Source of the DNA: a virus | Taxonomy: Duplodnaviria; Heunggongvirae; Uroviricota; Caudoviricetes | Virus record (IMG/VR): IMGVR_UViG_2537561930_000005 | Reading direction: 5' to 3' (one strand) | Length of the DNA: 36,611 nt | Part shown: positions 1-36,611 of the stretch, one piece after another | How the letters are laid out: every line of letters starts with the position of its first letter | Position numbering within the stretch: the stretch's first letter is position 1 | Notes under the pieces: generated by a model | Told to the model about the DNA's origin: nothing | Databases searched by the model: none | Seen by the model: the letters and a program-made list of their open reading frames with translations, nothing else | Translations under genes and position numbers: made by a program

Positions 1-82
1 TGTGCCTAAGTTAACGCGTTATTAGTTATCTTATTCTCAAATTGTGTTACGATAATCCGAGCGGATAATCAGGAGAGGAAAG

Positions 83-1984
83 ATGAGCAAAGTAAAAATC
101 GGTGAATTAATAAACTCACTTGTTAGCGATGTTGAGTCAATAGATAACTCTGACCGTCCTCAAGGGGAGAAAACAAAAAAAATAAAGGCTGTTGCATTAA
201 AATTTAAAAATGCATTATTTAATGACAAGCGAAAGTTTAGGGGGAAAGGATTAGAAAAAAGAATTACAGCCAACACATTCAATGCCTATATGAGCAGGGC
301 CAGAAAACGGTTTGATGATAAACTTCATCATAGCTTTGAAAAAAATATACATCGCCTATCTGAAAAGTATCCTTTATATAATGAGGAGCTATTGTCATGG
401 CTTTCTCTACCTGCTGCCGATATTCGCCAGAGAATGTCAGCTTTACAGGCAAAATTAAAATTAATTCTCCCTCTATCAGAAGATTTATCTAATATCAGAA
501 TTGGCGATAACAAAAGTCATAATAAGTTATTGAAATTATCAAATAAATATAAAGAGTGGCAATTCGCCATTTCTGATTTAACTAGCGATAACTGGAAAGA
601 TAAGCGCGATTATTTATATAAATTACTACAGCAAGGATCTGCCTTACTTGAGGAGTTGAATCAGCTAAAAGTTAACCATGAGATTCTCTATCATCTTCAA
701 CTAAGCCCTGCCGAACGTGCATCTATCCAGCAACGATGGGCGGACGTTCTGCACAATAAGAAACGTAACGTGGTGGTCATTGATTACCCTAAATATATGC
801 AAGCTATTTACGATATTATAAATAGCCCTGCTACATTAAATAATCTAAACACTCGTTCAGGTATGGCTCCTTTGGCATTTGCACTTGCTGCATTGTCAGG
901 AAGACGAATGATTGAGATTATGTATCAAGGTACATTTACTGTTTCTGGTAAGTATACCGTTGATTTTTTAGGCCAAGCTAAAAAAAGAACTTCTGATGAT
1001 ATAACCAGAAAAATATATACATTATGCGAAGCAAAAACATTTGTTTATTTAATAAATGTACTTCGCTCATGCCCAGCAGCATCTGATTTTGATGATGTCG
1101 TTAAAGGTTATGGAGATAACGACACACGCTCTGAAAACGGACGTATTAATGCCATATTAGCAAAGGCTTTTAACCCGTGGGTTAAATCATTTTTCAAAGA
1201 TGACCGCCGTGTTTATAAAGATAGTCGTGCTATTTATGCCCGTATTGCGTATGAAATGTTTTTCCGCGTAGATCCTCGTTGGAAAAACGTAGATGAAGAT
1301 GTTTTCTTTATGGAAATTTTAGGCCATGACGATGAAAACACTCAATTACACTATAAGCAATTCAAGCTGGCCAACTTCTCAAAGACATGGAGGCCAAATA
1401 CTGGAAACGAAAATACCAGGCTGGAAGCATTGCAGCAGCTTGATGACGAAATGCCTGGATTCGCCAGAGGAGATGCCGGGGTTCGTCTGCATAACACAGT
1501 TAAGCAGCTGGTAGAGCAGGACCCCTCTATAAAAATCACGAACAGCACTCTAAGAGCGTTCAAATTTAGCCCAACAATGATTAGTCGATACCTGGAATTT
1601 GCTGCTGATGCTCTGGGGCAATTTGTTGGCGAAAACGGACAATGGCAACTGAAAATAGATACTCCAGAAATCGTTATGCCTGACGAAGAAGAACTGGAAG
1701 CAATACCTGAACTGGCGGATGAATTGTCAGAGGATGACGATCTGGATGACGACGAAATTGAGATAGAGGAAGAGGAAGAGGAAGAGGAAGAGAGCGTAGA
1801 AGAACAGCAACCGCCTGCACCTTCTTCGCCTGTATCTAAGCCGGTATTTAAGCCGGTGAGAAATATTGGTGATGGCTCATACGTTGTTGAGTTTCATTAT
1901 AATGGCCAGAATTATGCGTGGTCCGGCAGTGCAAACAGCCCCATGTCAGCAATGCAGTTAGCATGGCTGACATATTTCGGTTAA
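83..1984 (+). CDS. telN: Protelomerase (telomere resolvase), TelN/TelK-like, 633 aa
   Basis: ATG at 83 preceded by RBS AGGAGAGG (71-78). The protein has the N-terminal MSKVKIGELIN... and tyrosine-recombinase-like core I recall for N15 TelN / phiKO2 TelK, plus a C-terminal acidic tract. Length is close to the ~630 aa of TelN. Confidence 0.8.
   Translation: MSKVKIGELINSLVSDVESIDNSDRPQGEKTKKIKAVALKFKNALFNDKRKFRGKGLEKRITANTFNAYMSRARKRFDDKLHHSFEKNIHRLSEKYPLYNEELLSWLSLPAADIRQRMSALQAKLKLILPLSEDLSNIRIGDNKSHNKLLKLSNKYKEWQFAISDLTSDNWKDKRDYLYKLLQQGSALLEELNQLKVNHEILYHLQLSPAERASIQQRWADVLHNKKRNVVVIDYPKYMQAIYDIINSPATLNNLNTRSGMAPLAFALAALSGRRMIEIMYQGTFTVSGKYTVDFLGQAKKRTSDDITRKIYTLCEAKTFVYLINVLRSCPAASDFDDVVKGYGDNDTRSENGRINAILAKAFNPWVKSFFKDDRRVYKDSRAIYARIAYEMFFRVDPRWKNVDEDVFFMEILGHDDENTQLHYKQFKLANFSKTWRPNTGNENTRLEALQQLDDEMPGFARGDAGVRLHNTVKQLVEQDPSIKITNSTLRAFKFSPTMISRYLEFAADALGQFVGENGQWQLKIDTPEIVMPDEEELEAIPELADELSEDDDLDDDEIEIEEEEEEEEESVEEQQPPAPSSPVSKPVFKPVRNIGDGSYVVEFHYNGQNYAWSGSANSPMSAMQLAWLTYFG
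1766..1794 (+). repeat. (GAGGAA)n hexamer tract inside telN encoding a poly-Glu linker
   Basis: Direct read: gaggaagaggaagaggaagaggaagag, in frame, encoding EEEEEEEEE. Confidence 0.9.
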
Positions 1985-1994
1985 AGCATACAGT

Positions 1995-2026
1995 AAAGGC
2001 ACCGAATTAACGGTGCCTTGTTGTGT
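1995..2026 (+). terminator. Rho-independent terminator after telN
   Basis: 9-bp stem AAGGCACCG / CGGTGCCTT with loop AATTAA, followed by GTTGTGTG, 11 nt after the telN stop. Confidence 0.55.
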
Positions 2027-2155
2027 GACCTACCTCGCCTGCCCCCTGCAAAGGGCAGAAGTAACGGAGGAAACGCGGATGCAACCACAGACATCACCGC
2101 CCCGACTGCGAGGCTTCCCTTCTCTAAGAAGGGCATAAATTCGGGCTGGTCAACC

Positions 2156-2341
2156 CTATTTATTGGTGATTTCTGCTGGCTTTAGCTGCGCGGATAACTG
2201 CTCAAGTTTTTGAACTGCCAGTTCAAAATGCGCGGGTAAAGCATTGCAAATATCATTCGCCACAAACCACGGATCGCCGTTAATCATCACTACACGTACC
2301 TGATGCTCTTCCTGAAAGGAAAAGACTGCTAACGCGCTCAT
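2156..2341 (-). CDS. Small protein with Bro-N-like N-terminal motif (61 aa)
   Basis: Motif VRVVMINGDPWFVANDICNAL resembles the Bro-N/antirepressor N-terminal domain. Start overlaps the upstream gene stop (ATGA). Confidence 0.4.
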   Translation of the reverse strand: MSALAVFSFQEEHQVRVVMINGDPWFVANDICNALPAHFELAVQKLEQLSAQLKPAEITNK

Positions 2342-2571
2342 TCAGCCTCCTTACCGTGCAGCAATTGCGACGAGAGCGATGCTGAATATCCCTGTGCTTC
2401 GTGTGTTAACTCACACGCAATTTGAAGGAGTTTCCCTGCTTCTGAGAGATAAATCGACGCCTCACAGCTGGAGACTGTCCGATGGGCTGATGATACGAGC
2501 GCATAGACCTGAGCCAGACGTTCATCCAACGATTCCAGCAGGCCAACAGTGTTCATTTTTACCTGATTCAT
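2338..2571 (-). CDS. Hypothetical protein (77 aa)
   Basis: ORF translationally coupled at both ends (ATGA overlaps) within a three-gene minus-strand operon. Confidence 0.4.
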   Translation of the reverse strand: MNQVKMNTVGLLESLDERLAQVYALVSSAHRTVSSCEASIYLSEAGKLLQIACELTHEAQGYSASLSSQLLHGKEAE

Positions 2572-2732
2572 GCAGCCACCTCGCGCACCGGAATACGGGC
2601 AGACAATACCAGGACAAACCGGCTGGCGAACTGGCGACGAGCTTCCCGTTCAGATGACGCGATGGTGGAAAGATGATGGATGTGTGACTTTTTGTCTGTG
2701 CGAACGACTGCCGCAAATTTGAATTTGAACAT
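2568..2732 (-). CDS. Hypothetical small protein (54 aa, MFKFKFAAVVRTDKK...)
   Basis: Hand-translated ATG-initiated ORF not in the supplied track (<60 aa). Its TGA overlaps the ATG of the next gene. Confidence 0.3.
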   Translation of the reverse strand: MFKFKFAAVVRTDKKSHIHHLSTIASSEREARRQFASRFVLVLSARIPVREVAA

Positions 2733-3110
2733 GGTATGCACTCCGTTTAATTGGTCGTGCTACCACCAGAGTTCTCACGCTCTTGAATGGTGGTAGCCCA
2801 AGCGGGGGTGAGAATACCGGCAAACGAAGAAACCGGCCTGACCGAAGTCAGCCCCGCCTGAGCCACCATAAATCGGATATGCGCAGGTATATACACACAA
2901 AAAAACACGCTGGCGCGTGTTGTGCGCTTCGTTTATCCGGGTTCTCACGCCCGGCTGCGGAATTTGCCGCAGCGGAGTAACTTTACCGTCAAAACGACGC
3001 ACACGTCAATAATTTGCAAAGACATTTTACCCCGTGACCAGTCACGGGGACAGGTGTTTTTATAGTTTGCTTGAACGAGTGATCAGAAGTTGATCGTTAA
3101 TCAAAGGCCA

Positions 3111-3398
3111 TTACGGATTAAGAGAGTGGAAATACCTAACTAACTTACCGGCATCATCACATTTTTCTTTATCTTCTTCCTTAACATAGCCGCGACAGAA
3201 GGCTGAATAAAATTTCGCATTTTCAGAAGCAAAAGCAGCCGTCGAAAGGAGCAGTTCTTTGCATGATTCTTTTGATGCAGCATCGGGATTATTTTTACAT
3301 GCAAGCTCCGCTGATGAGTTAATAACAGAAATGCTATCTTCCTGGGCATAAACCGCAGCAGAAAAGGCAAAACATAAAACCAAAATAAAACTCTTCAC
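3111..3398 (-). CDS. Small secreted protein with four Cys (signal peptide MKSFILVLCFAFSAAVYA|QE)
   Basis: GTG start at 3398 with RBS AGGAG 5 nt upstream. Typical Sec signal peptide with AxA cleavage site; four cysteines in the mature part; low GC. Confidence 0.45.
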   Translation of the reverse strand: MKSFILVLCFAFSAAVYAQEDSISVINSSAELACKNNPDAASKESCKELLLSTAAFASENAKFYSAFCRGYVKEEDKEKCDDAGKLVRYFHSLNP

Positions 3399-3425
3399 TT
3401 TATCTCCTGTAACAGTTATCACAAC

Positions 3426-3821
3426 TCAATCAACTTTTTTAGCATCAGCCATACGCTTCAACCAGTAATCAACAATCGGCTGCTCATCCACAGAATGTTT
3501 ACCAGGTATAACTCGCCAGCTATCTTGCGAAAATCTGCCGTACTTACGCGGGAATAGGCCTTTCTTTATCTCCCGCCATGTACTAGGAAAACCATCCACA
3601 AAAGTACCAATTAACAGGAGAGGGACAAAAATCAGAGCTACAAACCATCGTGCAAGAAAGTGTTCAACAACAACATTTTCACCGTTGTAGTAATACGCAT
3701 ACGCATCCAATATGCGAATTTTCCTTACCTTAAAAATAGCCTTATGCTGAGAACGACTTAACTTGATACGAATGTATCCCTTATCCAAAGGGGATTCGTA
3801 TTTGTATGATTGAACAGCCAT
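3426..3821 (-). CDS. Membrane protein with one predicted TM helix (WFVALIFVPLLLIGTFV), 131 aa
   Basis: ATG at 3821 (MAVQSYKY...). Lies 27 nt upstream of the secreted-protein gene on the same strand; low GC. Confidence 0.45.
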   Translation of the reverse strand: MAVQSYKYESPLDKGYIRIKLSRSQHKAIFKVRKIRILDAYAYYYNGENVVVEHFLARWFVALIFVPLLLIGTFVDGFPSTWREIKKGLFPRKYGRFSQDSWRVIPGKHSVDEQPIVDYWLKRMADAKKVD

Positions 3822-3918
3822 TTTTAACCCCACTCACCATCAGCAAACAAAGCGTTATACTCTGACATTGACATCCTCCCCCACCTTCGCACTTCGTGAC
3901 TCAGGAGGGGGATTCCCA

Positions 3919-5151
3919 TTAGTGGGTGACGGCTGATTGCTCAGCGTCTGGTTCCTGCTTCAACGGGCGGTCTGACTGCACCGTCCCTCCACAGGCAAGT
4001 ACGGCGTGCCCCGCCGCTAAAATGTTGCGAGCGCCGTTTACATCGGCGTTCGCTGTATATCCACAAGCCCGACACACGAATTTACTTTGTGTCAGGCGGT
4101 TTTCTTTCGCTGTATGACCACAGCACGCGCAACGCTGGCTTGTGTACGCTGGCGGAACAGCAAGCACCTGACCACCACGCCAGAGCTGCTTATACTCAAG
4201 CTGGCGGCGCATTTCATACCAGCCCTGATCCAGTATCGAACGGTTTAAACCTGATTTTGCCCGAACATTGCGCCCCGGTTGGCTGACCGTACCCGCTGCT
4301 GACTTTGACATGTTGCTGACCTTCAAATCCTCAATGACTATCATTGCGTGGTTTTTGCTGATGATCGTTGTGACTTTATGAAGGTAGTCTCTGCGGATAT
4401 TTGCGATACGGGAATGCAGACACTGTATTTTGCGTTTCTGCTTCTGCCAGTTGTTGCTGAATTTGACCCTGCGGCTTAACTGTCGCTGAAGTCTCGCCAG
4501 CTTCTTCTGGTTTTTCTGAAAACTGTTTACAGGTTCAAAGACTGTGCCATCTGACAGCGTGGCGAGTTTAGCCACGCCAGCATCCAGACCGACTATCGTT
4601 GTGCTTGTGTGATTTGGTTCTGCCGTTTCAACTTCAACCTGAAACGAGATATACCACTGTCCCGCTAACTGACTGATTGTCGCATTTTTGATTTTACCGT
4701 TCACACGTTGAGATTGCCGGAATTTTACCCACCCAAGACCTGACGGTAGCTTCACTCTGCGATTTTCAAGGCAGCAATATTTCTCAAAGTTCACAAAACG
4801 GATTGAGTCTCTTCCCTCATTTTTTCGTTTCCATACCGGAGCCTTAGCTGCGAGCTTTTTATCAAAACAACGTTTCCATGCGGTATGCAGGTCTTTCAGC
4901 TTTTGTTGCAGATTGTCGGTATAAGCATGCTGTAAGAAGATGTATTCCGGCATTTTTTTCCACACTGTAATCATCCGGTTCAACTCGAAAGCCGAAGGTA
5001 ACTTTTCGCCTGAGCCAAGTATGCGCTTTGTCTCCGCAAGACCTAAATTCCAGACAAAACGGGCGCAACCACATAACTGCCGCAAACGCTGCGACTGTTC
5101 ATGCGTTGGTTCCAGTCTGAATTTGTAGGCTTTCAGGATTAGCATCATCAT
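3919..5151 (-). CDS. tnpB: TnpB (OrfB) RNA-guided nuclease, 410 aa
   Basis: C-terminal zinc-finger CxxC...CxxC (CACCGH...CRACGY) and RuvC-like region typical of IS605 OrfB; adjacent to tnpA. Confidence 0.8.
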
Positions 5152-5203
5152 TCAGTGTGTAGTAGATTTTCTTGCAATATTACTGTTTTTACGGCCAACC
5201 TCA

Positions 5204-5608
5204 ATGCAAAAATACAAAATCAATCGTTCAAGACATGCTGCCTTCCTTTTGCATGTTCATCTTGTCTTTGTAACAAAATACCGTCGAAAGATACTGGGAG
5301 AGTTACACTGTGCAGCATTCCATCAGTATGCAGCAGAAGTCTGCCGTGATTTTGGGGCAGAACTTAAAGAAAGTAACGGAGACGTCGATCATGTCCACAT
5401 GCTGATCGAATACCCACCAACAGTGCAGCTTTCGGTACTGGTTAACTCACTGAAAGCAGTGACATCCCGCCGTCTGCGAAACGAATTTCTTGATTTGCGG
5501 GGGGCATACGGAAAAGCCGTGCTCTGGTCGAGGTCATACTTTGCTGGCTCCTGCGGAGGTGCGCCGCTGGAAGTTGTGAAGCAATATATTCAACATCAGC
5601 GAGGCTGA
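5204..5608 (+). CDS. tnpA: IS200-type Y1 (HUH) transposase TnpA, 134 aa
   Basis: HUH motif (HVHMLIEYPP) and conserved IS200 TnpA length and architecture. Confidence 0.85.
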   Translation: MQKYKINRSRHAAFLLHVHLVFVTKYRRKILGELHCAAFHQYAAEVCRDFGAELKESNGDVDHVHMLIEYPPTVQLSVLVNSLKAVTSRRLRNEFLDLRGAYGKAVLWSRSYFAGSCGGAPLEVVKQYIQHQRG

Positions 5609-5680
5609 GCACCCTTCGGGCTTTTCAAGCCCGTCCAAATTCCCCTCCCGCCTTATGTCGGCGGGAGTACCCTTTGGAAG

Positions 5681-5968
5681 TTAAGATGGTAGACGGTTGC
5701 CCTCGATGTAGAGATTCAGTTCATACTTCGTCTCCGGGTTTTCCTTGTCGGCTCGTTCCCAACGCTCAGCAGCCTCACGCGCCAATAATTCCACTGCTTT
5801 CAGATAATCCTCCGTACGGAACCAGCCAAAGATAAGGCCACGATCTGTTACAGCCCAGGCAACCTTTTTTTCTTCCTCCTGGATAGCCTTAATGCGTCGA
5901 TCGCATTCATCCCGGCAAAACTGCAGCTGACGGTAATCAAGTTTGTCCAAAAATGCAGTAGTAGACAT
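5681..5968 (-). CDS. Hypothetical protein (95 aa) downstream of repA
   Basis: ORF on the repA strand; no recognised domain. Confidence 0.35.
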   Translation of the reverse strand: MSTTAFLDKLDYRQLQFCRDECDRRIKAIQEEEKKVAWAVTDRGLIFGWFRTEDYLKAVELLAREAAERWERADKENPETKYELNLYIEGNRLPS

Positions 5969-5972
5969 ATTT

Positions 5973-6164
5973 TTACTCCCCGTTCACCGAAAAATCACGA
6001 TAGAAACGTTTCCACATACGATAAGTCTGCGCGAGTTGTTCACCACGAAACATCGCCTTCCTGGCCTTCATGTTTTCCTTGTGAGACTTTCGATCTATGA
6101 ACCAAAACCATTGCTGGAACACACAAAGCAAGAGACACAAAGATAATATCCACTGATTACCCAT
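5973..6164 (-). CDS. Small membrane protein (63 aa, MGNQWILSLCLLLCVFQQWFWFI...)
   Basis: ATG at 6164 lies 2 nt upstream of the repA TAA stop (ATGGGTAA), suggesting translational coupling. One clear hydrophobic helix. Confidence 0.3.
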   Translation of the reverse strand: MGNQWILSLCLLLCVFQQWFWFIDRKSHKENMKARKAMFRGEQLAQTYRMWKRFYRDFSVNGE

Positions 6165-9100
6165 AGAAAGCGCCCTGCTCTTCGTAGCTGCATGGGCTAT
6201 TCCCGGTAATGTATTCACGTAACCGCCGCAGTTCATTGCTGGATAAGTGATCCATGAACTCTGTGAGGTACAGAGATGCAAACGTCATAGCTATGCTGGC
6301 TGATGACCATGATGACATAGTGGCCAGCTCCTCACCGGAAAGCGCACTCATCGCCCAGGACTCAGGTACAACCACTGGCAACACAGCCAAAGCCTCAGAA
6401 ATTACTGAATGAGGGGCGTTTTGAACCTGCTCGTTTGTGGATCGCGTTTTATCATCCATATATATATTGAGATCCAAATCGCGATCCATTTCGATGGCGG
6501 TCTTCTCGGCTTTACGCGTTTTCAGGGTTAGGCCATCTTTCTGACGCTGAGCAAGAATATCCAGCATAAATGCCGCTGATTCAGGCTCAACAAAACGCAA
6601 GGTTGGACGCTTATCGCCGTCTCTGCCGCGACGTTTACCTGTTTTAAGGCCAAGAGAGTCGCAAATGTTTTTAAACAACGCTTCCGGCACTTTAGGCTTC
6701 CCTTTTGGCGTCATAAAACCACCAATGTGCAGAACGTTATTCAACAGGTCACGGCGTTCGGCTGTCATGAGGTTATCTCGAGCAAATTTGAGACGCTCCT
6801 GAGTCGCCTCGCCGGTCATAGTCTCAGGGTTGATACCGCAGTCGATAAAGTACTGCCGGAGAGTTGCTGATTTAAGCGCATAGAAACCGCGCGCCCCGAC
6901 TTCAACAGTAGGAGTAGCTTTTACCTTGTGATCGATTATTCCAGGGAATTTAGTTTTAAAGACATCATCAGCCTGCTCGCGAGTCATCGCGGTCACTACA
7001 AAATATTGCCACTGTCCCGCCTGACGGTATGCGTAGGTAAAATTGATGGCTGCTTCTTCCCGGTCGTAACGACGAGCTGTTACCTCATCTAAAAGCATTG
7101 TTTCATAGCGGCGAACTTTGTCTCGAGCACCATCGAAATAGAATTTCAGCGTGCCTTCTTCAACCGGTAGTTTCAGTTCGTTTTCAATATCCCAGCGGAC
7201 AAGTTTTGCCTGTTCTTCAAGCGTCAGCGCGCGTTTTTTTAGCAGTTCTTCACGCTCTGATTCTTGTGGAGTTTCTGTATTGAGATGCAGATCCAGTGTC
7301 TGTTCCCACACAATATCCCGCGCTTCTTTACGCAGCTCTTTACCGATATCATTCGCAGCATAATCGGTGGCCAGCGGCGATACCTTATAACCGTCGCTGT
7401 GCATGATGCAGATCATGTTGCTGGCGTAGTCGTTACGCGCAGTCGCTTCAATAGCGGCTGCTTTAATTTTCATCCTGGTAAAGTCGGTATTGGCCACCCC
7501 CATTGATATACGGTCGCCATCGAAAACGACATCCGTCAGTTCACCGTTCATACCTGCGGTAGCAAGCAATGCCTGGGCGAATGCTCGTTCTATTTTTTGC
7601 GGGTCAGTTTCACGTTTTGCACGAGCTTTATCAAAGCCGATAATAAATTCTTTTGCTGTACGGTCGCGGCGTAGCATTTGCACTGCGTCGCTGGGTACAA
7701 CTTCACCACAGAACATGCCGAAATGACGGTCAAAATGTTTTTGCTCAATCGACACGCCGGATGAAATAGACGGGCTATAAATCAGGCCGTCGTATTTTTT
7801 GACCATCTTTTTCGGTTGATTGGTAAATGCTTCAACTTCTGGCTCTGGTTTGTTTTTCTGGTTTACACACAGAAATTTCTTACCAGGAAAATGCATTCTC
7901 AGGGTGGCTGTCACATCTTCTGCAAAGGTGGAGCTGTCGGTGGCCAACATGATTTTTTCGCCATCCGATACAGCTTTCACCACCTCGGTCATGATGCGAT
8001 CTTTTTCTGTATAAAAAACCCGGATTGGCTCACCTGTTTCGCGGTTGCGAACATCAACAGGTAATTCAATTACGTGGATCTGCAGCCATGCCGGTAAACC
8101 TAGTTCTTCACGGCGTTTCATAGCCAGTTCAGCCAGGTCAACCAGCAGATCATTCGCATCAGCATCCACCATGATTGGGTGTTGTTCTGTTCTGGCCAGC
8201 GCGTCAATTAGCGTATTGAATACAGCCACCGGGTTTTCCATAGCCCGACCGGAAAGAACGGCACGTAGCCCTTGTGTGGCCTCGTCAAAGCCAAAATAGT
8301 CGTGCTGGCGCATCAACGGTTGCCAGCAGTTTTTAACAATCGAGTTTATGCAGATGGTCAGTTTACTGGCGTATGGAGCCATTTCCTGATAGCCAGGATC
8401 CTGATAGTGCAGGATATCGGCTTTTACACCTTTTCCTTCTGTCATCATTTCCCACAGGCCGCCAATAAGGGAGACACGGTGAGCAACAGAGATACCACGT
8501 TCTGAGCTATGCATTAACGGTCGTAACAATCCAGTAGATTTGCCGGAACCCATACCAGCACGGACGATGACTATCCCCTGTAGTGATTGCACGTACTTCA
8601 GGACATCATCGGTCATTACCGAAGTTTCAAAACGCTTATAGGTGATATGTTGAGGGCGTTTATTGGGATCAGTTATGCGTTCGCTGAAAGAGCGCGGAGC
8701 CTGGGCAATACGGCACTTTTTATTCAGGCGACGGGCAATGTGGTCTTTTACCGTAGCGCGATAGATATTTTCCAGTCCCATTTCACGCAGAACGATGCAG
8801 AACATGTTAAATAAATCTGACGGACTGTTAGGAACCGGACAGGTTAGCATGCCAATATCCACCGCTCTCAGCAGCTCTTTGGCAAAAGTACGACGGTTAT
8901 CCCGCTTAATTGTCTTCAGGCGGTTGAGCGTCAGAGATAGCAAATCAGTACCAGTTTTCAGGCGGTTTGCTGTTGCAAATAGTTGACGTGCTGTTTCACG
9001 AAGTCCACGTAGTTTGTGCAGGTCGTTGAAGTCACTGCACTCCATTTGCGGATCGTCTTCAAAAGTTGGATAGACGCAGCGGACATCGTTGAATTTCGAT

Positions 9101-10152
9101 AAGATTTCATAGCCAGTCCGCAGGCCGGTATTCCCTTTTCCTTCTGTGGCAGATTTCCGGTCATTATCCAGTGCGCAGGTGATTTTTGCCGCCGGGTACA
9201 TGTTTACCAGTTGTTCCACAACATGAACCATGTTGTTAGCGGATACAGCGACAACCACAGCGTCAAAGCGTTTATCTTTTTTCGTGGCAAGCCAGATGGA
9301 TGCACCAGTAGCAAAACCTTCTGTAACAGCGATGTTTTGCGCCCCTTTCAGCTCACCGATAACAAAGCAGGCACCGACGAAATCGCCGCTGGTTACTGCG
9401 CTGGTCTGGTATTTTCCACCTTGTTTGTCGATTCGCTGCCAACCCACAATACGACCATCGTAACGACCGTCCAGGTGAGCCAGAGGGATAGCCATATACG
9501 TGGTTGGCCCCCTGCTCCATTTTGCGCTGTCGTGACTGGTCACGCGACGCACATCACACGAATTAAAAACGTCACGAATACCTTTTTTAATCGCATATGG
9601 CCATGAGCCGTCTTCTGCAGGAGCATGTTCCCACGCGCTGTGAAATGCCAGCCATCCCAGCAAACGTTCATGGTCAATTTGGTTGTTTTTCAGGTCATTA
9701 ATTCGTTTTTGTTCTTCACGGCGACGACGTGCTTCGGCCTGACGTTCTATTCTTGCCCGTTCTTCTTCCGGTTGTGCGACCACGGTCGCATTATTCCGTT
9801 GTTGCTCACGGCGATATTCAGAAAACAGGAAGGAGAAACCGCTCCATGAGCCAGCATCGCTGCCTTTATGGACGAAGTTAATGAACGGGTAATCAATCCC
9901 TTTGCTGTGTTCCAGCCGGGAGTAAATTTCTACGCGTCCTTTGAGGCTCTTCTCGAGAGCTTCTGGAGATGTTTTATTGTATGAAGAGTAACGCTCAACA
10001 CCCCCGCGAGGGTTGAGTTGGATGTTGTCGGAACAGGCAGGCCAGTTGATACCAGCCATCTGTGCCAGCTCGGTTAGTTCATCCCGTGCTGCTTCAATTA
10101 GCGAGAACGGATCGCTGCCAAAGCGATCCGCATAGAAATCGTTTAATGTCAT
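6157..10152 (-). CDS. repA: Replication protein RepA, primase-helicase fusion, 1331 aa
   Basis: Giant ORF with Walker A (GMGSGKST) helicase region and N-terminal primase-like region. Size and position (divergent from telN, adjacent to cB) match N15 repA, which I recall is ~1324 aa. Confidence 0.8.
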   Translation of the reverse strand: MTLNDFYADRFGSDPFSLIEAARDELTELAQMAGINWPACSDNIQLNPRGGVERYSSYNKTSPEALEKSLKGRVEIYSRLEHSKGIDYPFINFVHKGSDAGSWSGFSFLFSEYRREQQRNNATVVAQPEEERARIERQAEARRRREEQKRINDLKNNQIDHERLLGWLAFHSAWEHAPAEDGSWPYAIKKGIRDVFNSCDVRRVTSHDSAKWSRGPTTYMAIPLAHLDGRYDGRIVGWQRIDKQGGKYQTSAVTSGDFVGACFVIGELKGAQNIAVTEGFATGASIWLATKKDKRFDAVVVAVSANNMVHVVEQLVNMYPAAKITCALDNDRKSATEGKGNTGLRTGYEILSKFNDVRCVYPTFEDDPQMECSDFNDLHKLRGLRETARQLFATANRLKTGTDLLSLTLNRLKTIKRDNRRTFAKELLRAVDIGMLTCPVPNSPSDLFNMFCIVLREMGLENIYRATVKDHIARRLNKKCRIAQAPRSFSERITDPNKRPQHITYKRFETSVMTDDVLKYVQSLQGIVIVRAGMGSGKSTGLLRPLMHSSERGISVAHRVSLIGGLWEMMTEGKGVKADILHYQDPGYQEMAPYASKLTICINSIVKNCWQPLMRQHDYFGFDEATQGLRAVLSGRAMENPVAVFNTLIDALARTEQHPIMVDADANDLLVDLAELAMKRREELGLPAWLQIHVIELPVDVRNRETGEPIRVFYTEKDRIMTEVVKAVSDGEKIMLATDSSTFAEDVTATLRMHFPGKKFLCVNQKNKPEPEVEAFTNQPKKMVKKYDGLIYSPSISSGVSIEQKHFDRHFGMFCGEVVPSDAVQMLRRDRTAKEFIIGFDKARAKRETDPQKIERAFAQALLATAGMNGELTDVVFDGDRISMGVANTDFTRMKIKAAAIEATARNDYASNMICIMHSDGYKVSPLATDYAANDIGKELRKEARDIVWEQTLDLHLNTETPQESEREELLKKRALTLEEQAKLVRWDIENELKLPVEEGTLKFYFDGARDKVRRYETMLLDEVTARRYDREEAAINFTYAYRQAGQWQYFVVTAMTREQADDVFKTKFPGIIDHKVKATPTVEVGARGFYALKSATLRQYFIDCGINPETMTGEATQERLKFARDNLMTAERRDLLNNVLHIGGFMTPKGKPKVPEALFKNICDSLGLKTGKRRGRDGDKRPTLRFVEPESAAFMLDILAQRQKDGLTLKTRKAEKTAIEMDRDLDLNIYMDDKTRSTNEQVQNAPHSVISEALAVLPVVVPESWAMSALSGEELATMSSWSSASIAMTFASLYLTEFMDHLSSNELRRLREYITGNSPCSYEEQGAFYG
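6436..6490. other. Candidate internal replication origin element within the 3' part of repA
   Basis: Inverted repeat GGATCGCG (6439-6446) / CGCGATCC (6480-6487) flanking an AT-rich spacer containing TATATATAT; three GATC sites within ~50 bp. Confidence 0.3.
9775..9790. other. sopC-like partition (centromere) site copy 1, TGCGACCACGGTCGCA, inside repA
   Basis: 16-bp element with 7-bp inverted arms around AC. Exact 16-mer is repeated at 12218 and 16512. Differs at 2 positions from the F SopB-binding core TGGGACCACGGTCCCA as I recall it. Confidence 0.6.
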
Positions 10153-10273
10153 TTTTTAGCCATTCCATGCGAATTATGTTTTTTCGGGTTGAAAAAATCC
10201 GCAGGAGCAGCCACAATAAACGCATCTTGAATTGACGGAATCCGTCGCTTTGTTGTGGCTGCTTCCTGAAAAG

Positions 10274-10303
10274 GACCCGAGTTTGCCGACTCGGGTTTTT
10301 TTT
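10274..10303 (+). terminator. Rho-independent terminator (stem CCCGAGT/ACTCGGG, loop TTGCCG, T8)
   Basis: Direct read: perfect 7-bp GC-rich stem followed by 8 T on the plus strand, between repA start and cB end. May also act on the minus strand. Confidence 0.6.
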
Positions 10304-10397
10304 CGTCTTTTTTCTGCTGCTGTAACCTGAGTCAACCCACAGAACATATGCCCTGCATTAAACCAGATTTACAGCAAACAATAAACCCCGTATTAAG

Positions 10398-10994
10398 TCA
10401 TCTACCCTCAACCATGAATGATTTGATCGTTCCGACTATTTGGTGAACAAATTCAAGATCGCTTTTCCTGAAGATAGCGCGTTGTGAGTTTGTTCCATCC
10501 AGATAGTAATTTTCATCATCAAAACGGGCTAGGCGCTGGATAGTGATATTTCCTGCAGTATCACGAACCAGAACATCCTCGCCGGGGACCAGTTCCAGCG
10601 CAGAATCGACCAGGAGAAAATCGCCTGGCTGATAGTTTCCCTGCGTAAGATTGCTGATAGTTAACGCATACACAGTATTGCGCTGGCTGATGAATGGCAG
10701 GAATCGCTCAGTATTTGGAACCTGTCCCGGCTTCCACTCTTCATCAGGCCCACTTTCAGTTGTGCCAATAACAGGAATGCGATCAGGGTCATATTCTGTC
10801 CCATATAGCACCCAATGTACTGGCTTGCGTAAGCACTTAGCCAGGGCAATACCTATCTCCAGTGACGGCATTACGTCGCCACGTTCTAAGTTTTGGACGC
10901 CTGCTATAGAGATATCGACAGCCTCAGCAACTTCTCGCAACGTCAGCTTCATCTCTAAACGGCGTGCTTTCAGTCGTTCGCCTCGTGTTTTCAT
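10398..10994 (-). CDS. cB: Prophage repressor CB (CI-like, N-terminal HTH), 198 aa
   Basis: HTH_XRE segment LTLREVAEAVDISIAGVQNLERG, CI/LexA-like C-terminal fold, divergent from a cro-like gene with palindromic operators between them. Confidence 0.8.
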   Translation of the reverse strand: MKTRGERLKARRLEMKLTLREVAEAVDISIAGVQNLERGDVMPSLEIGIALAKCLRKPVHWVLYGTEYDPDRIPVIGTTESGPDEEWKPGQVPNTERFLPFISQRNTVYALTISNLTQGNYQPGDFLLVDSALELVPGEDVLVRDTAGNITIQRLARFDDENYYLDGTNSQRAIFRKSDLEFVHQIVGTIKSFMVEGR

Positions 10995-11016
10995 ACTGTA
11001 ATCATAAATGATCTTC

Positions 11017-11032
11017 TTATAGCTGGCTATAA
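11017..11032. promoter_or_regulatory. Operator OR copy A, TTATAGCTGGCTATAA
   Basis: Near-perfect 16-bp palindrome in the cB-cro divergent intergenic region. Confidence 0.65.
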
Positions 11033-11042
11033 AATTTATTTA

Positions 11043-11058
11043 TTATAGCTGGCTTTAA
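11043..11058. promoter_or_regulatory. Operator OR copy B, TTATAGCTGGCTTTAA
   Basis: Second copy 26 bp centre-to-centre from copy A; TATAAT-like -10 at 11074-11079 just before the cro ATG. Confidence 0.6.
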
Positions 11059-11085
11059 TTATTGTTTATTGTTTATAATAACAAC

Positions 11086-11307
11086 ATGAAACCAGAAGAA
11101 CTTATTCGCCACTTTGGCAGTGTTGAAAAAGCAGCGGCAGGGGTAGGTGTAACACCCGGAGCTGTTTACCAATGGTTAACCGCTGGAGAGATTCCTTCAT
11201 TGCGGCAAAGCGATATTGAAGTTCGTACTGCTTACAAGCTGAAGAGTGACTTTACAACTCGGCGGGTAAAGCAGTCGATTAAGGAGAGTCGTAAGCGTGG
11301 AGCTTGA
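11086..11307 (+). CDS. cro: Cro-like repressor (HTH), 73 aa
   Basis: HTH FGSVEKAAAGVGVTPGAVYQWL; divergent from cB. Possibly leaderless, as the -10 lies immediately upstream. Start codon uncertain. Confidence 0.6.
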   Translation: MKPEELIRHFGSVEKAAAGVGVTPGAVYQWLTAGEIPSLRQSDIEVRTAYKLKSDFTTRRVKQSIKESRKRGA

Positions 11308-12007
11308 GTATATACGCAGCTGCGTCTCTACGGCATTGGCTGATGTTCATTATCGCCAGCGTGGCATTCTGGAGGTCCAGCTTGAGCAGATGCGTCTCGG
11401 TAGATCAGGACGGTTTAACAATAAACCAGTCCGGTCAATCAGTGTGGGGGATGATAACTCATACGAAGTGTCCGTTCCCGCTGAGCCGGTTAGATTCCAC
11501 CAGGGGAAAACATTTAAACAATCATCAATGTTGCTCACTGATATTGATTTTCAGAGCGCCAGCTGGCGCAGGGCTATTTGTCAGTTGAATAACGAGGAAT
11601 CAGCCTGGCTTTATTATTGCTACGGATGCAAGCCTGACTACAACAATGATGTGATTGTTTGTCAGTGGTTATGGCTTGATTTTCTGGTTGCTCATTCGGG
11701 GGGCGGCTTTAAAAAAATGAAGGCCTCCACGAAAAAAGCCATGCGGAAATTGATTTATTACGCGGCACAGCAGGTTAAATCAGAACTTACGTGTGCTGAG
11801 GCAGTTGATGAGAGAGAACAGGACAGGCATCTGAGTTTTCTACTGAATATATCTATTGATAGCTGGAGACAAGATTATAAAGAACGCTGGCTTTTAATTA
11901 AGTCGCGATGTCTGAGCTTAAATCGAACCGCATTATTAAATGCGGCGGAGAAGCGCAGTGAAATCATCAAACGCCATCGGGCAGGAAGTGCCATTCTGCC
12001 TTTGTAA
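11297..12007 (+). CDS. Putative late-gene regulator (Q-like antiterminator?), 236 aa
   Basis: GTG start with RBS AAGGAGAG, overlapping the cro stop. Position matches N15 Q by recollection only; no diagnostic motif verified. Confidence 0.35.
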   Translation: MELEYIRSCVSTALADVHYRQRGILEVQLEQMRLGRSGRFNNKPVRSISVGDDNSYEVSVPAEPVRFHQGKTFKQSSMLLTDIDFQSASWRRAICQLNNEESAWLYYCYGCKPDYNNDVIVCQWLWLDFLVAHSGGGFKKMKASTKKAMRKLIYYAAQQVKSELTCAEAVDEREQDRHLSFLLNISIDSWRQDYKERWLLIKSRCLSLNRTALLNAAEKRSEIIKRHRAGSAILPL

Positions 12008-12260
12008 ACAAGTTATGTTCAGGAAACCGTCGAAGCCAGAATTAAGGTATTCGGGGGTAAGAAATGAATATGTCATCTGGTGTCCAACTTGCGGTTACAG
12101 GACACGACCCGATAGTAATAAGCAGTCTGTAATTGCCGATTGGTATTTATCAAATCAGCCAGGTAATAAGCATATAGAAAATCTTTGGATTAAGCGTTAT
12201 CTGGAAATTAGAGAGGGTGCGACCACGGTCGCACAAGAAAATGAAAATAACGCCATTTAA
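11940..12260 (+). CDS. Small zinc-ribbon protein (CxC...CPTCG), possibly Lar-like
   Basis: Cys pairs CLC and CPTCGY. The ATG at 11940 overlaps the Q-like gene; alternative start at 12015. Confidence 0.3.
   Translation: MRRRSAVKSSNAIGQEVPFCLCKQVMFRKPSKPELRYSGVRNEYVIWCPTCGYRTRPDSNKQSVIADWYLSNQPGNKHIENLWIKRYLEIREGATTVAQENENNAI
12218..12233. other. sopC-like partition site copy 2 (TGCGACCACGGTCGCA)
   Basis: Exact repeat of the 16-mer at 9775; lies within the 3' end of the zinc-ribbon ORF. Confidence 0.6.
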
Positions 12261-12444
12261 ACAGGGGCCGATGACGCATGATGAGGCAGAGCGTCTTTCA
12301 GATACTTATCGGCGGCGTGGTAAGAAAGTTCTGGTTGTTCGTTCTGATTTTTTAGGTGATGGATATTGCGTTTATGTTCATTTACCTGAATCAGAAAGAG
12401 CACCAAAACCATCCAGAACATATCAACAGAAGTTTTGGGCATAG
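12241..12444 (+). CDS. Hypothetical small protein (start uncertain: 12241 or 12271)
   Basis: ORF only; no recognised domain. Confidence 0.3.
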   Translation: MKITPFKQGPMTHDEAERLSDTYRRRGKKVLVVRSDFLGDGYCVYVHLPESERAPKPSRTYQQKFWA

Positions 12445-12467
12445 ATAAACATTGAGGAGAATTATTC

Positions 12468-13067
12468 GTGACTAATCAGATAATTTACGACAGGAAACGG
12501 TCTGATGTAATGATTGACCTTGAAACAATGGGTACTAATACATGTGCTCCAATTGTTTCTATCGGGGCAGTGTTTTTTTCTCCTGAAAGTGAGGAATTAG
12601 GTGCCACTTTTTATGTACCAGTGAATCTCAGAAGCTCGATGTTAAATGGTGGTGTTGCCGATGGTGATACCATTTTATGGTGGTTGCGGCAGAGCAAGGA
12701 AGCCAGAGCCGCAATTTGTACTAATGATGCCCTTGATATTAATGATGCACTTTTTGAATTATCACACTTTATTACTTGCCATGCTTGTAATTTAAAAACA
12801 TTGAAAGTATGGGGAAATGGAGCAACGTTCGATAATGTAATTTTACGCGGCGCTTATGAGCGCGTTGGCTTATCCTGTCCGTGGGAATATTTTAATGATC
12901 AGGATGTTCGAACAATCGTTAATCTTGGTCAGTTTATTGGTTTTAATCCTAAAAAAGATATGCCATTTGATGGCGAACGACACAATGCCCTGGCTGATGC
13001 TATTCATCAGGCTAAATATGTATCTGCAATTTTCTCCCGTCTTGTAAAAGGGCAAGGAGAATCGTAA
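12468..13067 (+). CDS. DnaQ-like 3'-5' exonuclease (DEDDh), 199 aa
   Basis: GTG start with RBS GAGGAG. Motifs MIDLETMG (Exo I D-x-E) and HNALADA (Exo III H-x4-D). Confidence 0.65.
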   Translation: MTNQIIYDRKRSDVMIDLETMGTNTCAPIVSIGAVFFSPESEELGATFYVPVNLRSSMLNGGVADGDTILWWLRQSKEARAAICTNDALDINDALFELSHFITCHACNLKTLKVWGNGATFDNVILRGAYERVGLSCPWEYFNDQDVRTIVNLGQFIGFNPKKDMPFDGERHNALADAIHQAKYVSAIFSRLVKGQGES

Positions 13068-13486
13068 TGGCAAAGGCTTTTACACCAGAACAGAGGGAAG
13101 AACTGAATAAACAAATTGTGGAACTCGTGCGCCTGAATGGACGAGGAACGGTTAGGCAACTTGCGGATGAAACTGGTATTAGCCGGTGTGCTGTTAGTCG
13201 TTTATCAAGAGAGCTTGCTGCCAGTGGTGATTTGTATATCTCTGGCTCCGGGATATTTCTGTCTGCACAAGCACGCAAGGACTGGCAAAACGCCCGTAAA
13301 AAACTATCAAGAGTAAAGCCGAAGAAATCGGTAGTGGTTGATCCAGACCTTATCTGGTCATTACCTGACGGAGAAATACGTCGCTACGACAGGCGCCTGA
13401 ACATGATTTGTCACGATTGTCGGAAGAGCGAAGTTATGCAGCGTGTGTTGGCGTTTTATCAGGGAAATTTTCAGGAGGTGGCGTAG
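13067..13486 (+). CDS. Winged-HTH DNA-binding protein, 139 aa
   Basis: Segment TVRQLADETGISRCAVSRLSREL resembles an HTH. ATG overlaps the upstream stop (TAATG). Confidence 0.45.
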   Translation: MAKAFTPEQREELNKQIVELVRLNGRGTVRQLADETGISRCAVSRLSRELAASGDLYISGSGIFLSAQARKDWQNARKKLSRVKPKKSVVVDPDLIWSLPDGEIRRYDRRLNMICHDCRKSEVMQRVLAFYQGNFQEVA

Positions 13487-13776
13487 TGAATATCGACACC
13501 ACGATAACGATCGATATGGCCCTAAATACCGGTCTGGCACTTCTCGGTTGGTTTTACATCATGTTCAGTGCGGGGAAGTGGGCGGCCTCTGTTTTTCTAA
13601 AGCAGTGGGGAAAGCGCCGCAAACAGGAAAAACGCCAGAAAGCGTTGGAGGCGTTCTATGACGCATTTGAACTTGGCCGCATTGAACCAGGTACAACAGC
13701 CAGGATAGCGACAAAAGGCGACCTGATGATAGTGATGTTCCGACAGGAGAGAGCAGAGAAAGGGGGATCAGCATGA
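13486..13776 (+). CDS. Small membrane protein (~96 aa)
   Basis: GTG at 13486 with RBS AGGAGG 7 nt upstream. Hydrophobic helix LALLGWFYIMF followed by a basic tail. Confidence 0.4.
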   Translation: MNIDTTITIDMALNTGLALLGWFYIMFSAGKWAASVFLKQWGKRRKQEKRQKALEAFYDAFELGRIEPGTTARIATKGDLMIVMFRQERAEKGGSA

Positions 13777-14432
13777 AATTTTCCAAATTTTCTGAGTTGG
13801 TGAATCGTATTTTGTCCAACAACCACAGCCATCGTCGCGATATGGATGTAACAATCGTTGTTCATTCGCCTGGCAGCATTGGTTCAACACCTTCAGTTGA
13901 GGTTCAGTCAATTCACGCTGGTTTTGATTGGGATTCCGGGAAAGTGCTTATTTTCCCAACACAGCCACTGACCACGCTAACACCAGAACAGATTACTGAT
14001 ATTACTGATAGTGTGCGCAAAGGTCAGTCTTGGCACGCATATCAGGAATATAAAAAGCATAAAGAGCAGTTGGAAAAATTGTCGATTGAGTTGGAATCAG
14101 CCAAAAATCACATAGCAGAACTGGAAGCCAAACCTGTAAGCCAAACTTACAAGTTAACTTTTGAGCAATGGCTGGAACAGCAGCATGACAAAATTGATGT
14201 TGATTGTGGATGTGTAAGTACAGAAATGCTTATGCACTGGATAAGGGTCGCGTATGAGGCTGGCAACTCTCCGGTAACTCCGGATGGTCATATTCAGTTT
14301 TCTGTTTCACTTCCTGCAGCATGTGGTGGAGATAAATATTTTATTGATGGTGTATTTCAACCTTTGAGATATGAGCGTGACTGTGAAAAAGCGGTTGTGG
14401 CCGCTGGCGGTGTAGTTAATTGGGTTAAGTAA
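13773..14432 (+). CDS. Hypothetical protein with central coiled coil, 219 aa
   Basis: ATG overlaps the upstream stop (ATGA) with RBS AGGGGGA. No recognised domain. Confidence 0.5.
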   Translation: MKFSKFSELVNRILSNNHSHRRDMDVTIVVHSPGSIGSTPSVEVQSIHAGFDWDSGKVLIFPTQPLTTLTPEQITDITDSVRKGQSWHAYQEYKKHKEQLEKLSIELESAKNHIAELEAKPVSQTYKLTFEQWLEQQHDKIDVDCGCVSTEMLMHWIRVAYEAGNSPVTPDGHIQFSVSLPAACGGDKYFIDGVFQPLRYERDCEKAVVAAGGVVNWVK

Positions 14433-14447
14433 TTTTCAGGAGGATTT

Positions 14448-14774
14448 ATGGCGCTGACAGCTGCAGAACGGCAAAGGAGACGCAGGGAACGGTTGAAGAA
14501 GGAAGGCACATCAAGACGGGACTGGATTCTGGAACCTGACGAGTTACGTATGTTGGGGGAAATTTGTGTATTGCGTAGACCAGGGCGAGTTCCATATTCA
14601 GAGAACGAAGTCATCGGACTGCTGATCAGGAAAAACTATAAGGAGTTGCAGAAACAGCTATCTACTACTTGTCCGCGATGTGGTCAAAGAATGCCTGTTT
14701 CAGAATGCATTTTTGATGGTGAAGGCTCATGCCACCTTACAACCACGAGGCTGAAACTTGCGCTCAAAGTGTGA
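14448..14774 (+). CDS. Hypothetical basic protein with C-terminal zinc ribbon (CPRCG...C..C), 108 aa
   Basis: RBS AGGAGG; Arg-rich N-terminus; Cys cluster. Confidence 0.45.
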   Translation: MALTAAERQRRRRERLKKEGTSRRDWILEPDELRMLGEICVLRRPGRVPYSENEVIGLLIRKNYKELQKQLSTTCPRCGQRMPVSECIFDGEGSCHLTTTRLKLALKV

Positions 14775-14792
14775 CTGGTCACGGAGGGGTAA

Positions 14793-14948
14793 ATGGACAA
14801 AAAGGCATTGCTTTTTGAAATGATACGAAAACGGAGCGAAAAGAGCTTTTCTGATGGTGGTGATGGGCTTTTGGAAGTGGTTGGGCGAGGCGCAGGAAGG
14901 GAACATAAGTATCGGACTACAAAGATATTTAACCAGTTAATCCATTGA
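14793..14948 (+). CDS. Hypothetical small protein (51 aa)
   Basis: Hand-translated ORF not in the supplied track. Strong RBS GGAGGGG 5 nt upstream of the ATG. Confidence 0.3.
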   Translation: MDKKALLFEMIRKRSEKSFSDGGDGLLEVVGRGAGREHKYRTTKIFNQLIH

Positions 14949-14965
14949 AAGCTGGCTATAAAATT
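14945..14965. promoter_or_regulatory. Third copy of the cB operator motif (AGCTGGCTATAAAATTT shared with OR copy A)
   Basis: 17-nt exact match to 11021-11037, in an AT-rich region upstream of the gene at 15017. Confidence 0.5.
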
Positions 14966-15016
14966 TGAGTTTTACCCTGTAATTTTATACAGTATCAAAT
15001 AACCTTTTTTAATTAA

Positions 15017-15235
15017 ATGGTATTAGATTCAATGACTGAAGCACCTGTATCAACTCTTGAAGAACTCGGATCAAACCTAAAAGACATCGACGCCGTTTTG
15101 GATCTGGTTAGCGTTGCTCTGGCTTCTCCAGAAGCCAGCTTGCATCTTGGCGAGATTTCACGACTTGTTAGTATGTCGCGGGAGATAGCTCAGAATTGCC
15201 AACAAGTTATTGCTGTTGAGAGTTTACATCATTGA
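15017..15235 (+). CDS. Hypothetical small acidic protein (72 aa)
   Basis: ORF downstream of the operator-like site; start uncertain. Confidence 0.35.
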   Translation: MVLDSMTEAPVSTLEELGSNLKDIDAVLDLVSVALASPEASLHLGEISRLVSMSREIAQNCQQVIAVESLHH

Positions 15236-15278
15236 TACACACCCCGCCCTTCCGGACGGGGTAGCGAAAAGGGTCTAA

Positions 15279-15566
15279 TCAATAGACGGCATTAATATTA
15301 ATCGTTGCACCGCATGCTTGGGCATATTTTGATAAAGTTTTCATGCTTGCCCCTAAAGGATTGCTTTCCAGGCGGCTGATAGCTGACGGGCGCAATCCCA
15401 TTCGTTCAGCCAGAGCTGACTTCGTTAAACCTGCTCTTTCCCTCATTTCGTATAACATTTCGACCATCTCCAGCTCTTTATCGGCCTCTTCATATCCTTT
15501 GATGGCTTCTGGAGTGTTGAGAAGTTTTTCTTTTACTTCGTTAAACGGGATGCCTTTCGCTTTCAT
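15279..15566 (-). CDS. HTH_XRE antitoxin (HigA-like), 95 aa
   Basis: HTH LTKSALAERMGLRPSAISRLE. ATG overlaps the toxin stop (TGATG); RBS AAGGAG lies within the toxin 3' end. Confidence 0.7.
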   Translation of the reverse strand: MKAKGIPFNEVKEKLLNTPEAIKGYEEADKELEMVEMLYEMRERAGLTKSALAERMGLRPSAISRLESNPLGASMKTLSKYAQACGATININAVY

Positions 15567-15877
15567 CAGTTCATCTCCTTCAGGCGAGTTCTGGCGATTT
15601 CGATAGCCTTCACCGGTGTTTTCTGTGTCTTTTTTACAAATGCATGCAATAGATAAATTTCGTTACCAGTCGCGTAGGCGTACAGCGTTCTTGCGATGTT
15701 TTTATCCCCTACTCGTAGTTCAAAAAGCCCTCCACCTATTACACGGCTATGGGGCATCTTCAGTTTGTTGCCTTCTTTCTCCAGTCGCTCAATTAATCTG
15801 GTCATGCGACCTCGCAAATCATCTGGTAGTTCAAGCAGTTCATCCAGTGCTGCAGGGTGGGTTATCACGTTAAACAT
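15566..15877 (-). CDS. RelE/ParE-superfamily toxin, HigB / Gp49-like, 103 aa
   Basis: Size, toxin-first order and sequence character match the phage Gp49-like (HigB-type) killer family, which was named after N15 gp49. Confidence 0.65.
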   Translation of the reverse strand: MFNVITHPAALDELLELPDDLRGRMTRLIERLEKEGNKLKMPHSRVIGGGLFELRVGDKNIARTLYAYATGNEIYLLHAFVKKTQKTPVKAIEIARTRLKEMN

Positions 15878-15935
15878 ATTATAGCCTCCATATCCATAAA
15901 ATACACCAAAACAAGAAAACAGCGCAAATTAAAAA

Positions 15936-15953
15936 TTTCACTAAAAAGTGAAA
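15936..15953. promoter_or_regulatory. Palindrome TTTCACT-AAAA-AGTGAAA, putative toxin-antitoxin operator
   Basis: Perfect 7-bp inverted arms ~60-80 bp upstream of the toxin start, in the divergent intergenic region. Confidence 0.45.
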
Positions 15954-16042
15954 AATAACACTGGATGTGTTCGTTTGGCAGAGTTACAGTTCGTGTCATT
16001 GAGGGGCAATAACCCACTAACTATATGAATTTGGAGGATATT

Positions 16043-16264
16043 ATGAATTATCAAGGTAACGAAAAAATGCGCGACGACGTTGCGGAGATAGCTAACGAAC
16101 TGTATGAGTTGTGGCAGAAGGTTGAACGTTTCGAAAAGGAATATGGTTTCAACAGTACCAACCTAGCAGACCGACTGGCTGGTCGCTTAGTTGGGACTAT
16201 GGGGCCAAAACTGGCTGAGTTGAACCGCTTTATGGCTGATGTTGATTTCCAGTTTCAAGATTGA
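16043..16264 (+). CDS. Hypothetical small protein (~73 aa)
   Basis: ATG at 16043 with RBS GGAGGA; an upstream in-frame ATG at 16025 is also possible. Confidence 0.4.
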   Translation: MNYQGNEKMRDDVAEIANELYELWQKVERFEKEYGFNSTNLADRLAGRLVGTMGPKLAELNRFMADVDFQFQD

Positions 16265-16277
16265 TTAGAGAGGCGTT

Positions 16278-16505
16278 ATGAATATTAATGAAATTCGTGG
16301 AAATATGACTGAAGCGGCCCTGAGTGTGGAATGTGTTATGCGTGGATACCCACGCATTTCCCTGAAAGAGTTAAGCGAAGCCTGTTTTTTGAGTCAGGCT
16401 GCCGTTGAATTTATCATCGAACAGATGATCTGTTTTGGGATTGCAAAGCGTAGCGGGTCTGGTCGATATTCTTTGACCGATGAATATAAGCAGGCAACTT
16501 TCTAA
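16278..16505 (+). CDS. Hypothetical small protein (75 aa)
   Basis: RBS GAGAGG; ORF only. Confidence 0.4.
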   Translation: MNINEIRGNMTEAALSVECVMRGYPRISLKELSEACFLSQAAVEFIIEQMICFGIAKRSGSGRYSLTDEYKQATF

Positions 16506-16511
16506 AAACTG

Positions 16512-16527
16512 TGCGACCACGGTCGCA
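16512..16527. other. sopC-like partition site copy 3 (TGCGACCACGGTCGCA)
   Basis: Exact 16-mer, intergenic, 7 nt after the stop of the upstream gene. Confidence 0.6.
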
Positions 16528-16614
16528 CAGCACAAAAACGAAAAAGCTTGGCAAAATGACGGTTTTTAGTTATTGTTTTGTTAAGTTGGGTTTTTTGTAC
16601 CCAACAGCTAACAA

Positions 16615-16637
16615 GCCGCCTTTATGGCGGTTTTTTT
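16615..16637 (+). terminator. Small rho-independent terminator (GCCGCC-TTTAT-GGCGG + T7)
   Basis: Direct read; position upstream of the late genes suggests a tR'-type terminator read through by antitermination. Confidence 0.45.
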
Positions 16638-16654
16638 GTGCCTGAAAAGTGGGC

Positions 16655-16680
16655 GCAGGACAAGTTGCAGCTTGTCCTGC
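16655..16680 (+). promoter_or_regulatory. Perfect 10-bp stem-loop GCAGGACAAG-TTGCAG-CTTGTCCTGC
   Basis: Direct read; no T-run follows, so not a classic terminator. Confidence 0.4.
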
Positions 16681-16772
16681 GGTCAACCCATGCCAGAGCT
16701 ATAGGCTGAACCTAAAGCCCACCCGCGATGCGCATCGCCGGGTTAGCTTACCCAGGCAAAAAAATAATAGCT

Positions 16773-17849
16773 ATGTTCAAAACCACTAATATTCATGGCG
16801 CGCAACTCGTTTGCGCAGATTCTCTGCAATTTATCAAAACCATCCCTGATAACTCGGTCAATTTGATTGCAACAGACCCACCATACTTCGGCGTAAAGGC
16901 TAACGCATGGGATAACCAGTGGGATAGCGATGCTGACTTTTTGGGGTGGATTGACGAATTTTTGGCAGAATTTTGGCGGATATTGGCCCCTAATGGCAGC
17001 CTGTATATGTTTACCGGCTCTCGCCTTGCGTCAAAAATTGAATTATTAACTCGCGACCGTTTCAATGTTCTGAACCATATCATTTGGGCTAAACCCAGTG
17101 GTATGTGGCGCGGTTGTCATAAAGAAAGTTTAAGGGCTTATTTTCCTGCTACTGAAAGAATATTATTTGCAGAGCATTACGGCGCGTCAGGTTATGCGAA
17201 AGGTCAGTCAGGTTATGCTTCAAAATGTGCAGATTTAAGAAAAAATATTTTTTCTCCACTAATTGATGCTTTTTCGCTGGCTCGCCGTCAGTTAGATATA
17301 TCAGCCGCAGACATTAATTCAGCGACAGGAAAGCAGATGTGTTCACACTGGTTTTCTTATTCGCAGTGGCGGCTTCCATCATTAATTGATTTTAATAAAC
17401 TATGCGAATTATTTCGCAGGAAGGCAGATTCACTCGGTGTCCAGTGTCCATATCCTTTTAATGTTGATTATTCAGAACATGAAAAGCGTTATAGCGATCT
17501 GAAATTACATTATGAGGAAGTAAAGAAGCAGTATGATGATTTGAAGGTGCAGTATGAAAATTTACGCCGTCCATTTCATGTTACTGCTGATGTACCTTAT
17601 ACCGATGTATGGGAGTTTCCTCCTGTGCAATATTATCCTGGCAAGCACCCATGTGAAAAACCTGCAGCGATGATGGAACATATTATAAAGAGTAGTTCAC
17701 GCCCCGGAGATATCGTTGCCGATTTCTTTATGGGATCAGGCTCAACTATTAAAGCTGCGCTGAAGTTAGGACGTCAGGCAATAGGTATTGAGATTGAGAG
17801 CGAACGTTATCTTCAGACAGTTGATGAAGTGAAAAAGTTATTTGAGTAA
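16773..17849 (+). CDS. Orphan DNA methyltransferase (N6-adenine/N4-cytosine class, DPPY motif), ~358 aa
   Basis: Motif IV DPPY followed later by motif I FFMGSGST. No adjacent restriction endonuclease gene. Start uncertain (16728 or 16773). Confidence 0.75.
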   Translation: MFKTTNIHGAQLVCADSLQFIKTIPDNSVNLIATDPPYFGVKANAWDNQWDSDADFLGWIDEFLAEFWRILAPNGSLYMFTGSRLASKIELLTRDRFNVLNHIIWAKPSGMWRGCHKESLRAYFPATERILFAEHYGASGYAKGQSGYASKCADLRKNIFSPLIDAFSLARRQLDISAADINSATGKQMCSHWFSYSQWRLPSLIDFNKLCELFRRKADSLGVQCPYPFNVDYSEHEKRYSDLKLHYEEVKKQYDDLKVQYENLRRPFHVTADVPYTDVWEFPPVQYYPGKHPCEKPAAMMEHIIKSSSRPGDIVADFFMGSGSTIKAALKLGRQAIGIEIESERYLQTVDEVKKLFE

Positions 17850-17944
17850 CTGGAGAATATATTCCCCTGCCGTTTTTGGTAGGGGTTATTTTTGCCATAT
17901 AGTTTCCAAGCCGAAACCTCAGCAACTATTGCGAGGTAAGAGAT

Positions 17945-18217
17945 ATGAAGATGGATGAACGATACAGCAGTGCATCTTATGGTAGCGCTGGTCTTGCTGC
18001 GTTCTTTGCCAGCCTGTCATTGCAGGATTGGGGCTTCATTATCGGTGTCGCGTTCAGCATTATCCTCGGTGTGCTTACATACCGGCTCAATAAACGCGAG
18101 CAGATGAAGCGCACGAAGATATTGCAGGACATATTGGATAAAACTGATGCCAATAATATTTCTGCCACGGCGATGGTTATTGGTGAATTGGGAAAGAGAG
18201 CACCGAAGGAAATATGA
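17945..18217 (+). CDS. Holin with dual-start motif (MKM...), 90 aa
   Basis: RBS GAGGTAA; Met-Lys-Met start; hydrophobic helix [18 protein letters not shown]; immediately upstream of the endolysin. Confidence 0.7.
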
Positions 18218-18714
18218 TGCAGTCATCATTACGCAAAGCTGTCGCAACTGCTATTGGTGGCGGGGCTATTGCCATAGCATCTGTGCTCATCTCTGGTCCG
18301 AGCGGCAACGATGGTCTGGAAGGTGTGAAATATAACCCCTACAAAGACATCGTTGGTGTATGGACTGTATGTTACGGGCATACAGGAAAAGACATTATGC
18401 TCGGTAAAACGTATACCGAAGCAGAATGCAAAGCTCTCCTGAATAAAGACCTTGCTACTGTCGCCATACAAATTAACCCGTACATCAAAGTCGATATACC
18501 GGAAACAACGCGCGGTGCTCTTTACTCGTTCGTTTACAACGTGGGTGCAGGCAATTTCAGAACATCGACACTTCTTCGCAAAATCAACCAGGGCGATATC
18601 AAAGGTGCATGTGATCAACTACGTCGCTGGACATATGCTGGCGGTAAGCAATGGAAAGGCCTGATGACTCGTCGTGAGATTGAGCGTGAAGTCTGTTTGT
18701 GGGGGCAACAATGA
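18214..18714 (+). CDS. SAR endolysin (T4-lysozyme-like, GH24), 166 aa
   Basis: N-terminal Gly/Ala-rich signal-anchor-release segment ([20 protein letters not shown]) and catalytic E-x8-D-x5-T triad ([17 protein letters not shown]). Confidence 0.8.
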
Positions 18715-19178
18715 GCAGAGTAACCGCAATTATCTCCGCTCTGGTTATCTGCATCATCGTCTGCCTGTCGTGGGCGGTCAATCATTACCGTGATAACGCC
18801 ATCGTCTACAAAGAACAGCGAGATAAAAAAGTCAGTGAGCTGAAGCAGGCGACCGCCACCATTACTGACATGCAGCAGCGCCAGCGTTCTGCTGATGCAC
18901 TCGATGCTAAATACACGAAGGAGTTAGCTTATGCGAAAGCTGAAAATGATGCTCTTCGGCGCAAGCTTGATAATGGTGGTCGGGTGTTCGTCAAAGGAAA
19001 ATGCCCTGTGCCATCCTCAGCCGAAACCTCCAGCGCCTCCGGCATGGGCAATGATGCCACCGTCGAACTCTCTCCAGTTGCTGGACGAAACGTTCTCGGT
19101 ATCCGGGACGGAATTATCCGCGACCAAACAGCACTGAGAACGCTTCAGGAATACATCAGGACGCAATGCCTTCGATGA
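18711..19178 (+). CDS. Rz: Rz i-spanin, ~155 aa
   Basis: ATG overlaps the endolysin stop (ATGA); N-terminal TM helix and coiled coil; contains an embedded Rz1. Confidence 0.75.
18931..19137 (+). CDS. Rz1: Rz1 o-spanin lipoprotein embedded in Rz (+1 frame)
   Basis: Lipobox IMVVGC followed by a Pro-rich mature region ([16 protein letters not shown]), wholly within Rz. Confidence 0.7.
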
Positions 19179-19351
19179 TAGCGATAATTTTACTCATCAT
19201 CCTTCACATCTGGCTCTGTAGACAGGGTGGTGCTCACTTCTGGAGTGAATCCAGATTAAACATCTCATTGCTGATGCTTGATATTGAGCATTTTGCGCGC
19301 GGTAAGGGGCTGCGTTGAGATAAGAGCCAGTCATTACAAATACCAGGATTT

Positions 19352-19376
19352 AGCCTCGCATTCGCGGGGCTTTTTA
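19352..19376 (+). terminator. Rho-independent terminator after the lysis cassette
   Basis: Stem AGCCTCGC / GCGGGGCT (one G-U pair), loop ATTC, then T5. A second hairpin follows at 19388-19413. Confidence 0.5.
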
Positions 19377-19669
19377 TTGCCATTACAAAAGCCACTTCCT
19401 ACAGAGTGGCTTTGATAATGGCTTATACCCTACACGGGATAACTTAACTGATATCCCTTTTAAAGGATAAAGGTATTCAAGCCTGACACATCATGCGCTG
19501 TATCGTCGCCGTATTCCCGTATTAACAGAGACCGTAGCCCGACGGGGAACTCCTTCTGCGCGAGTGTGCGGGAATAATCAAAAACGATGCACACCGGGGT
19601 TACCGGGTACACATATTTCATCATGCCAGCGAGTCCGGTTCTGGCACGGAAAAAACCGGACGTTATGAT

Positions 19670-20080
19670 TTAGTGCGGAAATATTTGTGTAGTGTTCTGA
19701 ATGTTCTCAGTAAAGAGTAATGAATTATCAAAGGTATAGTAATACCTTTTGTTTTCGTGGATATTTGTAATCCATCTGAAAACCCCTGCTGTAGCAAGAT
19801 TTTTCCTGTATTCGTAAAATGATAACTCTCCTGATTTGAATCCTTTTAAGGTGGCTTCTATAAGGCATTTATTTTTTGAAAATCTTACATTTACAACCTT
19901 ACCCTGTCCTTTTATTAAAACCGTATTATCGTTTTCAAGAACAAGATGAATATTCTCTGTGGCTAAATAGTAAATGTAATGTGAGACATTGTGACGTTTT
20001 AGTTCAGAATAAAACCAGTGATAGTTTAAATTATTTCGCACTTTATCGAATATTTGTTTAAAAATGGCAACCTGAGCCAT
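19670..20080 (-). CDS. DUF1398-like protein (resembles E. coli prophage YbcV), ~136 aa
   Basis: Sequence MAQVAIFK...RWITNIHE...[13 protein letters not shown] matches my recollection of DLP12 YbcV. Low GC, moron-like. ATG at 20080 has a GGAAGG RBS. Confidence 0.5.
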
Positions 20081-20137
20081 TGTAGTACCTTCCATGTGAT
20101 ATGAGGGGGCGTAGTCTGCACGATTATCTAAATTGCT

Positions 20138-20371
20138 TCAATCTGGTCTGACCTGTTTTCTGAGCAATTCAGTAATGTCACTCTTTTCTTTGTTTGCTTC
20201 AGGCGAAACTCTTTTTTCTGAGCACAGTCTCCGGCGGCAGGCTTCAATGACCCAGGCTGAGAAATTCCCGGACCCTTTTTGAACAAGAGCGATGTTAATT
20301 TGTTCAATCATTTGGTTAGGAAAGCGGATGTTGCGGGTTGTTGTTCTGCGGGTTCTGTTCTTCGTTGACAT
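20138..20371 (-). CDS. DUF3950-like small protein (resembles YlcI), 77 aa
   Basis: Sequence MSTKNRTRRTTTRNIRFPNQMIEQINIAL...SAWVIEACRRRL matches my recollection of prophage YlcI; ribbon-helix-helix-like. Confidence 0.5.
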   Translation of the reverse strand: MSTKNRTRRTTTRNIRFPNQMIEQINIALVQKGSGNFSAWVIEACRRRLCSEKRVSPEANKEKSDITELLRKQVRPD

Positions 20372-20539
20372 GAGGTTGCCCTGTATTCAGTGTCGCTGAT
20401 TTGTATTGTCTGAAGTTGTTTTTACGTTAAGTTGATGCAGATCAATTAATACGATACCTGCGTCATAATTGATTATTTGACGTGGTTTGATGGCGTAGAT
20501 GCACGTTGTGACATGTAGATGATAATTATTATCATTTTG

Positions 20540-20750
20540 CGGGTCCTTTCCGGCGATCCGACAGGTTACGGGGCGGCGACCTCGCGGGTTTTCGCTATTT
20601 ATGAAAATTTTCCGGTTTAAGGCGTTTCCGTTCTTCTTCGTCATAACTTAATGTTTTTATTTAAAATACCCTCTGAAAAGAAAGGAAACGACAGGTGCTG
20701 AAAACGAGCTTTTGGGCCTCTGTCGTTTCCTTTCTCTGTTTTTGGCCGTG
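20540..20750. other. cos: Lambda-type cos site (cosQ-cosN-cosB); cohesive end GGGCGGCGACCT at 20570-20581
   Basis: The run ...CCGACAGGTTACG|GGGCGGCGACCTCGCGGGTTTTCGCTATTTATGAAAATTTTCCGG... matches the lambda genome ends as I recall them, immediately upstream of Nu1. Confidence 0.85.
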
Positions 20751-20759
20751 GAATGAACA

Positions 20760-21279
20760 ATGGAAGTCAACAAAAAGCAGCTGGCTGACATTTTCGGTGC
20801 GAGTATCCGTACCATTCAGAACTGGCAGGAACAGGGAATGCCCGTTCTGCGAGGCGGTGGCAAGGGTAATGAGGTGCTTTATGACTCTGCCGCCGTTATA
20901 AGATGGTATGCCGAAAGGGATGCTGAAATTGAGAACGAAAAGCTGCGCCGGGAAGTTGAAGAACTGCGGCAGGCCAGCGAGACAGATCTCCAGCCAGGGA
21001 CTATTGAGTACGAACGCCATCGACTTACGCGTGCGCAGGCCGACGCACAGGAACTGAAGAATGCCAGAGACTCCGCTGAAGTGGTGGAAACCGCATTCTG
21101 TACTTTCGTGTTGTCGCGGATCGCAGGTGAAATTGCCAGTATTCTCGACGGGCTCCCCCTGTCGGTGCAGCGGCGTTTTCCGGAACTGGAAAACCGACAT
21201 GTTGATTTCCTGAAACGGGATATCATCAAAGCCATGAACAAAGCAGCCGCGCTGGATGAACTGATACCGGGGTTGCTGA

Positions 21280-21305
<26 letters not shown>
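20760..21305 (+). CDS. nu1: Terminase small subunit Nu1 (181 aa)
   Basis: N-terminus MEVNKKQLADIFGASIRTIQNWQEQGMPV... and length 181 aa as in lambda Nu1. Confidence 0.95.
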
Positions 21306-24986
<3,681 letters not shown>

Positions 24987-25006
<20 letters not shown>

Positions 25007-26306
25007 TCTCCCGCATATTGCCAGCATGGCCTTTAATGAGCCGCTGATGCTTGAACCCGCCTATGCGCGGGTTTTCTTTTGTGCGCTTGCAGGCCAGCTT
25101 GGGATCAGCCGCCTGACGGATGCGGTGTCCGGCGACAGCCTGACTGCCCAGGAGGCACTCGCGACGCTGGCATTATCCGGTGATGATGACGGACCACGAC
25201 AGGCCCGCAGTTATCAGGTCATGAACGGCATCGCCGTGCTGCCGGTGTCCGGCACGCTGGTCAGCCGGACGCGGGCGCTGCAGCCGTACTCGGGGATGAC
25301 CGGTTACAACGGCATTATCGCCCGTCTGCAACAGGCTGCCAGCGACCCAATGGTGGACGGCATTCTGCTCGATATGGACACGCCAGGCGGAATGGTGGCG
25401 GGAGCATTTGACTGCGCTGACATCATCGCCCGTGTGCGTGACATAAAGCCGGTATGGGCGCTGGCCAATGACATGAACTGCAGTGCAGGGCAGCTGCTTG
25501 CCAGCGCCGCCTCCCGGCGTCTGGTCACGCAGACCGCCCGGACAGGCTCCATCGGCGTCATGATGGCTCACAGTAATTACGGTGCTGCGCTGGAGAAACA
25601 GGGCGTGGAAATCACGCTGATTTACAGCGGCAGCCATAAGGTGGATGGCAACCCCTACAGCCATCTTCCGGATGACGTCCGGGAGACACTGCAGTCCCGG
25701 ATGGACGCAACCCGCCGGATGTTTGCGCAGAAGGTGTCGGCATATACCGGCCTGTCCGTGCAGGCTGTGCTGGATACCGAGGCTGCAGTGTACAGCGGTC
25801 AGGAGGCCATTGATGCCGGACTGGCTGATGAACTTGTCAACAGCACCGATGCGATCACCGTCATGCGTGATGCACTGGATGCACGTAAATCCCGTCTCTC
25901 AGGAGGGCGAATGACCAAAGAGACTCAATCAACAACTGTTTCAGCCACTGCTTCGCAGGCTGACGTTACTGACGTGGTGCCAGCGACGGAGGGCGAAAAC
26001 GCCAGCGCGGCGCAGCCGGACGTGAACGCGCAGATCACCGCAGCGGTTGCGGCAGAAAACAGCCGCATTATGGGGATCCTCAACTGTGAGGAGGCTCACG
26101 GACGCGAAGAACAGGCACGCGTGCTGGCAGAAACCCCCGGAATGACCGTGGAAACGGCCTGCCGCATTCTGGCCGCAGCACCACAGAGTGCACAGGCGCG
26201 CAGCGACACTGCGCTGGATCGTCTGATGCAGGGGGCACCGGCACCGCTGGCTGCAGGTAACCCGGCATCTGATGCCGTTAACGATTTGCTGAACACACCA
26301 GTGTAA
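24987..26306 (+). CDS. C: Head maturation protease C (439 aa, GTG start)
   Basis: GTG at 24987 gives MTAELRNLPHIASMAFNEPLMLEP... and 439 aa, as in lambda C; overlaps B by 20 nt. Confidence 0.9.
25701..26306 (+). CDS. nu3: Scaffolding protein Nu3 (in-frame internal start within C, 201 aa)
   Basis: Internal ATG at 25701 in the C frame, sharing its stop; this is the known lambda nested C/Nu3 arrangement. Confidence 0.75.
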   Translation: MDATRRMFAQKVSAYTGLSVQAVLDTEAAVYSGQEAIDAGLADELVNSTDAITVMRDALDARKSRLSGGRMTKETQSTTVSATASQADVTDVVPATEGENASAAQPDVNAQITAAVAAENSRIMGILNCEEAHGREEQARVLAETPGMTVETACRILAAAPQSAQARSDTALDRLMQGAPAPLAAGNPASDAVNDLLNTPV

Positions 26307-26315
26307 GGGATGTTT

Positions 26316-26648
26316 ATGACGAGCAAAGAAACCTTTACCCATTACCAGCCGCTGGGCAACAGTGACCCGGCTCATACCGCAACCGCGCCCGGCGTATTGA
26401 GCAAGAAAACGCCAGCAATGACCCCGCTGATGCTGAACACCTCCACCCGTAAGCTGGTTGCGTGGGATGGCACCACCGACGGTGCTGCCGTTGGCATTCT
26501 TGCGGTTGCTGCTGACCAGACCAGCACCACACTAACGTTCTACAAGTCCGGCACGTTCCGTTATGAGGATGTGCTCTGGCCGGAGGCTGCCAGCGACGAG
26601 ACGAAAAAACGGACCGCGTTTGCCGGAACGGCAATCAGCATCGTTTAA
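26316..26648 (+). CDS. D: Head decoration protein D (110 aa)
   Basis: [12 protein letters not shown]...; length as in lambda gpD. Confidence 0.95.
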
Positions 26649-26703
26649 CCTGACCCTTCATCACTAAAGGCCGCCTGTGCGGCTTTTTTTACGGGATTTT
26701 TTT

Positions 26704-27729
26704 ATGTCGATGTACACAACCGCCCAACTGCTGGCGGCAAATGAGCAGAAATTTAAGTTTGATCCGCTGTTTCTGCGTCTCTTTTTCCGTGAGAGCTATC
26801 CCTTCACTACGGAGAAAGTCTATCTCTCACAAATTCCGGGACTGGTAAACATGGCGCTGTACGTTTCGCCGATTGTTTCCGGTGAGGTTATCCGCTCCCG
26901 TGGCGGCTCCACCTCTGAATTTACACCGGGATATGTCAAGCCGAAGCATGAGGTGAATCCGCAGATGACCCTGCGTCGCCTGCCGGATGAAGATCCGCAG
27001 AATCTGGCGGACCCGGCTTACCGCCGCCGTCGCATCATCATGCAGAACATGCGTGACGAAGAGCTGGCCATTGCTCAGGTCGAAGAGATGCAGGCAGTTT
27101 CTGCCGTGCTCAAGGGCAAATACACCATGACCGGTGAAGCCTTCGATCCGGTTGAGGTGGATATGGGCCGCAGTGCGGCGAACAACATCACGCAGTCCGG
27201 CGTCACGGAGTGGAGCAAGCGTGACAAGTCCACGTATGACCCGACCGACGATATCGAAGCCTACGCGCTGAACGCCAGCGGTGTGGTGAATATCATCGTG
27301 TTTGACCCGAAAGGCTGGGCGCTGTTCCGTTCCTTCAAAGCCGTCAGGGAGAAGCTGGATACCCGTCGCGGCTCTCATTCCGAGCTGGAGACAGCGGTGA
27401 AAGACCTGGGCAAAGCGGTGTCCTATAAGGGAATGTATGGCGATGTGGCCATCGTCGTGTATTCCGGACAGTACGTGGAAAACGGCGTCAAAAAGAACTT
27501 CCTGCCGGACAACACGATGGTGCTGGGGAACACTCAGGCTCGCGGTCTGCGCACCTATGGCTGCATTCAGGATGCGGACGCACAGCGCGAAGGCATTAAC
27601 GCCTCTGCCCGTTACCCGAAAAACTGGGTGACCACCGGCGATCCGGCGCGTGAGTTCACCATGATTCAGTCAGCACCGCTGATGCTGCTGGCTGACCCTG
27701 ATGAGTTCGTGTCCGTTCAACTGGCGTAA
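26704..27729 (+). CDS. E: Major capsid protein E (341 aa)
   Basis: MSMYTTAQLLAANEQKF...; 341 aa as in lambda gpE. Confidence 0.95.
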   Translation: MSMYTTAQLLAANEQKFKFDPLFLRLFFRESYPFTTEKVYLSQIPGLVNMALYVSPIVSGEVIRSRGGSTSEFTPGYVKPKHEVNPQMTLRRLPDEDPQNLADPAYRRRRIIMQNMRDEELAIAQVEEMQAVSAVLKGKYTMTGEAFDPVEVDMGRSAANNITQSGVTEWSKRDKSTYDPTDDIEAYALNASGVVNIIVFDPKGWALFRSFKAVREKLDTRRGSHSELETAVKDLGKAVSYKGMYGDVAIVVYSGQYVENGVKKNFLPDNTMVLGNTQARGLRTYGCIQDADAQREGINASARYPKNWVTTGDPAREFTMIQSAPLMLLADPDEFVSVQLA

Positions 27730-27731
27730 TC

Positions 27732-27749
27732 ATGGCCCTTCGGGGCCAT
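27732..27749 (+). promoter_or_regulatory. Intercistronic hairpin with UUCG tetraloop (ATGGCCC-TTCG-GGGCCAT)
   Basis: Direct read, between the E stop and the FI RBS, followed by a T-rich run. Confidence 0.5.
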
Positions 27750-27770
27750 TTTCTCTCTGTGGAGGAGTTC

Positions 27771-28167
27771 ATGACGAAAGATGAACTGATTGCCCGTCTT
27801 CAGGAGCTGGGTGAGCAACTGAACCGCGATGTCAGCCTGACGGGAACGAAAGAAGAACTGGCGCTTCGTGTGGCAGAGCTGGAAGAAGAGCTTGATGACA
27901 CGGATGAAACTGCCGGTCAGGACACCCCTCTCAGCCGGGAAAATGTGCTGACCGGGCATGAAAATGAGGTGGTATCAGCGCAGCCGGATACCGTGACAGG
28001 ATACGGCTGAACTAGTCACGGTTGTGGCACTGGTGACGCTGCATACTGATGCACTTCACGCCACGCGGGATGAGGCTGTGGCATTTGTGCTGCCGGGAAC
28101 GGCGTTTCGTGTCTCTGCCGGTGTGGCAGCTGAAATGACAGAGCGCGGCCTGGCCAGAATGCAATAA
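27771..28167 (+). pseudogene. FI: FI (DNA-packaging/head assembly) disrupted by an apparent frameshift
   Basis: FI frame from ATG 27771 stops at TGA 28008-28010 after 79 codons. A different frame (open from 27997, stop at 28165) encodes ...DTAELVTVVALVTLHTDALHATRDEAVAFVLPGTAFRVSAGVAAEMTERGLARMQ, the expected FI C-terminus, with no start of its own. Confidence 0.6.
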
Positions 28168-28178
28168 CGGGAGGCGCT

Positions 28179-28532
28179 GTGGCTGATTTCGATAACCTGT
28201 TCGATGCTGCCATTGCCTGCGCCGATGAAACGATACGCGGGTACATGGGAACGTCAGCCACCATGACATCCGGTGAGCAGTCCGGTGCTGTGATACGTGG
28301 TGTTTTTGATGACCCTGAAAATATCAGCTATGCCGGACAGGGCGTGCGCGTTGAAGGCTCCAGCCCGTCCCTGTTTGTCCGGACTGATGATGTGCGGCAG
28401 CTGCGGCGTGGAGACACGCTGACCATCGGTGAGGAAAATTTCTGGGTAGATCGGGTTTCGCCGGATGATGGCGGAAGCTGTCATCTCTGGCTTGGACGGG
28501 GCGTACCGCCTGCCGTTAACCGTCGCCGCTGA
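28179..28532 (+). CDS. FII: Head-tail connector FII (117 aa)
   Basis: MADFDNLFDAAIA...; RBS GGGAGG; length as in lambda FII. Confidence 0.95.
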   Translation: MADFDNLFDAAIACADETIRGYMGTSATMTSGEQSGAVIRGVFDDPENISYAGQGVRVEGSSPSLFVRTDDVRQLRRGDTLTIGEENFWVDRVSPDDGGSCHLWLGRGVPPAVNRRR

Positions 28533-28543
28533 AAGGGGGATGT

Positions 28544-29122
28544 ATGGCCATAAAAGGTCTTGAGCAGGCCGTTGAAAACCTCAGCCGTATCAGCAGAACG
28601 GCGGTGCCCGGTGCCGCCGCAATGGCCATTAACCGCGTTGCGTCATCCGCGATATCGCAGTCGGTGGCACAGGTTGCCCGTGAGACAAAGGTACGCCGGA
28701 AACTGGTAAAGGAAAGGGCCAGGCTGAAAAGGGCCACGGTCAAAAATCCGCAGGCCAGAATCAAGGTTAACCGGGGGGATTTGCCCGTAATCAGGCTGGG
28801 TAACGCGCGGGTTGTCCTGTCCCGACGCAGGCGTCGTAAAAAGGGGCAGCGTTCAGCCCTGAAAGGTGGCGGCAGTGTGCTTGTGGTGGGAAACCGTCGT
28901 ATTCCCGGCGCGTTTATTCAGCAACTGAAAAATGGCCGGTGGCATGTCATGCAGCGTGTGGCCGGGAAAAACCGTTACCCCATTGATGTGGTGAAAATCC
29001 CGATGGCGGTGCCGCTGACCACGGCGTTTAAACAGAATATTGAACGGATACGGCGTGAACGTCTTCCGAAAGAGCTGGGCTATGCGCTGCAGCATCAACT
29101 GAGAATGGTAATAAAGCGATGA
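28544..29122 (+). CDS. Z: Tail completion protein Z (192 aa)
   Basis: Length and order as in lambda. Confidence 0.9.
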   Translation: MAIKGLEQAVENLSRISRTAVPGAAAMAINRVASSAISQSVAQVARETKVRRKLVKERARLKRATVKNPQARIKVNRGDLPVIRLGNARVVLSRRRRRKKGQRSALKGGGSVLVVGNRRIPGAFIQQLKNGRWHVMQRVAGKNRYPIDVVKIPMAVPLTTAFKQNIERIRRERLPKELGYALQHQLRMVIKR

Positions 29123-29514
29123 AACATACTGAACTCCGTGCAGCCGTACTGGATGCACTGGAGAAGCATGACACCGGGGCGACGCTTTTTGATGGTCGCC
29201 CCGCTGTTTTTGATGAGGAAGATTTTCCGGCAATTGCCGTTTATCCCACCGGCGCTGAATACACGGGCGAAGAGCTGGACAGCGATACCTGGCAGGCGGA
29301 GCTGCATATTGAAGTTTTCCTGCCTGCTCAGGTGCCGGATTCAGAGCTGGATGCGTGGATGGAGTCCCGGATTTATCCGGTGATGAGCGATATCCCGGCA
29401 CTGTCAGATTTGATCACCAGTATGGTGGCCAGTGGCTATGACTACCGGCGCGACGATGATGCGGGCCTGTGGAGTTCAGCCGATCTGACTTATGTCATTA
29501 CCTATGAAATGTGA
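29119..29514 (+). CDS. U: Tail terminator protein U (131 aa)
   Basis: Length and order as in lambda. Confidence 0.9.
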
Positions 29515-29521
29515 GGACGCT

Positions 29522-30262
29522 ATGCCTGTACCAAATCCTGTAATGCCGGTGAAAGGTGCCGGGACCACCCTGTGGGTTTATAAGGGGAGCGGTGACCCTT
29601 ATGCGAACCCGCTTTCAGACGTTGACTGGTCGCGTCTGGCAAAAGTTAAAGACCTGACGCCCGGCGAACTGACCGCTGAGTCCTATGACGACAGCTATCT
29701 CGATGATGAAGATGCAGACTGGACTGCGACCGGGCAGGGGCAGAAATCTGCCGGAGATACCAGCTTCACGCTGGCGTGGATGCCCGGAGAGCAGGGGCAG
29801 CAGGCGCTGCTGGCGTGGTTTAATGAAGGTGATACCCGTGCCTATAAAATCCGCTTCCCGAACGGCACGGTCGATGTGTTCCGCGGCTGGGTCAGCAGTA
29901 TCGGTAAGGCGGTGACGGCGAAGGAAGTGATTACCCGCACGGTGAAAGTCACCAACGTAGGACGTCCGTCGATGGCAGAAGATCGCAGCACGGTAACAGC
30001 GGCAACCGGCATGACCGTGACGCCTGCCAGCACCTCGGTGGTGAAAGGGCAGAGCACGACGCTGACCGTGGCATTCCAGCCGGAAGGCGCAACCGACAAG
30101 AGCTTCCGTGCGGTGTCTGCGGATAAAACAAAAGCCACCGTGTCGGTCAGTGGTATGACCATCACCGTGAAAGGTGTTGCTGCAGGCAAGGTCAACATTC
30201 CGGTCGTATCCGGTAATGGTGAGTTTGCTGCGGTTGCAGAAATCAACGTCACCGCCAGTTAA
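29522..30262 (+). CDS. V: Major tail tube protein V (246 aa, C-terminal Ig-like domain)
   Basis: [20 protein letters not shown]...; 246 aa as in lambda gpV. Confidence 0.95.
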
Positions 30263-30277
30263 TCCGGAGAGTCAGCG

Positions 30278-30700
30278 ATGTTCCTGAAAACCGAATCATT
30301 TGAACATAACGGTGTGACCGTCACGCTTTCTGAACTGTCAGCCCTGCAGCGTATTGAGCATCTCGCCCTGATGAAACGGCAGGCAGAACAGGCGGAGTCA
30401 GACAGCAACCGGAAGTTTACTGTGGAAGACGCCATCAGAACCGGCGCGTTTCTGGTGGCGATGTCCCTGTGGCATAACCATCCGCAGAAGACGCAGATGC
30501 CTTCCATGAATGAAGCCGTTAAACAGATTGAGCAGGAAGTGCTTACCACCTGGCCCACGGAGGCAATTTCTCATGCTGAAAACGTGGTGTACCGGCTGTC
30601 CGGTATGTATGAGTTTGTGGTGAATGATGCTCCTGAACAGACAGAGGACGCCGGGCCTGCAGAGCCTGTTTCTGCGGGAAAGTGTTCGACGGTGAGCTGA
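30278..30700 (+). CDS. G: Tail assembly chaperone G (140 aa)
   Basis: MFLKTESFEHNGVTVTLSEL...; 140 aa as in lambda gpG. Confidence 0.95.
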   Translation: MFLKTESFEHNGVTVTLSELSALQRIEHLALMKRQAEQAESDSNRKFTVEDAIRTGAFLVAMSLWHNHPQKTQMPSMNEAVKQIEQEVLTTWPTEAISHAENVVYRLSGMYEFVVNDAPEQTEDAGPAEPVSAGKCSTVS

Positions 30701-31116
30701 GTTTTGCCCTGAAACTGGCGCGCGAGATGGGGCGACCCGACTGGCGTGCCATGCTTGCCGGGATGTCATCCACGGAGTATGCCGACTGGCACCGCTTTTA
30801 CAGTACCCATTATTTTCATGATGTTCTGCTGGATATGCACTTTTCCGGGCTGACGTACACCGTGCTCAGCCTGTTTTTCAGCGATCCGGATATGCATCCG
30901 CTGGATTTCAGTCTGCTGAACCGGCGTGAGGCTGACGAAGAGCCTGAAGATGATGTGCTGATGCAGAAAGCGGCAGGGCTTGCCGGAGGTGTCCGCTTTG
31001 GCCCGGACGGGAATGAAGTTATCCCTACTTCCCCGGATGTGGCGGACATGACGGAGGATGACGTAATGCTGATGACAGTATCAGAAGGGATCGCAGGAGG
31101 AGTCCGGTATGGCTGA
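30278..31116 (+). CDS. T: G-T fusion tail assembly chaperone made by -1 programmed frameshift at GGGAAAG (30676-30682)
   Basis: Slippery heptamer G GGA AAG near the end of G; the -1 frame stays open to 31116. Known lambda G/GT mechanism. Confidence 0.85.
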
Positions 31117-33664
31117 ACCGGTAGGCGATCTGGTCGTTGATTTGAGTCTGGATGCGGCCAGATTTGACGAGCAGATGGCCAGAGTCAGGCGTCATTTTTC
31201 CGGTACGGAAAGTGATGCGAAAAAAACAGCGACAGTCGTTGAACAGTCGATGAACCGGCAGGCGCTGGCTGCACAGAAAGCGGGAATTTCCGTCGGGCAG
31301 TATAAAGCCGCCATGCGTATGCTGCCTGCGCAGTTCACTGACGTGGCCACGCAGCTTGCAGGCGGGCAAAGTCCGTGGCTGATCCTGCTGCAACAGGGGG
31401 GTCAGGTGAAGGACTCCTTCGGCGGGATGATCCCCATGTTCCGGGGGCTTGCCGGTGCGATCACCCTGCCGATGGTGGGGGCCACCTCGCTGGCGGTGGC
31501 GACCGGAGCGCTGGCGTATGCCTGGTATCAGGGCAACTCAACCCTGTCCGATTTCAACAAAACGCTGGTCCTTTCCGGCAATCAGGCGGGACTGACGGCA
31601 GATCGTATGCTGGTCCTGTCCAAAGCCGGGCAGGCGGCAGGGCTGACGTTTAACCAGACCAGCGAGTCACTCAGCGCACTGGTTAAGGCGGGGGTAAGCG
31701 GTGAGGCTCAGATTGCGTCCATCAGCCAGAGTGTGGCGCGTTTCTCCTCTGCATCCGGCGTGGAGGTGGACAAGGTCGCTGAAGCCTTCGGGAAGCTGAC
31801 CACAGACCCGACGTCGGGGCTGACGGCGATGGCACGCCAGTTCCATAACGTGACGGCGGAGCAGATTGCGTATGTTGCTCAGTTGCAGCGTTCCGGCGAT
31901 GAAGCCGGGGCATTGCAGGCGGCGAACGAGGCCGCAACGAAAGGGTTTGATGACCAGACCCGACGCCTGAAAGAGAACATGGGCACGCTGGAGACCTGGG
32001 CAGACAGGACAGCGCGGGCATTCAAATCCATGTGGGATGCGGTGCTGGATATTGGTCGTCCTGATACCGCGCAGGAGATGCTGATTAAGGCAGAGGCTGC
32101 GTTTAAGAAAGCAGACGACATCTGGAATCTGCGCAAGGATGATTATTTTGTTAACGATGAAGCGCGGGCGCGTTACTGGGATGATCGTGAAAAGGCCCGT
32201 CTTGCGCTTGAAGCCGCCCGAAAGAAGGCTGAGCAGCAGACTCAACAGGACAAAAATGCGCAGCAGCAGAGCGATACCGAAGCGTCACGGCTGAAATATA
32301 CCGAAGAGGCGCAGAAGGCTTACGAACGCCTGCAGACGCCGCTGGAGAAATATACCGCCCGTCAGGAAGAACTGAACAAGGCACTGAAAGACGGGAAAAT
32401 CCTGCAGGCGGATTACAACACGCTGATGGCGGCGGCGAAAAAGGATTATGAAGCGACGCTGAAAAAGCCGAAAGGCGTGAAGGTGTCTGCGGGCGATCGT
32501 CAGGAAGACAGTGCTCATGCTGCCCTGCTGACGCTTCAGGCAGAACTCCGGACGCTGGAGAAGCATGCCGGAGCGAATGAGAAAATCAGCCAGCAGCGCC
32601 GGGATTTGTGGAAGGCGGAGAGTCAGTTTGCGGTACTGGAGGAGGCGGCACAACGTCGCCAGCTGTCCGCACAGGAGAAATCCCTGCTGGCGCATAAAGA
32701 TGAGACACTGGAGTACAAGCGCCAGCTGGCTGCACTTGGCGATAAGGTCACGTATCAGGAGCGCCTGAATGCGCTGGCGCAGCAGGCGGATAAATTCGCA
32801 CAGCAGCAACGGGCAAAACGGGCCGCCATTGAGGCGAAAAGCCGGGGGCTGACTGACCGGCAGGCAGAACGGGAAGCCACAGAACAGCGCCTGAAGGAAC
32901 AGTATGGCGATAATCCTCTGGCGCTGAATAACGTCATGTCAGAGCAGAAAAAGACCTGGGCGGCTGAAGACCAGCTTCGCGGGAGCTGGATGGCAGGCCT
33001 GAAGTCCGGCTGGAGTGAGTGGGAAGAGAGCGCCACGGACAGTATGTCGCAGGTTAAAAGTGCAGCCACGCAGACCTTTGATGGTATTGCGCAGAATATG
33101 GCGGCGATGCTGACCGGCAGTGAGCAGAACTGGCGCAGCTTCACCCGTTCCGTGCTGTCCATGATGACAGAAATTCTGCTTAAACAGGCAATGGTGGGGA
33201 TTGTCGGGAGTATCGGCAGCGCCATTGGCGGGGCTGTTGGTGGCGGCGCATCCGCGTCAGGCGGTACAGCCATTCAGGCCGCTGCGGCGAAATTCCATTT
33301 TGCAACCGGAGGATTTACGGGAACCGGCGGCAAATATGAGCCAGCGGGGATTGTTCACCGTGGTGAGTTTGTCTTCACGAAGGAGGCAACCAGCCGGATT
33401 GGCGTGGGGAATCTTTACCGGCTGATGCGCGGCTATGCCACCGGCGGTTATGTCGGTACACCGGGCAGCATGGCAGACAGCCGGTCGCAGGCGTCCGGGA
33501 CGTTTGAGCAGAATAACCATGTGGTGATTAACAACGACGGCACGAACGGGCAGATAGGTCCGGCTGCTCTGAAGGCGGTGTATGACATGGCCCGCAAGGG
33601 TGCCCGTGATGAAATTCAGACACAGATGCGTGATGGTGGCCTGTTCTCCGGAGGTGGACGATGA
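31109..33664 (+). CDS. H: Tail tape-measure protein H (851 aa)
   Basis: MAEPVGDLVVDLSLDAARF...; size about that of lambda gpH (853 aa). Confidence 0.95.
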   Translation: MAEPVGDLVVDLSLDAARFDEQMARVRRHFSGTESDAKKTATVVEQSMNRQALAAQKAGISVGQYKAAMRMLPAQFTDVATQLAGGQSPWLILLQQGGQVKDSFGGMIPMFRGLAGAITLPMVGATSLAVATGALAYAWYQGNSTLSDFNKTLVLSGNQAGLTADRMLVLSKAGQAAGLTFNQTSESLSALVKAGVSGEAQIASISQSVARFSSASGVEVDKVAEAFGKLTTDPTSGLTAMARQFHNVTAEQIAYVAQLQRSGDEAGALQAANEAATKGFDDQTRRLKENMGTLETWADRTARAFKSMWDAVLDIGRPDTAQEMLIKAEAAFKKADDIWNLRKDDYFVNDEARARYWDDREKARLALEAARKKAEQQTQQDKNAQQQSDTEASRLKYTEEAQKAYERLQTPLEKYTARQEELNKALKDGKILQADYNTLMAAAKKDYEATLKKPKGVKVSAGDRQEDSAHAALLTLQAELRTLEKHAGANEKISQQRRDLWKAESQFAVLEEAAQRRQLSAQEKSLLAHKDETLEYKRQLAALGDKVTYQERLNALAQQADKFAQQQRAKRAAIEAKSRGLTDRQAEREATEQRLKEQYGDNPLALNNVMSEQKKTWAAEDQLRGSWMAGLKSGWSEWEESATDSMSQVKSAATQTFDGIAQNMAAMLTGSEQNWRSFTRSVLSMMTEILLKQAMVGIVGSIGSAIGGAVGGGASASGGTAIQAAAAKFHFATGGFTGTGGKYEPAGIVHRGEFVFTKEATSRIGVGNLYRLMRGYATGGYVGTPGSMADSRSQASGTFEQNNHVVINNDGTNGQIGPAALKAVYDMARKGARDEIQTQMRDGGLFSGGGR

Positions 33665-33990
33665 AAACCTTCCGCTGGAAAGTGAAACCCGGTATGGATG
33701 TGGCTTCGGTCCCTTCTGTAAGAAAGGTGCGCTTTGGTGATGGCTATTCCCAGCGAGCGCCTGCCGGGCTGAATGCCAACCTGAAAACGTACAGCGTGAC
33801 GCTTTCTGTCCCCCGTGAGGAGGCCACGGTACTGGAGTCGTTTCTGGAAGAGCACGGGGGCTGGAAATCCTTTCTGTGGACGCCGCCTTATGAGTGGCGG
33901 CAGATAAAGGTGACCTGCGCAAAATGGTCGTCGCGGGTCAGTATGTTGCGTGTTGAGTTCAGCGCAGAGTTTGAACAGGTGGTGAACTGA
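33661..33990 (+). CDS. M: Tail tip protein M (109 aa)
   Basis: Length and order as in lambda. Confidence 0.9.
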   Translation: MKTFRWKVKPGMDVASVPSVRKVRFGDGYSQRAPAGLNANLKTYSVTLSVPREEATVLESFLEEHGGWKSFLWTPPYEWRQIKVTCAKWSSRVSMLRVEFSAEFEQVVN

Positions 33991-34688
33991 TGCAGGATAT
34001 CCGGCAGGAAACACTGAATGAATGCACCCGTGCGGAGCAGTCGGCCAGCGTGGTGCTCTGGGAAATCGACCTGACAGAGGTCGGTGGAGAACGTTATTTT
34101 TTCTGTAATGAGCAGAACGAAAAAGGTGAGCCGGTCACCTGGCAGGGGCGACAGTATCAGCCGTATCCCATTCAGGGGAGCGGTTTTGAACTGAATGGCA
34201 AAGGCACCAGTACGCGCCCCACGCTGACGGTTTCTAACCTGTACGGTATGGTCACCGGGATGGCGGAAGATATGCAGAGTCTGGTCGGCGGAACGGTGGT
34301 CCGGCGTAAGGTTTACGCCCGTTTTCTGGATGCGGTGAACTTCGTCAACGGAAACAGTTACGCCGATCCGGAGCAGGAGGTGATCAGCCGCTGGCGCATT
34401 GAGCAGTGCAGCGAACTGAGCGCGGTGAGTGCCTCCTTTGTACTGTCCACGCCGACGGAAACGGATGGCGCTGTTTTTCCGGGACGTATCATGCTGGCCA
34501 ACACCTGCACCTGGACCTATCGCGGTGACGAGTGCGGTTATAGCGGTCCGGCTGTCGCGGATGAATATGACCAGCCGACGTCCGATATCACGAAGGATAA
34601 ATGCAGCAAATGCCTGAGCGGTTGTAAGTTCCGCAATAACGTCGGCAACTTTGGCGGCTTCCTTTCCATTAACAAACTTTCGCAGTAA
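33990..34688 (+). CDS. L: Tail tip protein L (232 aa)
   Basis: Length and order as in lambda; Cys cluster near the C-terminus. Confidence 0.9.
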   Translation: MQDIRQETLNECTRAEQSASVVLWEIDLTEVGGERYFFCNEQNEKGEPVTWQGRQYQPYPIQGSGFELNGKGTSTRPTLTVSNLYGMVTGMAEDMQSLVGGTVVRRKVYARFLDAVNFVNGNSYADPEQEVISRWRIEQCSELSAVSASFVLSTPTETDGAVFPGRIMLANTCTWTYRGDECGYSGPAVADEYDQPTSDITKDKCSKCLSGCKFRNNVGNFGGFLSINKLSQ

Positions 34689-34693
34689 ATCCC

Positions 34694-35437
34694 ATGACAC
34701 AGACAGAATCAGCGATTCTGGCGCACGCCCGGCGATGTGCGCCAGCGGAGTCGTGCGGCTTCGTGGTAAGCACGCCGGAGGGGGAAAGATATTTTCCCTG
34801 CGTGAATATCTCCGGTGAGCCGGAGGCGTATTTCCGTATGTCGCCGGAAGACTGGCTGCAGGCAGAAATGCAGGGTGAGATTGTGGCGCTGGTCCACAGC
34901 CACCCCGGTGGTCTGCCCTGGCTGAGTGAGGCCGACCGGCGGCTGCAGGTGCAGAGTGATTTGCCGTGGTGGCTGGTCTGCCGGGGGACGATTCATAAGT
35001 TCCGCTGTGTGCCGCATCTCACCGGGCGGCGCTTTGAGCACGGTGTGACGGACTGTTACACACTGTTCCGGGATGCTTATCATCTGGCGGGGATTGAGAT
35101 GCCGGATTTTCATCGTGAGGATGACTGGTGGCGTAACGGCCAGAATCTCTATCTGGATAATCTGGAGGCGACGGGGCTGTATCAGGTGCCGTTGTCAGCG
35201 GCACAGCCGGGCGATGTGCTGCTGTGCTGTTTTGGTTCATCGGTGCCGAATCACGCCGCAATTTACTGCGGCGACGGCGAGCTGCTGCACCATATTCCTG
35301 AACAACTGAGCAAACGAGAGAGGTACACCGACAAATGGCAGCGACGCACACACTCCCTCTGGCGTCACCGGGCATGGCGCGCATCTGCCTTTACGGGGAT
35401 TTACAACGATTTGGTCGCCGCATCGACCTTCGTGTGA
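34694..35437 (+). CDS. K: Tail tip assembly protein K (MPN/JAMM + NlpC/P60-like); full ORF 247 aa
   Basis: HSHP(x)G JAMM-like motif. The 199-aa form annotated for lambda corresponds to an internal ATG at 34838. Overlaps I. Confidence 0.85.
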   Translation: MTQTESAILAHARRCAPAESCGFVVSTPEGERYFPCVNISGEPEAYFRMSPEDWLQAEMQGEIVALVHSHPGGLPWLSEADRRLQVQSDLPWWLVCRGTIHKFRCVPHLTGRRFEHGVTDCYTLFRDAYHLAGIEMPDFHREDDWWRNGQNLYLDNLEATGLYQVPLSAAQPGDVLLCCFGSSVPNHAAIYCGDGELLHHIPEQLSKRERYTDKWQRRTHSLWRHRAWRASAFTGIYNDLVAASTFV

Positions 35438-36006
35438 AAACGGGGGCTGAAGCCATCCGGGCACTGGCCACACAGCTCCCGGCGTTTCGTCAGAAACTGA
35501 GCGACGGCTGGTATCAGGTACGGATTGCCGGGCGGGACGTCAGCACGTCCGGGTTAACGGCGCAGTTACATGAGACTCTGCCTGATGGCGCTGTGATTCA
35601 TATTGTTCCCAGAGTCGCCGGGGCCAAGTCAGGTGGCGTATTCCAGATTGTCCTGGGGGCTGCCGCCATTGCCGGATCATTCTTTACCGCCGGGGCCACC
35701 CTTGCAGCATGGGGGGCAGCCATTGGGGCCGGTGGTATGACCGGCATCCTGTTTTCTCTCGGTGCCAGTATGGTGCTCGGTGGTGTGGCGCAGATGCTGG
35801 CACCGAAAGCCAGAACTCCCCGTACACAGACAACGGATAACGGTAAGCAGAACACCTATTTCTCCTCACTGGATAACATGGTTGCCCAGGGCAATGTTCT
35901 GCCTGTTCTGTACGGGGAAATGCGCGTGGGGTCTCGCGTGGTTTCTCAGGAGATCAGCACGGCAGACGAAGGGGACGGTGGTCAGGTTGTGGTGATTGGT
36001 CGCTGA
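35335..36006 (+). CDS. I: Tail tip assembly protein I (223 aa)
   Basis: Length and order as in lambda; ubiquitin-like N-terminus and Gly/Ala-rich membrane segment. Confidence 0.9.
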   Translation: MAATHTLPLASPGMARICLYGDLQRFGRRIDLRVKTGAEAIRALATQLPAFRQKLSDGWYQVRIAGRDVSTSGLTAQLHETLPDGAVIHIVPRVAGAKSGGVFQIVLGAAAIAGSFFTAGATLAAWGAAIGAGGMTGILFSLGASMVLGGVAQMLAPKARTPRTQTTDNGKQNTYFSSLDNMVAQGNVLPVLYGEMRVGSRVVSQEISTADEGDGGQVVVIGR

Positions 36007-36066
36007 TGCAAAATGTTTTATGTGAAACCGCCTGCGGGCGGTTTTGTCATTTATGGAGCGTGAGGA

Positions 36067-36611
36067 ATGGGTAAAGGAAGCAGTAAGGGGCATACCCCGC
36101 GCGAAGCGAAGGACAACCTGAAGTCCACGCAGTTGCTGAGTGTGATCGATGCCATCAGCGAAGGGCCGGTTGAAGGTCCGGTGGATGGATTAAAAAGCGT
36201 GCTGCTGAACAGTACGCCGGTGCTGGACAGTGAGGGGAATACCAATATCTCCGGCGTCACGGTGGTGTTCCGGGCCGGTGAGCAGGAGCAGACACCGCCG
36301 GAGGGATTTGAATCCTCCGGCTCCGAGACGGTGCTGGGTACGGAAGTGAAATATGACACGCCGATCACCCGGACCATCACGTCGGCAAACATTGACCGAC
36401 TGCGTTTTACCTTCGGCGTGCAGGCACTGGTGGAAACCACCTCAAAGGGGGGCAGGAATCCGTCGGAAGTCCGCCTGCTGGTTCAGATCCAGCGTAATGG
36501 TGGCTGGGTGACGGAAAAAGACATCACCATTAAGGGCAAAACCACCTCGCAGTATCTGGCCTCGGTGGTGGTGGGTAACCTGCCGCCGCGCCCGTTCAAT
36601 ATCCGGATGCG
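36067..36611 (+). CDS. J: Central tail fibre / host-specificity protein J, N-terminal fragment (runs off the window end)
   Basis: MGKGSSKGHTPREAKDNLKSTQLLSV...; ORF open to the last base. Confidence 0.9.
   Translation, partial: MGKGSSKGHTPREAKDNLKSTQLLSVIDAISEGPVEGPVDGLKSVLLNSTPVLDSEGNTNISGVTVVFRAGEQEQTPPEGFESSGSETVLGTEVKYDTPITRTITSANIDRLRFTFGVQALVETTSKGGRNPSEVRLLVQIQRNGGWVTEKDITIKGKTTSQYLASVVVGNLPPRPFNIRM

Follow-up and report, generated by a model that had tools for sequence, protein, structure and literature searches.

An IS605-group insertion sequence of the ISSen6/'ISEc89' type, very probably intact and recently inserted, with a predicted ωRNA scaffold in an N15-like linear plasmid-prophage

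Introduction

TnpB processes its own mRNA into ωRNA, and cutting of the element-free allele by TnpB leads to retention, or homing, of the insertion sequence (IS) that encodes it. For the nuclease we follow the ISDra2 paradigm of a TnpB–ωRNA system as PMC8612924 and PMC10097598 present it. For the transposase the reference is IS608, in which cleavage takes place 19 nt 5' of the left subterminal hairpin (IPL) and the sequence TCAA lies 10 nt from the right one (IPR); its left guide tetranucleotide (GL), AAAG, reads the target TTAC, while at the right end the guide (GR) is GAAT and the cleavage site (CR) is TCAA (PMC3201880, PMC5934647). In Escherichia coli, 'ISEc89' (IS605c; ISfinder homologue ISSen6) has been tabulated as an element of 1821–1883 bp that encodes a TnpB of 409–410 amino acids and a TnpA of 146 amino acids, has CCAT as its left and TCAA as its right end site and occurs in 37 of 2467 genomes; the cleavage sites of IS609 are given there as TTAT and TCAA (Table S1, PMC9956272).

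In this work we analysed a stretch of 36,611 nucleotides of viral DNA, called the window throughout, in which a sequence-only reading had placed an IS200/IS605 element with TnpB within the telN–repA backbone. The window is a linear plasmid-prophage resembling N15: it encodes a protelomerase with four TelK/ResT domains (83–1984) and a primase/RepA of 1331 amino acids (6157–10152), and carries a P1/N15-type C4 antisense-RNA immunity cassette (2786–2986). That reading was borne out by the protein domains, by the catalytic residues and by a precise empty site in the Escherichia phage PhiR46_1. The element is very probably an intact and recently inserted IS of the IS200/IS605 family, IS605 group, ISSen6/'ISEc89' type, acting through the known TnpA and TnpB–ωRNA mechanisms. 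As a type it is an ordinary, already known IS, both proteins of which have known mechanisms, and not a new kind of system.

The element and its empty site

PhiR46_1 is the closest relative of the window in the phage collection: 83% of the first 12 kb aligns, at 97.9% identity, and the 15% of these 12 kb missing from the match is the IS element itself. When positions 2901–6400 were compared with this phage by BLAST, window 2901–3867 matched it up to its position 3842 and window 5686–6400 matched it from position 3843; window bases 3867 and 5686 are adjacent in PhiR46_1, the two collinear blocks abutting with nothing gained or lost. The whole IS is thus 1818 bp long (3868–5685), and its top, active strand is the minus strand of the window, which is also the sense strand of tnpB. 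Read on the minus strand, with a slash at each junction, the occupied site is ...CGTCTACCAT/CTTAACTTCC...GGGGGAGGATGTCAA/TGTCAGAGTATAACGC and the empty site is ...CGTCTACCAT/TGTCAGAGTATAACGC. This comparison shows no target-site duplication at the IS junctions, and terminal inverted repeats are lacking, as the ends of the element read CTTAAC... and ...GTCAA. Alignment with an uninterrupted relative, which the sequence-only reading had proposed as a check, therefore yielded an exact empty site, and it moves the limits of 3840–5675 given by that reading: positions 3840–3867 belong to the flanking phage DNA, and the left end lies 10 nt further out. No record in the three collections searched carries the IS at this phage site, and PhiR46_1, at 97.9% identity, lacks it too; the transposition event was therefore presumably recent.

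A phage open reading frame (ORF) of small size, downstream of repA, was hit by the insertion at its 3' end and thereby shortened (5681–5968, minus strand; 95 amino acids vs 108 in PhiR46_1, CDS 3799–4125). On the other side of the IS lie two ORFs, 3111–3422 and 3426–3821, that had been regarded as a cargo cassette, and one could imagine that the IS is a composite or cargo unit that carried them into the phage. Adjacency is what this idea has in its favour, but the IS ends at 3868 and both ORFs are in place in the IS-free PhiR46_1, at the same position (3086–3796), where the counterpart of the first is annotated 'Spackle'. Because they are present in an IS-free phage, we regard these ORFs as phage backbone and not as IS cargo, and the chance that the IS brought them is practically negligible.

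Ends, subterminal hairpins and target motif

The tetranucleotide 5'-CCAT-3' (5686–5689, minus strand) lies in the flank, just outside the left end, and is the target and left cleavage site (CL) as well as the predicted target-adjacent motif (TAM) of TnpB. It is constant at the 18 independent sites compared, where it abuts the left end each time: the window, eight others (loci L004–L015) and nine in Photorhabdus, Klebsiella and Pantoea. A metagenome scan with the left-end 26-mer, which returned nine loci, was used for the target motif, and all 25 E. coli matches among those listed by BLAST run on beyond the left end by four bases or more. The left end itself (LE, 5610–5685, minus strand) comprises GL, IPL and a second hairpin, and folds as DNA with −21.1 kcal/mol (z −4.3). 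GL is GGTA (5668–5671, minus strand), the position-wise complement of CCAT, with Watson–Crick pairs throughout. IPL (5645–5667, minus strand) is a perfect hairpin of 8 bp, CTCCCGCC-N7-GGCGGGAG, in which a G-C pair is replaced by A-T, a compensatory change, in a Pantoea element (L023), and the left cleavage point lies 18 nt 5' of its foot. The second left-end hairpin is at 5618–5632 (minus strand).

At the other end, IPR (3878–3911, minus strand; CCCCCTCC...GGTGGGGG, with one T.T mismatch) is defined by its fold and by compensatory changes, and doubles as the final stem of the RNA scaffold described below. GR, directly 5' of IPR, is GAAT (3912–3915, minus strand). CR, given by the empty-site junction, is TCAA (3868–3871, minus strand), the last four nucleotides of the IS, which puts the right cut 10 nt 3' of the foot of IPR; GTCAA is the terminal sequence in all 55 relatives. 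IPL and IPR are on the same strand and their stems are related.

Judged from these sequences, the pairing of GGTA with CCAT and of GAAT with TCAA fits the IS608 rule for guides and cleavage sites. The likeness to IS608 (ISHp608, Helicobacter pylori) extends to the Y1 HUH transposase, the subterminal hairpins, the identical CR TCAA and GR GAAT, the cuts 10 nt 3' of IPR and 18–19 nt 5' of IPL, and a GL located 5' of the IPL foot that pairs with the target. The two elements differ in their target and GL (TTAC and AAAG there, CCAT and GGTA here) and in gene layout, as the genes of IS608 are co-directional and overlapping whereas those of the window are divergent; protein identity is low. The features of the IS605 group were all found, namely a Y1 HUH transposase, the lack of inverted repeats and of a duplication, hairpins on the same strand and a fixed tetranucleotide 5' of the left end.

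The tnpA and tnpB genes

The tnpA gene (5204–5608, plus strand) encodes a Y1 (HUH) transposase of 134 amino acids (PF01797, E 6.6e-38; NF033573, 139 bits) that can be aligned over its full length with IS608 TnpA (2a6m, E 1.2e-18). The His-hydrophobic-His motif and the catalytic Tyr are intact, H63, H65 and Y128 being aligned with the corresponding residues of IS608 TnpA, and Q132 aligns with a conserved Gln of that protein. The tnpB gene (3919–5151, minus strand) encodes a predicted RNA-guided RuvC nuclease of 410 amino acids, or 408 from the third Met, with matches to PF12323, PF01385 and PF07282 (an HTH, an OrfB_IS605 and a Cas12f1-like TNB domain) and a score of 355 bits on the NCBIfam guided_TnpB model (NF040570), the cut-off of which is 100. 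Compared with ISDra2 TnpB (8h1j, 8exa; E 2.5e-42), the protein keeps the RuvC triad D190/E274/D370 and the cysteine pairs C341/C344 and C360/C363. Both genes had been described from the sequence alone, as a complete Y1 transposase gene and a 410-amino-acid TnpB with RuvC-like and zinc-finger parts in divergent arrangement, and this description stands, with a spacer of 52 nt between them; the hairpins announced at 5620–5670 are the two left-end hairpins above. Thus end hairpins and a target motif are present and the RuvC residues are undisrupted.

The nuclease resembles that of ISDra2 from Deinococcus radiodurans (8h1j, 8exa, 8bf8) in domain order, in its RuvC D-E-D residues and in its zinc finger. 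In addition, both loci would have a structured RNA that overlaps the 3' end of tnpB and stops at the right end, beside a guide derived from the flank, this RNA being a prediction in the window. The differences are the TAM, TTGAT in ISDra2 against a predicted CCAT here, and the sequence of the RNA scaffold, which is unrelated at the level that Rfam or BLAST can see.

Relatives of the element and its origin

Of 5426 complete E. coli genomes, 88 contain full-length copies with 98–99.8% identity; these are mostly on plasmids but also on chromosomes, and E. coli copies that are 99.7–99.8% identical occupy many different sites. The same IS is also present in the reference genome of the filamentous phage If1. 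These copies bear on whether the element of the window could be a dead relic, intact in appearance and neither mobile nor active as a nuclease. Most IS609-type tnpB elements of E. coli are decayed, and tnpA of the K-12 IS609 is a pseudogene, which would fit such a relic. In the window, however, both ORFs are full length, all catalytic residues are kept and both ends are complete; near-identical copies occur at many CCAT sites; and the insertion is missing from its 97.9%-identical relative as from the other records searched. We thus consider a dead copy quite unlikely, and an intact element remains our reading.

The element was filed as ISSen6/'ISEc89'-type because all the tabulated features agree except the length of TnpA, the assignment being made by these tabulated features. 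It has the divergent IS605c layout, a length of about 1.82 kb, a TnpB of 410 amino acids and the CCAT/TCAA sites; its 1818 bp, or 1822 bp with CCAT, compare with 1821–1883 bp for 'ISEc89', and the share of complete E. coli genomes that carry it is about 1.5% both in the published table (37/2467) and in our count (88/5426). The exception is a TnpA of 146 amino acids in the table vs 134 in the window. ISSen6 itself (ISfinder) was first found in Salmonella enterica. A Salmonella copy of this type is about 91.6% identical overall, and 90–100% identical over most of the element, but it differs from the E. coli version, to which the window belongs, in a tract of about 400 bp in tnpB that is IS609-like in the latter. 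In a three-way alignment, this tract (element positions ~1067–1467, window ~4219–4619) is 94–98% identical to IS609 and 74–83% identical to the Salmonella copy, whereas outside it the pattern is reversed, the element being closer to the Salmonella copy than to IS609. The tnpB gene of the E. coli lineage thus contains an IS609-derived conversion tract.

The same likeness raises the question of whether the element is simply a copy of IS609 (insPQ), a common resident tnpB element of E. coli that is annotated at 1503161–1504908 in K-12 MG1655. The PGAP label of the protein, 'InsQ/TnpB family', points that way, and the two elements share the IS605c layout, the last 12 nt (GGAGGATGTCAA), the 5' half of the RNA scaffold and the C-terminal half of TnpB, where a tract of 647 bp (window 3950–4596) is 95% identical to K-12 IS609. 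Outside this tract, in contrast, identity falls to 27–59%, and TnpB is 67% identical to InsQ overall. The left ends differ, the left end, tnpA and the N-terminal half of tnpB being unrelated at the DNA level; the loop of the right-end hairpin is also unlike, and the target is CCAT instead of TTAT. A copy of IS609 is thus highly implausible, and the name IS609 was rejected on the grounds that only 647 bp and the terminal 12 nt are common and that the target is CCAT, not TTAT.

A conserved RNA structure at the 3' end of tnpB

A search of window positions 2000–7000 against Rfam 15 (cmscan, E up to 1) detected no ωRNA-type family, and nothing at threshold within the element. A match to RAGATH-18 at 3952–3995, with 28 bits vs a gathering score of 44.9 (E 0.03), was treated as chance. 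Because Rfam has no matching family, conservation was tested directly. The homologue listing at the protein level gave only relatives at least 90% identical, and the covariation set was drawn from related loci in genome contigs: a degenerate-pattern scan, with one genome per species, yielded 75 loci with TnpB relatives 34–86% identical, from Enterobacterales, Thiothrix, Hahellaceae, Burkholderiales, Acidobacteriota, cyanobacterial-type metagenome-assembled genomes and others. Among 55 non-identical elements, the last ~160–185 nt align well up to a common ...GA(T/C/G)GTCAA end. The predicted ωRNA scaffold of the window (3868–4026, minus strand; ~160 nt), which covers the last 108 nt of tnpB and ends at the last base of the IS, is based on covariation in this alignment (A2) and on a covariance model.

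Six nested helices with 41 pairs were proposed on the 55 elements of A2. On the minus strand of the window, with coordinates given where its sequence is in register, these are a closing helix AACAU/GAUGU beside the 3' end (4020–4024 with 3871–3875), stem A inside Ala-Ala-Gly-His-Ala codons (4001–4017), a CCUG/CAGG helix (3990–3994 with 3952–3956) and stem B enclosed by it (3963–3985); in addition, in the majority lineage the stop codon lies within a hairpin (A2 columns 167–177 with 194–203), and the sixth helix is the terminal hairpin, which coincides with IPR. Standard pairs occupy 92.1% of 2175 cells, a percentage that is inflated because the structure was chosen after viewing these sequences, vs 38–52% when partners are slid by one to three columns. 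Less sensitive to that choice are the slid controls and the changes found on both sides, which affect 25 of the 41 pairs vs 7–12 in the controls. The covariation score is 0.309 vs 0.04–0.08 in the controls, and none of 500 shuffles reaches any of the observed covariation measures. In stem A the third positions of the Ala and His codons switch together (A-U in 34 sequences, G-C in 20, non-pairing in one); both states are seen within each sub-lineage, and the changes are synonymous. In the CCUG/CAGG helix, a C-G pair is swapped to G-C in Hahellaceae.

A covariance-model search for the scaffold, also proposed as a check by the sequence-only reading, was carried out with a model (R1; 36 sequences, 41 pairs) built on other lineages only, the lineage of the window being excluded. 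In the 36.6 kb of the window it gave a single, full-length match, at 3868–4040 on the minus strand (122.6 bits, E about 4e-34), which ends on the last base of the IS (3868). Coding sequence contributes much of the R1 score. As a single sequence, the region has a minimum free energy z score of −3.85 relative to shuffles; the 5' stem at 4029–4053 of this fold was dropped, since inspection of distant relatives showed that they lack it. The 12 sequences of the window's lineage differ from other lineages in the arrangement of the hairpin that follows GGAACC, and their terminal hairpin is extended, with two further compensatory pairs. The segment 3928–3948 of this lineage can form either a local GACG...CGUC pairing or a pairing with the 3' terminal UGUC.

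These observations have to be weighed against an explanation without any ωRNA, namely that the structure is only the right-end DNA hairpin of TnpA to which conservation of the coding sequence is added. The terminal helix does coincide with IPR, positions 3919 up to 4026 are coding, and Rfam has no match at threshold; since the same helix serves as the DNA hairpin that TnpA binds, covariation in it cannot tell an RNA role from a TnpA role. However, four more helices lie 60–150 nt inside tnpB, beyond the ~50–70 nt of the IS608 ends; changes on both sides include the paired synonymous third positions and the G-C swap of Hahellaceae in the CCUG/CAGG helix; and pairing drops to the control range as soon as partners are slid. 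An RNA role is argued for because the internal helices go beyond what recognition of the ends by TnpA needs in IS608, and we hold the DNA-hairpin explanation to be very unlikely. The comparisons therefore support the prediction of a conserved structured RNA of the kind expected for an ωRNA: it overlaps the 3' end of tnpB and terminates where the IS does, at the right end. The ωRNA had been anticipated at the 3' end of tnpB, at about 3800–3950: its location is supported by a covarying structure that reaches the right end, but its coordinates become about 3868–4026, plus the flank 3848–3867.

Putative guide, proposed mechanism and implications

The 20 nt of flank next to the right end, 5'-TGTCAGAGTATAACGCTTTG-3' (3848–3867, minus strand), are the putative ωRNA guide, designated by their position according to the TnpB paradigm. 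This sequence occurs once in the window. CCAT and 20 of 20 guide nucleotides are intact in the IS-free PhiR46_1; YDC107_1 has no match to CCAT and the 20-nt guide.

By analogy with the described systems, we infer that the element is mobile, that its RNA is expressed and processed, that CCAT serves as TAM and that TnpB cleaves its targets. According to the IS608 paradigm, TnpA would bind IPL and IPR on the top strand (the minus strand of the window) and the element would move as single-stranded DNA by peel-and-paste. TnpA would locate the cleavage sites by base pairing, CCAT with GGTA on the left and TCAA with GAAT on the right, and the top strand would be excised as a circle and pasted 3' of a CCAT in single-stranded DNA, with no duplication. 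The tnpB transcript would continue through the right end into the flank, giving the 3868–4026 scaffold followed by a guide beginning TGTCAGAGTATAACGC (3867 downward). As described for ISDra2 and similar systems, TnpB with its ωRNA would then cut DNA in which CCAT is followed by a match to the flank, that is, CCAT-TGTCAGAG... targets. Retention or re-copying of the IS would be favoured, because CCAT-adjacent matches exist only where the IS is absent.

A phage-borne TnpB–ωRNA may in addition act as a gene drive or an exclusion device against IS-free relatives. This idea follows from the known TnpB homing model, and we raise it because the IS is located in a temperate linear plasmid-phage and because the guide and CCAT match the IS-free sibling allele perfectly; we nevertheless consider it rather unlikely. 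If it is true, a lysogen could cut incoming or co-resident IS-free phages, which would result in exclusion or in conversion via recombinational repair. To our knowledge, TnpB homing or exclusion between phages has not been demonstrated, and the perfect match of the guide to an IS-free sibling phage offers a simple natural system for such tests. The other useful products of this work, besides the IS609 conversion tract and the comparison of the guide with IS-free siblings, are an ωRNA-type alignment and an exact annotation. The covarying alignment of 55 elements could seed an RNA family for an ωRNA lineage that has no Rfam 15 match. For an IS that pipelines label only 'InsQ/TnpB family', the annotation provides the exact ends, the target and TAM, the RNA scaffold and the position of the guide; it also assigns the adjoining ORFs to the phage and identifies one phage ORF as shortened.

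As for the source of the RNA, a scan for sigma-70-like promoters on the tnpB strand between 3700 and 5800 found none, but overall counts were at the level of shuffles, so that the scan says little either way. As tnpB shares the orientation of the repA operon, one may speculate that phage transcripts reading through into tnpB supply the RNA.

The tnpB gene of the ISSen6/'ISEc89'-type element is mosaic with respect to its relatives. A tract at window ~4219–4619 (minus strand) is 94–98% identical to IS609 of Escherichia coli K-12 and only 74–83% identical to the Salmonella ISSen6-type copy, whereas outside this tract the pattern is the opposite, the element being closer to the Salmonella ISSen6-type copy than to IS609. 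The tract begins just 5' of the codon for the catalytic residue D190 and stops short of that for E274. Because the identities within the tract run opposite to those in the remainder of the element, the sequence comparison points to a gene-conversion event involving two resident elements of the IS605 group, in which part of the RuvC region of tnpB was replaced.

Distant relatives of this TnpB, 46–54% identical to it and present in at least five copies per genome, retain the same 3' RNA scaffold and share the terminal ...GGAGGATGTCAA. They were found in a Hahellaceae metagenome-assembled genome (MAG; loci L049–L051, L064 and L066) and in Thiothrix fructosivorans and a Pseudomonadota MAG (loci L058, L061–L063, L067 and L068), and the predicted ωRNA-type lineage extends far outside Enterobacterales. 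Rfam 15 contains no match for this predicted lineage; a sub-threshold hit to RAGATH-18 (28 bits, E 0.03) at window 3952–3995 (minus strand), covering the stem B/CAGG portion of the scaffold, is probably due to chance.

Closer copies, with TnpB identities of 81–86%, are present several times per genome in Photorhabdus temperata, P. khanii, P. cinerea and P. tasmaniensis (loci L016–L022, L040, L047, L071, L078 and L079). These copies lie at different CCAT sites, which suggests that the window-type element expanded recently in Photorhabdus. A full copy of 1827 bp is also found in the reference genome of the filamentous phage If1 (L092; U02303.1/NC_001954.1), where it occupies the phage's intergenic region after CCAT (record ~5307–7138) and where the sole annotation given to tnpB is 'ORF348; homologous to eryA gene product'.

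In the window, the insertion removed the last 14 codons of a phage ORF downstream of repA (5681–5968, minus strand), which encodes 95 amino acids here versus 108 in the IS-free relative PhiR46_1. The element now separates two same-strand ORFs farther downstream, 3426–3821 and 3111–3422 (the counterpart of the latter is annotated 'Spackle' in PhiR46_1), from the upstream operon, and it may therefore exert a polar effect on both.

The region at 2786–2986 (minus strand) is an antirepressor control cassette, immI, of the P1/P7/N15 type: it matches the Rfam families C4 antisense RNA (82 bits), isrK (68 bits) and c4-a1b1 target (49 bits), all above the gathering score. Small minus-strand ORFs lie downstream of this cassette, at 2156–2741.

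Follow-up and report, generated by a model that had tools for sequence, protein, structure and literature searches.

The closest described counterparts of the element analysed here are the intragenic replication origins of the plasmid-prophages PY54 and N15. The PY54 origin, according to the work of Ziegelin et al. from 2005, reportedly occupies 212 bp in the 3' portion of repA, and it is said to depend on RepA, to work in trans, and to be independent of DnaA, DnaB and DnaG; both this study and that of Mardanov and Ravin from 2006 reportedly place the origin in the 3' part of repA. For N15, published papers place the origin within repA, where bidirectional replication begins (PMC4165912, PMC2847241), in agreement with the gene that the earlier note on this DNA had named for N15. 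With respect to the reach of the initiator, N15 differs from what is reported above for PY54: its RepA is reported to be active only in cis (PMC3155836), and for this reason a failure to replicate with RepA supplied in trans would be an unsafe refutation of an origin of this type. A similar arrangement has been described for repABC plasmids, in which oriV lies inside repC, i.e. within the initiator coding sequence, beside an A+T-rich stretch, and cis-preferential action of the initiator has been discussed for these plasmids as well as for N15; however, both the initiator protein and the replicon type are unrelated (PMC3155836).

The window, i.e. the whole stretch of 36,611 nucleotides that was analysed, can be assigned by its gene content to an N15-like telomere phage. 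It encodes TelN with four TelK/ResT Pfam domains, the CB-type repressor (cB), which adjoins repA, and Q, and it carries a lambda-like cos as well as three copies of a sopC-like palindrome, GCGACCACGGTCGC (the sop-type palindromes lie at 9776-9789, 12219 and 16513). According to tblastn comparisons, the product of repA exhibits 99.3% amino-acid identity to that of PhiR46_1, 75% to N15 gp37 and phiKO2 Gp35, and 49% to PY54 RepA. It matches the NCBIfam family CyRepA1 with 260.8 bits over aa 525-1034, the match to Pfam Toprim_3 falls below the cut-off, and we found no solved structures related to RepA by sequence. From these similarities, the gene would be classified as an N15-type repA. Residue identity in the C-terminal region of the protein is low (0.57-0.66 vs 0.86) and indels are present, which indicates that protein constraint is relaxed at the RepA C-terminus.

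The earlier note had described an inverted repeat around an AT-rich core with three GATC sites, all inside repA, and every part of this description was recovered in its place (Table 1). The element is located at codons ~1222-1239 of repA, 92% along the gene. According to the repeat search, its two arms of 13 nt each pair at 12/13 positions (92% complementary) and are separated by 25 nt; GGATCGCG is found at 6439-6446, CGCGATCC at 6480-6487 and TATATATAT at 6459-6467, and the GATC sites start at 6440, 6471 and 6483. Nowhere in repA is the duplex less stable than in the AT-rich core, whether 12, 20 or 30 stacks are considered, and the core is presumed to be the first strand-opening site. The rare codons ATA and CGA within the core exhibit no synonymous change among relatives. 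In the G+C-rich flanking box the per-codon synonymous differences amount to 0.00-0.11, with the exception of Pro (0.35), and a similar sequence, GCCGCCCCTGTATCAGTA, is present in a Xenorhabdus relative.

Table 1. Features of the repA gene and of the putative origin embedded in it (positions refer to the window)
Feature	Position	Strand	Remarks
repA	6157..10152	minus	1331 codons (1331-aa ORF); primase-helicase initiator of N15/PY54 type
Zone of low synonymous variation	6403..6494		codons 1221-1250; taken as the conserved core of the putative origin
G+C-rich flanking box	6403..6420		AACGCCCCTCATTCAGTA (coding strand); shares the synonymous suppression
Left arm of dyad	6438..6450	none	TGGATCGCGTTTT; repeat search; holds outer GATC 6440-6443
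AT-rich core	6447..6479	none	79% AT; (AT)5 at 6458-6467, inner GATC 6471-6474
Vestige of a fourth GATC	6453..6456	none	CATC in the window, GATC in the Klebsiella, PY54 and LSJC7 clades
Right arm of dyad	6476..6488	none	AAATCGCGATCCA; repeat search; holds outer GATC 6483-6486

Comparison with the corresponding loci of N15 and PY54 reveals a common layout alongside differences in sequence. In N15, whose repA is orthologous (75% identity, as given above), the element occupies the same codon position (30145-30191 of the N15 genome); in the N15 record U63085 (repA), which annotates three 11-bp repeat regions at 1421-1482, the orthologous element spans 1429-1475. The window and N15 have in common GTGGATCGCGATTTGGATCT, the AT-rich centre, the CGATCCA motif and the GATC offsets 0/12/43. 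On the other hand, the right half of the core has diverged (ATATGGATGATAAAACG in the window vs ATACATGGTAACCCT in N15), and the dyad is much stronger in the window (12/13 pairs, z ~-3.3) than in N15 (9-10/13 pairs, z -1.1). The PY54 element (AJ564013, 27863-27909) shares with the window its position in repA, a 47-bp frame, outer GATC sites 43 bp apart, a centre of the ATATAGATATA type and arms with dyad symmetry (z -3.4), but it has four GATC sites (0/13/31/43, as in the LSJC7 clade; the Klebsiella clade exhibits 0/12/30/43), different arm letters (GATCTAACTTG / CAAGTTGGATC) and an unrelated encoded peptide. The stretch 6403-6494, centred on the dyad 6438-6488, is in all probability the core of the origin of the linear plasmid-prophage, and the orthologue of the one that N15 and PY54 carry within repA. 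The earlier proposal of an origin candidate inside repA gains support from the orthology to the N15 site, from the nucleotide constraint, and from the geometry that is kept even where the peptide is unrelated.

The case could hardly be made from one sequence. Within the 36.6-kb window the exact 9-mer TGGATCGCG is confined to the two arms, and the element is the sole cluster of three GATC within 50 bp. A search for inverted repeats of comparable quality (arms of 13 nt with no more than 1 mismatch and a loop of 3-40) returned 16 matches at 6 places in the window, compared with 0.9 in the dinucleotide shuffles used as control, so that one such repeat is unremarkable. GATC is depleted across the window (82 sites vs 138 +/- 11 expected), and a Poisson estimate from these 82 sites in 36.6 kb yields ~0.4 expected triples, i.e. 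the cluster is not significant alone. With such a repeat or GATC triple expected ~0.4-0.9 times per window, the similarity might in principle be a functionless chance by-product of coding, or else mark a recent recombination tract. Neither the repeat nor the GATC cluster exceeds chance in this one sequence, and it is the conservation that shows the element to be non-random.

We analysed synonymous variation in 15-codon windows across 20 non-redundant N15-like repA genes. Between 6403 and 6494 it drops to 0.01-0.06 (minimum 0.014), compared with 0.381 (sd 0.082) on average over the gene, and each of the 20 lowest-scoring 15-codon windows of repA is located inside this zone. Among the codons of invariant residues, 6/8 inside the zone lack any synonymous change, compared with 86/797 outside (Fisher P=4e-5). 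Pairwise comparisons give the same picture: between the window and the Klebsiella-type locus L009, 0/22 same-residue codons differ inside the zone and 541/1083 outside (P=2e-7), while between the window and N15 the corresponding values are 2/17 and 56% (P=2e-4). In the PY54-like clade, the element is among the three spots of lowest synonymous variation in the gene. Judging from these comparisons, the element is under the strongest nucleotide-level constraint beyond coding in the whole of repA.

The layout is retained throughout the enterobacterial-type relatives of the locus. The outer GATC pair, 43 bp apart start to start, is present in 114/114 enterobacterial-type loci that reach the region, including those of the PY54 clade; this pattern occurs at a single place in the window and has 0 matches in 274 kb of control loci. 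In the ungapped alignment of 27 unique variants the outer GATC sites are invariant, and the central TATA(G/T)ATAT letters vary hardly or not at all between the clades. The encoded peptide is unrelated between clades (DRDLDLNIYMD vs DLTCGSNIDIRSQVGS), with the DNA layout kept. Of the cells in the outer arms, 79.5% pair when the arms are aligned in register, compared with 30-41% when they are slid by 1-3 columns, and double-change cells number 45 compared with 19.3 +/- 3.1 in shuffles. The arms preserve their dyad symmetry by compensatory changes, which represent only a handful of independent events, as the clades are few. In the more distant VP882/phiHAP-1 clade we found only a spot of low stability close to the 3' end of repA, and no GATC dyad. 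A chance by-product of coding would explain neither this geometry, nor the synonymous suppression, nor the retention of the DNA layout in the PY54 clade with its unrelated peptide. A recent recombination tract is contradicted by amino-acid replacements interspersed with invariant nucleotides and by the very different right half of the core in N15 and in the window. We regard both variants of this explanation as practically negligible.

Dyad symmetry preserved in this way might also reflect a constraint on the repA mRNA, namely on an RNA hairpin with an effect on its translation, stability or processing. As single-stranded DNA or RNA, the segment containing the element forms a more stable fold than its shuffles (z -3.1 to -3.6), the coding-strand RNA of 6420-6505 attains -24.6 kcal/mol (z -3.4), and the pairing of the arms is kept by compensatory changes between clades. 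However, strict invariance is found in the AT-rich "loop" and in the GATC sites, which are palindromic; an RNA stem-loop would need neither, and the fixed 43-bp spacing is a constraint typical for duplex DNA. The mismatches display no consistent strand bias, as the Klebsiella clade has A.C where the PY54 clade, read on the same strand, has T.G, and the N15 segment folds no better than shuffles. Membership in a known RNA family was rejected, with the best Rfam match scoring 19.9 bits against a threshold of 95. An RNA hairpin as the target of selection is therefore very unlikely. With dyad folding weak in N15 (see above) and in an LSJC7-type relative (z +0.25), neither of which folds better than shuffles, we also rejected a stable hairpin or cruciform as a universal conserved property of the element.

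Nucleotide constraint as such testifies to selection on DNA or RNA and leaves its purpose unspecified, and the element could also be a DNA site of another function: a site involved in copy number, incompatibility or sequestration, or an internal promoter sensitive to methylation, which would serve the small genes lying downstream of repA on the minus strand (5973-6281 and 5681-5968). Our scan also picked up other protein-binding palindromes embedded in repA that lower synonymous variation (in the N15-like clade the CGTGACCAGTCACG site, in the PY54-like clade both sopC-type positions), and the invariant GATC sites would fit a methylation-dependent switch. As regards the promoter, a consensus scan detected no sigma-70-type match in 5600-7200 and this candidate was rejected. 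The CB operators are located upstream of repA, and the sop-type palindromes differ from the element in both sequence and place (9776-9789 and 9531-9544). A centromere was rejected as well: the sop-type palindromes are different sequences located elsewhere, and the annotated site of phiKO2 maps to repA codons ~122-127. Moreover, inverted boxes around an AT-rich centre of minimal stability correspond to the anatomy of an origin, the literature puts the N15 origin in repA, and no comparably constrained candidate exists elsewhere in the gene. All this renders a DNA site of another function improbable, and leaves the origin as the preferred reading.

Several further candidates were considered. We rejected an iteron/DnaA-type theta origin, such as those of F, P1, pSC101 and R6K, as the element contains neither an iteron array nor a DnaA box. 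No tandem iteron array (at least 3 direct repeats of ~17-22 bp) was found in 5900-7200, which contains just short two-copy direct matches. The DnaA box TTATNCACA at up to 1 mismatch is absent from 6400-6500, the nearest match being at 6726, and across the window such matches number 30, compared with 27 +/- 5 expected. A search for an overlapping gene on the other strand yielded only mechanical ORFs of 35-52 aa. The minimum of the cumulative GC skew lies at ~11 kb instead of 6.45 kb, but the skew tracks the orientation of the genes and was discarded as uninformative for locating an origin.

We infer that in the present phage the element functions as the origin, with RepA binding to the boxes and with the AT-rich core as the melting site. 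According to the mechanism we propose, RepA, which combines primase, SF2-type helicase and origin-binding functions in one polypeptide, would recognise the two inverted GATC-containing boxes, open the ~25-bp AT-rich centre between them, load its own helicase in both directions, and prime. The host polymerase would then replicate bidirectionally to the hairpin telomeres, to be resolved by TelN. The putative origin occupies a stretch close to the 3' end of repA that is of low conservation and prone to indels, which argues that the DNA signal dictates the local peptide and not the reverse.

An analogous organization is known from the HSV oriS/UL9 system and, more loosely, from the SV40 core origin with large T antigen, where a short AT-rich spacer lies between inverted initiator boxes and a helicase serves as the initiator that opens it; inverted boxes flanking an AT-rich spacer, as in origins of the HSV oriS/UL9 type, are present in our element. 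As regards the initiator, RepA matches the UL9 family in Pfam (Herpes_ori_bp, PF02399) weakly but above the threshold (25.2 bits, cut-off 20), over only ~150 residues of helicase motifs (residues 522-674 vs profile positions 46-198 of 820). However, the DNA sites bear no sequence relation to the element, RepA also carries its own primase, and the element is not a member of that family.

Across all clades, strict invariance within the dyad is confined to the two GATC sites exactly 43 bp apart, i.e. about four helical turns, and to the AT centre. The inner GATC sites are usually found 12-13 and 30-31 bp from the outer ones, and the surrounding box letters, which vary between clades, presumably carry RepA specificity. 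Invariant GATC sites in phages that otherwise avoid GATC suggest a factor common to all hosts. One possible reading, which we put forward as tentative, is that host Dam methylation and SeqA gate the origin of the enterobacterial telomere phages. The Dam/SeqA-controlled origins E. coli oriC and P1 oriR likewise have GATC sites within or next to the region of unwinding, and here three such sites (four in most clades) are packed into 47 bp. Their spacings of 12-13, 30-31 and 43 bp would put them on about the same helix face (the spacing preference of SeqA was taken from PMC2691817). Unlike oriC and P1 oriR, the element possesses neither a DnaA box nor tandem iterons, and in the literature searched we found nothing on Dam/SeqA control of such origins. 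If this reading is true, sequestration of hemimethylated origins after firing could provide a once-per-cycle control of a low-copy linear prophage, as at oriC and P1 oriR.

For N15 and PY54, the location of the origin within repA is already established, and the present element is a well-supported, ordinary example. What the analysis provides is a base-level delimitation (~90 bp, 6403-6494) of the putative origin for N15-like plasmid-prophages of E. coli, Klebsiella and related genera, for which the public records annotate only the RepA protein. It also offers a clean case of a cis element that overrides coding, the DNA layout being kept where the encoded peptide has been replaced. N15-based linear cloning vectors and engineered telomere systems rely on this origin, and the invariant letters indicate what should not be recoded in them.

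The element examined here, a dyad with an AT-rich core and GATC sites, lies in the 3' part of the gene for the replication initiator RepA. In tblastn comparisons the window's RepA shares 99.3% identity with the "primase protein" of Escherichia phage PhiR46_1, 94.8% with YDC107_1, ~85% with a set of Klebsiella phage-plasmids, ~75% with N15 gp37 and phiKO2 Gp35, 49% with PY54 RepA, and ~30% with RepA of VP882 and phiHAP-1. Its central 510 residues correspond to CyRepA1 (NCBIfam), while Pfam matches include the herpesvirus origin-binding helicase family above threshold and a Toprim domain below the cut-off. The gene order around repA is that of a telomere phage as plasmid-prophage, with CB-type repressor and Q genes found in the window and, near 20.7 kb, a cos/Nu1 region like that of lambda. 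We take the segment 20640-20760, which contains a 16-nt inverted repeat (AGAAAGGAAACGACAG / CTGTCGTTTCCTTTCT), to be a close match to the left end of phage lambda upstream of Nu1; therefore the succession of telN (protelomerase), repA, immunity region, cos, and head/tail genes is the plasmid-prophage order. Just upstream of the repA start, the inverted repeat AGCAGCCACAA...TTGTGGCTGCT (about 10204-10261 and 10270-10300) probably represents the OL operators of the CB repressor and the promoter, as described for N15. A terminator-like hairpin between cB and repA matches the phiKO2 annotation, and an IS200/IS605-type insertion is placed between telN and repA. The earlier note had assumed a repA of the N15 type, correctly, because the relatives of RepA and the telomere-phage surroundings both fit.

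Coordinates of the element and neighboring features, and GATC spacing by clade
Feature	Position (nt) or offsets (bp)	Strand	Remark
Left arm of dyad	6438-6450
Right arm of dyad	6476-6488
TATATATAT	6459-6467
GATC sites of element (starts)	6440, 6471, 6483
repA	6157-10152	minus	ORF, 1331 codons
telN	83-1984		protelomerase
TnpB-like ORF	3919-5151	minus	410 aa, IS200/IS605-type pair
TnpA-like ORF	5204-5608	plus	134 aa, IS200/IS605-type pair
CGTGACCAGTCACG palindrome	9531-9544		inside repA, codons about 203-207
GCGACCACGGTCGC palindromes, three identical	9776-9789, 12219-12232, 16513-16526		resemble F/N15 sopC centromere sites
GATC, window and N15	0/12/43
GATC, Klebsiella clade	0/12/30/43
GATC, PY54 and LSJC7 clades	0/13/31/43
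GATC, Xenorhabdus	0/6/36/43
GATC, L166	0/12/37/43

The inverted repeat, AT-rich centre and three GATC sites described in that note are all present. The dyad arms, 25 nt apart, are complementary at 12/13 positions, and the 9-mer TGGATCGCG is confined in the window to these arms. The coding strand reads ATG GAT CGC GAT TTG GAT CTC AAT ATA TAT ATG GAT GAT AAA ACG CGA TCC ACA, encoding M D R D L D L N I Y M D D K T R S T. The stretch 6447-6479 is 79% AT and, at three window sizes, the least stable duplex in repA. In the window sequence alone the element is statistically unremarkable: about one inverted repeat of its quality is expected per shuffled window versus six places observed, and ~0.4 GATC triples within 50 bp are expected by chance (our estimate, given 82 GATC sites). 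Other 13-nt inverted repeats with at most one mismatch occur at three places (1943, 29171, and 35756-35759). GATC is strongly under-represented in the window (82 vs 138 +/- 11 in dinucleotide-preserving shuffles); the phage also carries a gene for an N6_N4-type DNA methyltransferase (16728-17849). The cumulative origin signal from GC skew is uninformative for the window.

We gathered repA loci from viral contigs, species genomes and phage records, built codon alignments, and calculated the frequency at which codons for the same residue differ among 20 non-redundant N15-like genes (70-98% nucleotide identity). Against a gene-wide mean of 0.381 (sd 0.082 for 15-codon windows), synonymous difference drops to 0.014 at the element, and the twenty lowest windows all begin within codons 1217-1237; after these comes the start codon (0.098). 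Per-codon suppression spans codons 1221-1250 (nt 6403-6494), where CGA for Arg and TCC for Ser, both with six-fold degeneracy, never vary, nor does ATA, a rare Ile codon. Invariant-residue codons without synonymous change make up 6/8 inside the zone vs 86/797 outside (P=4e-5). Between the window and a Klebsiella-type gene, same-residue codons differ at 0/22 inside vs 50% outside (P=2e-7), and between the window and N15 at 2/17 vs 56% (P=2e-4). Because around the element residue identity is low (0.57-0.79, overall 0.86) and indels occur in divergent RepAs, the alignments indicate that it is DNA, not protein, that is conserved. Chance or a recombination tract is an extremely improbable account of the element. 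The last codons of repA (1316-1331; 6163-6207), overlapped by an ORF in another frame (5973-6281, minus), display reduced synonymous variation (0.19).

Embedded palindromes served as positive controls. In the N15-like clade CGTGACCAGTCACG is the third-lowest synonymous spot (0.158), and at codons about 121-125 GCGACCACGGTCGC gives a slight dip only (about 0.30). The latter copy (9776-9789) lies where phiKO2 annotates a putative plasmid partitioning site. In an independent set of 12 PY54-like genes, synonymous variation is lowest at three spots: the element and both sopC-type positions. The CGTGACCAGTCACG position is a synonymous dip in this clade too; PY54 has TGGGACCGTGGTCACA there, and Xenorhabdus and LSJC7 relatives have the F-sopC-like TGGGACCACGGTCCCA. 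This position is a candidate for a second centromere-type site within repA, or for an alternative one.

The layout of the element recurs where the peptide is unrelated, as in PY54, which has GATCTAACTTGTGGATCTGATATAGATATAAGATCTCAAGTTGGATC, encoding DLTCGSDIDIRSQVGS. When 27 unique 67-mers are aligned without gaps, the invariant letters are those of both outer GATC and some in the middle of a TATA(G/T)ATAT motif; the fourth GATC position reads CATC in the window lineage. A GATC pair at 43-bp spacing around an AT-rich middle was found in 114/114 enterobacterial-type loci reaching this region; in the window it occurs at 6440 only, and 274 kb of unrelated control loci contain none. Outer-arm pairing holds in 79.5% of cells in register vs 30-41% with the partner slid by 1-3 columns, and double-sided changes number 45 vs 19 +/- 3 in shuffles, e.g. 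CGATTT/AAA(A/T)CG in N15-like genes vs TAACTTG/CAAGTTG in PY54-like genes. Since independent clade splits are few, we regard these compensatory changes as supportive of conserved dyad symmetry, not as proof. The element folds better than shuffles as either DNA strand or RNA (z -3.1 to -3.6), and strong hairpins are predicted for most clades, with N15 (z -1.1) and the LSJC7 type (z +0.25) as exceptions; arm mismatches have no consistent strand bias. An mRNA hairpin is thus a very unlikely explanation, and the comparison argues that the conserved property is symmetric boxes set at fixed spacing about a centre that melts easily, rather than a stable cruciform or RNA stem.

We consider the element to be most likely a replication origin core. 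Mardanov & Ravin 2006 reportedly located the origin of N15 in the 3' part of its repA, and Ziegelin et al. 2005 are said to have delimited the PY54 origin to 212 bp in the 3' portion of repA and to have found it trans-active, with DnaA, DnaB and DnaG not needed. The orthologous element lies at 30145-30191 in N15 and 27863-27909 in PY54; in the N15 repA record (U63085) it occupies 1429-1475, where three 11-bp repeat regions are annotated at 1421-1482. N15 RepA has been cited as acting only in cis (PMC3155836), and published accounts put the origin of N15 within repA, from which replication proceeds bidirectionally (PMC4165912, PMC2847241). Neither tandem repeats (iterons) around the element nor a DnaA box at it were found, and we therefore reject an iteron/DnaA origin. 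Centromere, promoter, overlapping-ORF and known RNA family (Rfam) readings were checked and are unsupported, and a DNA site with another function appears rather unlikely. At the putative origin, RepA would bind the inverted boxes bearing GATC, open the AT centre, load its own helicase bidirectionally, and prime; forks would then proceed to the telomeres, to be resolved by TelN. The arrangement would be analogous to HSV oriS with UL9, a dyad-symmetric viral origin worked by an origin-binding helicase. Because GATC is invariant amid changing box letters in a genome otherwise depleted of it, Dam/SeqA gating of the putative origin is conceivable, if doubtful; the spacings place the sites on approximately one helix face, as SeqA prefers (PMC2691817).

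Plasmids in 17/5426 complete E. coli genomes carry the element. Among E. coli RefSeq plasmids (22 places in 17 records), some hold the repA origin segment twice (e.g. NZ_CP014491.1, NZ_LT906558.1); a possible cause is assembly of linear hairpin plasmids into circular, head-to-head dimers. The same doubled pattern is seen in IMG/VR contigs that carry repA in two inverted copies. An origin inside repA is of a kind already known, while the window's putative copy is new and unannotated, its relatives carrying no annotation beyond primase or CyRepA1 protein. The present analysis may add, modestly, an invariant 43-bp GATC frame, a compensatory dyad, and a ~90-bp zone in which a DNA signal overrides coding.

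Follow-up and report, generated by a model that had tools for sequence, protein, structure and literature searches.

The stretch of DNA analyzed here (36,611 bp, hereafter the window) is the entire draft contig AQFH01000007.1 of Escherichia coli (GCA_000356745.2). It covers an N15-like linear phage-plasmid, starting approximately 120 bp inside telL and ending in the tail gene J; position 1 of the window corresponds to position 121 of PhiR46_1, in which telL has been annotated at 1-22. Among complete E. coli genomes and plasmids no exact match to the window was found, the best partial matches covering 87% of it at 97% identity. The replicon genes comprise protelomerase, an N15-type RepA, the cB/cro switch and Q, with RepA, Q and cB homologous to their N15 counterparts. 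An IS200/IS605 element is inserted in the prophage.

On the left, the linear plasmid has its telL end, as shown by the protelomerase gene telN (83-1984, plus strand), in which all four TelK domains of Pfam (TelK_N, muzzle, catalytic and stirrup) were recognized. The repA gene (6157-10152, minus strand) encodes a replication protein of the primase/helicase type, a homolog of N15 gp37 (approximately 73% nucleotide identity to gene 37) which matches the Pfam families Toprim_3 and Herpes_ori_bp and has been annotated in the relatives as primase or CyRepA1. The antiterminator gene Q (11297-12007, plus strand; Pfam Phage_antiter_Q, E=2.7e-84) is followed on the same strand by a small conserved Cys-rich ORF corresponding to the N15 'orf QD1' region, listed at 11940-12260 but with the true start likely at 12015. 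The Pfam search with this small ORF gave no match; its reading frame is kept in 7 genomes with a coding-type pattern of third-position substitutions, it is coding in all relatives, and public annotations call it an 81-aa or a 100-aa gene.

Further downstream, a promoter scan identified the late promoter (16548-16576, plus strand; -35 TTGGCA, 17-bp spacer, -10 TATTGT), a homolog of N15 p52 which aligns with the annotated -35/-10 motifs of N15 (41162-41190) and with the 'putative late promoter' of phiKO2. Downstream of it a terminator scan detected an intrinsic terminator on the plus strand (16613-16633; an 8-bp stem followed by a T-run), which lies where N15 has its stem-loop (41229-41250) and is a target for Q antitermination.

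Three copies of a 16-bp palindrome

The motif TGCGACCACGGTCGCA occurs in exactly three perfect copies in the whole window, at 9775-9790 (site 1), 12218-12233 (site 2) and 16512-16527 (site 3), and scanning the window with up to 3 mismatches allowed revealed no further sites. Each copy is composed of a 2-bp center, AC in all three when read on the plus strand, and 7-bp inverted arms, TGCGACC and GGTCGCA. The palindrome reaches 18 bp at sites 2 and 3 (GTGCGACCACGGTCGCAC) and 22 bp at site 3 alone (CTGTGCGACC AC GGTCGCACAG). The copies are single and dispersed, with 2443 and 4294 bp between neighbors; no tandem array of the motif is present in the window and half-sites are not enriched there (3 extra TGCGACC versus about 4.8 expected). 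One hundred shuffled windows yielded on average 0.31 matches, with a maximum of 2, and none came near the observed result. The preliminary description had regarded three identical 16-mers as far beyond chance, had likened their 7-bp arms around a central AC to F sopC, and had placed them in repA, within a small ORF at its 3′ end, and in an intergenic position upstream of the late region; the comparison with the shuffles, the architecture common to all three copies and the locations given below bear this out.

Site 1 lies within repA, where it runs from the last base of codon 121 through codon 126 (residues N-A-T-V-V-A); its flanks are homologous to those of the N15 site at 33480, which makes it the ortholog of IR1. 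Site 2, the ortholog of IR2 with flanks homologous to N15 35931, follows Q directly and overlaps the 3′ end of the small ORF (12015-12260), which encodes E-G-A-T-x-V-A across it; the next conserved ORF, with ATG at 12241, begins 7 nt past its end. Site 3 is intergenic, with its first base 6 nt past the stop codon of a gp51-like ORF (16278-16505) and 20 nt between its end and the -35 motif of the late promoter. As the ortholog of IR3 it aligns with N15 41125 and with phiKO2 45384-45401, annotated as 'putative plasmid partitioning site' just ahead of the annotated late-promoter -35.

In the N15 genome the sites number four: one in repA (33480), one following Q (35931), one ahead of the annotated late -35 (41125) and one at 45562. 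The flanks of sites 1-3 of the window align with the flanks of N15 IR1-IR3. The window 16-mer is identical to the N15 genome sequence at 45562, and it corresponds exactly to the SopB-binding sites IR1 and IR4 of N15 as published (PMC7205306, Table 4).

The number of sites amounts to 3 in the window versus 4 in N15 and phiKO2 and 5-7 in other relatives. BLAST comparison of the window with PhiR46_1 revealed, in place of the N15-type region, a lambdoid module of the DLP12 type (ybcV/ylcI; 19170-20520) which shares 99% identity with an ordinary lambdoid prophage and has no homology to PhiR46_1 17412-19794, the segment carrying sites at 17794 and 18014. The relatives hold their fourth and fifth sites in the region which this module replaced, and the N15-type fourth site (IR4) is absent from the window because of that replacement. 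Relatives thus come to differ in their count of centromere sites (3 to 7) through module exchange. Plasmid matches to 19150-20750 of the window were considered as phage-plasmid relatives and rejected, being ordinary lambdoid/DLP12 DNA.

Conservation of the sites

The arms TGCGACC and GGTCGCA are unchanged in 31 sites of 7 genomes which are only 73-89% identical, except that two copies each differ by a single base. The centers of these sites are AC (18), GT (7), GC (4), AT (1) and TC (1), i.e. purine-pyrimidine in 30 of 31. At site 1, 15 of the 16 positions are unchanged across 6 genomes of 73-89% identity; the repA codon preceding it varies (AAT, GGT, CAT), with the final T always kept. At site 2 all 14 arm positions are invariant across relatives and the center varies (AC, TC, GC, GT).

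Both sites overlap coding sequences, and their third-codon (synonymous) positions were compared with those of the surroundings. In the arms of sites 1 and 2 taken together 11 of 12 such positions are invariant versus 173 of 687 outside (Fisher p=3e-6). The corresponding values are 5/6 versus 157/620 elsewhere in repA for site 1, and 6/6 versus 16/67 outside for site 2 (p=4e-4). The sites are under purifying selection acting on the DNA itself, beyond the overlapping coding sequence, and present a clean case of a predicted protein-binding site that selection at the DNA level has kept perfect within two coding sequences.

The motif was absent from the 207 kb searched in ten lambdoid prophages whose tail genes are identical, and from a further lambdoid locus of 50 kb; it is restricted to N15-like elements. 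A scan of IMG/VR for the 18-mer returned at least 120 loci, and among the matches listed 69 had N15-like neighbor genes; the remaining 51 may have arisen by chance or represent other regions.

Location of the sopAB genes

The three palindromes very probably serve an N15-like linear plasmid-prophage as the parS-type centromere sites of its Sop partition system (type Ia ParABS). This agrees with the preliminary description, which took the motif for a SopB-type partition site scattered in the manner of N15 and located the cognate sopAB operon outside the window: the 16-mer is that of N15 IR1/IR4, the replicon with its protelomerase, RepA, cB/cro and Q is N15-like, the copies are positional orthologs of IR1-IR3 with homologous flanks, and the lack of sopAB is probably an assembly artifact, since the contig ends in gene J.

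Neither sopA nor sopB is present in the window, whose right end falls in gene J. Three contigs of other isolates with 100% identical RepA carry the order telN-tel-sopA-sopB, with sopAB across the telomere junction; their SopB has the Pfam SoPB_HTH domain and is 73% identical to N15 SopB. In PhiR46_1 and pEC21Z151-46K, two complete genomes that are near-identical, sopAB lies at the telR end. From these contigs and complete relatives we infer what the cognate SopB of this strain would be. Two other routes to the sop end were rejected: tail protein K is too widespread, being common to thousands of chromosomal lambdoid prophages, and YDC107_1, the best phage match in GenBank, is a hairpin read-through record with a duplicated left arm.

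The missing sopAB might also be taken as a sign that the sites are inherited relics which no longer work here, either through the loss of sopAB or because three sites do not suffice once the IR4 region is gone, and the exchange of the IR4-type module for lambdoid DNA together with the IS200/IS605 insertion does indicate a mosaic, possibly decaying prophage. However, each of the three sites is a perfect 16-mer and the core genes (telN, repA, cB, Q, and terminase to tail) are intact ORFs. The contig breaks are accounted for by the telomere hairpin at one end and a tail gene common to other prophages at the other, and sopAB is probably missing because the contig ends, as the contigs of other isolates with identical RepA have it. 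We consider such relics very unlikely; full partition proficiency with three sites is assumed.

Function of the sites

As centromere sites, the palindromes would each be bound by a dimer of the phage SopB (ParB family), with one helix-turn-helix per 7-bp arm. Partition complexes would form as SopB spreads outward from these 16-bp nucleation sites, and SopA (ParA ATPase) would position the complexes on the nucleoid, so that the low-copy linear plasmid reaches each daughter cell. The sites would thereby be scattered over the regions of replication/lysogeny control and late control and not clustered by sopAB as in F.

The palindromes might act in RNA, as intrinsic terminators or as elements of RNA stability or processing, instead of as protein-binding DNA. 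Each site can fold into a stem of 6-9 bp (-11 to -16.3 kcal/mol, z-scores down to -4.9), and the RefSeq record of N15 labels the IR4 site (45560-45584) as 'putative rho-independent terminator'. However, none of the three sites in the window is followed by a T/U run, and the terminator scan called none of them, only the separate hairpin at 16613-16633; the terminator reading was rejected for the missing U-tract. Moreover, a terminator at site 1, in mid-repA and approximately 360 nt from the start, would be lethal to replication. The arms are invariant without compensatory covariation, and the asymmetric center flips its orientation between close relatives, as predicted for the site of a symmetric dimer. 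RNA hairpins are therefore an extremely improbable explanation.

That the motif is instead an operator for another phage regulator (Q, the CB repressor, Cro or RepA), as its regulatory neighborhoods in repA, beside Q and beside the late promoter might suggest and as the preliminary description had considered for Q and RepA, is hardly credible and was rejected. The CB/Cro operators consist of another repeat, TTATAGCTGGCTATAA (11014-11065), lying between cB and cro, in the intergenic region to which the N15 record assigns CB operators. The motif is only one position per arm off the F SopB site and follows the same purine-pyrimidine rule in its center. N15 SopB forms foci in vivo on a 4xIR array of the same 16-mer, and a hybrid SopB carrying the DNA-binding domain of F forms none on the N15 IR array (PMC7205306).

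With the sites read as SopB-binding centromeres, those of the IR2 and IR3 type probably also aid Q-dependent late transcription in lytic growth. SopB binding, plasmid stabilization and this late-gene effect would apply here by analogy, as we infer them from the experiments on N15 and F; the late-gene effect reportedly goes back to a 2008 paper on N15 late expression. It is rather unlikely, although conceivable, that SopB at the repA site or spreading from it acts as a roadblock or silencer coupling repA expression to the formation of the partition complex, and that this lineage, its IR4 region having been exchanged for a lambdoid module, works with only three sites clustered within 6.7 kb. If true, it would constitute a natural experiment on the number and dispersal of centromeres that a linear plasmid needs.

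The finding is known, textbook N15 biology and no new observation. The dispersed SopB sites of N15 are said to have been described at exactly these positions more than 20 years ago, and the putative plasmid partitioning sites of phiKO2 were reportedly described by Casjens et al. in 2004. Its value lies in annotation: RefSeq/PGAP records of the many E. coli N15-like phage-plasmids leave the sites unmarked, and the assignment can be transferred with confidence.

Comparison with known partition systems

Among the closest counterparts is N15, with which the window shares the replicon type (telN, repA, cB/cro, Q), the dispersed arrangement of sites at the same three positions (in repA, after Q and before the late promoter) and the arms of IR2 and IR3. 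It differs in belonging to another species-level lineage, with about 73-77% nucleotide identity to N15, in its head and tail genes, which are of lambda type and almost the same as in lambdoid prophages of E. coli, and in the missing IR4-type site, whose module has been replaced. Its centers are all AC, whereas those of N15 are AC, TC, AT and AC. In phiKO2 TGCGACCACGGTCGCA occurs four times, once each within repA, past Q, ahead of the late promoter and past gene 58; the first three copies correspond one-to-one to the sites of the window, and the phiKO2 record NC_005857 labels the same four places as the N15 sites 'putative plasmid partitioning site'. Unlike the window, phiKO2 has Klebsiella as the host and an HK97-like head/tail module, and has retained the fourth site.

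The core of F sopC, TGGGACCACGGTCCCA (probe sopC2, PMC3597684), shares with the window motif the 7-2-7 architecture, 14 of 16 bases and the purine-pyrimidine center (AC). A central purine-pyrimidine dinucleotide is the rule for F SopB-sopC (Pillet et al. 2011, PMC3177203), and all three sites of the window conform to it. The two symmetric differences claimed in the preliminary description are real: positions 3 and 14 are C/G in the window instead of G/C, and the motif departs from the F consensus. The arrangement is also different, as F has 10-12 tandem 43-bp repeats beside sopB and the window has single dispersed copies. N15 sites are not functional with F SopB, and sopC is tolerated by N15 SopB (PMC7205306). 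The N15-type SopB is homologous to F SopB (about 44-49% identity); the DNA-contact residues R190, R195 and R219 of F SopB are conserved in all N15-type SopBs, and K191 is N in all of them, a substitution in keeping with the change of one position per arm (G to C, position 3). Chromosomal parS sites have a different consensus, TGTTNCACGTGAAACA, belong with a different ParB subfamily (type Ia chromosomal) and have the chromosome as cargo, but they are likewise dispersed 16-bp palindromic nucleation sites for ParB, spread across the origin domain and in some cases located inside genes.

Results and discussion

The replicon carrying the sites

By megablast against phage genomes the window is an N15-like (Ravinvirus-type) linear plasmid-prophage, with 97% identity to Escherichia phages YDC107_1 and PhiR46_1 and ~75% to N15, phiKO2 and several Klebsiella and Enterobacter relatives. 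Pfam identified a protelomerase (83-1984), RepA (6157-10152, minus strand), the Q antiterminator (11297-12007) and, as the first late gene, a DNA methylase (16728-17849). The window is a whole contig of a draft E. coli assembly (AQFH01000007.1 of GCA_000356745.2), identified through its exactly matching RepA protein and agreeing at every base over window 1-20152. Position 1 of the window matches base 121 of PhiR46_1, in which the annotated telL occupies 1-22, and position 36611 falls within a lambda-J-like tail gene; since the window thus spans from near telL into tail gene J, the telR end, ~10 kb of the replicon, sits on another contig. The public "complete genome" CP025712.1 (YDC107_1) is a hairpin read-through assembly that duplicates the telN-repA arm as an inverted copy and lacks the sopAB end. 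Relative to the complete, near-identical PhiR46_1 and pEC21Z151-46K, the window carries an IS200/IS605-family insertion (3870-5686) with tnpB (410 aa, OrfB_IS605/Cas12f1-like_TNB) on the minus strand at 3919-5151 and tnpA (134 aa, Y1_Tnp) on the plus strand at 5204-5608.

Three perfect palindromes

A search of the window for the palindrome (TGCGACCNNGGTCGCA, i.e. TGCGACCACGGTCGCA) found three perfect matches, at 9775-9790 (site 1), 12218-12233 (site 2) and 16512-16527 (site 3), in agreement with the preliminary description, and no further similar site with up to three mismatches. The chance control, 100 dinucleotide-preserving shuffles of the window, averaged 0.31 matches, with a maximum of two. 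Every copy has a central AC flanked by 7-bp inverted arms; the inverted repeat is one pair longer at sites 2 and 3 (GTGCGACCACGGTCGCAC), and at site 3 the palindrome reaches 22 bp. Isolated half-sites are not enriched in the window. The core of the F plasmid, printed as probe sopC2 (TGGGACCACGGTCCCA; PMC3597684), differs from the 16-mer at positions 3 and 14, the two symmetric differences given in the preliminary description. The sites are unlikely to be non-functional relics, because none of the three deviates from the palindrome and the phage-plasmid has kept its core genes intact.

Orthology with the centromere sites of N15

The same motif is present four times in the N15 genome: at 33480 inside gene 37 (repA), at 35931 between Q and gene 41, at 41125, which is 21 bp upstream of the annotated late-promoter -35, and at 45562 after gene 58. 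The flanks printed for the four natural N15 sites in Table 4 of PMC7205306 correspond one for one to these positions; the four copies are the centromere sites published as IR1-IR4, to which SopB binds. IR1 (as printed, PMC7205306) and IR4 are identical to the window 16-mer. The first arm of IR1 reads AGCGACC in the N15 record (NC_001901, 33480) and TGCGACC in the Table 4 oligonucleotide, the discrepant base being a synonymous GCT/GCA position in repA. Because the flanks of sites 1, 2 and 3 (40-75 bp each side) align with those of IR1, IR2 and IR3, respectively, the window sites are positional orthologues of IR1-IR3, beyond mere resemblance. In the GenBank record of phiKO2 the equivalent four places are annotated "putative plasmid partitioning site". 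Sequence identity and positional orthology both support the N15-type partition sites originally proposed.

Selection on the DNA and distribution of the motif

Seven genomes (the window, PhiR46_1, N15, phiKO2, KpLi5, Klebsiella phage 020009 and Enterobacter phage MStein-2023a) hold 31 sites, whose arms are constant apart from two copies with a single deviating base each. At the centre five different dinucleotides occur (18 AC, 7 GT, 4 GC, 1 AT, 1 TC), and 30 of the 31 sites have a purine-pyrimidine there, a requirement for F SopB binding to sopC (PMC3177203). RNA hairpins or terminators at these places are very improbable: the predicted folding energies of the sites are -11 to -16 kcal/mol and the N15 record labels IR4 a putative terminator, but a U-tract is absent after all three window sites, a terminator scan made no call at any of them, site 1 lies within repA, covariation of the arms was never observed, and the asymmetric centre reverses its orientation between close relatives.

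Within coding sequence the palindrome is conserved at the level of DNA. Site 1 spans the third base of repA codon 121 and codons 122-126 (N-A-T-V-V-A); in an alignment of six genomes (73-89% pairwise identity) 15 of its 16 positions are invariant, the second-longest such run among 1887 columns, and third-codon positions are invariant in 5/6 cases in its arms versus 157/620 elsewhere. The codon preceding it varies in its first two bases (AAT, GGT, CAT) and keeps the final T, which is base 1 of the palindrome. Site 2 falls within a short Cys-rich ORF conserved among relatives, with its probable start at 12015 and its stop at 12260; none of the 14 arm positions varies, third-codon positions being invariant in 6/6 cases versus 16/67 outside, and variation of the centre alters the amino acid encoded there (T, S, A or V). 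For both sites combined, third-codon positions are invariant in 11/12 cases in the arms and 173/687 outside (Fisher p = 3e-6). The DNA sequence of the sites is itself under selection.

Two overlapping small ORFs (12015-12444) are kept across relatives, neither with a Pfam match. The first encodes an 81-aa Cys-rich protein (CxC...CPxC, possibly a zinc ribbon) with a conserved E-G-A-T-x-V-A near its C-terminus, encoded by site 2; the other, of 67 aa, begins 7 nt after site 2. Between sites 2 and 3 a RelE/ParE-type toxin (Gp49 family) and HTH antitoxin pair (15279-15877, minus strand), the counterpart of N15 genes 48-49, forms a second plasmid-stability module.

Ten chromosomal lambdoid prophages that have the same tail genes as the window (207 kb in all) lack the motif, as does one further 50-kb lambdoid locus. 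Scanning IMG/VR with an 18-mer returned at least 120 loci, many with several copies kilobases apart; N15-like neighbour genes were present at 69 of the 120 loci listed. Among the genomes compared, the motif is restricted to N15-like elements.

SopA and SopB in the lineage

As the preliminary description observed, sopAB is missing from the window; the lineage nevertheless carries it. Three contigs encode a RepA with 100% identity to that of the window; on each, the sequence continues past the telomere junction into sopA, which encodes a 388-aa ParA-type ATPase, and sopB, whose 321-aa product (Pfam SoPB_HTH) has 73% identity to N15 SopB. In the complete relatives PhiR46_1 and pEC21Z151-46K the operon lies at the telR end. 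No complete relative has an IR copy in its head, tail or sop part, so the unseen ~10 kb of the replicon probably adds no further site.

All N15-type SopBs, aligned to the crystallised fragment of F SopB, keep its base-contacting residues R190, R195 and R219 (PMC3177203) and differ from it by K191 -> N and S189 -> D. These substitutions may accompany the one-base change in each arm at position 3, which for F SopB matters least among the arm bases and varies most in natural sopC arrays (PMC3177203). F SopB is functional only with its own site, and sopC is also tolerated by N15 SopB; N15 SopB formed foci on a 4xIR array, and a hybrid with the DNA-binding domain of F SopB formed none (PMC7205306). 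It is very improbable that the sites are operators bound by CB, Cro, Q or RepA, given these in vivo specificity data, which favour SopB (PMC7205306), and the different repeat of CB-type operators (TTATAGCTGGCTATAA at 11014-11065). That palindromic repeat has two copies in the cB-cro intergenic region and a third copy at 14943-14968, upstream of a gp47-like ORF at 15017.

Number of sites and comparison with N15

Four sites are present in N15 and in phiKO2, three in the window, five in the closest complete relatives and seven in Klebsiella phage 020009, a range of 3 to 7 among relatives. Doubled sites in some relatives are spaced by 47-220 bp (17794 and 18014 in PhiR46_1; 16138/16185 and 19432/19586 in Klebsiella phage 020009). 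The former place of the missing site(s) is between the lysis genes and cos, where a DLP12/lambdoid ybcV-ylcI module (19170-20520; DUF1398 ybcV, YlcI/YnfO), 99% identical to an ordinary lambdoid prophage, stands for the N15-type gp56-59 region. Its displaced counterpart, PhiR46_1 17412-19794, holds two sites; the window lacks IR4-type site(s) because the module replaced this region.

The analysis establishes the identity and orthology with IR1-IR3, the selection on the DNA, the restriction to N15-like elements and the presence of sopAB in the lineage. By analogy with work on N15 and F, each site would be bound by a SopB dimer, SopB would then spread to build partition complexes, and SopA would position these, stabilising the low-copy linear plasmid.

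Twenty nucleotides separate site 3 from the late promoter's -35 element (TTGGCA, 16548-16553; -10 TATTGT, 16571-16576), downstream of which lies an intrinsic terminator (16613-16633), an order matching the IR3-p52-terminator layout of N15. In N15, IR2 and IR3 together with SopAB reportedly facilitate Q-dependent late expression, lysis after induction being reportedly delayed when these sites are mutated, and by analogy the corresponding sites of the window's phage-plasmid likely have the same dual role in partition and late expression. Less probably, the sites within coding sequence may also modulate repA expression, with SopB acting as a roadblock. The biology is one already known, that of N15 IR1-IR3, whose orthologues are found here in an E. 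coli N15-like phage-plasmid.

Follow-up and report, generated by a model that had tools for sequence, protein, structure and literature searches.

An imperfect, lineage-specific copy of a CB operator at the predicted LexA-controlled antC promoter of an N15-like linear phage-plasmid

The operators of CB in N15 were reportedly described by Lobocka et al. in 1996, N15 antC is said to have been recognized as a LexA-controlled antirepressor gene by Mardanov and Ravin in 2007 (J Bacteriol 189:6333), and the N15 immA anti-immunity locus (C4-type CA RNA, icd/antA/antB) was reportedly characterized by Ravin et al. in 1999. One promoter of the N15 immA locus is controlled by CB. In lambda, OL and OR are joined by long-range looping, and CI at OR2 activates PRM. 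The CB operators of N15 and phiKO2 have been treated by Hammerl et al. 2015 (PMC4488713) and 2016 (PMC4997575). They follow the rule T-A-N10-T-A, and both phages reuse them at other promoters, with OL1 and OL2 at the repA promoter (PMC4997575). The phiKO2 CB needs the full site; OR3 half-sites were unbound, as was PY54 OR3, which is altered at outer bases only (PMC4997575 section 3.3). The binding specificity of CB was reported as rather low, and tetramers, possibly octamers, were detected by cross-linking (PMC4997575). In PMC3121763 and PMC4488713, N15 AntC is presented as a LexA-controlled antirepressor of CB. LexA-controlled antirepressors are also described in coliphage 186 (Tum) and in Gifsy (GfoA/GftA) (PMC3121763).

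The window analysed here, a DNA stretch of 36,611 nucleotides, is an N15-like linear phage-plasmid. Its prophage repressor gene cB (10398..10994, minus strand) is an ORF of 198 aa, whose product combines HTH_3 (Pfam, 3e-11) with a degenerate S24-like C-terminal domain. It is 78% identical to N15 CB, and the stretch GVQNLERG, read from the sequence as part of the CB recognition helix, is unchanged. The cro ORF lies at 11086..11307 on the plus strand (Pfam P22_Cro, 2e-22). Tandem operators had been placed between cB and cro by the initial annotation, and both were recovered, OR3 TTATAGCTGGCTATAA at 11017-11032 and OR2 TTATAGCTGGCTTTAA at 11043-11058, 26 bp apart from start to start as in N15, with a 10-bp gap. 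OR3, the source copy of the repeat discussed below, is identical to N15 OR3, which bears out the view that the repeated motif is a CB operator. Its sequence is the same in 48 of 49 relatives, and a -35-like hexamer for leftward transcription of cB, TAGCCA, falls within it. OR1 TTATTGTTTATAATAA (11066-11081) scores 15.4 on a position weight matrix (PWM) derived from the five operators of N15, lies 23 bp from OR2, again as in N15, and overlaps TATAAT (11074-11079) upstream of cro. Upstream of repA, OL1 ATATGCCCTGCATTAA (10346-10361, 6.4 bits) and OL2 TTACAGCAAACAATAA (10369-10384, 14.9 bits) are homologous, by position, to the CB-binding region annotated at 34056-34094 in N15, and the 23-bp spacing is kept. 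Among the 49 relatives that yielded OR1-3 or OL1-2, T2-A3...T14-A15 was kept in all operator variants recovered. OR1, OL1/OL2 and the LexA box at 14977-14992 had gone unmentioned in the initial annotation.

The recurrence of 17 nt of this region some 3.9 kb away was confirmed. Exact copies of AGCTGGCTATAAAATTT lie at 11021-11037 and 14950-14966 (plus strand), so that the distal coordinates given before (14949-14965) were one base low. The E. coli plasmid NZ_LR883007.1 matches the window at all 71 bases compared. A second copy of the 17-mer appeared in none of 100 dinucleotide shuffles, and the longest match of the cB-cro spacer was 9-14 nt in 100 second-order Markov versions of the remaining window, against 17 observed. 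The full length of the match depends on C at 14952, a minority base; of the 18 copies retrieved of the same promoter allele, 16 have T. Copies bearing T (GTTGG) match over 14 nt only, a length that was attained in 2 of the 100 random models.

The operator-like 16-mer at the distal locus, TGAAAGCTGGCTATAA (14946-14961), has two mismatches to OR3. Its centre and right half equal OR3, while its left half carries A at position 4 and, against the T-A-N10-T-A rule, G at position 2, where T is invariant among the OR1-3 and OL1-2 variants of the 49 relatives. It shares 13/16 contiguous bases with OR3, plus five flanking bases. At 15.5 bits it ranks third among 36,596 positions, above OR1 and OL2, and about 0.12 sites scoring like it are expected per random window. 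Since the window's six highest scores belong to OR3, OR2, the distal site, OR1, OL2 and a site at immA, it sits among real or probable operators. On the same N15-derived matrix PY54 OR3 reaches 16.9 bits, above the distal site. The left half TGAAAGCT is one base off the right half of OR2, TTAAAGCT, which is a natural half-site, and N15 OL1 carries G at position 1, a one-sided defect that is tolerated there. The distal site is solitary, with no partner site 23-26 bp away, and its 3' end is 3 bp upstream of the putative -35 of the downstream gene, leaving the core promoter uncovered. Its first three bases are the TGA stop (14946-14948) of a gp47 homologue (14793..14948, plus strand; phrog_13995), which is internally deleted to 51 aa, compared with 80 aa in YDC107_1 and 73 aa in N15.

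The downstream gene, at 15017..15235 on the plus strand (72 aa; 67 aa from the RefSeq start at 15032), is on sequence grounds identified as antC, predicted to encode an SOS-inducible antirepressor of CB. Its product is 54-57% identical to that of the unannotated N15 antC ORF, both genes lie between gp47 and a RelE/HTH pair, and it matches phrog_6301 and phrog_10889 'anti-repressor'; the RefSeq label is hypothetical. A LexA box, CTGTAATTTTATACAG (14977-14992; as a 20-mer CCCTGTAATTTTATACAGTA, 14975-14994), is homologous to the box ahead of N15 antC, and CTGT-N8-ACAGTA preceded antC at every locus fetched. Promoter prediction had been suggested for about 14960-15016. The scan gave no call there because the hexamers match only 8 of 12 consensus positions; reading of the sequence yielded a putative promoter, PantC, of the form TTGAGT-17-TACAGT. 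The candidate -35, TTGAGT (14965-14970), has its TTG equally distant from the LexA box in N15 (TTGCGG) and the phiKO2-like clade (TTGCCA), and the candidate -10, TACAGT (14988-14993), lies within the box and is conserved across clades. A GC-rich hairpin at 15241..15262, between the convergent antC and HTH antitoxin genes, may well mark the end of the antC transcript, as suggested by a fold of -17.6 kcal/mol at a z of only -1.2; the terminator scan passed over it because it lacks a T run. No plus-strand terminator was predicted between Q and antC.

The operator-like site is confined to one antC-promoter allele. Among the 18 copies retrieved, several of which duplicate one contig, it is the same apart from C/T at 14952, in contrast to the variable coding flank of gp47. 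The derived C shifts the site toward OR3, and position 2 is 'repaired' in none of the 18. In the YDC107_1-like clade CB is 100% identical and OR1-3 nearly so, yet the site position holds TGAAAATTGACCGTAA, scoring 0.4 bits. N15 has no site there (-6.5 bits in the same register), nor does the phiKO2-like clade, whose best nearby score is 6.4 bits. A second operator-like site, TTATAGTTTGCTTGAA at 3060-3075 (13.2 bits, rank 6), lies in the immA leader (C4-type antisense RNA / antA), near Rfam C4, isrK and c4-a1b1 motifs at 2786-2986 on the minus strand. Within it, the transcribed strand reads TATAAA, which is -10-like, and the N15 homologue of the site, at 28576, scores 15.7 bits (rank 4). It is probable that immA is the CB-controlled antirepressor locus referred to in the initial annotation. 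N15-style reuse of CB operators had been invoked at repA and at an antirepressor locus; the former holds (PMC4997575), and the latter probably corresponds to the conserved immA-leader site rather than to antC.

With moderate confidence, the distal locus can be read as an antC promoter that is controlled by LexA rather than silenced by CB, and that carries a lineage-specific pseudo-operator or weak operator. The motif and the reuse of operators proposed earlier hold up, but not the silencing of a distal operon from a second repressor-controlled promoter. What lies downstream is a single 72-aa gene followed by a hairpin rather than an operon, and the putative -10 is covered by a LexA box at every antC locus fetched. 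Silencing by CB is also at odds with the G at operator position 2, the missing partner and the free -35, and with the lack of the site in N15, in the phiKO2-like clade and in YDC107_1-like relatives with identical CB. Since the copy is imperfect and poorly conserved, it would give weak extra control at most; weak auxiliary CB binding is possible, if somewhat unlikely, and CB occupancy would presumably be low. As counterpoints to the weak-operator view, the match far exceeds chance, and the site fronts the very gene that encodes the protein acting on CB, a position that would be meaningful for feedback.

On this preferred reading, 14946-15016 would be the promoter region of antC, the gene that N15-type linear phage-plasmids would use for SOS induction; LexA control and the AntC-CB interaction are carried over from the literature. 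In the lysogen, host LexA would occupy 14977-14992, covering the spacer and -10. DNA damage would remove LexA and allow AntC to be made, which would bind and inactivate CB and so derepress the cro/Q lytic operon and repA. The 17-mer would be a CB-operator look-alike, with the centre and one half-site perfect to OR3 and the other half without the invariant T. It may have arisen inside one antC-promoter allele, where a minority T-to-C change would have turned a 14-nt match into one of 17 nt. By itself it would attract little CB, and antC would be kept silent by other means.

Alternatively, the site could act on PantC as an auxiliary CB operator, which is rather doubtful but the likeliest of the alternatives. 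CB at about -39 to -54 would dampen the promoter, e.g., by keeping alpha-CTD off the A/T tract ATAAAATTT. Expression of antC would then require LexA cleavage plus falling CB activity, and some AntC would dislodge CB and yield more antC, so that commitment to induction would reinforce itself and spontaneous induction would be rarer. The PWM rank, the low chance expectation, the company of operators among the remaining top hits, a location directly upstream of the -35 of an antirepressor promoter and the constancy of the site beside a variable gp47 flank (C/T at 14952 excepted) all speak for such a role, as do the shared recognition-helix stretch and the reported low specificity of CB (PMC4997575). 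They are set against G at the invariant position 2, which no copy has 'repaired', the failure of half-sites and outer-base-altered sites to bind in vitro (PMC4997575), the uncovered -35 and -10, the missing partner for cooperative binding and the relatives that have the same CB and operators without the site. Feedback may also already come via read-through from Pcro, given that no terminator was predicted between Q and antC.

A solitary site outside the core promoter, together with the tetramers and possible octamers of CB (PMC4997575), would also suit an anchor for CB-mediated looping to OR or OL, 3.9 kb off, raising local CB at OR, as looping between OL and OR does in lambda or the flanking sites do in 186, and leaving antC unregulated. 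This is very improbable; OL, about 650 bp from OR, would already fill that role, and a single weak, defective site missing from most relatives would be a poor anchor. Improbable too, though less so, is that the shared sequence is a promoter module, or a short-patch recombination copy of OR3, rather than a protein-binding site, with GCTATAAAATTT supplying a -10-like TATAAA/TAAAAT or an UP-like A/T tract at both places. Three phiKO2 cro promoters overlap OR operators, phiKO2-like relatives share the OR3 flank GGCTATAAAATTTAT, the immA site has TATAAA on the transcribed strand too, and the tract adjoins the PantC -35. However, scans and reading gave no acceptable -35 16-18 bp upstream of TATAAA/TAAAAT at either location, the YDC107_1-like allele reads GTAAAG at this place, which makes the element dispensable for PantC, and a promoter module leaves the matched non-A/T core AGCTGGC unexplained.

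Compared with N15 and phiKO2, the window has all five CB operators in the same order and at identical spacings (26, 23 and 23 bp), whereas the distal site departs from them in its G at invariant T2, its solitary state, its location off -35/-10 and its lack of conservation. The literature found on N15 and phiKO2 describes five operators only, none at antC. The antC genes of N15 and the window are alike in homologous protein, position, LexA box over the -10 and spacing of the -35 TTG. The N15 promoter differs in lacking an operator-like site at -31 relative to the box; instead, an 11.5-bit T-A-N10-T-A 16-mer overlaps the box, and may reflect mere LexA-box composition. The immA locus of N15, also present in the window with its C4 motifs and conserved operator-like 16-mer, is a separate locus with a separate antirepressor; the -10-like element inside its site would give the classical occlusion geometry, while the antC site lies off the putative PantC.

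Coliphage 186 Tum and Gifsy GfoA/GftA resemble antC in that the promoter carries an SOS box and the small product inactivates a non-self-cleaving repressor (PMC3121763), although the proteins are unrelated to AntC. The literature found on their promoters reports no prophage-repressor operator there. The arrangement in lambda differs from that in the window, where the site has no cooperative partner and is centred at about -46.5 (for a transcript start near 15000) rather than about -42, but the two are alike in a repressor site just 5' of the -35 and in a further operator copy lying a few kb off.

The segment from immB to antC, the gene for an SOS-inducible antirepressor that acts on the prophage repressor CB, is that of an N15-like (Ravinvirus) linear phage-plasmid. 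It carries repA (6157-10152, minus strand), the repressor gene cB (10398-10994, minus strand), cro (11086-11307, plus strand), Q (11297-12007, plus strand) and, after Q, a run of small early genes that precedes a small gene at 15017-15235. In megablast comparisons, the Escherichia phages YDC107_1 and PhiR46_1 are 97% identical to positions 10300-14871, and N15 and phiKO2 show about 74% identity over immB. Identity to YDC107_1 and PhiR46_1 falls from 97% to about 84% near 14871, indicating a mosaic junction immediately upstream of the antC promoter. The adjacent gp47 (14793-14948) encodes only 51 aa (YDC107_1, 80 aa; N15, 73 aa), which points to an internal deletion. Between repA and cB, a strong hairpin with a T run (GACCCGAGTTTGCCGACTCGGGTTTTTTTT, 10268-10303, plus strand) is kept in N15 at 33979-34013, and in the matching region the phiKO2 annotation has a terminator and a 'putative plasmid partitioning site'.

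CB operators are 16-bp sites of two-fold symmetry resembling TTATAGC-N2-GCTATAA, and five of them share T-A-(N)10-T-A at positions 2, 3 and 14, 15 (PMC4997575). The two operators named in the initial annotation between cB and cro are present at 11017-11032 (OR3) and 11043-11058 (OR2), 26 bp apart from start to start. Three more were located from the CB-binding regions annotated in N15 and the operator description in PMC4997575, namely OR1 (11066-11081), which overlaps the TATAAT before cro (11074-11079), and OL1 (10346-10361) and OL2 (10369-10384) upstream of repA. The OR3-OR2 spacing and those of OR2-OR1 (23 bp) and OL1-OL2 (23 bp) are the same as in N15. OR3 itself, which spans a -35-like hexamer for cB, is identical in sequence to N15 OR3.

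The initial annotation had also noticed that part of OR3 and its flank recur far downstream, and had proposed that CB silences a distal operon through this copy. The 17-mer (AGCTGGCTATAAAATTT) is indeed repeated exactly, at 11021-11037 and 14950-14966, the distal copy having been placed one base too low. The match is not due to chance: in 100 simulated windows (second-order Markov model) the longest stretch shared with the cB-cro spacer was 9-14 nt, against 17 nt observed, and dinucleotide shuffles of the sequence yielded no second copy of the 17-mer. Extended to a full 16-mer, the distal copy (TGAAAGCTGGCTATAA, 14946-14961, hereafter the distal site) has two mismatches to OR3 (14/16 bases identical), with a perfect right half and a left half (TGAAAGCT) matching at 6/8. 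Its first three bases form the TGA stop of gp47, and the entire gp47-antC gap is 68 nt. A 71-nt probe spanning the motif found a 100% match only in NZ_LR883007.1, plasmid 2 of the E. coli ETEC isolate L5_E1779.

When the whole window was scored with a half-site position weight matrix (PWM) trained on the five N15 operators, the distal site ranked third (15.5 bits), behind OR3 (22.8 bits) and OR2 (20.9 bits) and ahead of OR1 (15.4 bits), OL2 (14.9 bits) and a site at 3060-3075 (13.2 bits); the seventh-best site scored 11.4 bits. In this lineage OL1 (ATATGCCCTGCATTAA) reaches only 6.4 bits, and the stretch directly upstream is shorter by one base than its counterpart in N15 and phiKO2-like phages. 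CB may control repA mainly through OL2 in this lineage. OR2 is one base away from OR3 here (A13T, 16 loci), while three bases separate the two operators in N15. Since phiKO2 Cro binds only OR3, Cro might recognise this OR2 as well, which would change the switch logic.

The gene that follows the distal site (15017-15235) is an antC homologue, 54-57% identical to N15 AntC, with the same neighbours as in N15: gp46 and gp47 before it and a convergent RelE/HTH pair after it. AntC proteins from four clades align with 29 invariant columns, and that of the window matches phrog_10889 'anti-repressor'. The N15 gene is an unannotated ORF between genes 47 and 48, and the RefSeq label of the window's homologue is hypothetical; antC is missing from the annotation of the N15 RefSeq record and is named 'hypothetical' or 'putative gp47' in relatives. 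The antC reading frame can open at either of two ATG codons, 15017 (72 aa) or 15032 (67 aa, as in RefSeq), a pair also found in N15, and no obvious Shine-Dalgarno sequence precedes either codon. The convergent pair comprises a HTH antitoxin (15279-15566, minus strand) and a RelE/ParE-family toxin (15566-15877, minus strand), homologues of N15 genes 48 and 49.

In N15, LexA is reported to bind and repress the antC promoter, and AntC is described as a LexA-controlled antirepressor that binds and inactivates CB and is required for induction (cited in PMC3121763 and PMC4488713). The window has a near-consensus LexA box (CTGT-N8-ACAG; CTGTAATTTTATACAG) at 14977-14992, and at every locus retrieved from the phage, IMG/VR and genome collections CTGT-N8-ACAGTA precedes the antC start by about 25-60 nt, the genome-contig scan contributing only two loci. 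Across clades, a TTG-containing hexamer stands 17 bp upstream of TACAGT, reading TTGAGT in the window, TTGCGG in N15 and TTGCCA in the phiKO2-like clade. The initial annotation suggested promoter prediction around 14960-15016. A consensus scan of 14700-15400 returned none with at least 9/12 matches, so a candidate promoter, PantC, was derived from conservation instead: TTGAGT (14965-14970), a 17-bp spacer and TACAGT (14988-14993), with the LexA box covering the spacer and the -10. It escaped the scan because only 8/12 positions match the consensus. No plus-strand terminator was predicted between Q and antC, so that derepression of Pcro may in itself raise antC expression by read-through and leave less need for a dedicated operator.

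LexA is probably the gatekeeper of antC, and the 17-mer a lineage-specific pseudo-operator or a very weak operator; the proposed silencing of a distal operon by CB is not supported. In the main rival, which we regard as rather doubtful, the distal site acts as a weak auxiliary operator for CB, damping PantC and rendering induction self-reinforcing. In favour are the statistical strength of the site and the operators among which the PWM ranks it. However, PY54 OR3, which differs only at the outermost bases, is not bound by phiKO2 CB, nor are OR3 half-sites (PMC4997575), yet PY54 OR3 scores 16.9 bits, above the distal site. The PWM thus overrates sites with peripheral defects, and its score can neither decide operator membership nor prove binding. 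A single base separates the left half from a natural half-site (TTAAAGCT), CB is credited with 'rather low binding specificity' (PMC4997575), and the recognition-helix stretch of the window's CB is the same as in N15 CB. Nevertheless, the distal site breaks T-A-(N)10-T-A, reading T-G-A...T-A-A with G at position 2, whereas none of the OR1-3 and OL1-2 variants collected from 49 relatives departs from T2-A3 and T14-A15. T was found at position 2 in 0/18 retrieved copies of the distal site, several of which are the same contig fetched more than once.

That the site precedes the gene for a CB-inactivating protein is suggestive, but it stops 3 bp before the inferred -35 and hence lies outside the core promoter, whereas true operators overlap promoter hexamers. 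No partner site was found at 23-26 bp, and nothing else above 2.7 bits occurs from -90 to +60 of the LexA box. Conservation also speaks against an auxiliary operator. Only the antC-promoter allele of the window has the distal site (14.1-15.5 bits), and 16/18 retrieved copies read GTTGG, which reduces the match to 14 nt (14.1 bits); C at 14952 occurs only in NZ_LR883007.1 and one metagenome contig. The YDC107_1-like clade, with 100% identical CB and near-identical OR1-3, has TGAAAATTGACCGTAA at this position (0.4 bits), the corresponding register of N15 gives -6.5 bits, and the phiKO2-like clade has no site there. OR3 is essentially invariant among relatives (48/49 loci) and so offers no co-variation with the distal site. 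Cro is an unlikely binder of the distal site because phiKO2 Cro binds no site other than an intact OR3 and is affected by changes in the outer bases (PMC4997575). A leftward promoter using TAGCCA within the distal site, in the manner of OR3, was rejected, the -10 position reading TGGTTA. A shared A/T-rich promoter module or a short-patch copy is improbable as the origin of the match, and a looping anchor highly improbable; an upstream rightward promoter with TATAAA or TAAAAT as -10 is likewise a minor rival, its best -35 (TTAATC) not being conserved.

The immA anti-immunity leader (2786-3075) contains Rfam matches to C4 antisense RNA (2786-2873), isrK (2900-2973) and c4-a1b1 targets (2934-2986), all on the minus strand. 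Upstream of these RNA motifs lies the 16-mer TTATAGTTTGCTTGAA (3060-3075), conserved with TTATAGTTTGCTTTAC at N15 28576; the window copy, with G at position 14, also breaks the T-A-N10-T-A rule. CB reportedly controls the immA locus, as Ravin and co-workers are said to have described in 1999. This leader site is probably the CB-controlled antirepressor locus to which the initial annotation referred. N15 (39570-39585) and phiKO2-like loci (at +8 from the LexA box) carry a 16-mer that does fit T-A-N10-T-A (TTATATACAGTATTAA or TTATACAGTATATTAA; 10-12.6 bits) and that overlaps the -10 and, in the antC LexA box, the right arm. Neither the window nor the YDC107_1-like clade carries it, and the latter has neither kind of site. 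This 16-mer could provide CB input to PantC at another position, or may equally reflect the A/T-rich composition of the LexA-box consensus.

It is unlikely, but worth stating, that in one E. coli N15-like sub-lineage the antC promoter gained a weak CB operator by point mutation, giving an AND-gated, self-reinforcing switch. If so, antC firing would need LexA cleavage, CB would damp antC until AntC titrates CB and runaway follows, T-to-C at 14952 would be a further step toward OR3, and operator gain would be seen in progress among near-identical plasmids. Binding of CB would add a repressor input to an antirepressor promoter, tune the inducibility of plasmid-prophages found in ETEC, APEC and clinical E. 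coli, and offer a natural allele series (no site, T variant, C variant) in which the origin of operators could be followed. The practical value is modest.

Tests of CB binding in the literature concern only OR and OL sites (PMC4997575), the accessible N15 and phiKO2 literature describes five CB operators and none at antC, and the case for a functional sixth operator there is weak. In the main, the findings show an ordinary locus, the SOS-inducible antirepressor promoter of the N15 type, which RefSeq leaves unannotated, next to the known CB operator set. N15 and phiKO2 have already provided examples of both this operator set and the LexA-antC module, and the window adds a member to each.

Follow-up and report, generated by a model that had tools for sequence, protein, structure and literature searches.

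Relatives of the locus and its gene content

The closest known systems to the locus described here are in N15 (the region of genes 40-47, with 'orf QD1' and the site IR2), phiKO2, and PY54. Phage lambda has comparable sets of dispensable, mosaic early accessory genes in its nin (ren, ninB to ninI) and exo-xis (ea22 and others) regions, and its ren gene confers resistance to Rex exclusion.

We analyzed a stretch of 36,611 nucleotides (hereafter the window), which is an N15-like (Ravinvirus) phage-plasmid with around 97% identity to YDC107_1 and PhiR46_1, whose gene order it shares. Between Q and a regulatory site, positions 11940-14948 of the plus strand carry eight tightly packed genes, named A to H. 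A sequence-only reading had described the region as an early-strand accessory block downstream of Q with a DEDDh exonuclease, a winged-HTH protein, zinc-ribbon proteins, and a small hydrophobic protein, and our analysis supports this description. The same reading recognized the tight packing but counted only seven genes. The features are as follows:

11297-12007: Q (Pfam Phage_antiter_Q, 2.7e-84)
11940-12260, plus strand: A, basic protein of 106 aa with a predicted zinc ribbon (phrog_6795, 2.7e-45)
12217-12234, no strand: IR2, 18-bp palindrome GTGCGACC-AC-GGTCGCAC, N15-type dispersed centromere (predicted SopB site)
12241-12444, plus strand: B, small basic protein of 67 aa
12468-13067, plus strand: C, predicted DEDDh 3'-5' exonuclease of 199 aa, Rv2179c/T4 DexA-like
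13067-13486, plus strand: D, winged-HTH DUF977 protein of 139 aa, Ren-like
13486-13776, plus strand: E, DUF4752 protein of 96 aa with one N-terminal hydrophobic segment
13773-14432, plus strand: F, modular Ead/Ea22- and DUF551-related protein of 219 aa with a central coiled-coil-like stretch
14448-14774, plus strand: G, N15 gp46 orthologue of 108 aa
14793-14948, plus strand: H, N15 gp47 derivative of 51 aa (phrog_13995 on residues 1-26 only)
14977-14992, no strand: LexA (SOS) box, core CTGTAATTTTATACAG, CTGT-N8-ACAG, downstream border of the block
15017-15235, plus strand: antC homologue, predicted LexA-controlled antirepressor of 72 aa, outside the block, whose boundary it sets

All eight genes match PHROG families (1e-17 to 2e-80), and pN is far below pS for A, B, and G when compared with N15-type orthologues, i.e., these genes are under purifying selection. 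Hence, A to H are real genes and not chance ORFs. The minus-strand and alternative-frame ORFs of the block gave no family matches. The first 68 nt of A overlap the 3' end of Q, and further overlaps are seen between A and B (20 nt), C and D (1 nt), D and E (1 nt), and E and F (4 nt). The intergenic gaps in the block measure 23, 15, and 18 nt, and start and stop codons are coupled between its genes. In a simple scan, which could miss a promoter, the only promoter-like site on the plus strand of the block was one weak match inside C. A similar scan from cro to antC, which could miss a Rho-dependent terminator, gave no credible terminator on the plus strand.

Pieces of the block are present in 2641 of 5426 complete Escherichia coli genomes, mostly in the chromosome. 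Near-identical annotated copies of the block are already public and a studied site, IR2, lies inside it; the locus can thus not be called uncharacterized. The exonuclease is also not the only product with a recognizable fold, as had been claimed, since D and E match Pfam domains (see below) and A, F, G, and H belong to PHROG families.

A constant frame with a hypervariable slot

The order of the elements is constant over 49 related loci: cro, Q, A, B, exonuclease, variable cargo, gp46, gp47, LexA box, and antC. In contrast to A, B, and the exonuclease slot, which are conserved, the middle of the block is a hypervariable cargo slot, with at least 30 architectures among the 49 loci. In Salmonella elements and PY54, the block comes with RdgC-like genes. 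The frame in N15 is the same (cro, Q, A, IR2, B, exonuclease, cargo, gp46, gp47, SOS box, antC, and a HigB/HigA-like pair), with protein identities of 79% for A, 52% for B, and 78% for G. The comparison with N15 genes, already envisaged in the sequence-only reading, matches G to gp46, H to gp47, which is internally deleted here, and C to the slot of gp41; D, E, and F stand in place of gp42-45.1 of N15.

Within the early rightward region of this N15-like linear phage-plasmid, the block is probably an ordinary accessory part that follows Q. It is organized in two layers. The first is a backbone present in all sampled N15-like phages: A, IR2, B, the DEDDh exonuclease slot, gp46 (G), and gp47 (H, a deletion remnant). 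The second is swap-in cargo: D (Ren-like winged HTH), E (DUF4752, predicted to be membrane-anchored), and F (Ea22/DUF551-like). In function, the block would correspond to the accessory nin and exo-xis regions of lambda. Their positions differ: the lambda regions occupy the interval from P to Q or lie to the left of exo, and the block is downstream of Q.

The same frame could also be that of a counter-defense or anti-restriction island, an explanation that we consider unlikely. A would then alleviate Type I restriction like Lar/Ral, C would destroy a nucleic acid that a host defense makes as its product or signal, D would counter Rex-type abortive infection like lambda Ren, and E and F would neutralize other systems. 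Early expression would allow these proteins to act before host immunity. The place of the block on the early strand, immediately following the immunity region, fits this explanation, as does a hypervariable slot between conserved anchors, which resembles known anti-defense islands. However, A, B, and the exonuclease are in the conserved part of the block, not in the variable one.

Gene A and its resemblance to Lar

A has cysteines at positions 20, 22, 48, and 51 and a tryptophan at position 68; judged from the sequence, its first knuckle is CxC and not CxxC. An alternative GTG start at 11958 has a better RBS. The N15 orthologue is an unannotated ORF (L003, 4654-4974); both A and B are conserved but unannotated in the RefSeq record of N15. 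Among N15-type orthologues, pN of A is 0.11 and pS is 0.59 (dN/dS around 0.1).

The PHROG label of A, 'Lar-like restriction alleviation', would favor a counter-defense role. A indeed resembles Lar/RalR of the Rac prophage (PF14354, TIGR03655) in being a small protein with a predicted zinc ribbon, in which two cysteines, a spacer, CxxC, and then a tryptophan follow each other, and there is weak profile similarity. Yet, it scores below both curated cut-offs (21.2 vs 28.6 bits for the Pfam profile PF14354, 19.1 vs 39.6 for TIGR03655), and these scores do not support it as a Lar member. For reference, RalR itself scores 53.6 and the C-terminus of N15 gp41 47.5 bits. A belongs to PHROG 6795, whereas genuine Lar/RalR are in PHROG 599. 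It further differs from Lar/RalR by its CxC first knuckle, by around 40 extra C-terminal residues, and by being linked to Q instead of recET. The fusion of a genuine Lar domain to the exonuclease in N15 gp41 does speak for counter-defense, but RalR has been reported to be a DNase toxin (PMC4041452), which makes even the Lar label ambiguous.

The exonuclease slot and gene B

C matches PF16473 with residues 13-188 on positions 2-176 of the 177 of the profile (3e-68, 229.5 bits, cut-off 27) and phrog_255 (2e-80). As in T4 DexA and Rv2179c of Mycobacterium tuberculosis (PF16473), the domain is matched at full length and the five catalytic residues of D-x-E, D, and H-x4-D are intact (D17, E19, D122, H172, D177). 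C also matches the solved chain PDB 8kel ('Exodeoxyribonuclease'), which we take to be T4 DexA, with low identity and over residues 13-126 only (6e-7), the D-x-E motif being aligned. In all loci, the slot after B holds a DEDDh exonuclease, of the PF16473 type in 17 loci and the window and of the RNase_T type in 30; the two types show no pairwise similarity in this slot. The N15 protein differs accordingly: gp41 (304 aa) consists of an RNase_T and a Lar domain, whereas C (199 aa) is of the PF16473 type.

B is under purifying selection and is predicted to adopt a generic beta-alpha-beta-beta fold. It could be a partner of the exonuclease. But the replacement of the exonuclease family while B was kept argues against a specific complex of the two, and such a partnership is weakened further by PY54, where the two genes are not neighbors. 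Genes of the B family adjoin NinB, HNH, and RusA in the nin regions of lambdoid phages (in mEp237 they lie between ninB and rusA). This placement among recombination genes goes against a counter-defense role. Together with the RdgC-like genes, it brings the block close to the mundane recombination functions that the sequence-only reading had opposed to its own proposal of counter-defense or host takeover.

A centromere site inside gene A

The palindrome at 12217-12234, which had been missed before, falls in codons 93-99 of A, with 6 nt between its end and the ATG of B. The window has three copies of it, against 0.15 expected. Across diverged lineages, the two central bases differ but the arms do not; the copy in A is an exact match of GTGCGACC-NN-GGTCGCAC at the orthologous position. 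Its sequence and flanks match the IR2 oligonucleotide of N15 (Table 4, PMC7205306), with AC as the central dinucleotide instead of TC. In the phiKO2 record the equivalent site is annotated 'putative plasmid partitioning site'. On this evidence, the palindrome is the N15 centromere site IR2, predicted to bind SopB. It recalls sopC of the F plasmid (TGGGACC-AC-GGTCCCA), the site of SopB, in having an inverted repeat of 7-8 bp with a two-base center. In contrast to the tandem array of sopC, the copies here are single and dispersed (the window also contains IR1 and IR3), the arm sequences are unlike, and this copy lies within a coding sequence. The window begins at telN and does not include the genes of SopA and SopB; PhiR46_1, with its 97% identity, has ParA and ParB beside telR. 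A late-promoter-like site and a terminator adjoin IR3, in the same layout as in the N15 record.

One might then regard A, IR2, B, and the exonuclease as a module specific to telomere phages and not as generic accessory genes. Together with Q and SopB, it would contribute to activating the late genes, or to replicating and processing the hairpin-ended linear genome. Several points agree with this. The A family occurs in just 37 phage records, including the telomere phages N15, phiKO2, PY54, VP882, and VHML. A adjoins Q wherever a record annotates both genes, as in N15, phiKO2, PY54, and VP882-type Vibrio phages, several of which are known telomere phages. All sampled N15-like loci with this region have IR2 within A, and an exonuclease was kept through non-orthologous replacement. 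Ravin, Rech and Lane reportedly observed in 2008 that N15 mutants in IR2 and IR3 delay lysis.

We nevertheless find such a dedicated module decidedly improbable. The palindrome is absent from the examined Salmonella elements (L057-L059) and from the examined VP882 stretch (L063); Q and A are still paired in VP882, and in the Salmonella elements the position of A is taken by a 101-aa ORF. The B family is found in ordinary lambdoid phages, and relatives of C (PF16473) occur in 647 phage records, both temperate and apparently virulent. The linkage of Q and A may simply reflect the joint inheritance of one module.

Cargo shared with other prophages

D, E, and F are swappable cargo common to lambdoid and P1-like prophages. 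D is limited to the lineage of the window, which makes it cargo. It matches DUF977 (PF06163, 1.1e-29, 103.6 bits, cut-off 22.1) and belongs to phrog_142 (2.7e-42), as does lambda Ren (1.6e-41). Lambda Ren itself does not match PF06163; the link between D and Ren is thus at the level of the PHROG and of a C-terminal motif, where the direct match spans 20 residues only (BLASTP, E-value 9e-6).

E matches DUF4752 (PF15944, 3.7e-40, 136.3 bits, cut-off 27) and phrog_667, and is 92-97% identical in nucleotides to P1-like phages. Its GTG start at 13486, which has a GGAGG RBS, is the likelier one; the alternative is a TTG at 13408. The hydrophobic segment spans approximately residues 11-29, with a Kyte-Doolittle maximum of 1.39 at residue 11. 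F matches phrog_6026 (3.6e-54, residues 1-112) and phrog_368 (6.9e-42), the latter also matched by lambda Ea22. There is no match of F to Pfam Ead_Ea22 (PF13935) at E-values up to 0.1, whereas lambda Ea22 scores 101 bits, and BLASTP similarity between the two proteins is not significant (E-value 0.26). Among relatives, F is domain-shuffled and duplicated, and its middle part is around 86% identical in nucleotides to a gene that Stx phages carry near xis/int.

The label of D, 'Ren-like exclusion', and its sharing of a PHROG with lambda Ren are in line with a counter-defense function of the cargo. On the other hand, none of the proteins of the block matches a characterized anti-defense family in Pfam, NCBIfam, or PHROGs. 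PADLOC, which models defense systems and not anti-defense proteins, gave no meaningful match, but just two marginal generic ones (DEDDh, 1.3e-3; CasR, 2.9e-3). What the earlier proposal of counter-defense retains is thus the variable slot and the Lar- and Ren-like labels, and its support is label-deep.

The downstream border

G is 78% identical to N15 gp46 over its full length and precedes gp47 and antC in 49 of 49 loci. It matches phrog_536 (3.3e-32), labeled 'transcriptional regulator', and has no match in Pfam or the PDB. Its homologues form 27 clusters, and the named ones are all from Enterobacteriaceae. A basic N-terminus and a helical core are followed by four C-terminal cysteines (75, 78, 87, 95), conserved in the alignment. 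By our own reading there may be a ribbon-helix-helix-like pattern in G; the AF2 model has a pLDDT of 54 and is therefore unusable. H lacks 29 internal residues relative to gp47 and has a different C-terminus. The deleted segment looks HTH-like to us, and the short variant is also found in three other loci (L007, L008, L036).

What had been read as an operator-like site at 14945 most likely corresponds to the LexA box at 14977-14992, which does not look like a phage-repressor operator. It lies upstream of the antC homologue, an arrangement also seen in N15, where antC is LexA-controlled (PMC3121763, PMC11652158). The antC homologue is 57% identical in amino acids to an N15 ORF (L003, 8605-8832) and matches phrog_6301 (3.2e-36) and the 'anti-repressor' phrog_10889 (1.4e-6).

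A possible role for the block

For an ordinary two-layered accessory block, we infer co-transcription and the following biochemical roles. Upon LexA cleavage, AntC would be produced and would inactivate CB, and the block would be transcribed together with cro and Q from the early promoter that CB represses. The backbone proteins would act on nucleic-acid ends: C would degrade them in the 3'-5' direction, and A and B may be DNA-binding or partner proteins. IR2 would serve plasmid partition and, as reported for N15, also aid Q-dependent late transcription, acting with IR3, which lies upstream of the late promoter. The cargo, exchanged with lambdoid and P1-like prophages, would influence the choice between lysis and lysogeny, or the exclusion exerted by resident prophages.

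Organization and conservation of the block

The window is a linear, N15-like phage-plasmid (Ravinvirus), with 96-97% identity to the Escherichia phages PhiR46_1 and YDC107_1 across 84-87% of the first 25 kb. Upstream of the block the protelomerase gene comes first, before RepA. Downstream, one finds in order a small ORF, a HigB/HigA-like pair, homologues of gp50 and gp51, a methylase, the lysis genes, and the structural genes. The G+C content is around 0.44 in the early and lysis regions, rises to around 0.58 in the structural genes near position 21000, and remains high until the end of the window. The record of YDC107_1 (CP025712) has the protelomerase and its neighbours duplicated and inverted at 34650-38833, which suggests a head-to-head junction of telomeres or an artefact of assembly.

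Features of the block and its surroundings (window coordinates; strand where assigned)
6157-10152, minus strand: RepA
9774-9791: IR1, palindrome with one mismatch, inside repA
10398-10994, minus strand: CB repressor
11062-11307: Cro
11297-12007: Q (Phage_antiter_Q, 2.7e-84)
11940-12260, plus strand: gene A, 106 aa (alternative GTG start at 11958 with a better ribosome-binding site)
12217-12234: IR2, 18-bp palindrome GTGCGACCACGGTCGCAC, within A, ending 6 nt 5' of the ATG of B
12241-12444, plus strand: gene B, 67 aa
12468-13067, plus strand: gene C, 199 aa
13067-13486, plus strand: gene D, 139 aa
13486-13776, plus strand: gene E, 96 aa
13773-14432, plus strand: gene F, 219 aa
14448-14774, plus strand: gene G, 108 aa
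14793-14948, plus strand: gene H, 51 aa
14977-14992: LexA (SOS) box, CTGT-N8-ACAG, CTGTAATTTTATACAG
15017-15235: 72-aa ORF downstream of the SOS box, homologous to the N15 ORF behind the same box (antC homologue)
15279-15877, minus strand: toxin-antitoxin-like pair, Gp49/HigB-like (PF05973) and HTH_3 antitoxin
16511-16528: IR3, same palindrome as IR2

The sequence-only reading of this region described a packed block of plus-strand genes at 11940-14948, and we confirm that adjacent genes are separated by short overlaps or short gaps. We count eight genes (A to H) where it had counted seven. It had also considered the exonuclease as the only recognizable product, but all eight genes match PHROG families (1e-17 to 2e-80), and D and E correspond to DUF977 and DUF4752. 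For E, the start is a GTG at 13486 behind a GGAGG; a TTG at 13408 was discarded given the ribosome-binding site, the positions where the PHROG and Pfam alignments begin, and how relatives are annotated. The ORFs of the block on the opposite strand or in alternative frames had no family match, and a search of the block against Rfam gave none either. Comparisons with N15-type orthologues point to strong purifying selection on A (pN 0.11, pS 0.59), B (pN 0.31, pS 0.77), and G (pN 0.13, pS 0.84).

Between cro and antC, we saw no convincing promoter on the plus strand and no convincing intrinsic terminator, and the genes are translationally coupled. Hence, the block would be co-transcribed with cro and Q once CB is inactivated.

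To compare the block across relatives, we used 49 IMG/VR loci fetched with gp46 as anchor. All share one frame: cro, Q, A, B, an exonuclease, cargo, gp46, gp47, and antC. The stretch between B and gp46 is 1.1 to 3.9 kb long depending on the locus and shows at least 30 architectures; D, E, and F fall in this variable part. At the nucleotide level, E and the first part of F share 92-97% identity with P1-like phages, and the middle of F is around 86% identical to a gene of Stx phages near xis/int. The whole block is present in 28 PLSDB plasmids and in 17 of the 5426 complete E. coli genomes; fragments occur in 2641 of the latter, for the most part in the chromosome. Overall, this is a mosaic accessory region of the ordinary type for an N15-like phage-plasmid; it is already catalogued, contains a known centromere site, and has predicted gene functions.

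The more distant Salmonella N15-like elements (L057-L059) keep Q, an RdgC-like gene, B, and an RNase_T exonuclease, with a 101-aa ORF at the position of A. They lack the GCGACC-NN-GGTCGC palindrome and have a DinI-like gene in the place of antC.

Genes A and B

Gene A encodes a basic zinc-ribbon protein with four cysteines, in a family (phrog_6795) labelled "Lar-like". It scores below the curated cut-offs for Lar, both in Pfam (21.2 vs 28.6) and in TIGR03655 (19.1 vs 39.6), and the genuine Lar, now named RalR, belongs instead to phrog_599. Genes of the A family are found in only 37 phage records, including N15, phiKO2, PY54, and Vibrio phages such as VP882 and VHML. In every phage record annotating both genes A adjoins Q, and this includes the telomere phages N15, phiKO2, PY54, and VP882.

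Gene B (phrog_1212) has no match in Pfam or NCBIfam. Its AlphaFold2 model (pLDDT 78) predicts a beta-alpha-beta-beta mini-fold, for which the search returned no informative structural neighbour. Genes of this family also occur in the nin regions of lambdoid phages, as in mEp237, between NinB on one side and an HNH endonuclease and RusA on the other; in PPompW one precedes ydfU and rusA. An RdgC-like gene lies inside the equivalent block of the Salmonella N15-like elements and of PY54. Together with the nin-region members of the B family, this makes the backbone look like nin-type DNA-metabolism genes. From family and context, A and B may act as DNA-binding or partner proteins.

N15 itself carries A (4654-4974 of the RefSeq record) and B (4955-5158), and both are missing from its RefSeq annotation, even though they are conserved. 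The old N15 entry U45242 had an "orf QD1" at this position. In plasmid records annotated by PGAP, A is omitted and B is called shorter, with 57 aa.

A centromere site inside a coding sequence

The palindrome at 12217-12234 is one of three copies in the window, where 0.15 were expected. The arms stay invariant even between lineages with saturated synonymous sites, and only the two bases at the centre vary. N15 has four centromere sites, listed as IR1 to IR4 (PMC7205306, Table 4); the IR2 oligonucleotide of that table agrees with our palindrome, flanks included, and IR1 agrees with the copy in repA. The equivalent spot is annotated as a putative partitioning site in the phiKO2 record. By sequence comparison, the palindrome is thus identified as a protein-binding DNA site, the centromere site IR2 of N15, and this studied site sits inside a coding sequence rather than in an intergenic gap.

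Two other explanations of the palindrome were rejected. It could have formed an RNA hairpin moving the Shine-Dalgarno sequence near the ATG of B, but folding predicts a weak stem (z -1.5), the invariant arms show no covariation, and the window has two more copies. It could also have been the beginning of B, with a GTG start at 12217. However, what is conserved in that frame, "VRPRSH", is translated IR2, and a methionine is found at the position of ATG 12241 in every lineage.

IR3 is followed, after around 20 nt, by a late-promoter-like site (16548-16576) and then by a strong terminator (16613-16633), and the N15 record has the same layout ahead of gene 52. Ravin, Rech and Lane reportedly found in 2008 that Q-dependent late expression is promoted by SopAB together with IR2, located downstream of Q, and IR3, located upstream of the late promoter. 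Many relatives (L007 at 11106 and 11326, and about ten other loci at similar positions) have two extra palindromes of this type, with a central GT, around 3 kb downstream of IR3; they are absent from the window.

The exonuclease slot

Gene C has a complete PF16473 DEDDh exonuclease domain (229.5 bits), with residues D17, E19, D122, H172, and D177 present, and is related to PDB 8kel, which we take to be DexA of T4. The prediction that C is a 3'-5' exonuclease with a complete active site is the best-supported biochemical statement on the block. Its relatives are found in 647 phage records.

The slot behind B always holds a DEDDh exonuclease, from one of two unrelated families: the PF16473 type in the window and 17 loci of the 49-locus set, and the RNase_T type, represented by N15 gp41, in 30. 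No pairwise similarity was detected between the two types, which belong to different Pfam families, so C and gp41 are not orthologues. N15 gp41 (5161-6075 of the RefSeq record) joins an RNase_T exonuclease and a genuine Lar zinc-ribbon domain (47.5 bits) in a single protein. Matches to gp41 in phiKO2-like loci are limited to its exonuclease part (residues 1-198).

One might imagine that A, B, and the ever-present 3'-5' exonuclease form a dedicated module of telomere phages, for late-gene activation dependent on Q and SopB-IR2, for processing of the linear hairpin genome, or for destruction of nucleic acids in host defence. We regard this as improbable. If it were true, the non-orthologous replacement of the exonuclease would show that selection keeps the activity itself.

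Cargo genes and the counter-defence question

D belongs to phrog_142, which also includes Ren of lambda, and a direct BLASTP matches the two over the C-terminal motif of Ren. E has a single N-terminal hydrophobic segment. F is a modular protein whose sole link to Ea22 of lambda is phrog_368; a related variant in one locus (L036) has a weak DUF551-like C-terminus. From family and context, D, E, and F may modulate lysogeny or exclusion. G is N15 gp46 (78% identity), with four conserved C-terminal cysteines; its AlphaFold2 model, built on 18 aligned sequences, was too poor for use (pLDDT 54). Sequence searches of the PDB with D, F, and G gave nothing significant. H is N15 gp47 without 29 internal residues, a candidate HTH-like segment. 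The same short allele is found in three other contigs (L007, L008, and L036), and thus persists in nature.

The sequence-only reading had raised the possibility of a counter-defence or host-takeover module. The variability of the cargo slot, the resemblance of D to Ren, and the true Lar domain fused to the N15 exonuclease would fit a counter-defence system. However, A is not a Lar by the curated cut-offs and is conserved rather than variable, the backbone families are located among recombination genes, and PADLOC found nothing, the NCBIfam and PADLOC searches of the block proteins giving only sub-threshold matches. We thus consider a counter-defence system unlikely and favour an ordinary accessory region.

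The downstream border

An operator-like site had been placed at 14945; it most likely corresponds to the SOS box at 14977-14992, upstream of the antC homologue. The same arrangement of box and ORF exists in N15, where RefSeq leaves the ORF unannotated. We take the 72-aa ORF to be antC, the LexA-controlled antirepressor. The toxin-antitoxin-like pair has its orthologues in N15 genes 48 and 49; it converges with antC, and a GC-rich hairpin lies between them (around 15240-15262).

Implications for phage-plasmid biology

The main use of this analysis is to correct and map the block, which is a standard mosaic accessory region and not a new system. What little interest remains comes from the conserved pairing of Q and A and from the exonuclease slot that is always filled. 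The omission of A and B from annotations, the placement of IR2, the exonuclease slot, and the linkage of Q and A supply targets for knock-outs in phage-plasmid biology, and screens for exclusion or anti-defence genes could reasonably look at the D-E-F slot.

Follow-up and report, generated by a model that had tools for sequence, protein, structure and literature searches.

A Gp49-type toxin-antitoxin pair in an N15-like phage-plasmid and a palindrome that is probably its operator

The DNA considered here (the window, 36,611 nucleotides of the IMG/VR virus record IMGVR_UViG_2537561930_000005) belongs to an N15-like protelomerase phage-plasmid. The protelomerase, RepA, the CB repressor and Q are all encoded within it, and Ravinvirus-type phages are 96-97% identical to it across 84-87% of its first 25 kb. 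Neither sopA nor sopB is found among the genes of the window, the centromere-like palindrome GTGCGACCACGGTCGCAC is present there in only 3 copies, and the telomere repeat does not lie at the first position. Between genes 47 and 50, a position matching that in N15, sits a toxin-antitoxin pair whose proteins are orthologous to N15 gp49 and gp48 (92% and 86% identical), and with this the extrachromosomal prophage setting proposed in a preliminary description of the DNA holds good. In NZ_LR883007.1 the toxin-antitoxin region is 100% identical, while its insertion sequences and layout differ from those of the window.

Both genes of the pair lie on the minus strand with the toxin gene first. The toxin ORF (15566-15877, 103 amino acids, the orthologue of N15 gene 49) encodes a protein of the Gp49/Tad type within the RelE/ParE superfamily, and it is followed by the directly adjoining antitoxin ORF (15279-15566, 95 amino acids, the orthologue of N15 gene 48), which encodes an Xre/HTH_3 DNA-binding protein; this is the gene arrangement of the Gp49 type. 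At the junction TGATG (15564-15568, minus strand; CATCA on the plus strand) the TGA stop of the toxin and the ATG start of the antitoxin have one base in common, and such an overlap suggests translational coupling. Antitoxin translation has its own ribosome binding site, AAGGAG (15575-15580, minus strand), located within the last codons of the toxin gene and 8 nt before the ATG, so that the toxin-first order with a 1-nt overlap and the placing of the antitoxin site inside the toxin gene, both described earlier, can be read directly from the letters. The site of the toxin, GGAGG (15885-15889, minus strand, 7 nt before its ATG), is kept in almost all relatives, and the few exceptions (GGGGG or shifted rows) are the most divergent sequences. 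When the toxin gene was scanned with a relaxed consensus for an internal antitoxin promoter, nothing convincing emerged. Downstream, 13 nt after the antitoxin stop, a GC-rich hairpin on the minus strand (15240-15266; RNA fold of −21.4 kcal/mol, z-score −2.2) is a candidate transcription stop common to the pair and to the convergent gene-47-like ORF; it lacks a U tract and was not called in the consensus terminator scan.

The family of the predicted proteins is settled by Pfam and PDB profile matches. The toxin matches Pfam PF05973 (Gp49; COG4679) over model positions 1-90 of 90 with 101.6 bits against a cut-off of 23.9 (E 2.5e-29), and is 92.2% identical to N15 gp49 and 100% identical to YDC107_1 and PhiR46_1. 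Its family profile finds S. pneumoniae HigB (6AF3_A, E 9.7e-9) and M. tuberculosis HigB1 (7NBU, E 3e-6). The antitoxin matches Pfam HTH_3 at residues 38-88 (E 1.6e-12), is 86% identical to N15 gp48, and has PDB matches to HipB, to M. tuberculosis HigA2 and HigA3 and to S. pneumoniae HigA (6AF3_B). In the solved HigBA complex of S. pneumoniae (6AF3) each of the two proteins has its counterpart chain, there are full-length matches to PHROG 2523 and 1373, and the earlier description of a Gp49-type toxin with an HTH antitoxin is borne out. Gp49 is the toxin's only Pfam family at E <= 0.01, so that no match to classical (Rts1-type) HigB was found, and an NCBIfam search gave no toxin match; judged by these profiles the name HigB is right only in the loose Gp49/Tad sense. 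RefSeq already annotates identical proteins as a RelE/ParE-family toxin and an HTH protein. Taken together, that the pair is a toxin-antitoxin system of the N15 type can be stated with high confidence.

Residues involved in catalysis and mRNA contact have been assigned as E66, R68, R73, F90 and K92 in S. pneumoniae HigB, with R68, R77, F93 and K95 as counterparts in M. tuberculosis HigB-TAC (PMC9098466). In alignment the toxin residues E53, R55, R63, F80 and K82 coincide with the catalytic residues of these solved HigB ribosome-dependent RNases and are invariant among 34 distinct toxins. It is the conservation of this E/R/R/F/K set that suggests entry of the toxin into the ribosomal A site and cleavage of mRNA there. 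The AlphaFold2 model of the toxin, made from the single sequence, has a mean pLDDT of 45 and is too poor for a fold search; at that low confidence its predicted order of elements (H, H, E, E, E, E, H) agrees with a RelE-like fold, that is four antiparallel strands and three flanking helices.

Upstream of the toxin gene an inferred promoter consists of an extended −10 element TGG-TGTATT (15900-15908, minus strand) and, 16 nt upstream, a −35 element TTGCGC (15922-15927, minus strand). The position of the −10 is conserved in 48 relatives, where it reads TATATT in N15 and phiKO2 and TATAAT in two others (L018, L139), and at the −35 position stand TTGTGT in N15 and TTGACA, TTGACG and TTGACT in further relatives (L138, L143 and L025, respectively). 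A different promoter, with a −10 TATTTT abutting the palindrome described next, was considered and is not supported: no −35 is conserved there, and IncF copies of the cassette have unrelated sequence upstream. That alternative promoter would place the dyad at the transcription start.

The palindrome itself, here O1, is a perfect 7+4+7 inverted repeat (15936-15953, no strand) with arms TTTCACT at 15936-15942 and AGTGAAA at 15947-15953 around AAAA, exactly as had been noticed before, and in exact form it occurs nowhere else in the window. It ends 8 nt upstream of the inferred −35 and is centred near −51, and its distance to the −35 is steady at 7-9 nt in relatives. Taken by itself the palindrome is not significant, since a comparable repeat (a perfect inverted repeat with 7-bp arms and a loop of 0-8 nt) arises in 12.6% of simulations that model the 166-bp AT-rich intergenic region as a first-order Markov chain; its significance comes from its conservation and symmetric covariation in relatives. 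It is kept in 48 distinct relatives, and N15, phiKO2 and the IncF copies all conserve it. Of the dyad cells 94% are complementary; double-sided changes number 10, where shuffling gives 2.2 on average and 0 of 500 shuffles reach the observed value. The symmetric double changes take the forms TTTCAT/ATGAAA, TTTCTC/GAGAAA, TTTCTA/TAGAAA and TTTATC/GATAAA. Erwinia-type relatives have the zero-loop palindrome TTTAGTTATAACTAAA, the IncF variant has its seventh pair only as T-G, and more distant family members have different palindromes in the same promoter region.

These data bear on the most improbable of the readings that were weighed, namely that the palindrome is a chance feature of AT-rich intergenic DNA or belongs to the regulation of the divergent genes 50 and 51. 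The simulated frequency of such repeats is in its favour, as is the conservation, across N15-like phages, of all the sequence between genes 49 and 50. However, the symmetric double changes among the 48 distinct relatives, with covariation that the shuffles do not match, argue against it, as does the travelling of the palindrome with the cassette into IncFII plasmids where genes 50 and 51 are missing. A recent transfer of the IncF copies from N15-like phages, with the flank carried along as neutral sequence, would be a way around this, but the 18% nucleotide divergence speaks against such an event, and the chance or gene-50/51 reading is already largely refuted.

A weightier though still unlikely alternative is that the palindrome acts in RNA as an intrinsic (rho-independent) terminator or insulator and not as a protein operator, blocking transcription that enters the cassette from upstream so that the toxin would be driven by the cassette's own promoter only; read-through antisense to genes 50 and 51, and repA on IncF plasmids, are the sources suggested for such transcription. 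The GenBank record of N15 labels the exact stem-loop, on the coding strand, as a 'putative rho-indep. transcription terminator'. RNA of that sense would have a 7-bp stem, a UUUU loop and then UUUUUAAUUU (−6.2 kcal/mol, z-score −2.8), and the dyad with its following T run, which supplies a U tract, resembles a weak terminator. The location upstream of the inferred promoter suits this reading, the innermost T-G pair of the IncF copies is tolerated in RNA, and the symmetric covariation is equally compatible with a hairpin and with a protein site. Yet just 2 G-C pairs occur in the AT-rich stem, the palindrome was not called in the consensus terminator scan, and the marks of an intrinsic terminator (a stable G+C-rich stem, a U tract and the end of a transcription unit) are not found together there. 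Further, among 35 distinct variants of the palindrome region taken from intact cassettes, one-sided changes abolish the hairpin in 10 (−2.0 kcal/mol or weaker), the common Klebsiella-phage form AGTTAAA included, and the zero-loop form of the Erwinia-type relatives makes a poor hairpin. The N15-like phages have no upstream gene transcribed toward the palindrome, genes 50 and 51 diverging from it. Finally, the half-site class follows the sequence of the antitoxin recognition helix, which counts against a terminator since a terminator needs no such match.

On these comparisons of sequence the palindrome is probably the operator of the N15-type toxin-antitoxin pair, bound by the antitoxin or by the complex, and what the N15 depositors had called a terminator evolves in the manner of an antitoxin operator. 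Repressor sites do not usually lie upstream of the −35 as this one does, and the well-studied HigA operators overlap −35 and −10. The Gp49-type HigA of A. baumannii represses its own operon, and HigA3 of M. tuberculosis HigBA3 binds the −10 box but not a palindrome located upstream of the −35 (PMC7340258). The autoregulation put forward in the preliminary description is therefore sustained in part: the conserved and covarying dyad and its tracking of the recognition helix favour it, whereas the site's location and the HigBA3 precedent stand against it.

A possible degenerate second site, O2, reads TTTCTTG-TTTT-GGTGTAT (15901-15918, minus strand) and overlaps the −10 at a distance of 35 bp from O1. 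Across 48 sequences the resemblance to O1 is greatest at an offset of +35/36, with a mean of 10.65 identical positions out of 18 and a background of about 6. A within-versus-between comparison gives a difference of only 0.7 of 18 positions and is biased, the best offset having been picked for each sequence, and the case for O2 as a second operator over the −10 is weak.

Another candidate in the same region was a RyhB-like small RNA (Rfam RF00057; 15929-16000, minus strand), whose score of 26.3 bits falls well below the gathering threshold of 55 and which was rejected. A comparable match occurs in 1 of 19 related loci (L120) and in neither N15 nor phiKO2, the palindrome is the sole conserved structure of the region, and the only promoter-like site upstream (16047-16020) overlaps the start of gene 50 and is not conserved in N15. 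The sub-threshold match ends in the palindrome.

The pair and its palindrome make up a compact cassette of about 680 bp that is common to the window and to IncFII plasmids. The palindrome is its 5' edge and the antitoxin stop its 3' limit: homology to the IncFII copies begins some 5-8 nt upstream of the dyad and ceases at that stop. The plasmid copies sit beside repA, with toxins 92-95% and antitoxins 86-88% identical to those of the window and with an identical HTH region; the accessions of the IncFII pair are WP_000483538 and WP_000865086. YacAB (of Shigella pINV) was considered as a name for the IncF copies and set aside, yacA being the first gene there and the published primers being unlike the cassette.

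How such a cassette could work can be outlined as follows. The single inferred promoter would yield one mRNA carrying both genes, that of the toxin first, and the antitoxin would be translated from its own AAGGAG site in a manner coupled to toxin translation through the TGATG overlap. As a Gp49/Tad-type member of the RelE superfamily the toxin most likely cleaves mRNA after entering the ribosomal A site, an RNase activity that the antitoxin would neutralise. A dimeric Xre-type HTH antitoxin, alone or toxin-bound, most likely binds TTTCAC-N6-GTGAAA just upstream of the −35, and may also bind the degenerate site over the −10; binding at either site would repress its own operon. If the prophage-plasmid were lost, the presumably labile antitoxin would disappear first and the leftover toxin would arrest the cell, and such post-segregational killing would complement active partition. 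The statement that combines these parts, a type II addiction cassette of the N15 type with the palindrome as its operator, is one in which we place good confidence, short of that given to the identity of the pair.

The literature on the N15 locus is in keeping with a stabilising role. The 2007 work of Dziewit et al. on N15 is said to have described two promoters, stabilisation of heterologous replicons and bacteriostatic toxins. The Pfam family Gp49 is named for N15 gp49, and its Tad-Ata/RelE link has been described (PMC2701414); gp49-gp48 has been described as a toxin-antitoxin pair (PMC3581621), and as a plasmid-stabilising system by Dziewit et al. (2007, J Bacteriol 189:1983), as cited in PMC2701414, PMC5906591 and PMC3581621. 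The toxin gene comes first in all validated Gp49-type modules (PMC5906591). The homologue in SXT was studied in the same 2007 paper, and its deletion did not destabilise the native element, according to the account given in PMC2654960.

That last result has been weighed in favour of a quite unlikely alternative, in which the pair would serve the lysogen mainly for defence against phages (by abortive infection or exclusion) or for competition with other plasmids, and not for stabilising the prophage. The SXT deletion shows that an effect on the stability of a test plasmid need not reveal the native role, nor mean a large effect on a prophage. One form of this role would be anti-addiction, with the prophage antitoxin cross-neutralising the toxins encoded beside repA on IncFII plasmids, and the near-identity of those cassettes together with their identical HTH region makes cross-neutralisation plausible. 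As to defence, PADLOC gives the toxin only a partial 28-bit match to the C-terminal end of NsnC and the antitoxin generic HTH matches, partner genes are absent near the pair, and the literature examined holds no experiment tying the Gp49-type family to phage defence. A stabilising role is what is assigned to the N15 locus in the accounts of it contained in PMC2701414 and PMC5906591. Abortive infection, offered in the preliminary description as a second possibility, finds no support here, with neither a PADLOC system match nor partner genes nearby.

Two further ideas are more speculative and doubtful as they stand. The dyad could be a dual border element, acting both as a weak insulator hairpin and as a high-affinity anchor near −51 from which complexes reach the degenerate −10 site, and separately the prophage copy could be an anti-addiction device, so that N15-like phage-plasmids and F-type plasmids would cancel each other's post-segregational killing. 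Were the first idea true, the geometry of the border-element operator would differ from that of classical HigA operators, which overlap the promoter region.

On the preferred reading, that of a stabilising addiction cassette, the pair is already known, since its N15 orthologue lent the Gp49 family its name and has been in print since 2007 as a toxin-antitoxin system with a stabilising effect; the pair is genuine but unremarkable, and of small value as a discovery. What comparison adds is a compact mobile unit that moved between N15-like phage-plasmids and IncFII plasmids, a palindrome that evolves as an antitoxin operator would, and the unusual placing of that palindrome upstream of the −35, which offers a specific target for simple EMSA or reporter work.

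Among known systems N15 gp49-gp48 is the closest, with the same protein lengths of 103 and 95 amino acids, the same one-base overlap, the gene 47/50 position and the same layout of palindrome and promoter upstream. It differs by a few substitutions, by a −10 of TATATT where the window has TGTATT with an upstream TG, and by the DNA that follows the antitoxin stop, which is unrelated. S. pneumoniae HigBA (6AF3) and M. tuberculosis HigB-TAC/HigB1 (7NBU, 7AWK) are of the same toxin family, toxin-first and with an Xre-HTH antitoxin, and their toxins conserve the E/R/R/F/K set and a C-terminal QKTP motif found in that of the window; they are however distant (profile E of 1e-8 to 1e-6), and the window lacks the SecB-like chaperone of the mycobacterial TAC. 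Plasmid-borne Gp49-type cassettes with the toxin first are also found as tad-ata of Paracoccus aminophilus pAMI2 and as HigBA2 of A. baumannii pAB120, the latter repressed by its antitoxin and more strongly by the complex, and able to stabilise plasmids. Sequence identity of the window's pair to both is low and their operators are different; the A. baumannii pair is itself about 20% identical to Tad toxins (PMC5906591).

HigBA of Rts1 (Proteus vulgaris) resembles the window's pair in being toxin-first, with a ribosome-dependent RNase of the RelE superfamily and an HTH antitoxin acting on palindromic operators. Its toxin is of another family, Gp49 being the window's only Pfam match, and its operators reportedly overlap the promoter region, whereas the clear palindrome of the window lies upstream of the −35. 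The doc toxin of phage P1 is a Fic-family kinase and not an RNase. The proteins of P1 phd-doc are unrelated to those considered here and the antitoxin gene comes first, in contrast to the toxin-first window; what the two would have in common is the role of an addiction module in an extrachromosomal prophage, working alongside active partition.

The protelomerase gene (83-1984), the large RepA-type primase-helicase gene (6157-10152, minus strand), the CB-like HTH/S24 repressor gene (10398-10994, minus strand) and the Q antiterminator gene (11297-12007), together with the first 25 kb, 84-87% of which matches the Escherichia phages PhiR46_1 and YDC107_1 of the genus Ravinvirus at 96-97% identity, identify the window, as judged from its sequence, as an N15-like linear plasmid-prophage. 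Between the protelomerase and repA genes an IS200/IS605-family TnpB is inserted, a 410-aa ORF (3919-5151, minus strand) with OrfB_IS605, Cas12f1-like TNB and HTH_OrfB_IS605 domains, and relatives bear other insertions there, for example ISKpn26 in NZ_LR883007.1. The latter record, with a toxin-antitoxin region 100% identical to that of the window, was deposited as circular and contains (40047-43831) two inverted protelomerase copies with mirrored flanking genes, which looks like assembly read-through of the hairpin telomere of a linear plasmid.

The toxin ORF (15566..15877, minus strand, 103 aa) precedes the antitoxin ORF (15279..15566, minus strand, 95 aa), and the plus-strand CATCA at 15564-15568 is TGATG on the coding strand, so that the stop codon of the toxin gene overlaps the antitoxin start codon by one base. 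A GGAGG serves the toxin (15885-15889), and the antitoxin AAGGAG (15575-15580) lies within the last toxin codons, 8 nt 5' of the antitoxin ATG. The preliminary description had the toxin-first order, the 1-nt overlap and the internal antitoxin ribosome binding site right, and its family assignment is borne out by matches of the 103-aa protein to Pfam Gp49 (PF05973; 101.6 bits, E 2.5e-29) and of the 95-aa protein to HTH_3 (E 1.6e-12). PhiR46_1 and YDC107_1 encode the identical toxin (100%), N15 gp49 shares 92% and phiKO2 Gp49 91% identity with it, and N15 gp48 shares 86% with the antitoxin. The pair is a real addiction cassette of the N15 gp49/gp48 type, correctly read at the outset. Starting 13 nt past the antitoxin stop a strong G+C-rich hairpin (15240-15266) separates the antitoxin gene from a convergent gene-47-like ORF (15017-15235); its folding energy is -21.4 kcal/mol on the minus and -13.4 kcal/mol on the plus strand, and a U tract is absent on either side.

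The perfect palindrome described upstream of the pair, TTTCACT-AAAA-AGTGAAA, occupies 15936-15953 and is the sole exact copy in the window. By itself it is unremarkable: perfect inverted repeats with 7-bp arms, counted with overlaps, number 68 in the window and about 21 in Markov simulations, and 12.6% of simulated versions of the AT-rich 166-bp intergenic region hold such a repeat. An identical dyad is found in N15, phiKO2 and YDC107_1. When one genome per species and IMG/VR were scanned, 48 distinct upstream regions could be aligned, and of the cells at the seven proposed pairs 94% are complementary. At three of these pairs both sides have changed, in 10 cells where shuffling gave a mean of 2.2; none of 500 shuffles attained the covariation observed, which was lost when the partner column was slid. 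IncF copies have both arms changed (TTTCAT-N6-ATGAAA), and other fully symmetric variants are TTTCTC/GAGAAA (Xenorhabdus), TTTCTA/TAGAAA, TTTATC/GATAAA and TTTAGTTA/TAACTAAA (Erwinia). Distant family members with 41-48% toxin identity (Stx phages, IncX and IncF plasmids) have very different palindromes or repeats in the equivalent promoter region. Among these sequences, the Gp49-type toxin homologues of Stx phages 75/02 and PhiR5_2 (L005 and L006; 43-48% identity) have starts annotated at 1198 and 1231 with the frame already open from an ATG at 1132, and 5' of them (about 1069-1121) both phages carry the palindrome ATAACAAATTTGTTAT, L005 alone having TGTGTTG-N4-CAACACA as well.

The N15 record annotates the palindrome as a putative transcription terminator, and as RNA the dyad does fold at -6.2 kcal/mol ahead of five U residues. 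However its stem has just two G-C pairs, a consensus terminator scan does not call it, one-sided changes abolish the hairpin in 10 of 35 distinct variants of the palindrome region, and in the N15-like phages no upstream transcription is directed at it. The evolutionary evidence makes an antitoxin operator at an atypical position the more likely reading of the "terminator". A RyhB-like upstream sRNA ending at the dyad was also considered, from an Rfam match at 15929-16000 (minus strand; 26.3 bits, the gathering score being 55) that uses the palindrome and T run as terminator plus a UCCAGUGUUAUU stretch; among 19 relatives it recurs in one (L120), with no further conserved structure, and so was judged a chance match. 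Between genes 49 and 50 a block at 15979-15991 (plus strand CAGAGTTACAGTT) is near-invariant in all N15-like relatives, even divergent ones with changed flanks, and is adjoined by a small G+C stem-loop of varying sequence close to the gene-50 start.

Half-site classes track the presumed recognition helix of the antitoxin, PSAISRLE going with TTTCA(C/T), QSGINSLM with TTTCTA, QSALNRLE with TTTATC and PSTITQLE with TTTAGTTA, in a small sample in which shared ancestry is a confounder. Two promoter-like hexamer positions are conserved downstream of the dyad, an inferred -35 (TTGCGC in the window, TTGTGT in N15, TTGACA, TTGACG or TTGACT in others) and, 16-17 nt beyond it, an inferred -10 (TGG-TGTATT in the window, elsewhere TATATT or TATAAT). 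The -35 always follows the end of the dyad by 7-9 nt, which puts the centre of the dyad near -51 from the presumed start site, an unusual place for a repressor site. A degenerate second copy over the -10 (15901-15918) might explain this position; comparison with the dyad gives a sharp identity peak at an offset of +35/36, the co-variation test of the second copy being biased and weak. In A. baumannii a Gp49-type HigA and the HigA-toxin complex autorepress their own operon, whereas HigA3 of M. tuberculosis HigBA3 bound the -10 box and not a palindrome upstream of the -35 (PMC7340258). Antitoxin autoregulation through the palindrome, as first proposed, gains from its conservation, symmetric covariation and link to the helix, and is held back by its place upstream of the -35 and by the HigBA3 precedent; thus an operator role is well supported by comparison yet unproven, and 15936-15953 is probably the antitoxin operator.

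Amongst complete E. coli genomes, 538 of 5426 have some match to the cassette and 112 a near-full one, and on large F-type plasmids, an EIEC pINV among them, it lies beside the IncFII repA gene at about 82% nucleotide identity. In E. coli and E. marmotae, the IncFII plasmids L007, L008 and L009 carry it about 1 kb downstream of repA with toxins 92-95% identical, and many plasmids retain just an antitoxin fragment against an IS91 transposase, seemingly orphan antitoxin remnants. Similarity to the IncFII plasmids runs from about 5-8 nt 5' of the palindrome (BLAST matches start 1-2 bases outside it) to the antitoxin stop codon, which makes the mobile unit some 680 bp long and places the dyad on its 5' border. 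Since IncFII plasmids without genes 50/51 have the dyad, it is not part of those genes.

A toxin profile built from 19 relatives matches S. pneumoniae HigB (6AF3_A, E 9.7e-9) and M. tuberculosis HigB1/HigB-TAC (7NBU, 7AWK; E about 3e-6), and the antitoxin profile matches HipB, M. tuberculosis HigA2 and HigA3, and chain B of the S. pneumoniae complex 6AF3. Cryo-EM of HigB-TAC revealed a ribosome-dependent RNase sitting in the A site, with a catalytic pocket of R68, R77, F93 and K95 that corresponds to R68, R73, F90 and K92, plus E66, of S. pneumoniae HigB (PMC9098466). Residues E53, R55, R63, F80 and K82 of the window toxin align with these positions and are invariant across 34 distinct toxins (56-100% identity), suggesting a ribosome-dependent RNase like HigB-TAC and S. 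pneumoniae HigB. A single-sequence AlphaFold2 model (pLDDT 45) was of too low a quality to be used in searching for similar folds, and its element order (H, H, E, E, E, E, H) fits a RelE-like fold.

Sop partition had also been proposed for the element. Neither sopA nor sopB is present in the window. Three exact copies of the palindrome GTGCGACCACGGTCGCAC, as (G)TGCGACCACGGTCGCA(C), lie at 9775-9790, 12218-12233 and 16512-16527; phiKO2 has this sequence annotated as a "putative plasmid partitioning site". The copies are likely dispersed sopC-like centromere sites and are consistent with Sop-type partition. The suggested role of the pair in abortive infection finds no support in a PADLOC search or in the literature consulted.

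The gp49-gp48 cassette reportedly stabilises heterologous replicons, its toxins are said to be bacteriostatic in E. coli, and each cassette is said to have two promoters, according to Dziewit et al. That study is cited by other papers as validating Gp49-type, toxin-first modules (PMC5906591; PMC3581621; PMC4553209). N15 gp49 is the usual illustration of Pfam Gp49 and COG4679, a family tied by Makarova et al. to the Tad-Ata system and RelE RNases (PMC2701414). The cassette is already known and annotated as such in public records, RefSeq labelling N15 gene 49 "type II toxin-antitoxin system RelE/ParE family toxin"; the additions here are modest: its borders, its sharing with IncFII plasmids, the evolutionary case for an operator over the "terminator" of the N15 record, and the atypical position of the site. 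In N15 the pair lies at the equivalent place, with gene 47 on one side and the divergent genes 50/51 on the other.

Follow-up and report, generated by a model that had tools for sequence, protein, structure and literature searches.

Probable late-operon control region of an N15-like phage-plasmid, with a Sop-type inverted repeat beside its promoter

The non-coding gap at 16506-16772 of the DNA analyzed here (a stretch of 36,611 nucleotides, referred to as the window) very probably represents the region that controls the late operon in a linear plasmid-prophage of the N15 type, orthologous to the IR3-p52-terminator region of N15. The arrangement is already known, as it is annotated in N15 and phiKO2 and was reportedly tested genetically in N15. 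The main finding alone matters little, as what it recovers, in a close relative, is the known N15 combination of late promoter, terminator and centromere. The survival of one inverted repeat (IR) by the promoter and another by the antiterminator gene Q, through changes in centromere specificity and gene distances, gives some support to the N15 model and fits a published proposal that links the partition system to late gene control throughout the family, beyond N15. The segment at 16638-16772 is the only part of the region that could lead to something new.

Genome context of the gap

The region and its flanks were 99.4% identical to the deposited E. coli Ravinvirus genomes YDC107_1 and PhiR46_1 and 78% identical to positions 41021-41512 of the phage-plasmid N15; by sequence, the window is an N15-like (Ravinvirus) phage-plasmid. 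The initial annotation had described about 265 bp of non-coding DNA, and the gap was found to span 267 bp, from the end of the gp51 homolog at 16505 to the methylase ATG at 16773, a start codon kept across all relatives. It aligned end to end with the intergenic region between N15 genes 51 and 52, of which it is the ortholog on this sequence evidence. Gene order around the gap matched N15, with the gap between the gp51 and gp52 (methylase) homologs and before the lysis genes:

83-1984: protelomerase gene
6157-10152, minus strand: repA
between repA and Q: a cB-like repressor gene, then cro
11297-12007, + strand: Q antiterminator gene (PF06323; 66% identical to N15 gp40)
between Q and the gp50 homolog: a series of small genes together with a toxin-antitoxin pair
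directly before the gap: gp50 and gp51 homologs
16773-17849, + strand: first late gene, a DNA N6/N4 methyltransferase (N15 gp52 homolog; PF01555)
after the methylase: holin, lysozyme and Rz genes, then terminase genes

The location upstream of the methyltransferase and lysis genes, as initially annotated, was therefore correct. No sopAB genes were found within the 36.6-kb window. The PhiR46_1 genome encodes ParA and ParB, the latter 75.6% identical to N15 SopB.

Several features outside the gap were recorded. Just upstream of the gp50 and gp51 homologs, a leftward gene pair (15279-15877, minus strand) encodes an HTH protein (a homolog of N15 gp48) together with a gp49 homolog, for which the Klebsiella counterpart carries a RelE/ParE toxin annotation; the pair is probably a plasmid-addiction module. 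At 2786-2986 (minus strand), Rfam matches at gathering level to C4 antisense RNA (82 bits), isrK (68 bits) and the c4 a1/b1 targets (49 bits) identified a P1/N15-type anti-immunity RNA locus adjoining the protelomerase end of the window. The deposited YDC107_1 record (CP025712; L308/L309) carries a mirrored duplication of the protelomerase-repA arm, is without sopAB, and seems to have been assembled across the hairpin telomere. In the N15 GenBank record (AF064539), gene 52 starts at 41621, and the ATG that is conserved and annotated in relatives corresponds to 41387 (41387-41389; 1867-1869 in relative L002); the annotated N15 start is probably 234 nt too far downstream.

Relatives were gathered from phage, plasmid and viral-contig collections, yielding 52 unique versions of the region, and the 24 distinct elements that carried Q on the same fragment are the basis of the IR and Q spacing counts given below. 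A first pattern for the viral collection was too loose, as most of its 120 hits were due to chance (including the GC-rich contigs L110 and L127), and a tighter pattern recovered 67 true loci. In the plasmid collection, 210 records matched. In genome contigs, the pattern ACCCATGCC...GCCCA...GATKGCGC returned mostly conserved coding sequence, probably dxs by translation, and one true relative only.

Putative promoter, terminators and inverted repeats

The elements of the control region, along with the further terminator and the further IRs of the window, were as follows:

16509-16530, no strand assigned: palindrome with core GTGCGACCACGGTCGCAC at 16511-16528, by sequence a putative SopB-type centromere IR and ortholog of N15 IR3
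16548-16576, + strand: putative late promoter, by orthology the counterpart of N15 p52 (-35 TTGGCA at 16548-16553, 17-nt spacer, -10 TATTGT at 16571-16576)
16582-16590, + strand: pause-like element TAAGTTGGG, a -10-like hexamer followed by GGG, 5 nt past the -10
16585-16591 with 16599-16605, + strand: hairpin 1 (GTTGGGT/ACCCAAC; 7 bp, 7-nt loop, -10.4 kcal/mol)
16613-16637, + strand: intrinsic terminator, tR' analogue (AAGCCGCC/GGCGGTTT stem, 5-nt loop, U7)
17864-17895, + strand: second intrinsic terminator, between methylase and holin (9-bp stem and T-run; N15 counterpart annotated at 42490-42510)
9774-9791: Sop-type IR within repA, with one mismatch, equivalent to N15 IR1
12217-12234, no strand assigned: Sop-type IR 213 nt past the Q stop codon, equivalent to N15 IR2

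The assignment of these elements relied on orthologous DNA. GenBank features of N15 place a -35 at 41162-41167, a -10 at 41185-41190 and a rho-independent terminator at 41229-41250, between genes 51 and 52, and the phiKO2 record labels the same positions as 'putative plasmid partitioning site', 'putative late promoter' and 'terminator'. The window's TTGGCA-17-TATTGT aligned with the annotated -35 and -10 of both phages, and this orthology points to a promoter at 16548-16576. The -10, TATTGT, is weak, and a promoter scan scored the site at only 9/12. A common layout was present in all 52 unique relatives, consisting of a TTGnnn -35, a 17-nt spacer, a TAnnnT -10, a 5-nt T-rich gap and TA(A/T)G(T/C)TGG(G/C); the sequence of the spacer was not conserved between clades. 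The transcript is predicted to start near 16583.

The core of the pause-like element, TA(A/T)G(T/C)TGG, was likewise found in 52 of 52 relatives. Its setting in the window (TATTGT-TTTGT-TAAGTT-GGGTT) parallels the layout of lambda pR' (TAAATT-TGACTC-AACGAT-GGGTT), in which the second hexamer is the sigma-70-dependent pause element and the loading point of Q. By this analogy, TAAGTTGGG may act as a lambda-pR'-like pause element, with the pause expected about 16 nt downstream of the start. Sequences downstream of Q in Gifsy-1, PhiR47_2 and phiES15, which have distant phage-82-type Q genes, were unrelated, and the pause-element reading therefore gains no support from them.

Hairpin 1 overlaps the pause-like element TAAGTTGGG and had been noted initially as GTTGGG...CCCAAC at 16585-16605, which agrees with the 7-bp stem obtained here. 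Its 5' arm was fixed among relatives and its 3' arm varied, always with retention of pairing on the + strand: U-A changed to U.G, G-C to G.U and, in one compensatory case, G-C to C-G. As the variation retained + strand pairing, hairpin 1 is by sequence a conserved + strand RNA structure, which would begin about 3 nt into the late transcript. A role as a 5'-end stabilizer would be the simplest reading. In one relative (L272, IMGVR_UViG_3300036846_000707), the IR, promoter, hairpin 1 and terminator 5' arm were replaced at ca. 6215-6380 by foreign DNA that resembles the end of a putative insertion sequence with a short hairpin; the leader downstream was intact, and the late promoter of this relative is probably disabled.

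The small U7-tailed terminator of the initial annotation was also recovered. Its stem (16613-16633) has 8 bp, including 5 G-C pairs, and is followed by T7 at 16631-16637, with a folding energy of -12.9 kcal/mol; among 21 sequences the stem was invariant, with 100% of cells paired. The terminated RNA is predicted to be approximately 55 nt long, given a start near 16583. A 2.5-kb stretch contained four terminator-like sites, with 2.6 expected. A lone hairpin or terminator-like site is therefore unremarkable, and it is the conservation and covariation across relatives that indicated that the ones described here are real. With the second terminator at 17864-17895, late transcripts have a minimum of two terminators to get past on the way to the lysis genes.

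The product of the Q gene, which lies 4.5 kb upstream of the late promoter, matched PF06323 at E = 2.7e-84, its only Pfam match. Its N15 counterpart, gp40, is named 'late transcription activator' in GenBank. The Q of the window was approximately 29% identical to the Q protein of Gifsy-1, whose record states similarity to phage 82 Q. Judged by sequence, the window's Q is not of the lambda Q family, and its nearest characterized relatives are phage-82-like. The solved structures compared with it included no relative, nor any phage Q protein, that of lambda included.

The palindrome upstream of the promoter had been annotated initially as the third copy of a sopC-like site, a description that held. 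Its arms, GTGCGACC-NN-GGTCGCAC, matched exactly at 16511-16528, immediately upstream of the late promoter, and the palindrome as a whole stops 19 nt before the -35. Three Sop-type copies were present in the window (9774, 12217 and 16511) against 0.01 expected by chance, and none of 100 shuffled windows contained three. In N15, the IRs are located at 33479 (in repA), 35930 (183 nt beyond the Q analogue, gene 40), 41124 (IR3) and 45561; the first three have equivalents in the window, and no equivalent of IR4 was found in its 36.6 kb. The N15 IR3 oligonucleotide printed in Table 4 of PMC7205306 matches the N15 alignment row at the column of the window palindrome. YDC107_1 has two additional IR copies past its lysis genes (12352 and 12572 in L001).

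Among relatives, the IR sequences fell into three classes: GTGCGACC, comprising N15, phiKO2 and this window; TTGGGACC, comprising Yersinia PY54-like and other elements; and GTGGGACC, comprising relative L250. The IR was located 102-146 nt upstream of the terminator 3' arm in all 24 distinct relatives, at mostly exactly 114 nt, and 22 of the 24 had a second IR 213-293 nt after the Q stop codon, while Q and the terminator were 2.4-6.1 kb apart and Q identity spanned 28-100%. That the IR stays beside the promoter despite a changed centromere specificity argues against chance juxtaposition. In L250 (IMGVR_UViG_3300036791_000702), a divergent relative with a Q only 35% identical, the third centromere variant, CGTGGGACC-NN-GGTCCCACG, occurs at 901, 2907 and 5482, that is, in or near repA, after Q and before the late promoter.

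The palindrome at 16511 could instead serve partition only, its closeness to the late promoter being incidental, as the IR sites of N15 are dispersed, functional centromeres (PMC7205306) and one copy in the window lies inside repA. We consider this improbable, as the IR is found beside the promoter in three specificity classes, with a partner nearly always next to Q, and as the IR-terminator spacing is nearly fixed while the flanking sequence and the distance to Q vary. The genetics of N15 reportedly also speak against a role in partition only, as mutants of IR2 or IR3 were delayed. The conservation of the IR, terminator and Q layout over 24 relatives and three IR classes instead supported the interpretation offered in the initial annotation, namely a region of the late promoter and antitermination that also holds a centromere site; the same elements are annotated in the orthologous DNA of N15 and phiKO2, and the interpretation was in that sense already known. 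The promoter hexamers, the pause-like element and the identification of hairpin 1 as a + strand RNA structure are additions to it.

From these elements we infer how the region would operate in this phage, including the start, the pause, the action of Q and an effect of SopB. Transcription would start near 16583 from the sigma-70 promoter TTGGCA-17-TATTGT, and TAAGTTGGG, in the first transcribed bases, would hold the sigma-70-bound polymerase in a promoter-proximal pause, as at lambda pR'. The phage-82-type Q, made from the gene 4.5 kb upstream, would then engage the paused polymerase. Without Q, transcription would terminate at the U7 (16637), leaving an RNA of approximately 55 nt composed of hairpin 1 and the terminator hairpin. 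With Q, the polymerase would read through the terminators at 16637 and 17864-17895 and into the methylase, lysis and structural genes. The putative SopB palindrome upstream of the -35 and its twin near Q might in turn couple the partition system to late expression.

The structured segment between terminator and methylase

Downstream of the terminator, the following features were distinguished:

16638-16772, no strand assigned: conserved structured segment from the terminator to the methylase ATG, defined by conservation and covariation
16649-16653 with 16687-16691: P2 helix
16654-16681: stem-loop 2, 11-12 bp
16722-16742: P4 helix, with a GCGC loop
16744-16748 (TAGCT) with 16769-16773 (AGCTA): last hairpin
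16645-16755, minus strand: candidate leftward small RNA (-10-like TAAGCT at 16745-16754, start near 16738, hairpin followed by U4)

Stem-loop 2 corresponds to the perfect 10-bp stem-loop placed at 16655-16680 in the initial annotation; the structure was present, and its true extent is 11-12 bp at 16654-16681. The segment is as conserved as the flanking genes, yet non-coding, and contains the invariant blocks TGGGCGC, ACCCATGCC, GCCCA and TGCGC, with a block also written as (A/G)CCCATGCC. Its stems have wholly different sequences between clades and retained complementarity. With a MAFFT alignment built without reference to structure, covariation scored 0.199, compared with 0.108 in shuffles, and none of 500 shuffles scored as high; cells changed on both sides numbered 49, compared with 18 in shuffles, and 10 of the 12 pairs of stem-loop 2 changed on both sides. 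Folding z-scores of the leader were -4.9 (+ strand) and -4.7 (minus strand), and the wider region gave z = -6.1. RNAalifold produced a poor consensus on the MAFFT alignments because stem-loop 2 was misaligned between clades, and it was replaced by folds of each sequence together with a column-consensus structure.

Searches of Rfam with the leader (16638-16772) on both strands returned no family at or near its gathering threshold. The best match overlapping the leader was ctRNA_pGA1 (22.9 bits, gathering 45), and AgrB (29.7 bits, gathering 40) matched upstream, covering the start of the late RNA and the terminator. A tRNA and tmRNA search found none.

Coding within part of the gap, by a methylase start at the in-frame ATG at 16728 or by a small ORF at 16649-16789, would offer another explanation of the conservation. 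The ORF at 16728-17849 is open, and the N15 clade shares the in-frame ATG; however, this ATG is missing in Klebsiella-type relatives and out of frame in Yersinia-type relatives. As it is not conserved beyond the E. coli/N15 clade, the methylase start was placed at 16773, the position to which the annotated starts of homologs correspond. Indels of 1-2 nt separate the clades in this segment, and substitutions in the stems were compensatory, not synonymous, making a coding role very improbable. Within the methylase gene itself, Klebsiella- and Yersinia-type relatives (L003, L007, L008 and others) showed unusually strong nucleotide conservation in the codons of the first approximately 30 nt. These codons form CACTGT-N9-ACAGTG, with T5 following on the minus strand, which looks like a weak leftward terminator; this motif is absent from the window's clade.

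The non-coding segment may be an undescribed RNA element of N15-like telomere phages, and the evidence on which strand it would be read from conflicts. On the + strand, the non-Watson-Crick cells of stem-loop 2 were C.A or A.C in 28 cases and G.U in only 7, 6 of which were at the loop-closing pair. The minus strand had the higher pairing in this stem-loop (91.2%, compared with 82.5% on the + strand), and it folded P2 and stem-loop 2 better, as an uninterrupted stem, in 22 of 25 clade representatives. The wobble pattern of stem-loop 2 thus fits the minus strand better, whereas hairpin 1 and P2, the latter with G.U wobbles on the + strand in three lineages, favor the + strand.

The segment 16638-16772 may act as a + strand cis-acting leader in the late mRNA, involved in its processing or stability or in the translational control of the methylase, and we give this reading somewhat less than an even chance. 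P2 and stem-loop 2 could form an RNase III processing site or a stabilizing site, and P4 together with the last hairpin might block access to the methylase's weak translation start. In addition to the + strand fold, the covariation and the P2 wobbles given above, such a leader would be in keeping with the lack of a Shine-Dalgarno sequence at a normal distance from the methylase ATG and with the AAGG of Klebsiella-type relatives, which is paired within a GCCT/AGGC hairpin. The mostly C.A and A.C mismatches of stem-loop 2 and the better minus-strand fold of the hairpin argue against it, as do the outer helices, which differ between clades.

The boldest version of the RNA element, which we regard as doubtful, is a leftward small RNA acting as a lock or timer. 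A minus-strand hairpin followed by a U run, together with a conserved -10-like block, suggested an RNA of approximately 95 nt, running from about 16738 to 16645 and ending at P2/stem-loop 2 and the U run, with its U4 supplied by the + strand A-tract at 16645-16648. The -10-like block, located approximately 53 nt upstream of the P2/stem-loop 2 hairpin, reads TGGGTAAGCT in the E. coli/N15 clade and takes the extended -10 form TG(A/G/T)TAGGCT in 5 of 6 clades, including the divergent L250. U3-5 follows the hairpin on the minus strand in nearly all clades, and the mismatches of stem-loop 2 turn into G.U on that strand. An invariant, unpaired GGCAUGGG, with UGGGC, is flanked by P4 as the 5' hairpin and by the 3' hairpin, a layout usual for small RNAs. 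Such an RNA would converge on the late promoter and stand back to back with the + strand terminator, ending a few bases away from it.

Against this candidate, inspection by eye for a minus-strand promoter near the methylase ATG found no conserved -35/-10 pair and only the -10-like block at 16745-16754 of note; no -35 accompanies the block, and the extended -10 TG is absent from the window's own clade. The U run is short, with UU alone in some clades, the P2 wobbles favor the + strand, and neither strand matched Rfam. The folding advantage is partly compositional, as shuffled minus-strand sequences also folded 4.6 kcal/mol better and z-scores were equal. The cis-acting leader and the leftward RNA are not mutually exclusive. 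The leftward RNA might act in trans, or it might base-pair with late transcripts that have read through and so serve as a safety lock for the late and lysis genes. If it exists, its pairing with Q-modified read-through transcripts would subject the methylase and lysis genes to a lock or timer at the RNA level, and the segment would hold an unrecognized riboregulator or small RNA guarding the lysis genes in a prophage that coexists with its host as a plasmid.

Comparison with known systems

The closest known system is that of N15, with which the window shares the order of IR, -35, -10, terminator and leader between gp51 and gp52 homologs, the 78% identity reported above, an identical IR core and -35, and a Q gene located kilobases upstream with an IR beside it. 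Ravin, Rech and Lane are said to have shown experimentally, in 2008, the N15 promoter p52, the antiterminator activity of gp40 with Q-dependent read-through, and the terminators. Mutations of N15 IR2 or IR3 in the same work reportedly delayed late transcription and lysis. The window differs from N15 at the center of the IR (AC, compared with AT in N15) and at the -10 (TATTGT, compared with TATCTT). Hairpin 1 is a perfect 7 bp in the window, whereas it contains G.U pairs in N15. The window's Q is only 66% identical to that of N15, the SopB of the closest complete relative only about 76%, and IR4 is without a counterpart in the window.

The region also resembles lambda pR'-qut-tR', in which a promoter is followed after 5-6 nt by a -10-like hexamer with GGGTT and by an intrinsic terminator that yields a short RNA, all before the lysis genes. 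The pause-like TAAGTT-GGG stands 5 nt past the window's -10 and lambda's AACGAT-GGG stands 6 nt past its own, a resemblance in sequence only. The window's Q (PF06323) is phage-82-like, in contrast to the lambda Q family, and its gene is 4.5 kb from the promoter (2.4-6.1 kb in relatives), whereas the two are adjacent in lambda. The terminated RNA is predicted at approximately 55 nt, compared with the 194 nt of the lambda 6S RNA. In the window, moreover, a partition-protein site abuts the promoter, and the first gene encodes a methylase.

The sites of the window, which are putative, and sopC of F are alike in being binding palindromes of the SopB family, and N15 SopB is 49% identical to F SopB (PMC7205306). 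The F centromere consists of tandem 43-bp repeats at one locus, whereas the window has single, dispersed palindromes of 18-22 bp at regulatory positions. The late regions of phiKO2 and of Yersinia PY54/P840 have the same layout as the window. The Yersinia type has a distinct IR variant, TTGGGACC-NN-GGTCCCAA, at the corresponding position, and in the TTGGGACC class the IR lies approximately 9 nt from the -35, compared with 19 nt in the window. The leader stems of phiKO2 and the Yersinia phages have entirely different sequences from those of the window and are still complementary.

Follow-up and report, generated by a model that had tools for sequence, protein, structure and literature searches.

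A low-GC, opposite-strand block beside cos in a phage-plasmid with lambda structural genes is probably a Qin-type version of the usual accessory cassette of lambda-type phages

Between the last lysis gene and the cos site of the 36,611-nt virus record IMGVR_UViG_2537561930_000005 (the window, the whole stretch of DNA analyzed here) lie two small minus-strand genes, one of them exceptionally low in GC. Is this block foreign cargo brought in at a recombination junction, as the original prediction had it, or an ordinary part of a lambda-type late region? The replicon is a protelomerase (N15-like) phage-plasmid with a lambda head-tail module (98%), and from position 20571 to its end at 36611 the window matches lambda 1-16049 at 98.2% identity. 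Based on the comparisons described below, positions 19171-20519 are very probably the usual non-essential accessory slot of lambda-type phages, holding a Qin-type version of a long-known cassette. The features of the region are listed in Table 1.

Table 1. Features of the window from the end of the lysis cassette to the small terminase gene
Feature	Position	Strand	Remarks
Rz spanin gene	18699..19178	+	Pfam Phage_lysis, 97 bits; last lysis-cassette gene, left flank of the interval
Rz1	18931-19137		embedded in Rz; Pfam Rz1, 75 bits
50-codon ORF (orf50)	19166..19318	+	overlaps the Rz stop by 13 nt; hydrophobic N terminus
Intrinsic-terminator-like hairpin	19352..19379	+	stem of 8 bp (6 G-C), then TTTTTATT; the fold prediction pairs it as well
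Inverted repeat	19379..19422	either	18-nt arms, 89% complementary; hairpin on both strands
Conserved non-coding linker	19380..19601		common to PhiR46_1, O157 prophages with DUF1441 terminase, and most telomere phage-plasmids
Segment homologous to the lambda/DLP12 bor-p78 intergenic region	19494..19632		bor absent
Stem-loop	19633..19661	-	8 nt past the DUF1398 stop; without U-tract
DUF1398 gene	19670..20080	-	136 aa; upstream alternative ATG at 20095
DUF3950 YlcI/YnfO gene	20138..20371	-	77 aa, 97% identical to Qin YnfO
Palindrome TGGTCTGACC	20144..20153		64 nt upstream of the DUF1398 start
Region from ylcI start to cosQ	20372..20540		nearly identical in lambda, DLP12, Qin, and the window
GGGTCCT heptamer	20541-20547	+	identical to lambda
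cosN 12-nt cohesive end GGGCGGCGACCT	20571-20582	+	identical to lambda, differs in N15
cosB region and Nu1 terminase small-subunit gene	20583..21305	+	Nu1 at 20760-21305

Both minus-strand ORFs score above the Pfam cut-offs for the families that had been named for them, DUF1398 and DUF3950 (YlcI). The product of the first, a member of the YbcV/YdfO/lambda p78 family, matches PF07166 with 147 bits (cut-off 22) over profile positions 1-119 of 119, the YdfO structure 2HH8 in the PDB with E = 1.4e-69 over residues 1-140, and PHROG 413 with E = 2.7e-87. Translation of this gene probably starts at the second ATG (20080) and not at 20095, because a GGAAGG Shine-Dalgarno sequence lies 7 nt upstream of the former and the K-12 and PGAP models have 136 residues. 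The protein represents a third allele, 75-77% identical to YdfO, YbcV, and lambda p78. The YlcI/YnfO ORF matches PF13132 with 72.8 bits (cut-off 25) and NCBIfam NF041551 with 35.2 bits (cut-off 30); in alignments its N-terminal 50 residues are nearly invariant and its C-terminal tail is mosaic.

The lambda-like cosQ expected beyond these genes was also found. All three hallmarks of a lambda-type cos site are present, namely the cohesive end GGGCGGCGACCT, the cosQ heptamer upstream of it, and cosB with Nu1 downstream. We take GGGTCCT to be the cosQ core, and its lambda coordinates are likewise presumed.

Genes of the same families occupy this place in lambda and in two cryptic prophages of Escherichia coli K-12. 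The closest likeness is to Qin (nohA - cos - ynfO - ydfO), where gene order, orientation, and the 57-nt gap between the two genes are as in the window, with a contiguous match of 93% over 19632-21288 and complete identity beginning a little upstream of the DUF1398 start and extending across the ynfO tail, TGGTCTGACC included. Qin differs in its YdfO, which is only 75% identical to the DUF1398 allele of the window, in having gnsB, ynfN, and cspI cargo beyond ydfO in place of the orf50/terminator/linker spacer, and in its lysis cassette. In lambda the order is Rz, bor (minus), p78/DUF1398 (minus), p79/YbcW (plus), YlcI-like ORF (minus), cosQ, cosN, and Nu1. Lambda is 83% identical to the window over 19494-20154 and 95-97% identical from 20209 onward, a boundary that falls within the 3' end of the ylcI-like gene. 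In contrast to the window, lambda has bor between Rz and p78, ybcW (p79, plus strand, ∼610 nt) between p78 and the YlcI-like ORF, and a YlcI-like protein with a different and shorter tail (64 aa), and it lacks the segment 19179-19493 together with orf50. DLP12 has the lambda-type order (rzpD - borD - ybcV - ybcW - ylcI - nohD), with the same families beside a lambda-type cos and a Nu1 homolog; its YbcV and YlcI are 77 and 87% identical to the window proteins. Finding the same contiguous arrangement in lambda had been named in advance as evidence against foreign cargo, and lambda largely shows it: the order and orientation of p78, the YlcI-like ORF, and cosQ agree, and GC is equally low.

Composition gives a similar answer. 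Of the two genes, both predicted to be AT-rich, the DUF1398 gene is so (GC 0.314), but the ylcI-like gene is not (0.449). In a scan of 400-nt segments (mean 0.504, S.D. 0.071), the DUF1398 gene holds the lowest value of the 36.6 kb, about 2.7 S.D. below the mean and tied only with the telomere-proximal first kilobase; the neighboring lysis and terminase genes have GC contents of 0.49 and 0.54. A GC content of 31-33% is, however, common to the DUF1398 alleles of lambda (0.326), DLP12, and Qin, so low GC is a property of the gene family and not evidence of recent import. The first reading of strand switch, composition, and ancestry as marks of foreign cargo is thus not supported, since lambda, DLP12, and Qin share the order and genes as well as the GC content.

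The proposal of a recombination junction fared better. The sister telomere phage PhiR46_1 is 96% identical to the window up to 19170 and again from 20520, break points that lie within ∼20 nt of the predicted boundaries, and between them it carries three other plus-strand ORFs and neither DUF1398 nor ylcI. PhiR46_1 and N15 are of the window's replicon type (protelomerase, RepA, Q), and in both the stretch from the lysis genes to cos is likewise a slot for variable cargo. In N15 this slot holds different cargo, genes 56-59, all on the plus strand and including a cytosine methylase, without DUF1398 or ylcI and without similarity to the window over 17838-21078.

Lambdoid chromosomal prophages hold the interval at 99% identity, and only 3 plasmids in PLSDB cover at least 80% of it. 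Among 5426 complete E. coli genomes, 3951 (∼73%) contain the 939-nt module, and 2648 of those hold at least 80%. The exact arrangement occurs in strain CFSAN061771 (99.8% over the 491-nt spacer) and in phage Kati (99.1%), and the full arrangement is present in about half of 80 IMG/VR loci. Around cos, the lambda, Qin, and DLP12 haplotypes form a fine-scale patchwork. In crosses of lambda with DLP12 published in 2014, the region of homology comprised R, Rz, cos, nu1, and A, ybcV::kan served as a selectable marker with viable recombinants, and 10 of 19 junctions adjoined cos, making the interval a recombination hot spot (PMC3945230). Red/RecA homologous recombination exchanges exactly this interval, stimulated by a double-strand cut at cos. 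The same crosses showed ybcV to be dispensable; lytic growth does not need the DUF1398 gene.

By the moron definition of Juhala et al. (2000), the cassette shows presence or absence between equal flanks, since no copy stands between Rz and cos in PhiR46_1 or N15. Distinct composition applies to the DUF1398 gene and not to ylcI. As for signals of its own, there are sigma-70 matches at 8 of 12 positions, a post-stop hairpin without a U-tract, and a palindrome that is PdhR-bound in the K-12 paralogs. Evidence for expression from the repressed prophage is indirect, in the form of K-12 transcripts of ybcV and ydfO (PMC7660256, PMC4077768). Recent import of a moron from a donor of low GC, with lysogenic-conversion cargo peculiar to this phage, would account for the coincidence here of the whole-window GC minimum with a strand switch and for the polymorphism seen in PhiR46_1 and N15, which is typical of morons. 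We nevertheless consider such an import quite unlikely: the same genes stand at the same GC and place in lambda, DLP12, and Qin and occur in 73% of E. coli genomes, the closest donors, 99% identical, are ordinary lambdoid prophages, and no conversion phenotype is known. Because the same genes lie at the same spot in lambda, in two K-12 cryptic prophages, and in most E. coli, the interval is an ordinary, swap-prone region that has already been described, and its arrangement of small non-essential genes beside cos is already known.

Upstream of the two genes, the spacer from the Rz stop (19178) to the DUF1398 stop (19670) measures 491 nt, matching the ∼490 bp first estimated. It was expected to be structured and non-coding, and the first of these descriptions held: folding z scores are -4.0 and -4.2 for the two strands, and 0 of 100 shuffles folded as well. 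The second did not, as orf50 occupies part of the first 150 nt. This ORF covers the full length of PHROG 11822 (all 50 profile positions, E = 1.8e-36), corresponds to PGAP WP_001139678/9, which is also annotated in O157 prophages having another terminase, and is intact in 85 of 85 related loci, among which 7 synonymous and 8 non-synonymous distinct changes were counted. The ORF moves together with the lysis cassette and probably encodes a small membrane protein. The supposed lysis terminator is not found at the Rz stop; the first terminator-like site lies 175 nt further on.

The remainder of the spacer is a mosaic. Break points recur near 19379, 19493, and 19601 across the 80 IMG/VR loci, the first of them at the left edge of the inverted repeat. 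The linker that begins there is 92.8% identical to PhiR46_1, the O157 match stops at its right end (19601), and plasmid matches to the interval span query positions 202-420 only; we conclude that the linker serves as a substrate for homologous exchange. In the segment related to the bor-p78 intergenic region, the promoter annotated in HK629 (TGGACA-N15-TACAAT) is degenerate, reading CGGTCT ... TACGGC. An alignment with Qin shows one compensatory change in the stem-loop past the DUF1398 stop (T:A to C:G), and this element is possibly the 3' end or a stabilizer of a leftward transcript. A minus-strand 54-codon ORF at 19460-19624, annotated in Kati and PhiR46_1, is not considered a gene: Pfam and PHROG gave no match, six amino acid changes fall in 45 codons at 7% DNA divergence from PhiR46_1, and indels in lambda break its frame.

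The 350-nt structured spacer is highly unlikely to encode a regulatory RNA, such as a small RNA derived from what is left of the bor promoter region. Such an RNA would fit the fold (z near -4 on both strands) and the conservation of 19380-19601 in many unrelated contexts, but terminator-type hairpins account for the structure, the HK629 promoter hexamers are degenerate in the window, and lambda carries indels in this region. In addition, a search of Rfam yielded no family (best E-value 0.3, far below gathering scores), and the alignment displayed no convincing covariation.

What is known of expression and function comes largely from E. coli K-12 and lambda. The gene lambdap78 was scored as non-essential (PMC10695390), and ydfO is inducible in K-12 (PMC4077768). 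The level of ybcV mRNA is 10-fold lower in a pdhR mutant, PdhR sites have been mapped in K-12 at ybcV/ybcW and ynfO/ydfO, and the palindrome TGGTCTGACC lies inside these PdhR-bound sites (PMC7660256); this transcript evidence concerns K-12 paralogs that are 75-97% identical to the window proteins. In lambda, DLP12, and Qin the palindrome stands at an equal distance from the DUF1398 start. When the window was scanned with the PdhR consensus, matches were no more numerous than expected by chance, and the PdhR-like site at the palindrome agrees at 10 of 14 positions (4 mismatches), a score not above chance on its own. A promoter search for the DUF1398 and ylcI genes gave best sigma-70 matches of 8 of 12, none of good quality.

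An AF2 model of the DUF1398 protein built from a shallow alignment had a pLDDT of 46, too poor for reading an activity. Most sequences recovered in homolog searches were near-identical E. coli copies or lambda control reads rich in errors, and a taxonomic range derived from a scan of genome contigs was discarded because most non-enterobacterial matches were contamination by lambda control DNA. A second-hand claim that YdfO overexpression protects against oxidative stress was set aside, as it was not found in the main text of the paper cited.

Ribbon-helix-helix proteins begin with a beta-strand followed by two helices that a G-x-S/T/N turn connects. For YlcI, the predicted model contains helices at residues 19-32 and 37-54 (pLDDT ∼88) and no strand in the monomer. 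Searches of the PDB by sequence, profile, and Foldseek gave nothing significant; the top Foldseek matches were the ribbon-helix-helix proteins AtaR2 and HP0222 (E 6-9, non-significant). An hhalign comparison with Arc (sequence matched against PDB 1ARQ) gave E = 0.011 with a probability of only 3.7%, and placed the N-I-R-F-P strand on N-L-R-W-P of Arc in the expected register. Together, these results weakly suggest an Arc-like fold for YlcI. The ylcI gene continues to adjoin cos and the small terminase gene where other cargo replaces DUF1398, and it is also found beside a different terminase small-subunit protein.

A bolder proposal is that YlcI/YnfO is an Arc/Mnt-like DNA-binding protein with a real task at or near cos and that its pairing with DUF1398 forms a host-regulated (PdhR) accessory circuit. 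A task of this kind would explain both the near-invariant N terminus and the persistent position within ∼170 nt of cosQ; it might consist in setting leftward transcription across the packaging site or in tuning DUF1398 in the prophage. We regard the proposal as speculative and unlikely. If it were true, a PdhR circuit of ylcI and DUF1398 would be common to most E. coli lambdoid prophages.

The position of ylcI might also be read as membership of both genes in the packaging or head module, with YlcI binding near cosQ, for instance, or DUF1398 as a virion protein. PHROG 413 is labeled "head protein" and filed under "head and packaging," an old label in lambda is "envelope protein," ylcI stays by cos and the small terminase even when DUF1398 or that terminase subunit is another, and its N terminus hardly varies, nor do the 170 nt leading to cosQ. 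Against this, PhiR46_1, deposited as a complete genome, has cos/Nu1 at 96% and neither gene, lambda p78 is non-essential (PMC10695390), lambda ybcV::kan recombinants grow (PMC3945230), both genes are oriented against the late operon, and short distance alone predicts linkage to cos. These observations leave the packaging role with very little credibility.

The two ORFs lie in one frame with a single TGA between them, and a fused form of 233 aa exists in databases but is rare; as a Rosetta-stone fusion it was rejected, because the 761-member cluster is almost wholly unfused, with 136-aa or partial forms. A toxin-antitoxin or anti-phage pair, in which an antitoxin-like ribbon-helix-helix YlcI/YnfO is followed 57 nt on by a small DUF1398 effector, would draw on that shared frame and fused form, on the adjacent and co-oriented genes of the window and Qin, and on the weak ribbon-helix-helix signals of YlcI, but it is just as implausible as a packaging role, given that the adjacent, co-oriented operon of a type II system is not kept across relatives (in lambda and DLP12, ∼600 nt that include ybcW on the opposite strand separate the two), ylcI can be present where DUF1398 is missing, the fusion is rare in its cluster, PADLOC defense-system models gave no matches, and ybcV knockouts and ybcV::kan phages are viable (PMC3945230).

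On the reading we favor, in which the interval is the usual accessory slot of lambda-type phages, the cassette consists, in order, of orf50 coupled to Rz, back-to-back hairpins, the conserved linker, and the two leftward genes. The hairpins would stop transcription when Q is absent. The cassette may have entered the phage-plasmid by recombination with a chromosomal lambdoid prophage, with R-Rz and cos/Nu1 as the arms. Weak promoters belonging to DUF1398 and ylcI themselves would drive their leftward transcription, opposite to the late operon and independently of Q, and TGGTCTGACC upstream of DUF1398 would be a site for a host factor (PdhR), as in K-12. By analogy with Arc/Mnt proteins of the ribbon-helix-helix type, YlcI/YnfO is a candidate small DNA-binding regulator, and the DUF1398 protein is a putative cytoplasmic accessory factor that may aid the host under stress.

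The low-GC, opposite-strand block beside cos is, on the favored reading, a regular part of lambda-type late regions rather than something newly acquired. The comparison with PhiR46_1 cleanly documents a cassette swap in nature, its junctions lying at the Rz stop and ∼20 nt to the left of cosQ. Such a swap in a phage-plasmid that has adopted the lambda structural module fits the cos-stimulated recombination measured in the laboratory. With their presence in ∼73% of complete genomes, DUF1398 and YlcI/YnfO are among the most widespread uncharacterized prophage genes of E. coli.

The window carries a temperate phage with its genes in prophage order. Between the stop codon of Rz and the next long open reading frame (ORF) lie 491 nt, and two minus-strand ORFs follow. 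As predicted from the sequence alone, these encode DUF1398 and YlcI-type proteins; the DUF1398 ORF also matched the solved YdfO structure 2HH8 (E = 1.4e-69). Translation of this ORF most likely begins at the second ATG (20080), which is preceded by a good Shine-Dalgarno sequence and yields a protein of 136 aa, as in the K-12 and PGAP models. Both genes had been described as AT-rich, and this holds for DUF1398, which at 31.4% is the GC minimum of the 36.6 kb (400-nt windows; mean 50.4%, sd 7.1%), but not for the ylcI-like gene (44.9%). The expected lambda-like cos is present, including GGGTCCT, which we take to be the cosQ core. Based on the GC minimum, the spacer folding, and the gene and cos identities, the core of the original prediction holds, and the observation was essentially right.

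Coordinates of the features discussed (window positions)
Feature	Position	Strand	Remarks
Protelomerase (telN)	83-1984		Near window start
N15-type RepA	6157-10152	-	
CB-like repressor	10398-10994	-	
Q	11297-12007		
Rz	18699-19178		Last gene of lysis cassette; Rz1 embedded
50-codon ORF	19166-19318		Overlaps Rz stop; fills first 150 nt of spacer
First terminator-like hairpin after Rz	19352-19379		
DUF1398 ORF	19670-20095	-	Full-length; Pfam 147 bits (cut-off 22)
Palindrome TGGTCTGACC			64 nt upstream of DUF1398 start
DUF3950 YlcI/YnfO-family ORF	20138-20371	-	Pfam 72.8 bits (cut-off 25); NCBIfam 35.2 (30)
GGGTCCT	20541-20547		~170 nt beyond DUF3950 ORF
Lambda cohesive end GGGCGGCGACCT	20571-20582		Followed by cosB
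Nu1	20760-21305		

Rather than an integrating lambda-type prophage, the window is a protelomerase phage-plasmid resembling N15; the record appears to start at a telomere beside telN. N15 is syntenic with it and 72-77% identical in both flanks of the region discussed here, and no similarity to N15 was found over 17838-21078. The structural genes of N15 are only ~68-77% identical to those of the window; lambda 1-16049 (Nu1 to the start of J, the whole head-tail module) matched 20571-36611 at 98.2%, and the cohesive end is that of lambda, not N15. Closest to it, at 97%, are telomere phage-plasmids of E. coli and Shigella, among them PhiR46_1, YDC107_1, and many ~46-kb plasmids. The backbone of PhiR46_1, a sister phage, matched as far as 19170 and resumed at 20520; between these junctions it has three other plus-strand ORFs, lacks DUF1398 and ylcI, and shares only a conserved linker (19380-19601). 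The N15 slot contains genes 56-59. Because both slots hold other cargo, the interval 19179-20540, predicted to be a recombination junction, brackets a cassette swapped in this phage lineage relative to PhiR46_1; its ends fall at the Rz stop and ~20 nt to the left of cosQ. In PLSDB, coverage of the interval reached 80% or more in just 3 plasmids, and in most telomere plasmids the linker alone is present.

Elsewhere in the replicon, a segment absent from PhiR46_1 (3870-5686), probably inserted into the early region recently, carries an IS200/IS605-type TnpB gene (ORF 3919-5151, minus strand; Pfam OrfB_IS605 and Cas12f1-like TNB domain). At 15279-15877 (minus strand), a Gp49-family (HigB-like) ORF is directly followed by an HTH_3 ORF, the counterpart of N15 genes 49/48, annotated in N15 as a toxin-antitoxin pair. 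An N6/N4 DNA methyltransferase gene (16728-17849) closely precedes the holin gene and occupies the place of N15 gene 52, with 73% nucleotide identity.

The reading of the region as a foreign moron is not right, since lambda and the K-12 cryptic prophages DLP12 and Qin carry the same genes there. Finding the arrangement in lambda itself was to count against the original prediction; the order is largely present there, with bor and ybcW as extra genes (Rz, bor on the minus strand, p78 (DUF1398, minus), p79/YbcW (plus), a YlcI-like ORF (minus), cosQ, cosN, Nu1), and DLP12 has the lambda order. By blastn, lambda is 97.5% identical to the window from 20209 onward and 82.7% over 19494-20154, and its bor and ~610 nt with ybcW lack a counterpart. 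Qin has exactly the layout of the window, with ynfO and ydfO adjacent, beside nohA, and matched 19632-21288 contiguously at 93%. The YlcI-like protein shares 97% identity with YnfO of Qin; for DUF1398, the window has a third allele, whose product is 75-77% identical to YdfO, YbcV, and lambda p78. Since all four DUF1398 alleles have 31-33% GC, low GC is a trait of this gene family and not a sign of recent import. In the vicinity of cos, the window forms a fine-grained mosaic of lambda/Qin and DLP12 haplotypes. The lambda annotation (47042-47575; 1675-2208 of lambda locus L001) gives p78 177 aa through a 41-residue N-terminal extension from a GTG start, which seems spurious because the DLP12, Qin, and PGAP models begin at the MAQVAIFK methionine.

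The PHROG label "head protein" and the retention of ylcI beside cos even where DUF1398 is replaced suggest a packaging role for the two genes; against it stand lambda genetics, gene orientation, and PhiR46_1, which has the same cos and neither gene, so that neither is needed by such a phage. A search for evidence supporting the p78 product names "putative envelope protein" and "head protein" found none.

The spacer is structured as predicted, folding far more strongly than shuffled controls on both strands (z ~ -4). Its description as non-coding fails for the part filled by the 50-codon ORF, and no terminator-like hairpin lies at the Rz stop, where a lysis terminator had been placed. This ORF matched PHROG 11822 over its whole length, is annotated by PGAP in E. 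coli prophages (including O157 prophages with an unrelated terminase), and is intact in 85/85 related loci collected, among which the distinct changes number 7 synonymous and 8 non-synonymous. It probably encodes a small membrane protein and moves together with the lysis cassette. Break points recur at ~19379, 19493, and 19601, and in other genomes the pieces between them accompany either the lysis cassette or DUF1398. Nothing beyond terminator-type hairpins supports a regulatory RNA in the spacer.

We favour the reading that YlcI/YnfO may be a small DNA-binding protein with an Arc/Mnt-type ribbon-helix-helix fold. Its structural model has two confident helices, ribbon-helix-helix proteins were the top, non-significant Foldseek matches, and hhalign aligned N-I-R-F-P to N-L-R-W-P of Arc (E = 0.011, but probability 3.7%). 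The separation of the two genes in lambda and DLP12 and the occurrence of ylcI alone contradict a toxin-antitoxin or defence pair; the DUF1398 protein matched none of the defence and other families searched. The ylcI and DUF1398 genes share one frame (20080-20371, minus strand), parted by one TGA and 19 sense codons, and a fused 233-aa ylcI-DUF1398 protein (P0014) with TGG at the TGA position occurs, rarely, in databases.

Both genes would be read leftward from their own weak promoters; the best matches in promoter scans reached only 8/12. The palindrome TGGTCTGACC lies at the same distance from the DUF1398 start in lambda, DLP12, and Qin, and lambda and DLP12 homology stops just past it. The corresponding K-12 sites were recovered as targets of the host factor PdhR, and ybcV mRNA was down 10-fold in a K-12 pdhR mutant (PMC7660256); ydfO, too, can be strongly induced in that strain (PMC4077768). 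Taken alone, the palindrome did not exceed chance as a match to the PdhR consensus.

Of 5426 complete E. coli genomes, 3951 contain the 939-nt module (19632-20570), 2648 of these with at least 80% of its length. The full arrangement occurs in E. coli CFSAN061771 (99.8% over the 491-nt spacer), in phage Kati (99.1%), and in about half of the 80 IMG/VR loci recovered with the 50-codon ORF. Lambda control DNA turns up as a contaminant in many public assemblies from unrelated taxa (loci L018-L047; plasmid matches H112, H113, H115, and H120; proteins). It takes the form of ~3.5-kb contigs, possibly the nanopore control strand, or of 48,502-bp "plasmids". The short form occurs, for example, in Arcanobacterium hippocoleae ("plasmid unnamed1", 3566 bp), Staphylococcus aureus (CP113245, 3570 bp), and Xanthomonas arboricola (CP127227, 3560 bp), and the long form in Salmonella (NZ_CP082339, 48,502 bp). 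This makes DUF1398 and DUF3950 look more widely distributed among hosts than they are, and probably accounts for their mention in fungus and Arcanobacterium papers.

The arrangement, variability, and dispensability of the cassette are already known. De Paepe et al. measured lambda x DLP12 recombination across this very region (R, Rz, cos, nu1, and A) with the marker ybcV::kan; 10 of 19 junctions were directly next to cos, the recombinants were viable, and the terminase cut at cos stimulates left-side exchange (PMC3945230). In a CRISPRi survey, lambdap78 was scored as non-essential (PMC10695390). The DUF1398 and ylcI-like genes are shown to be accessory and oriented against the late operon, with their cassette exchanged by homologous recombination via conserved flanks.
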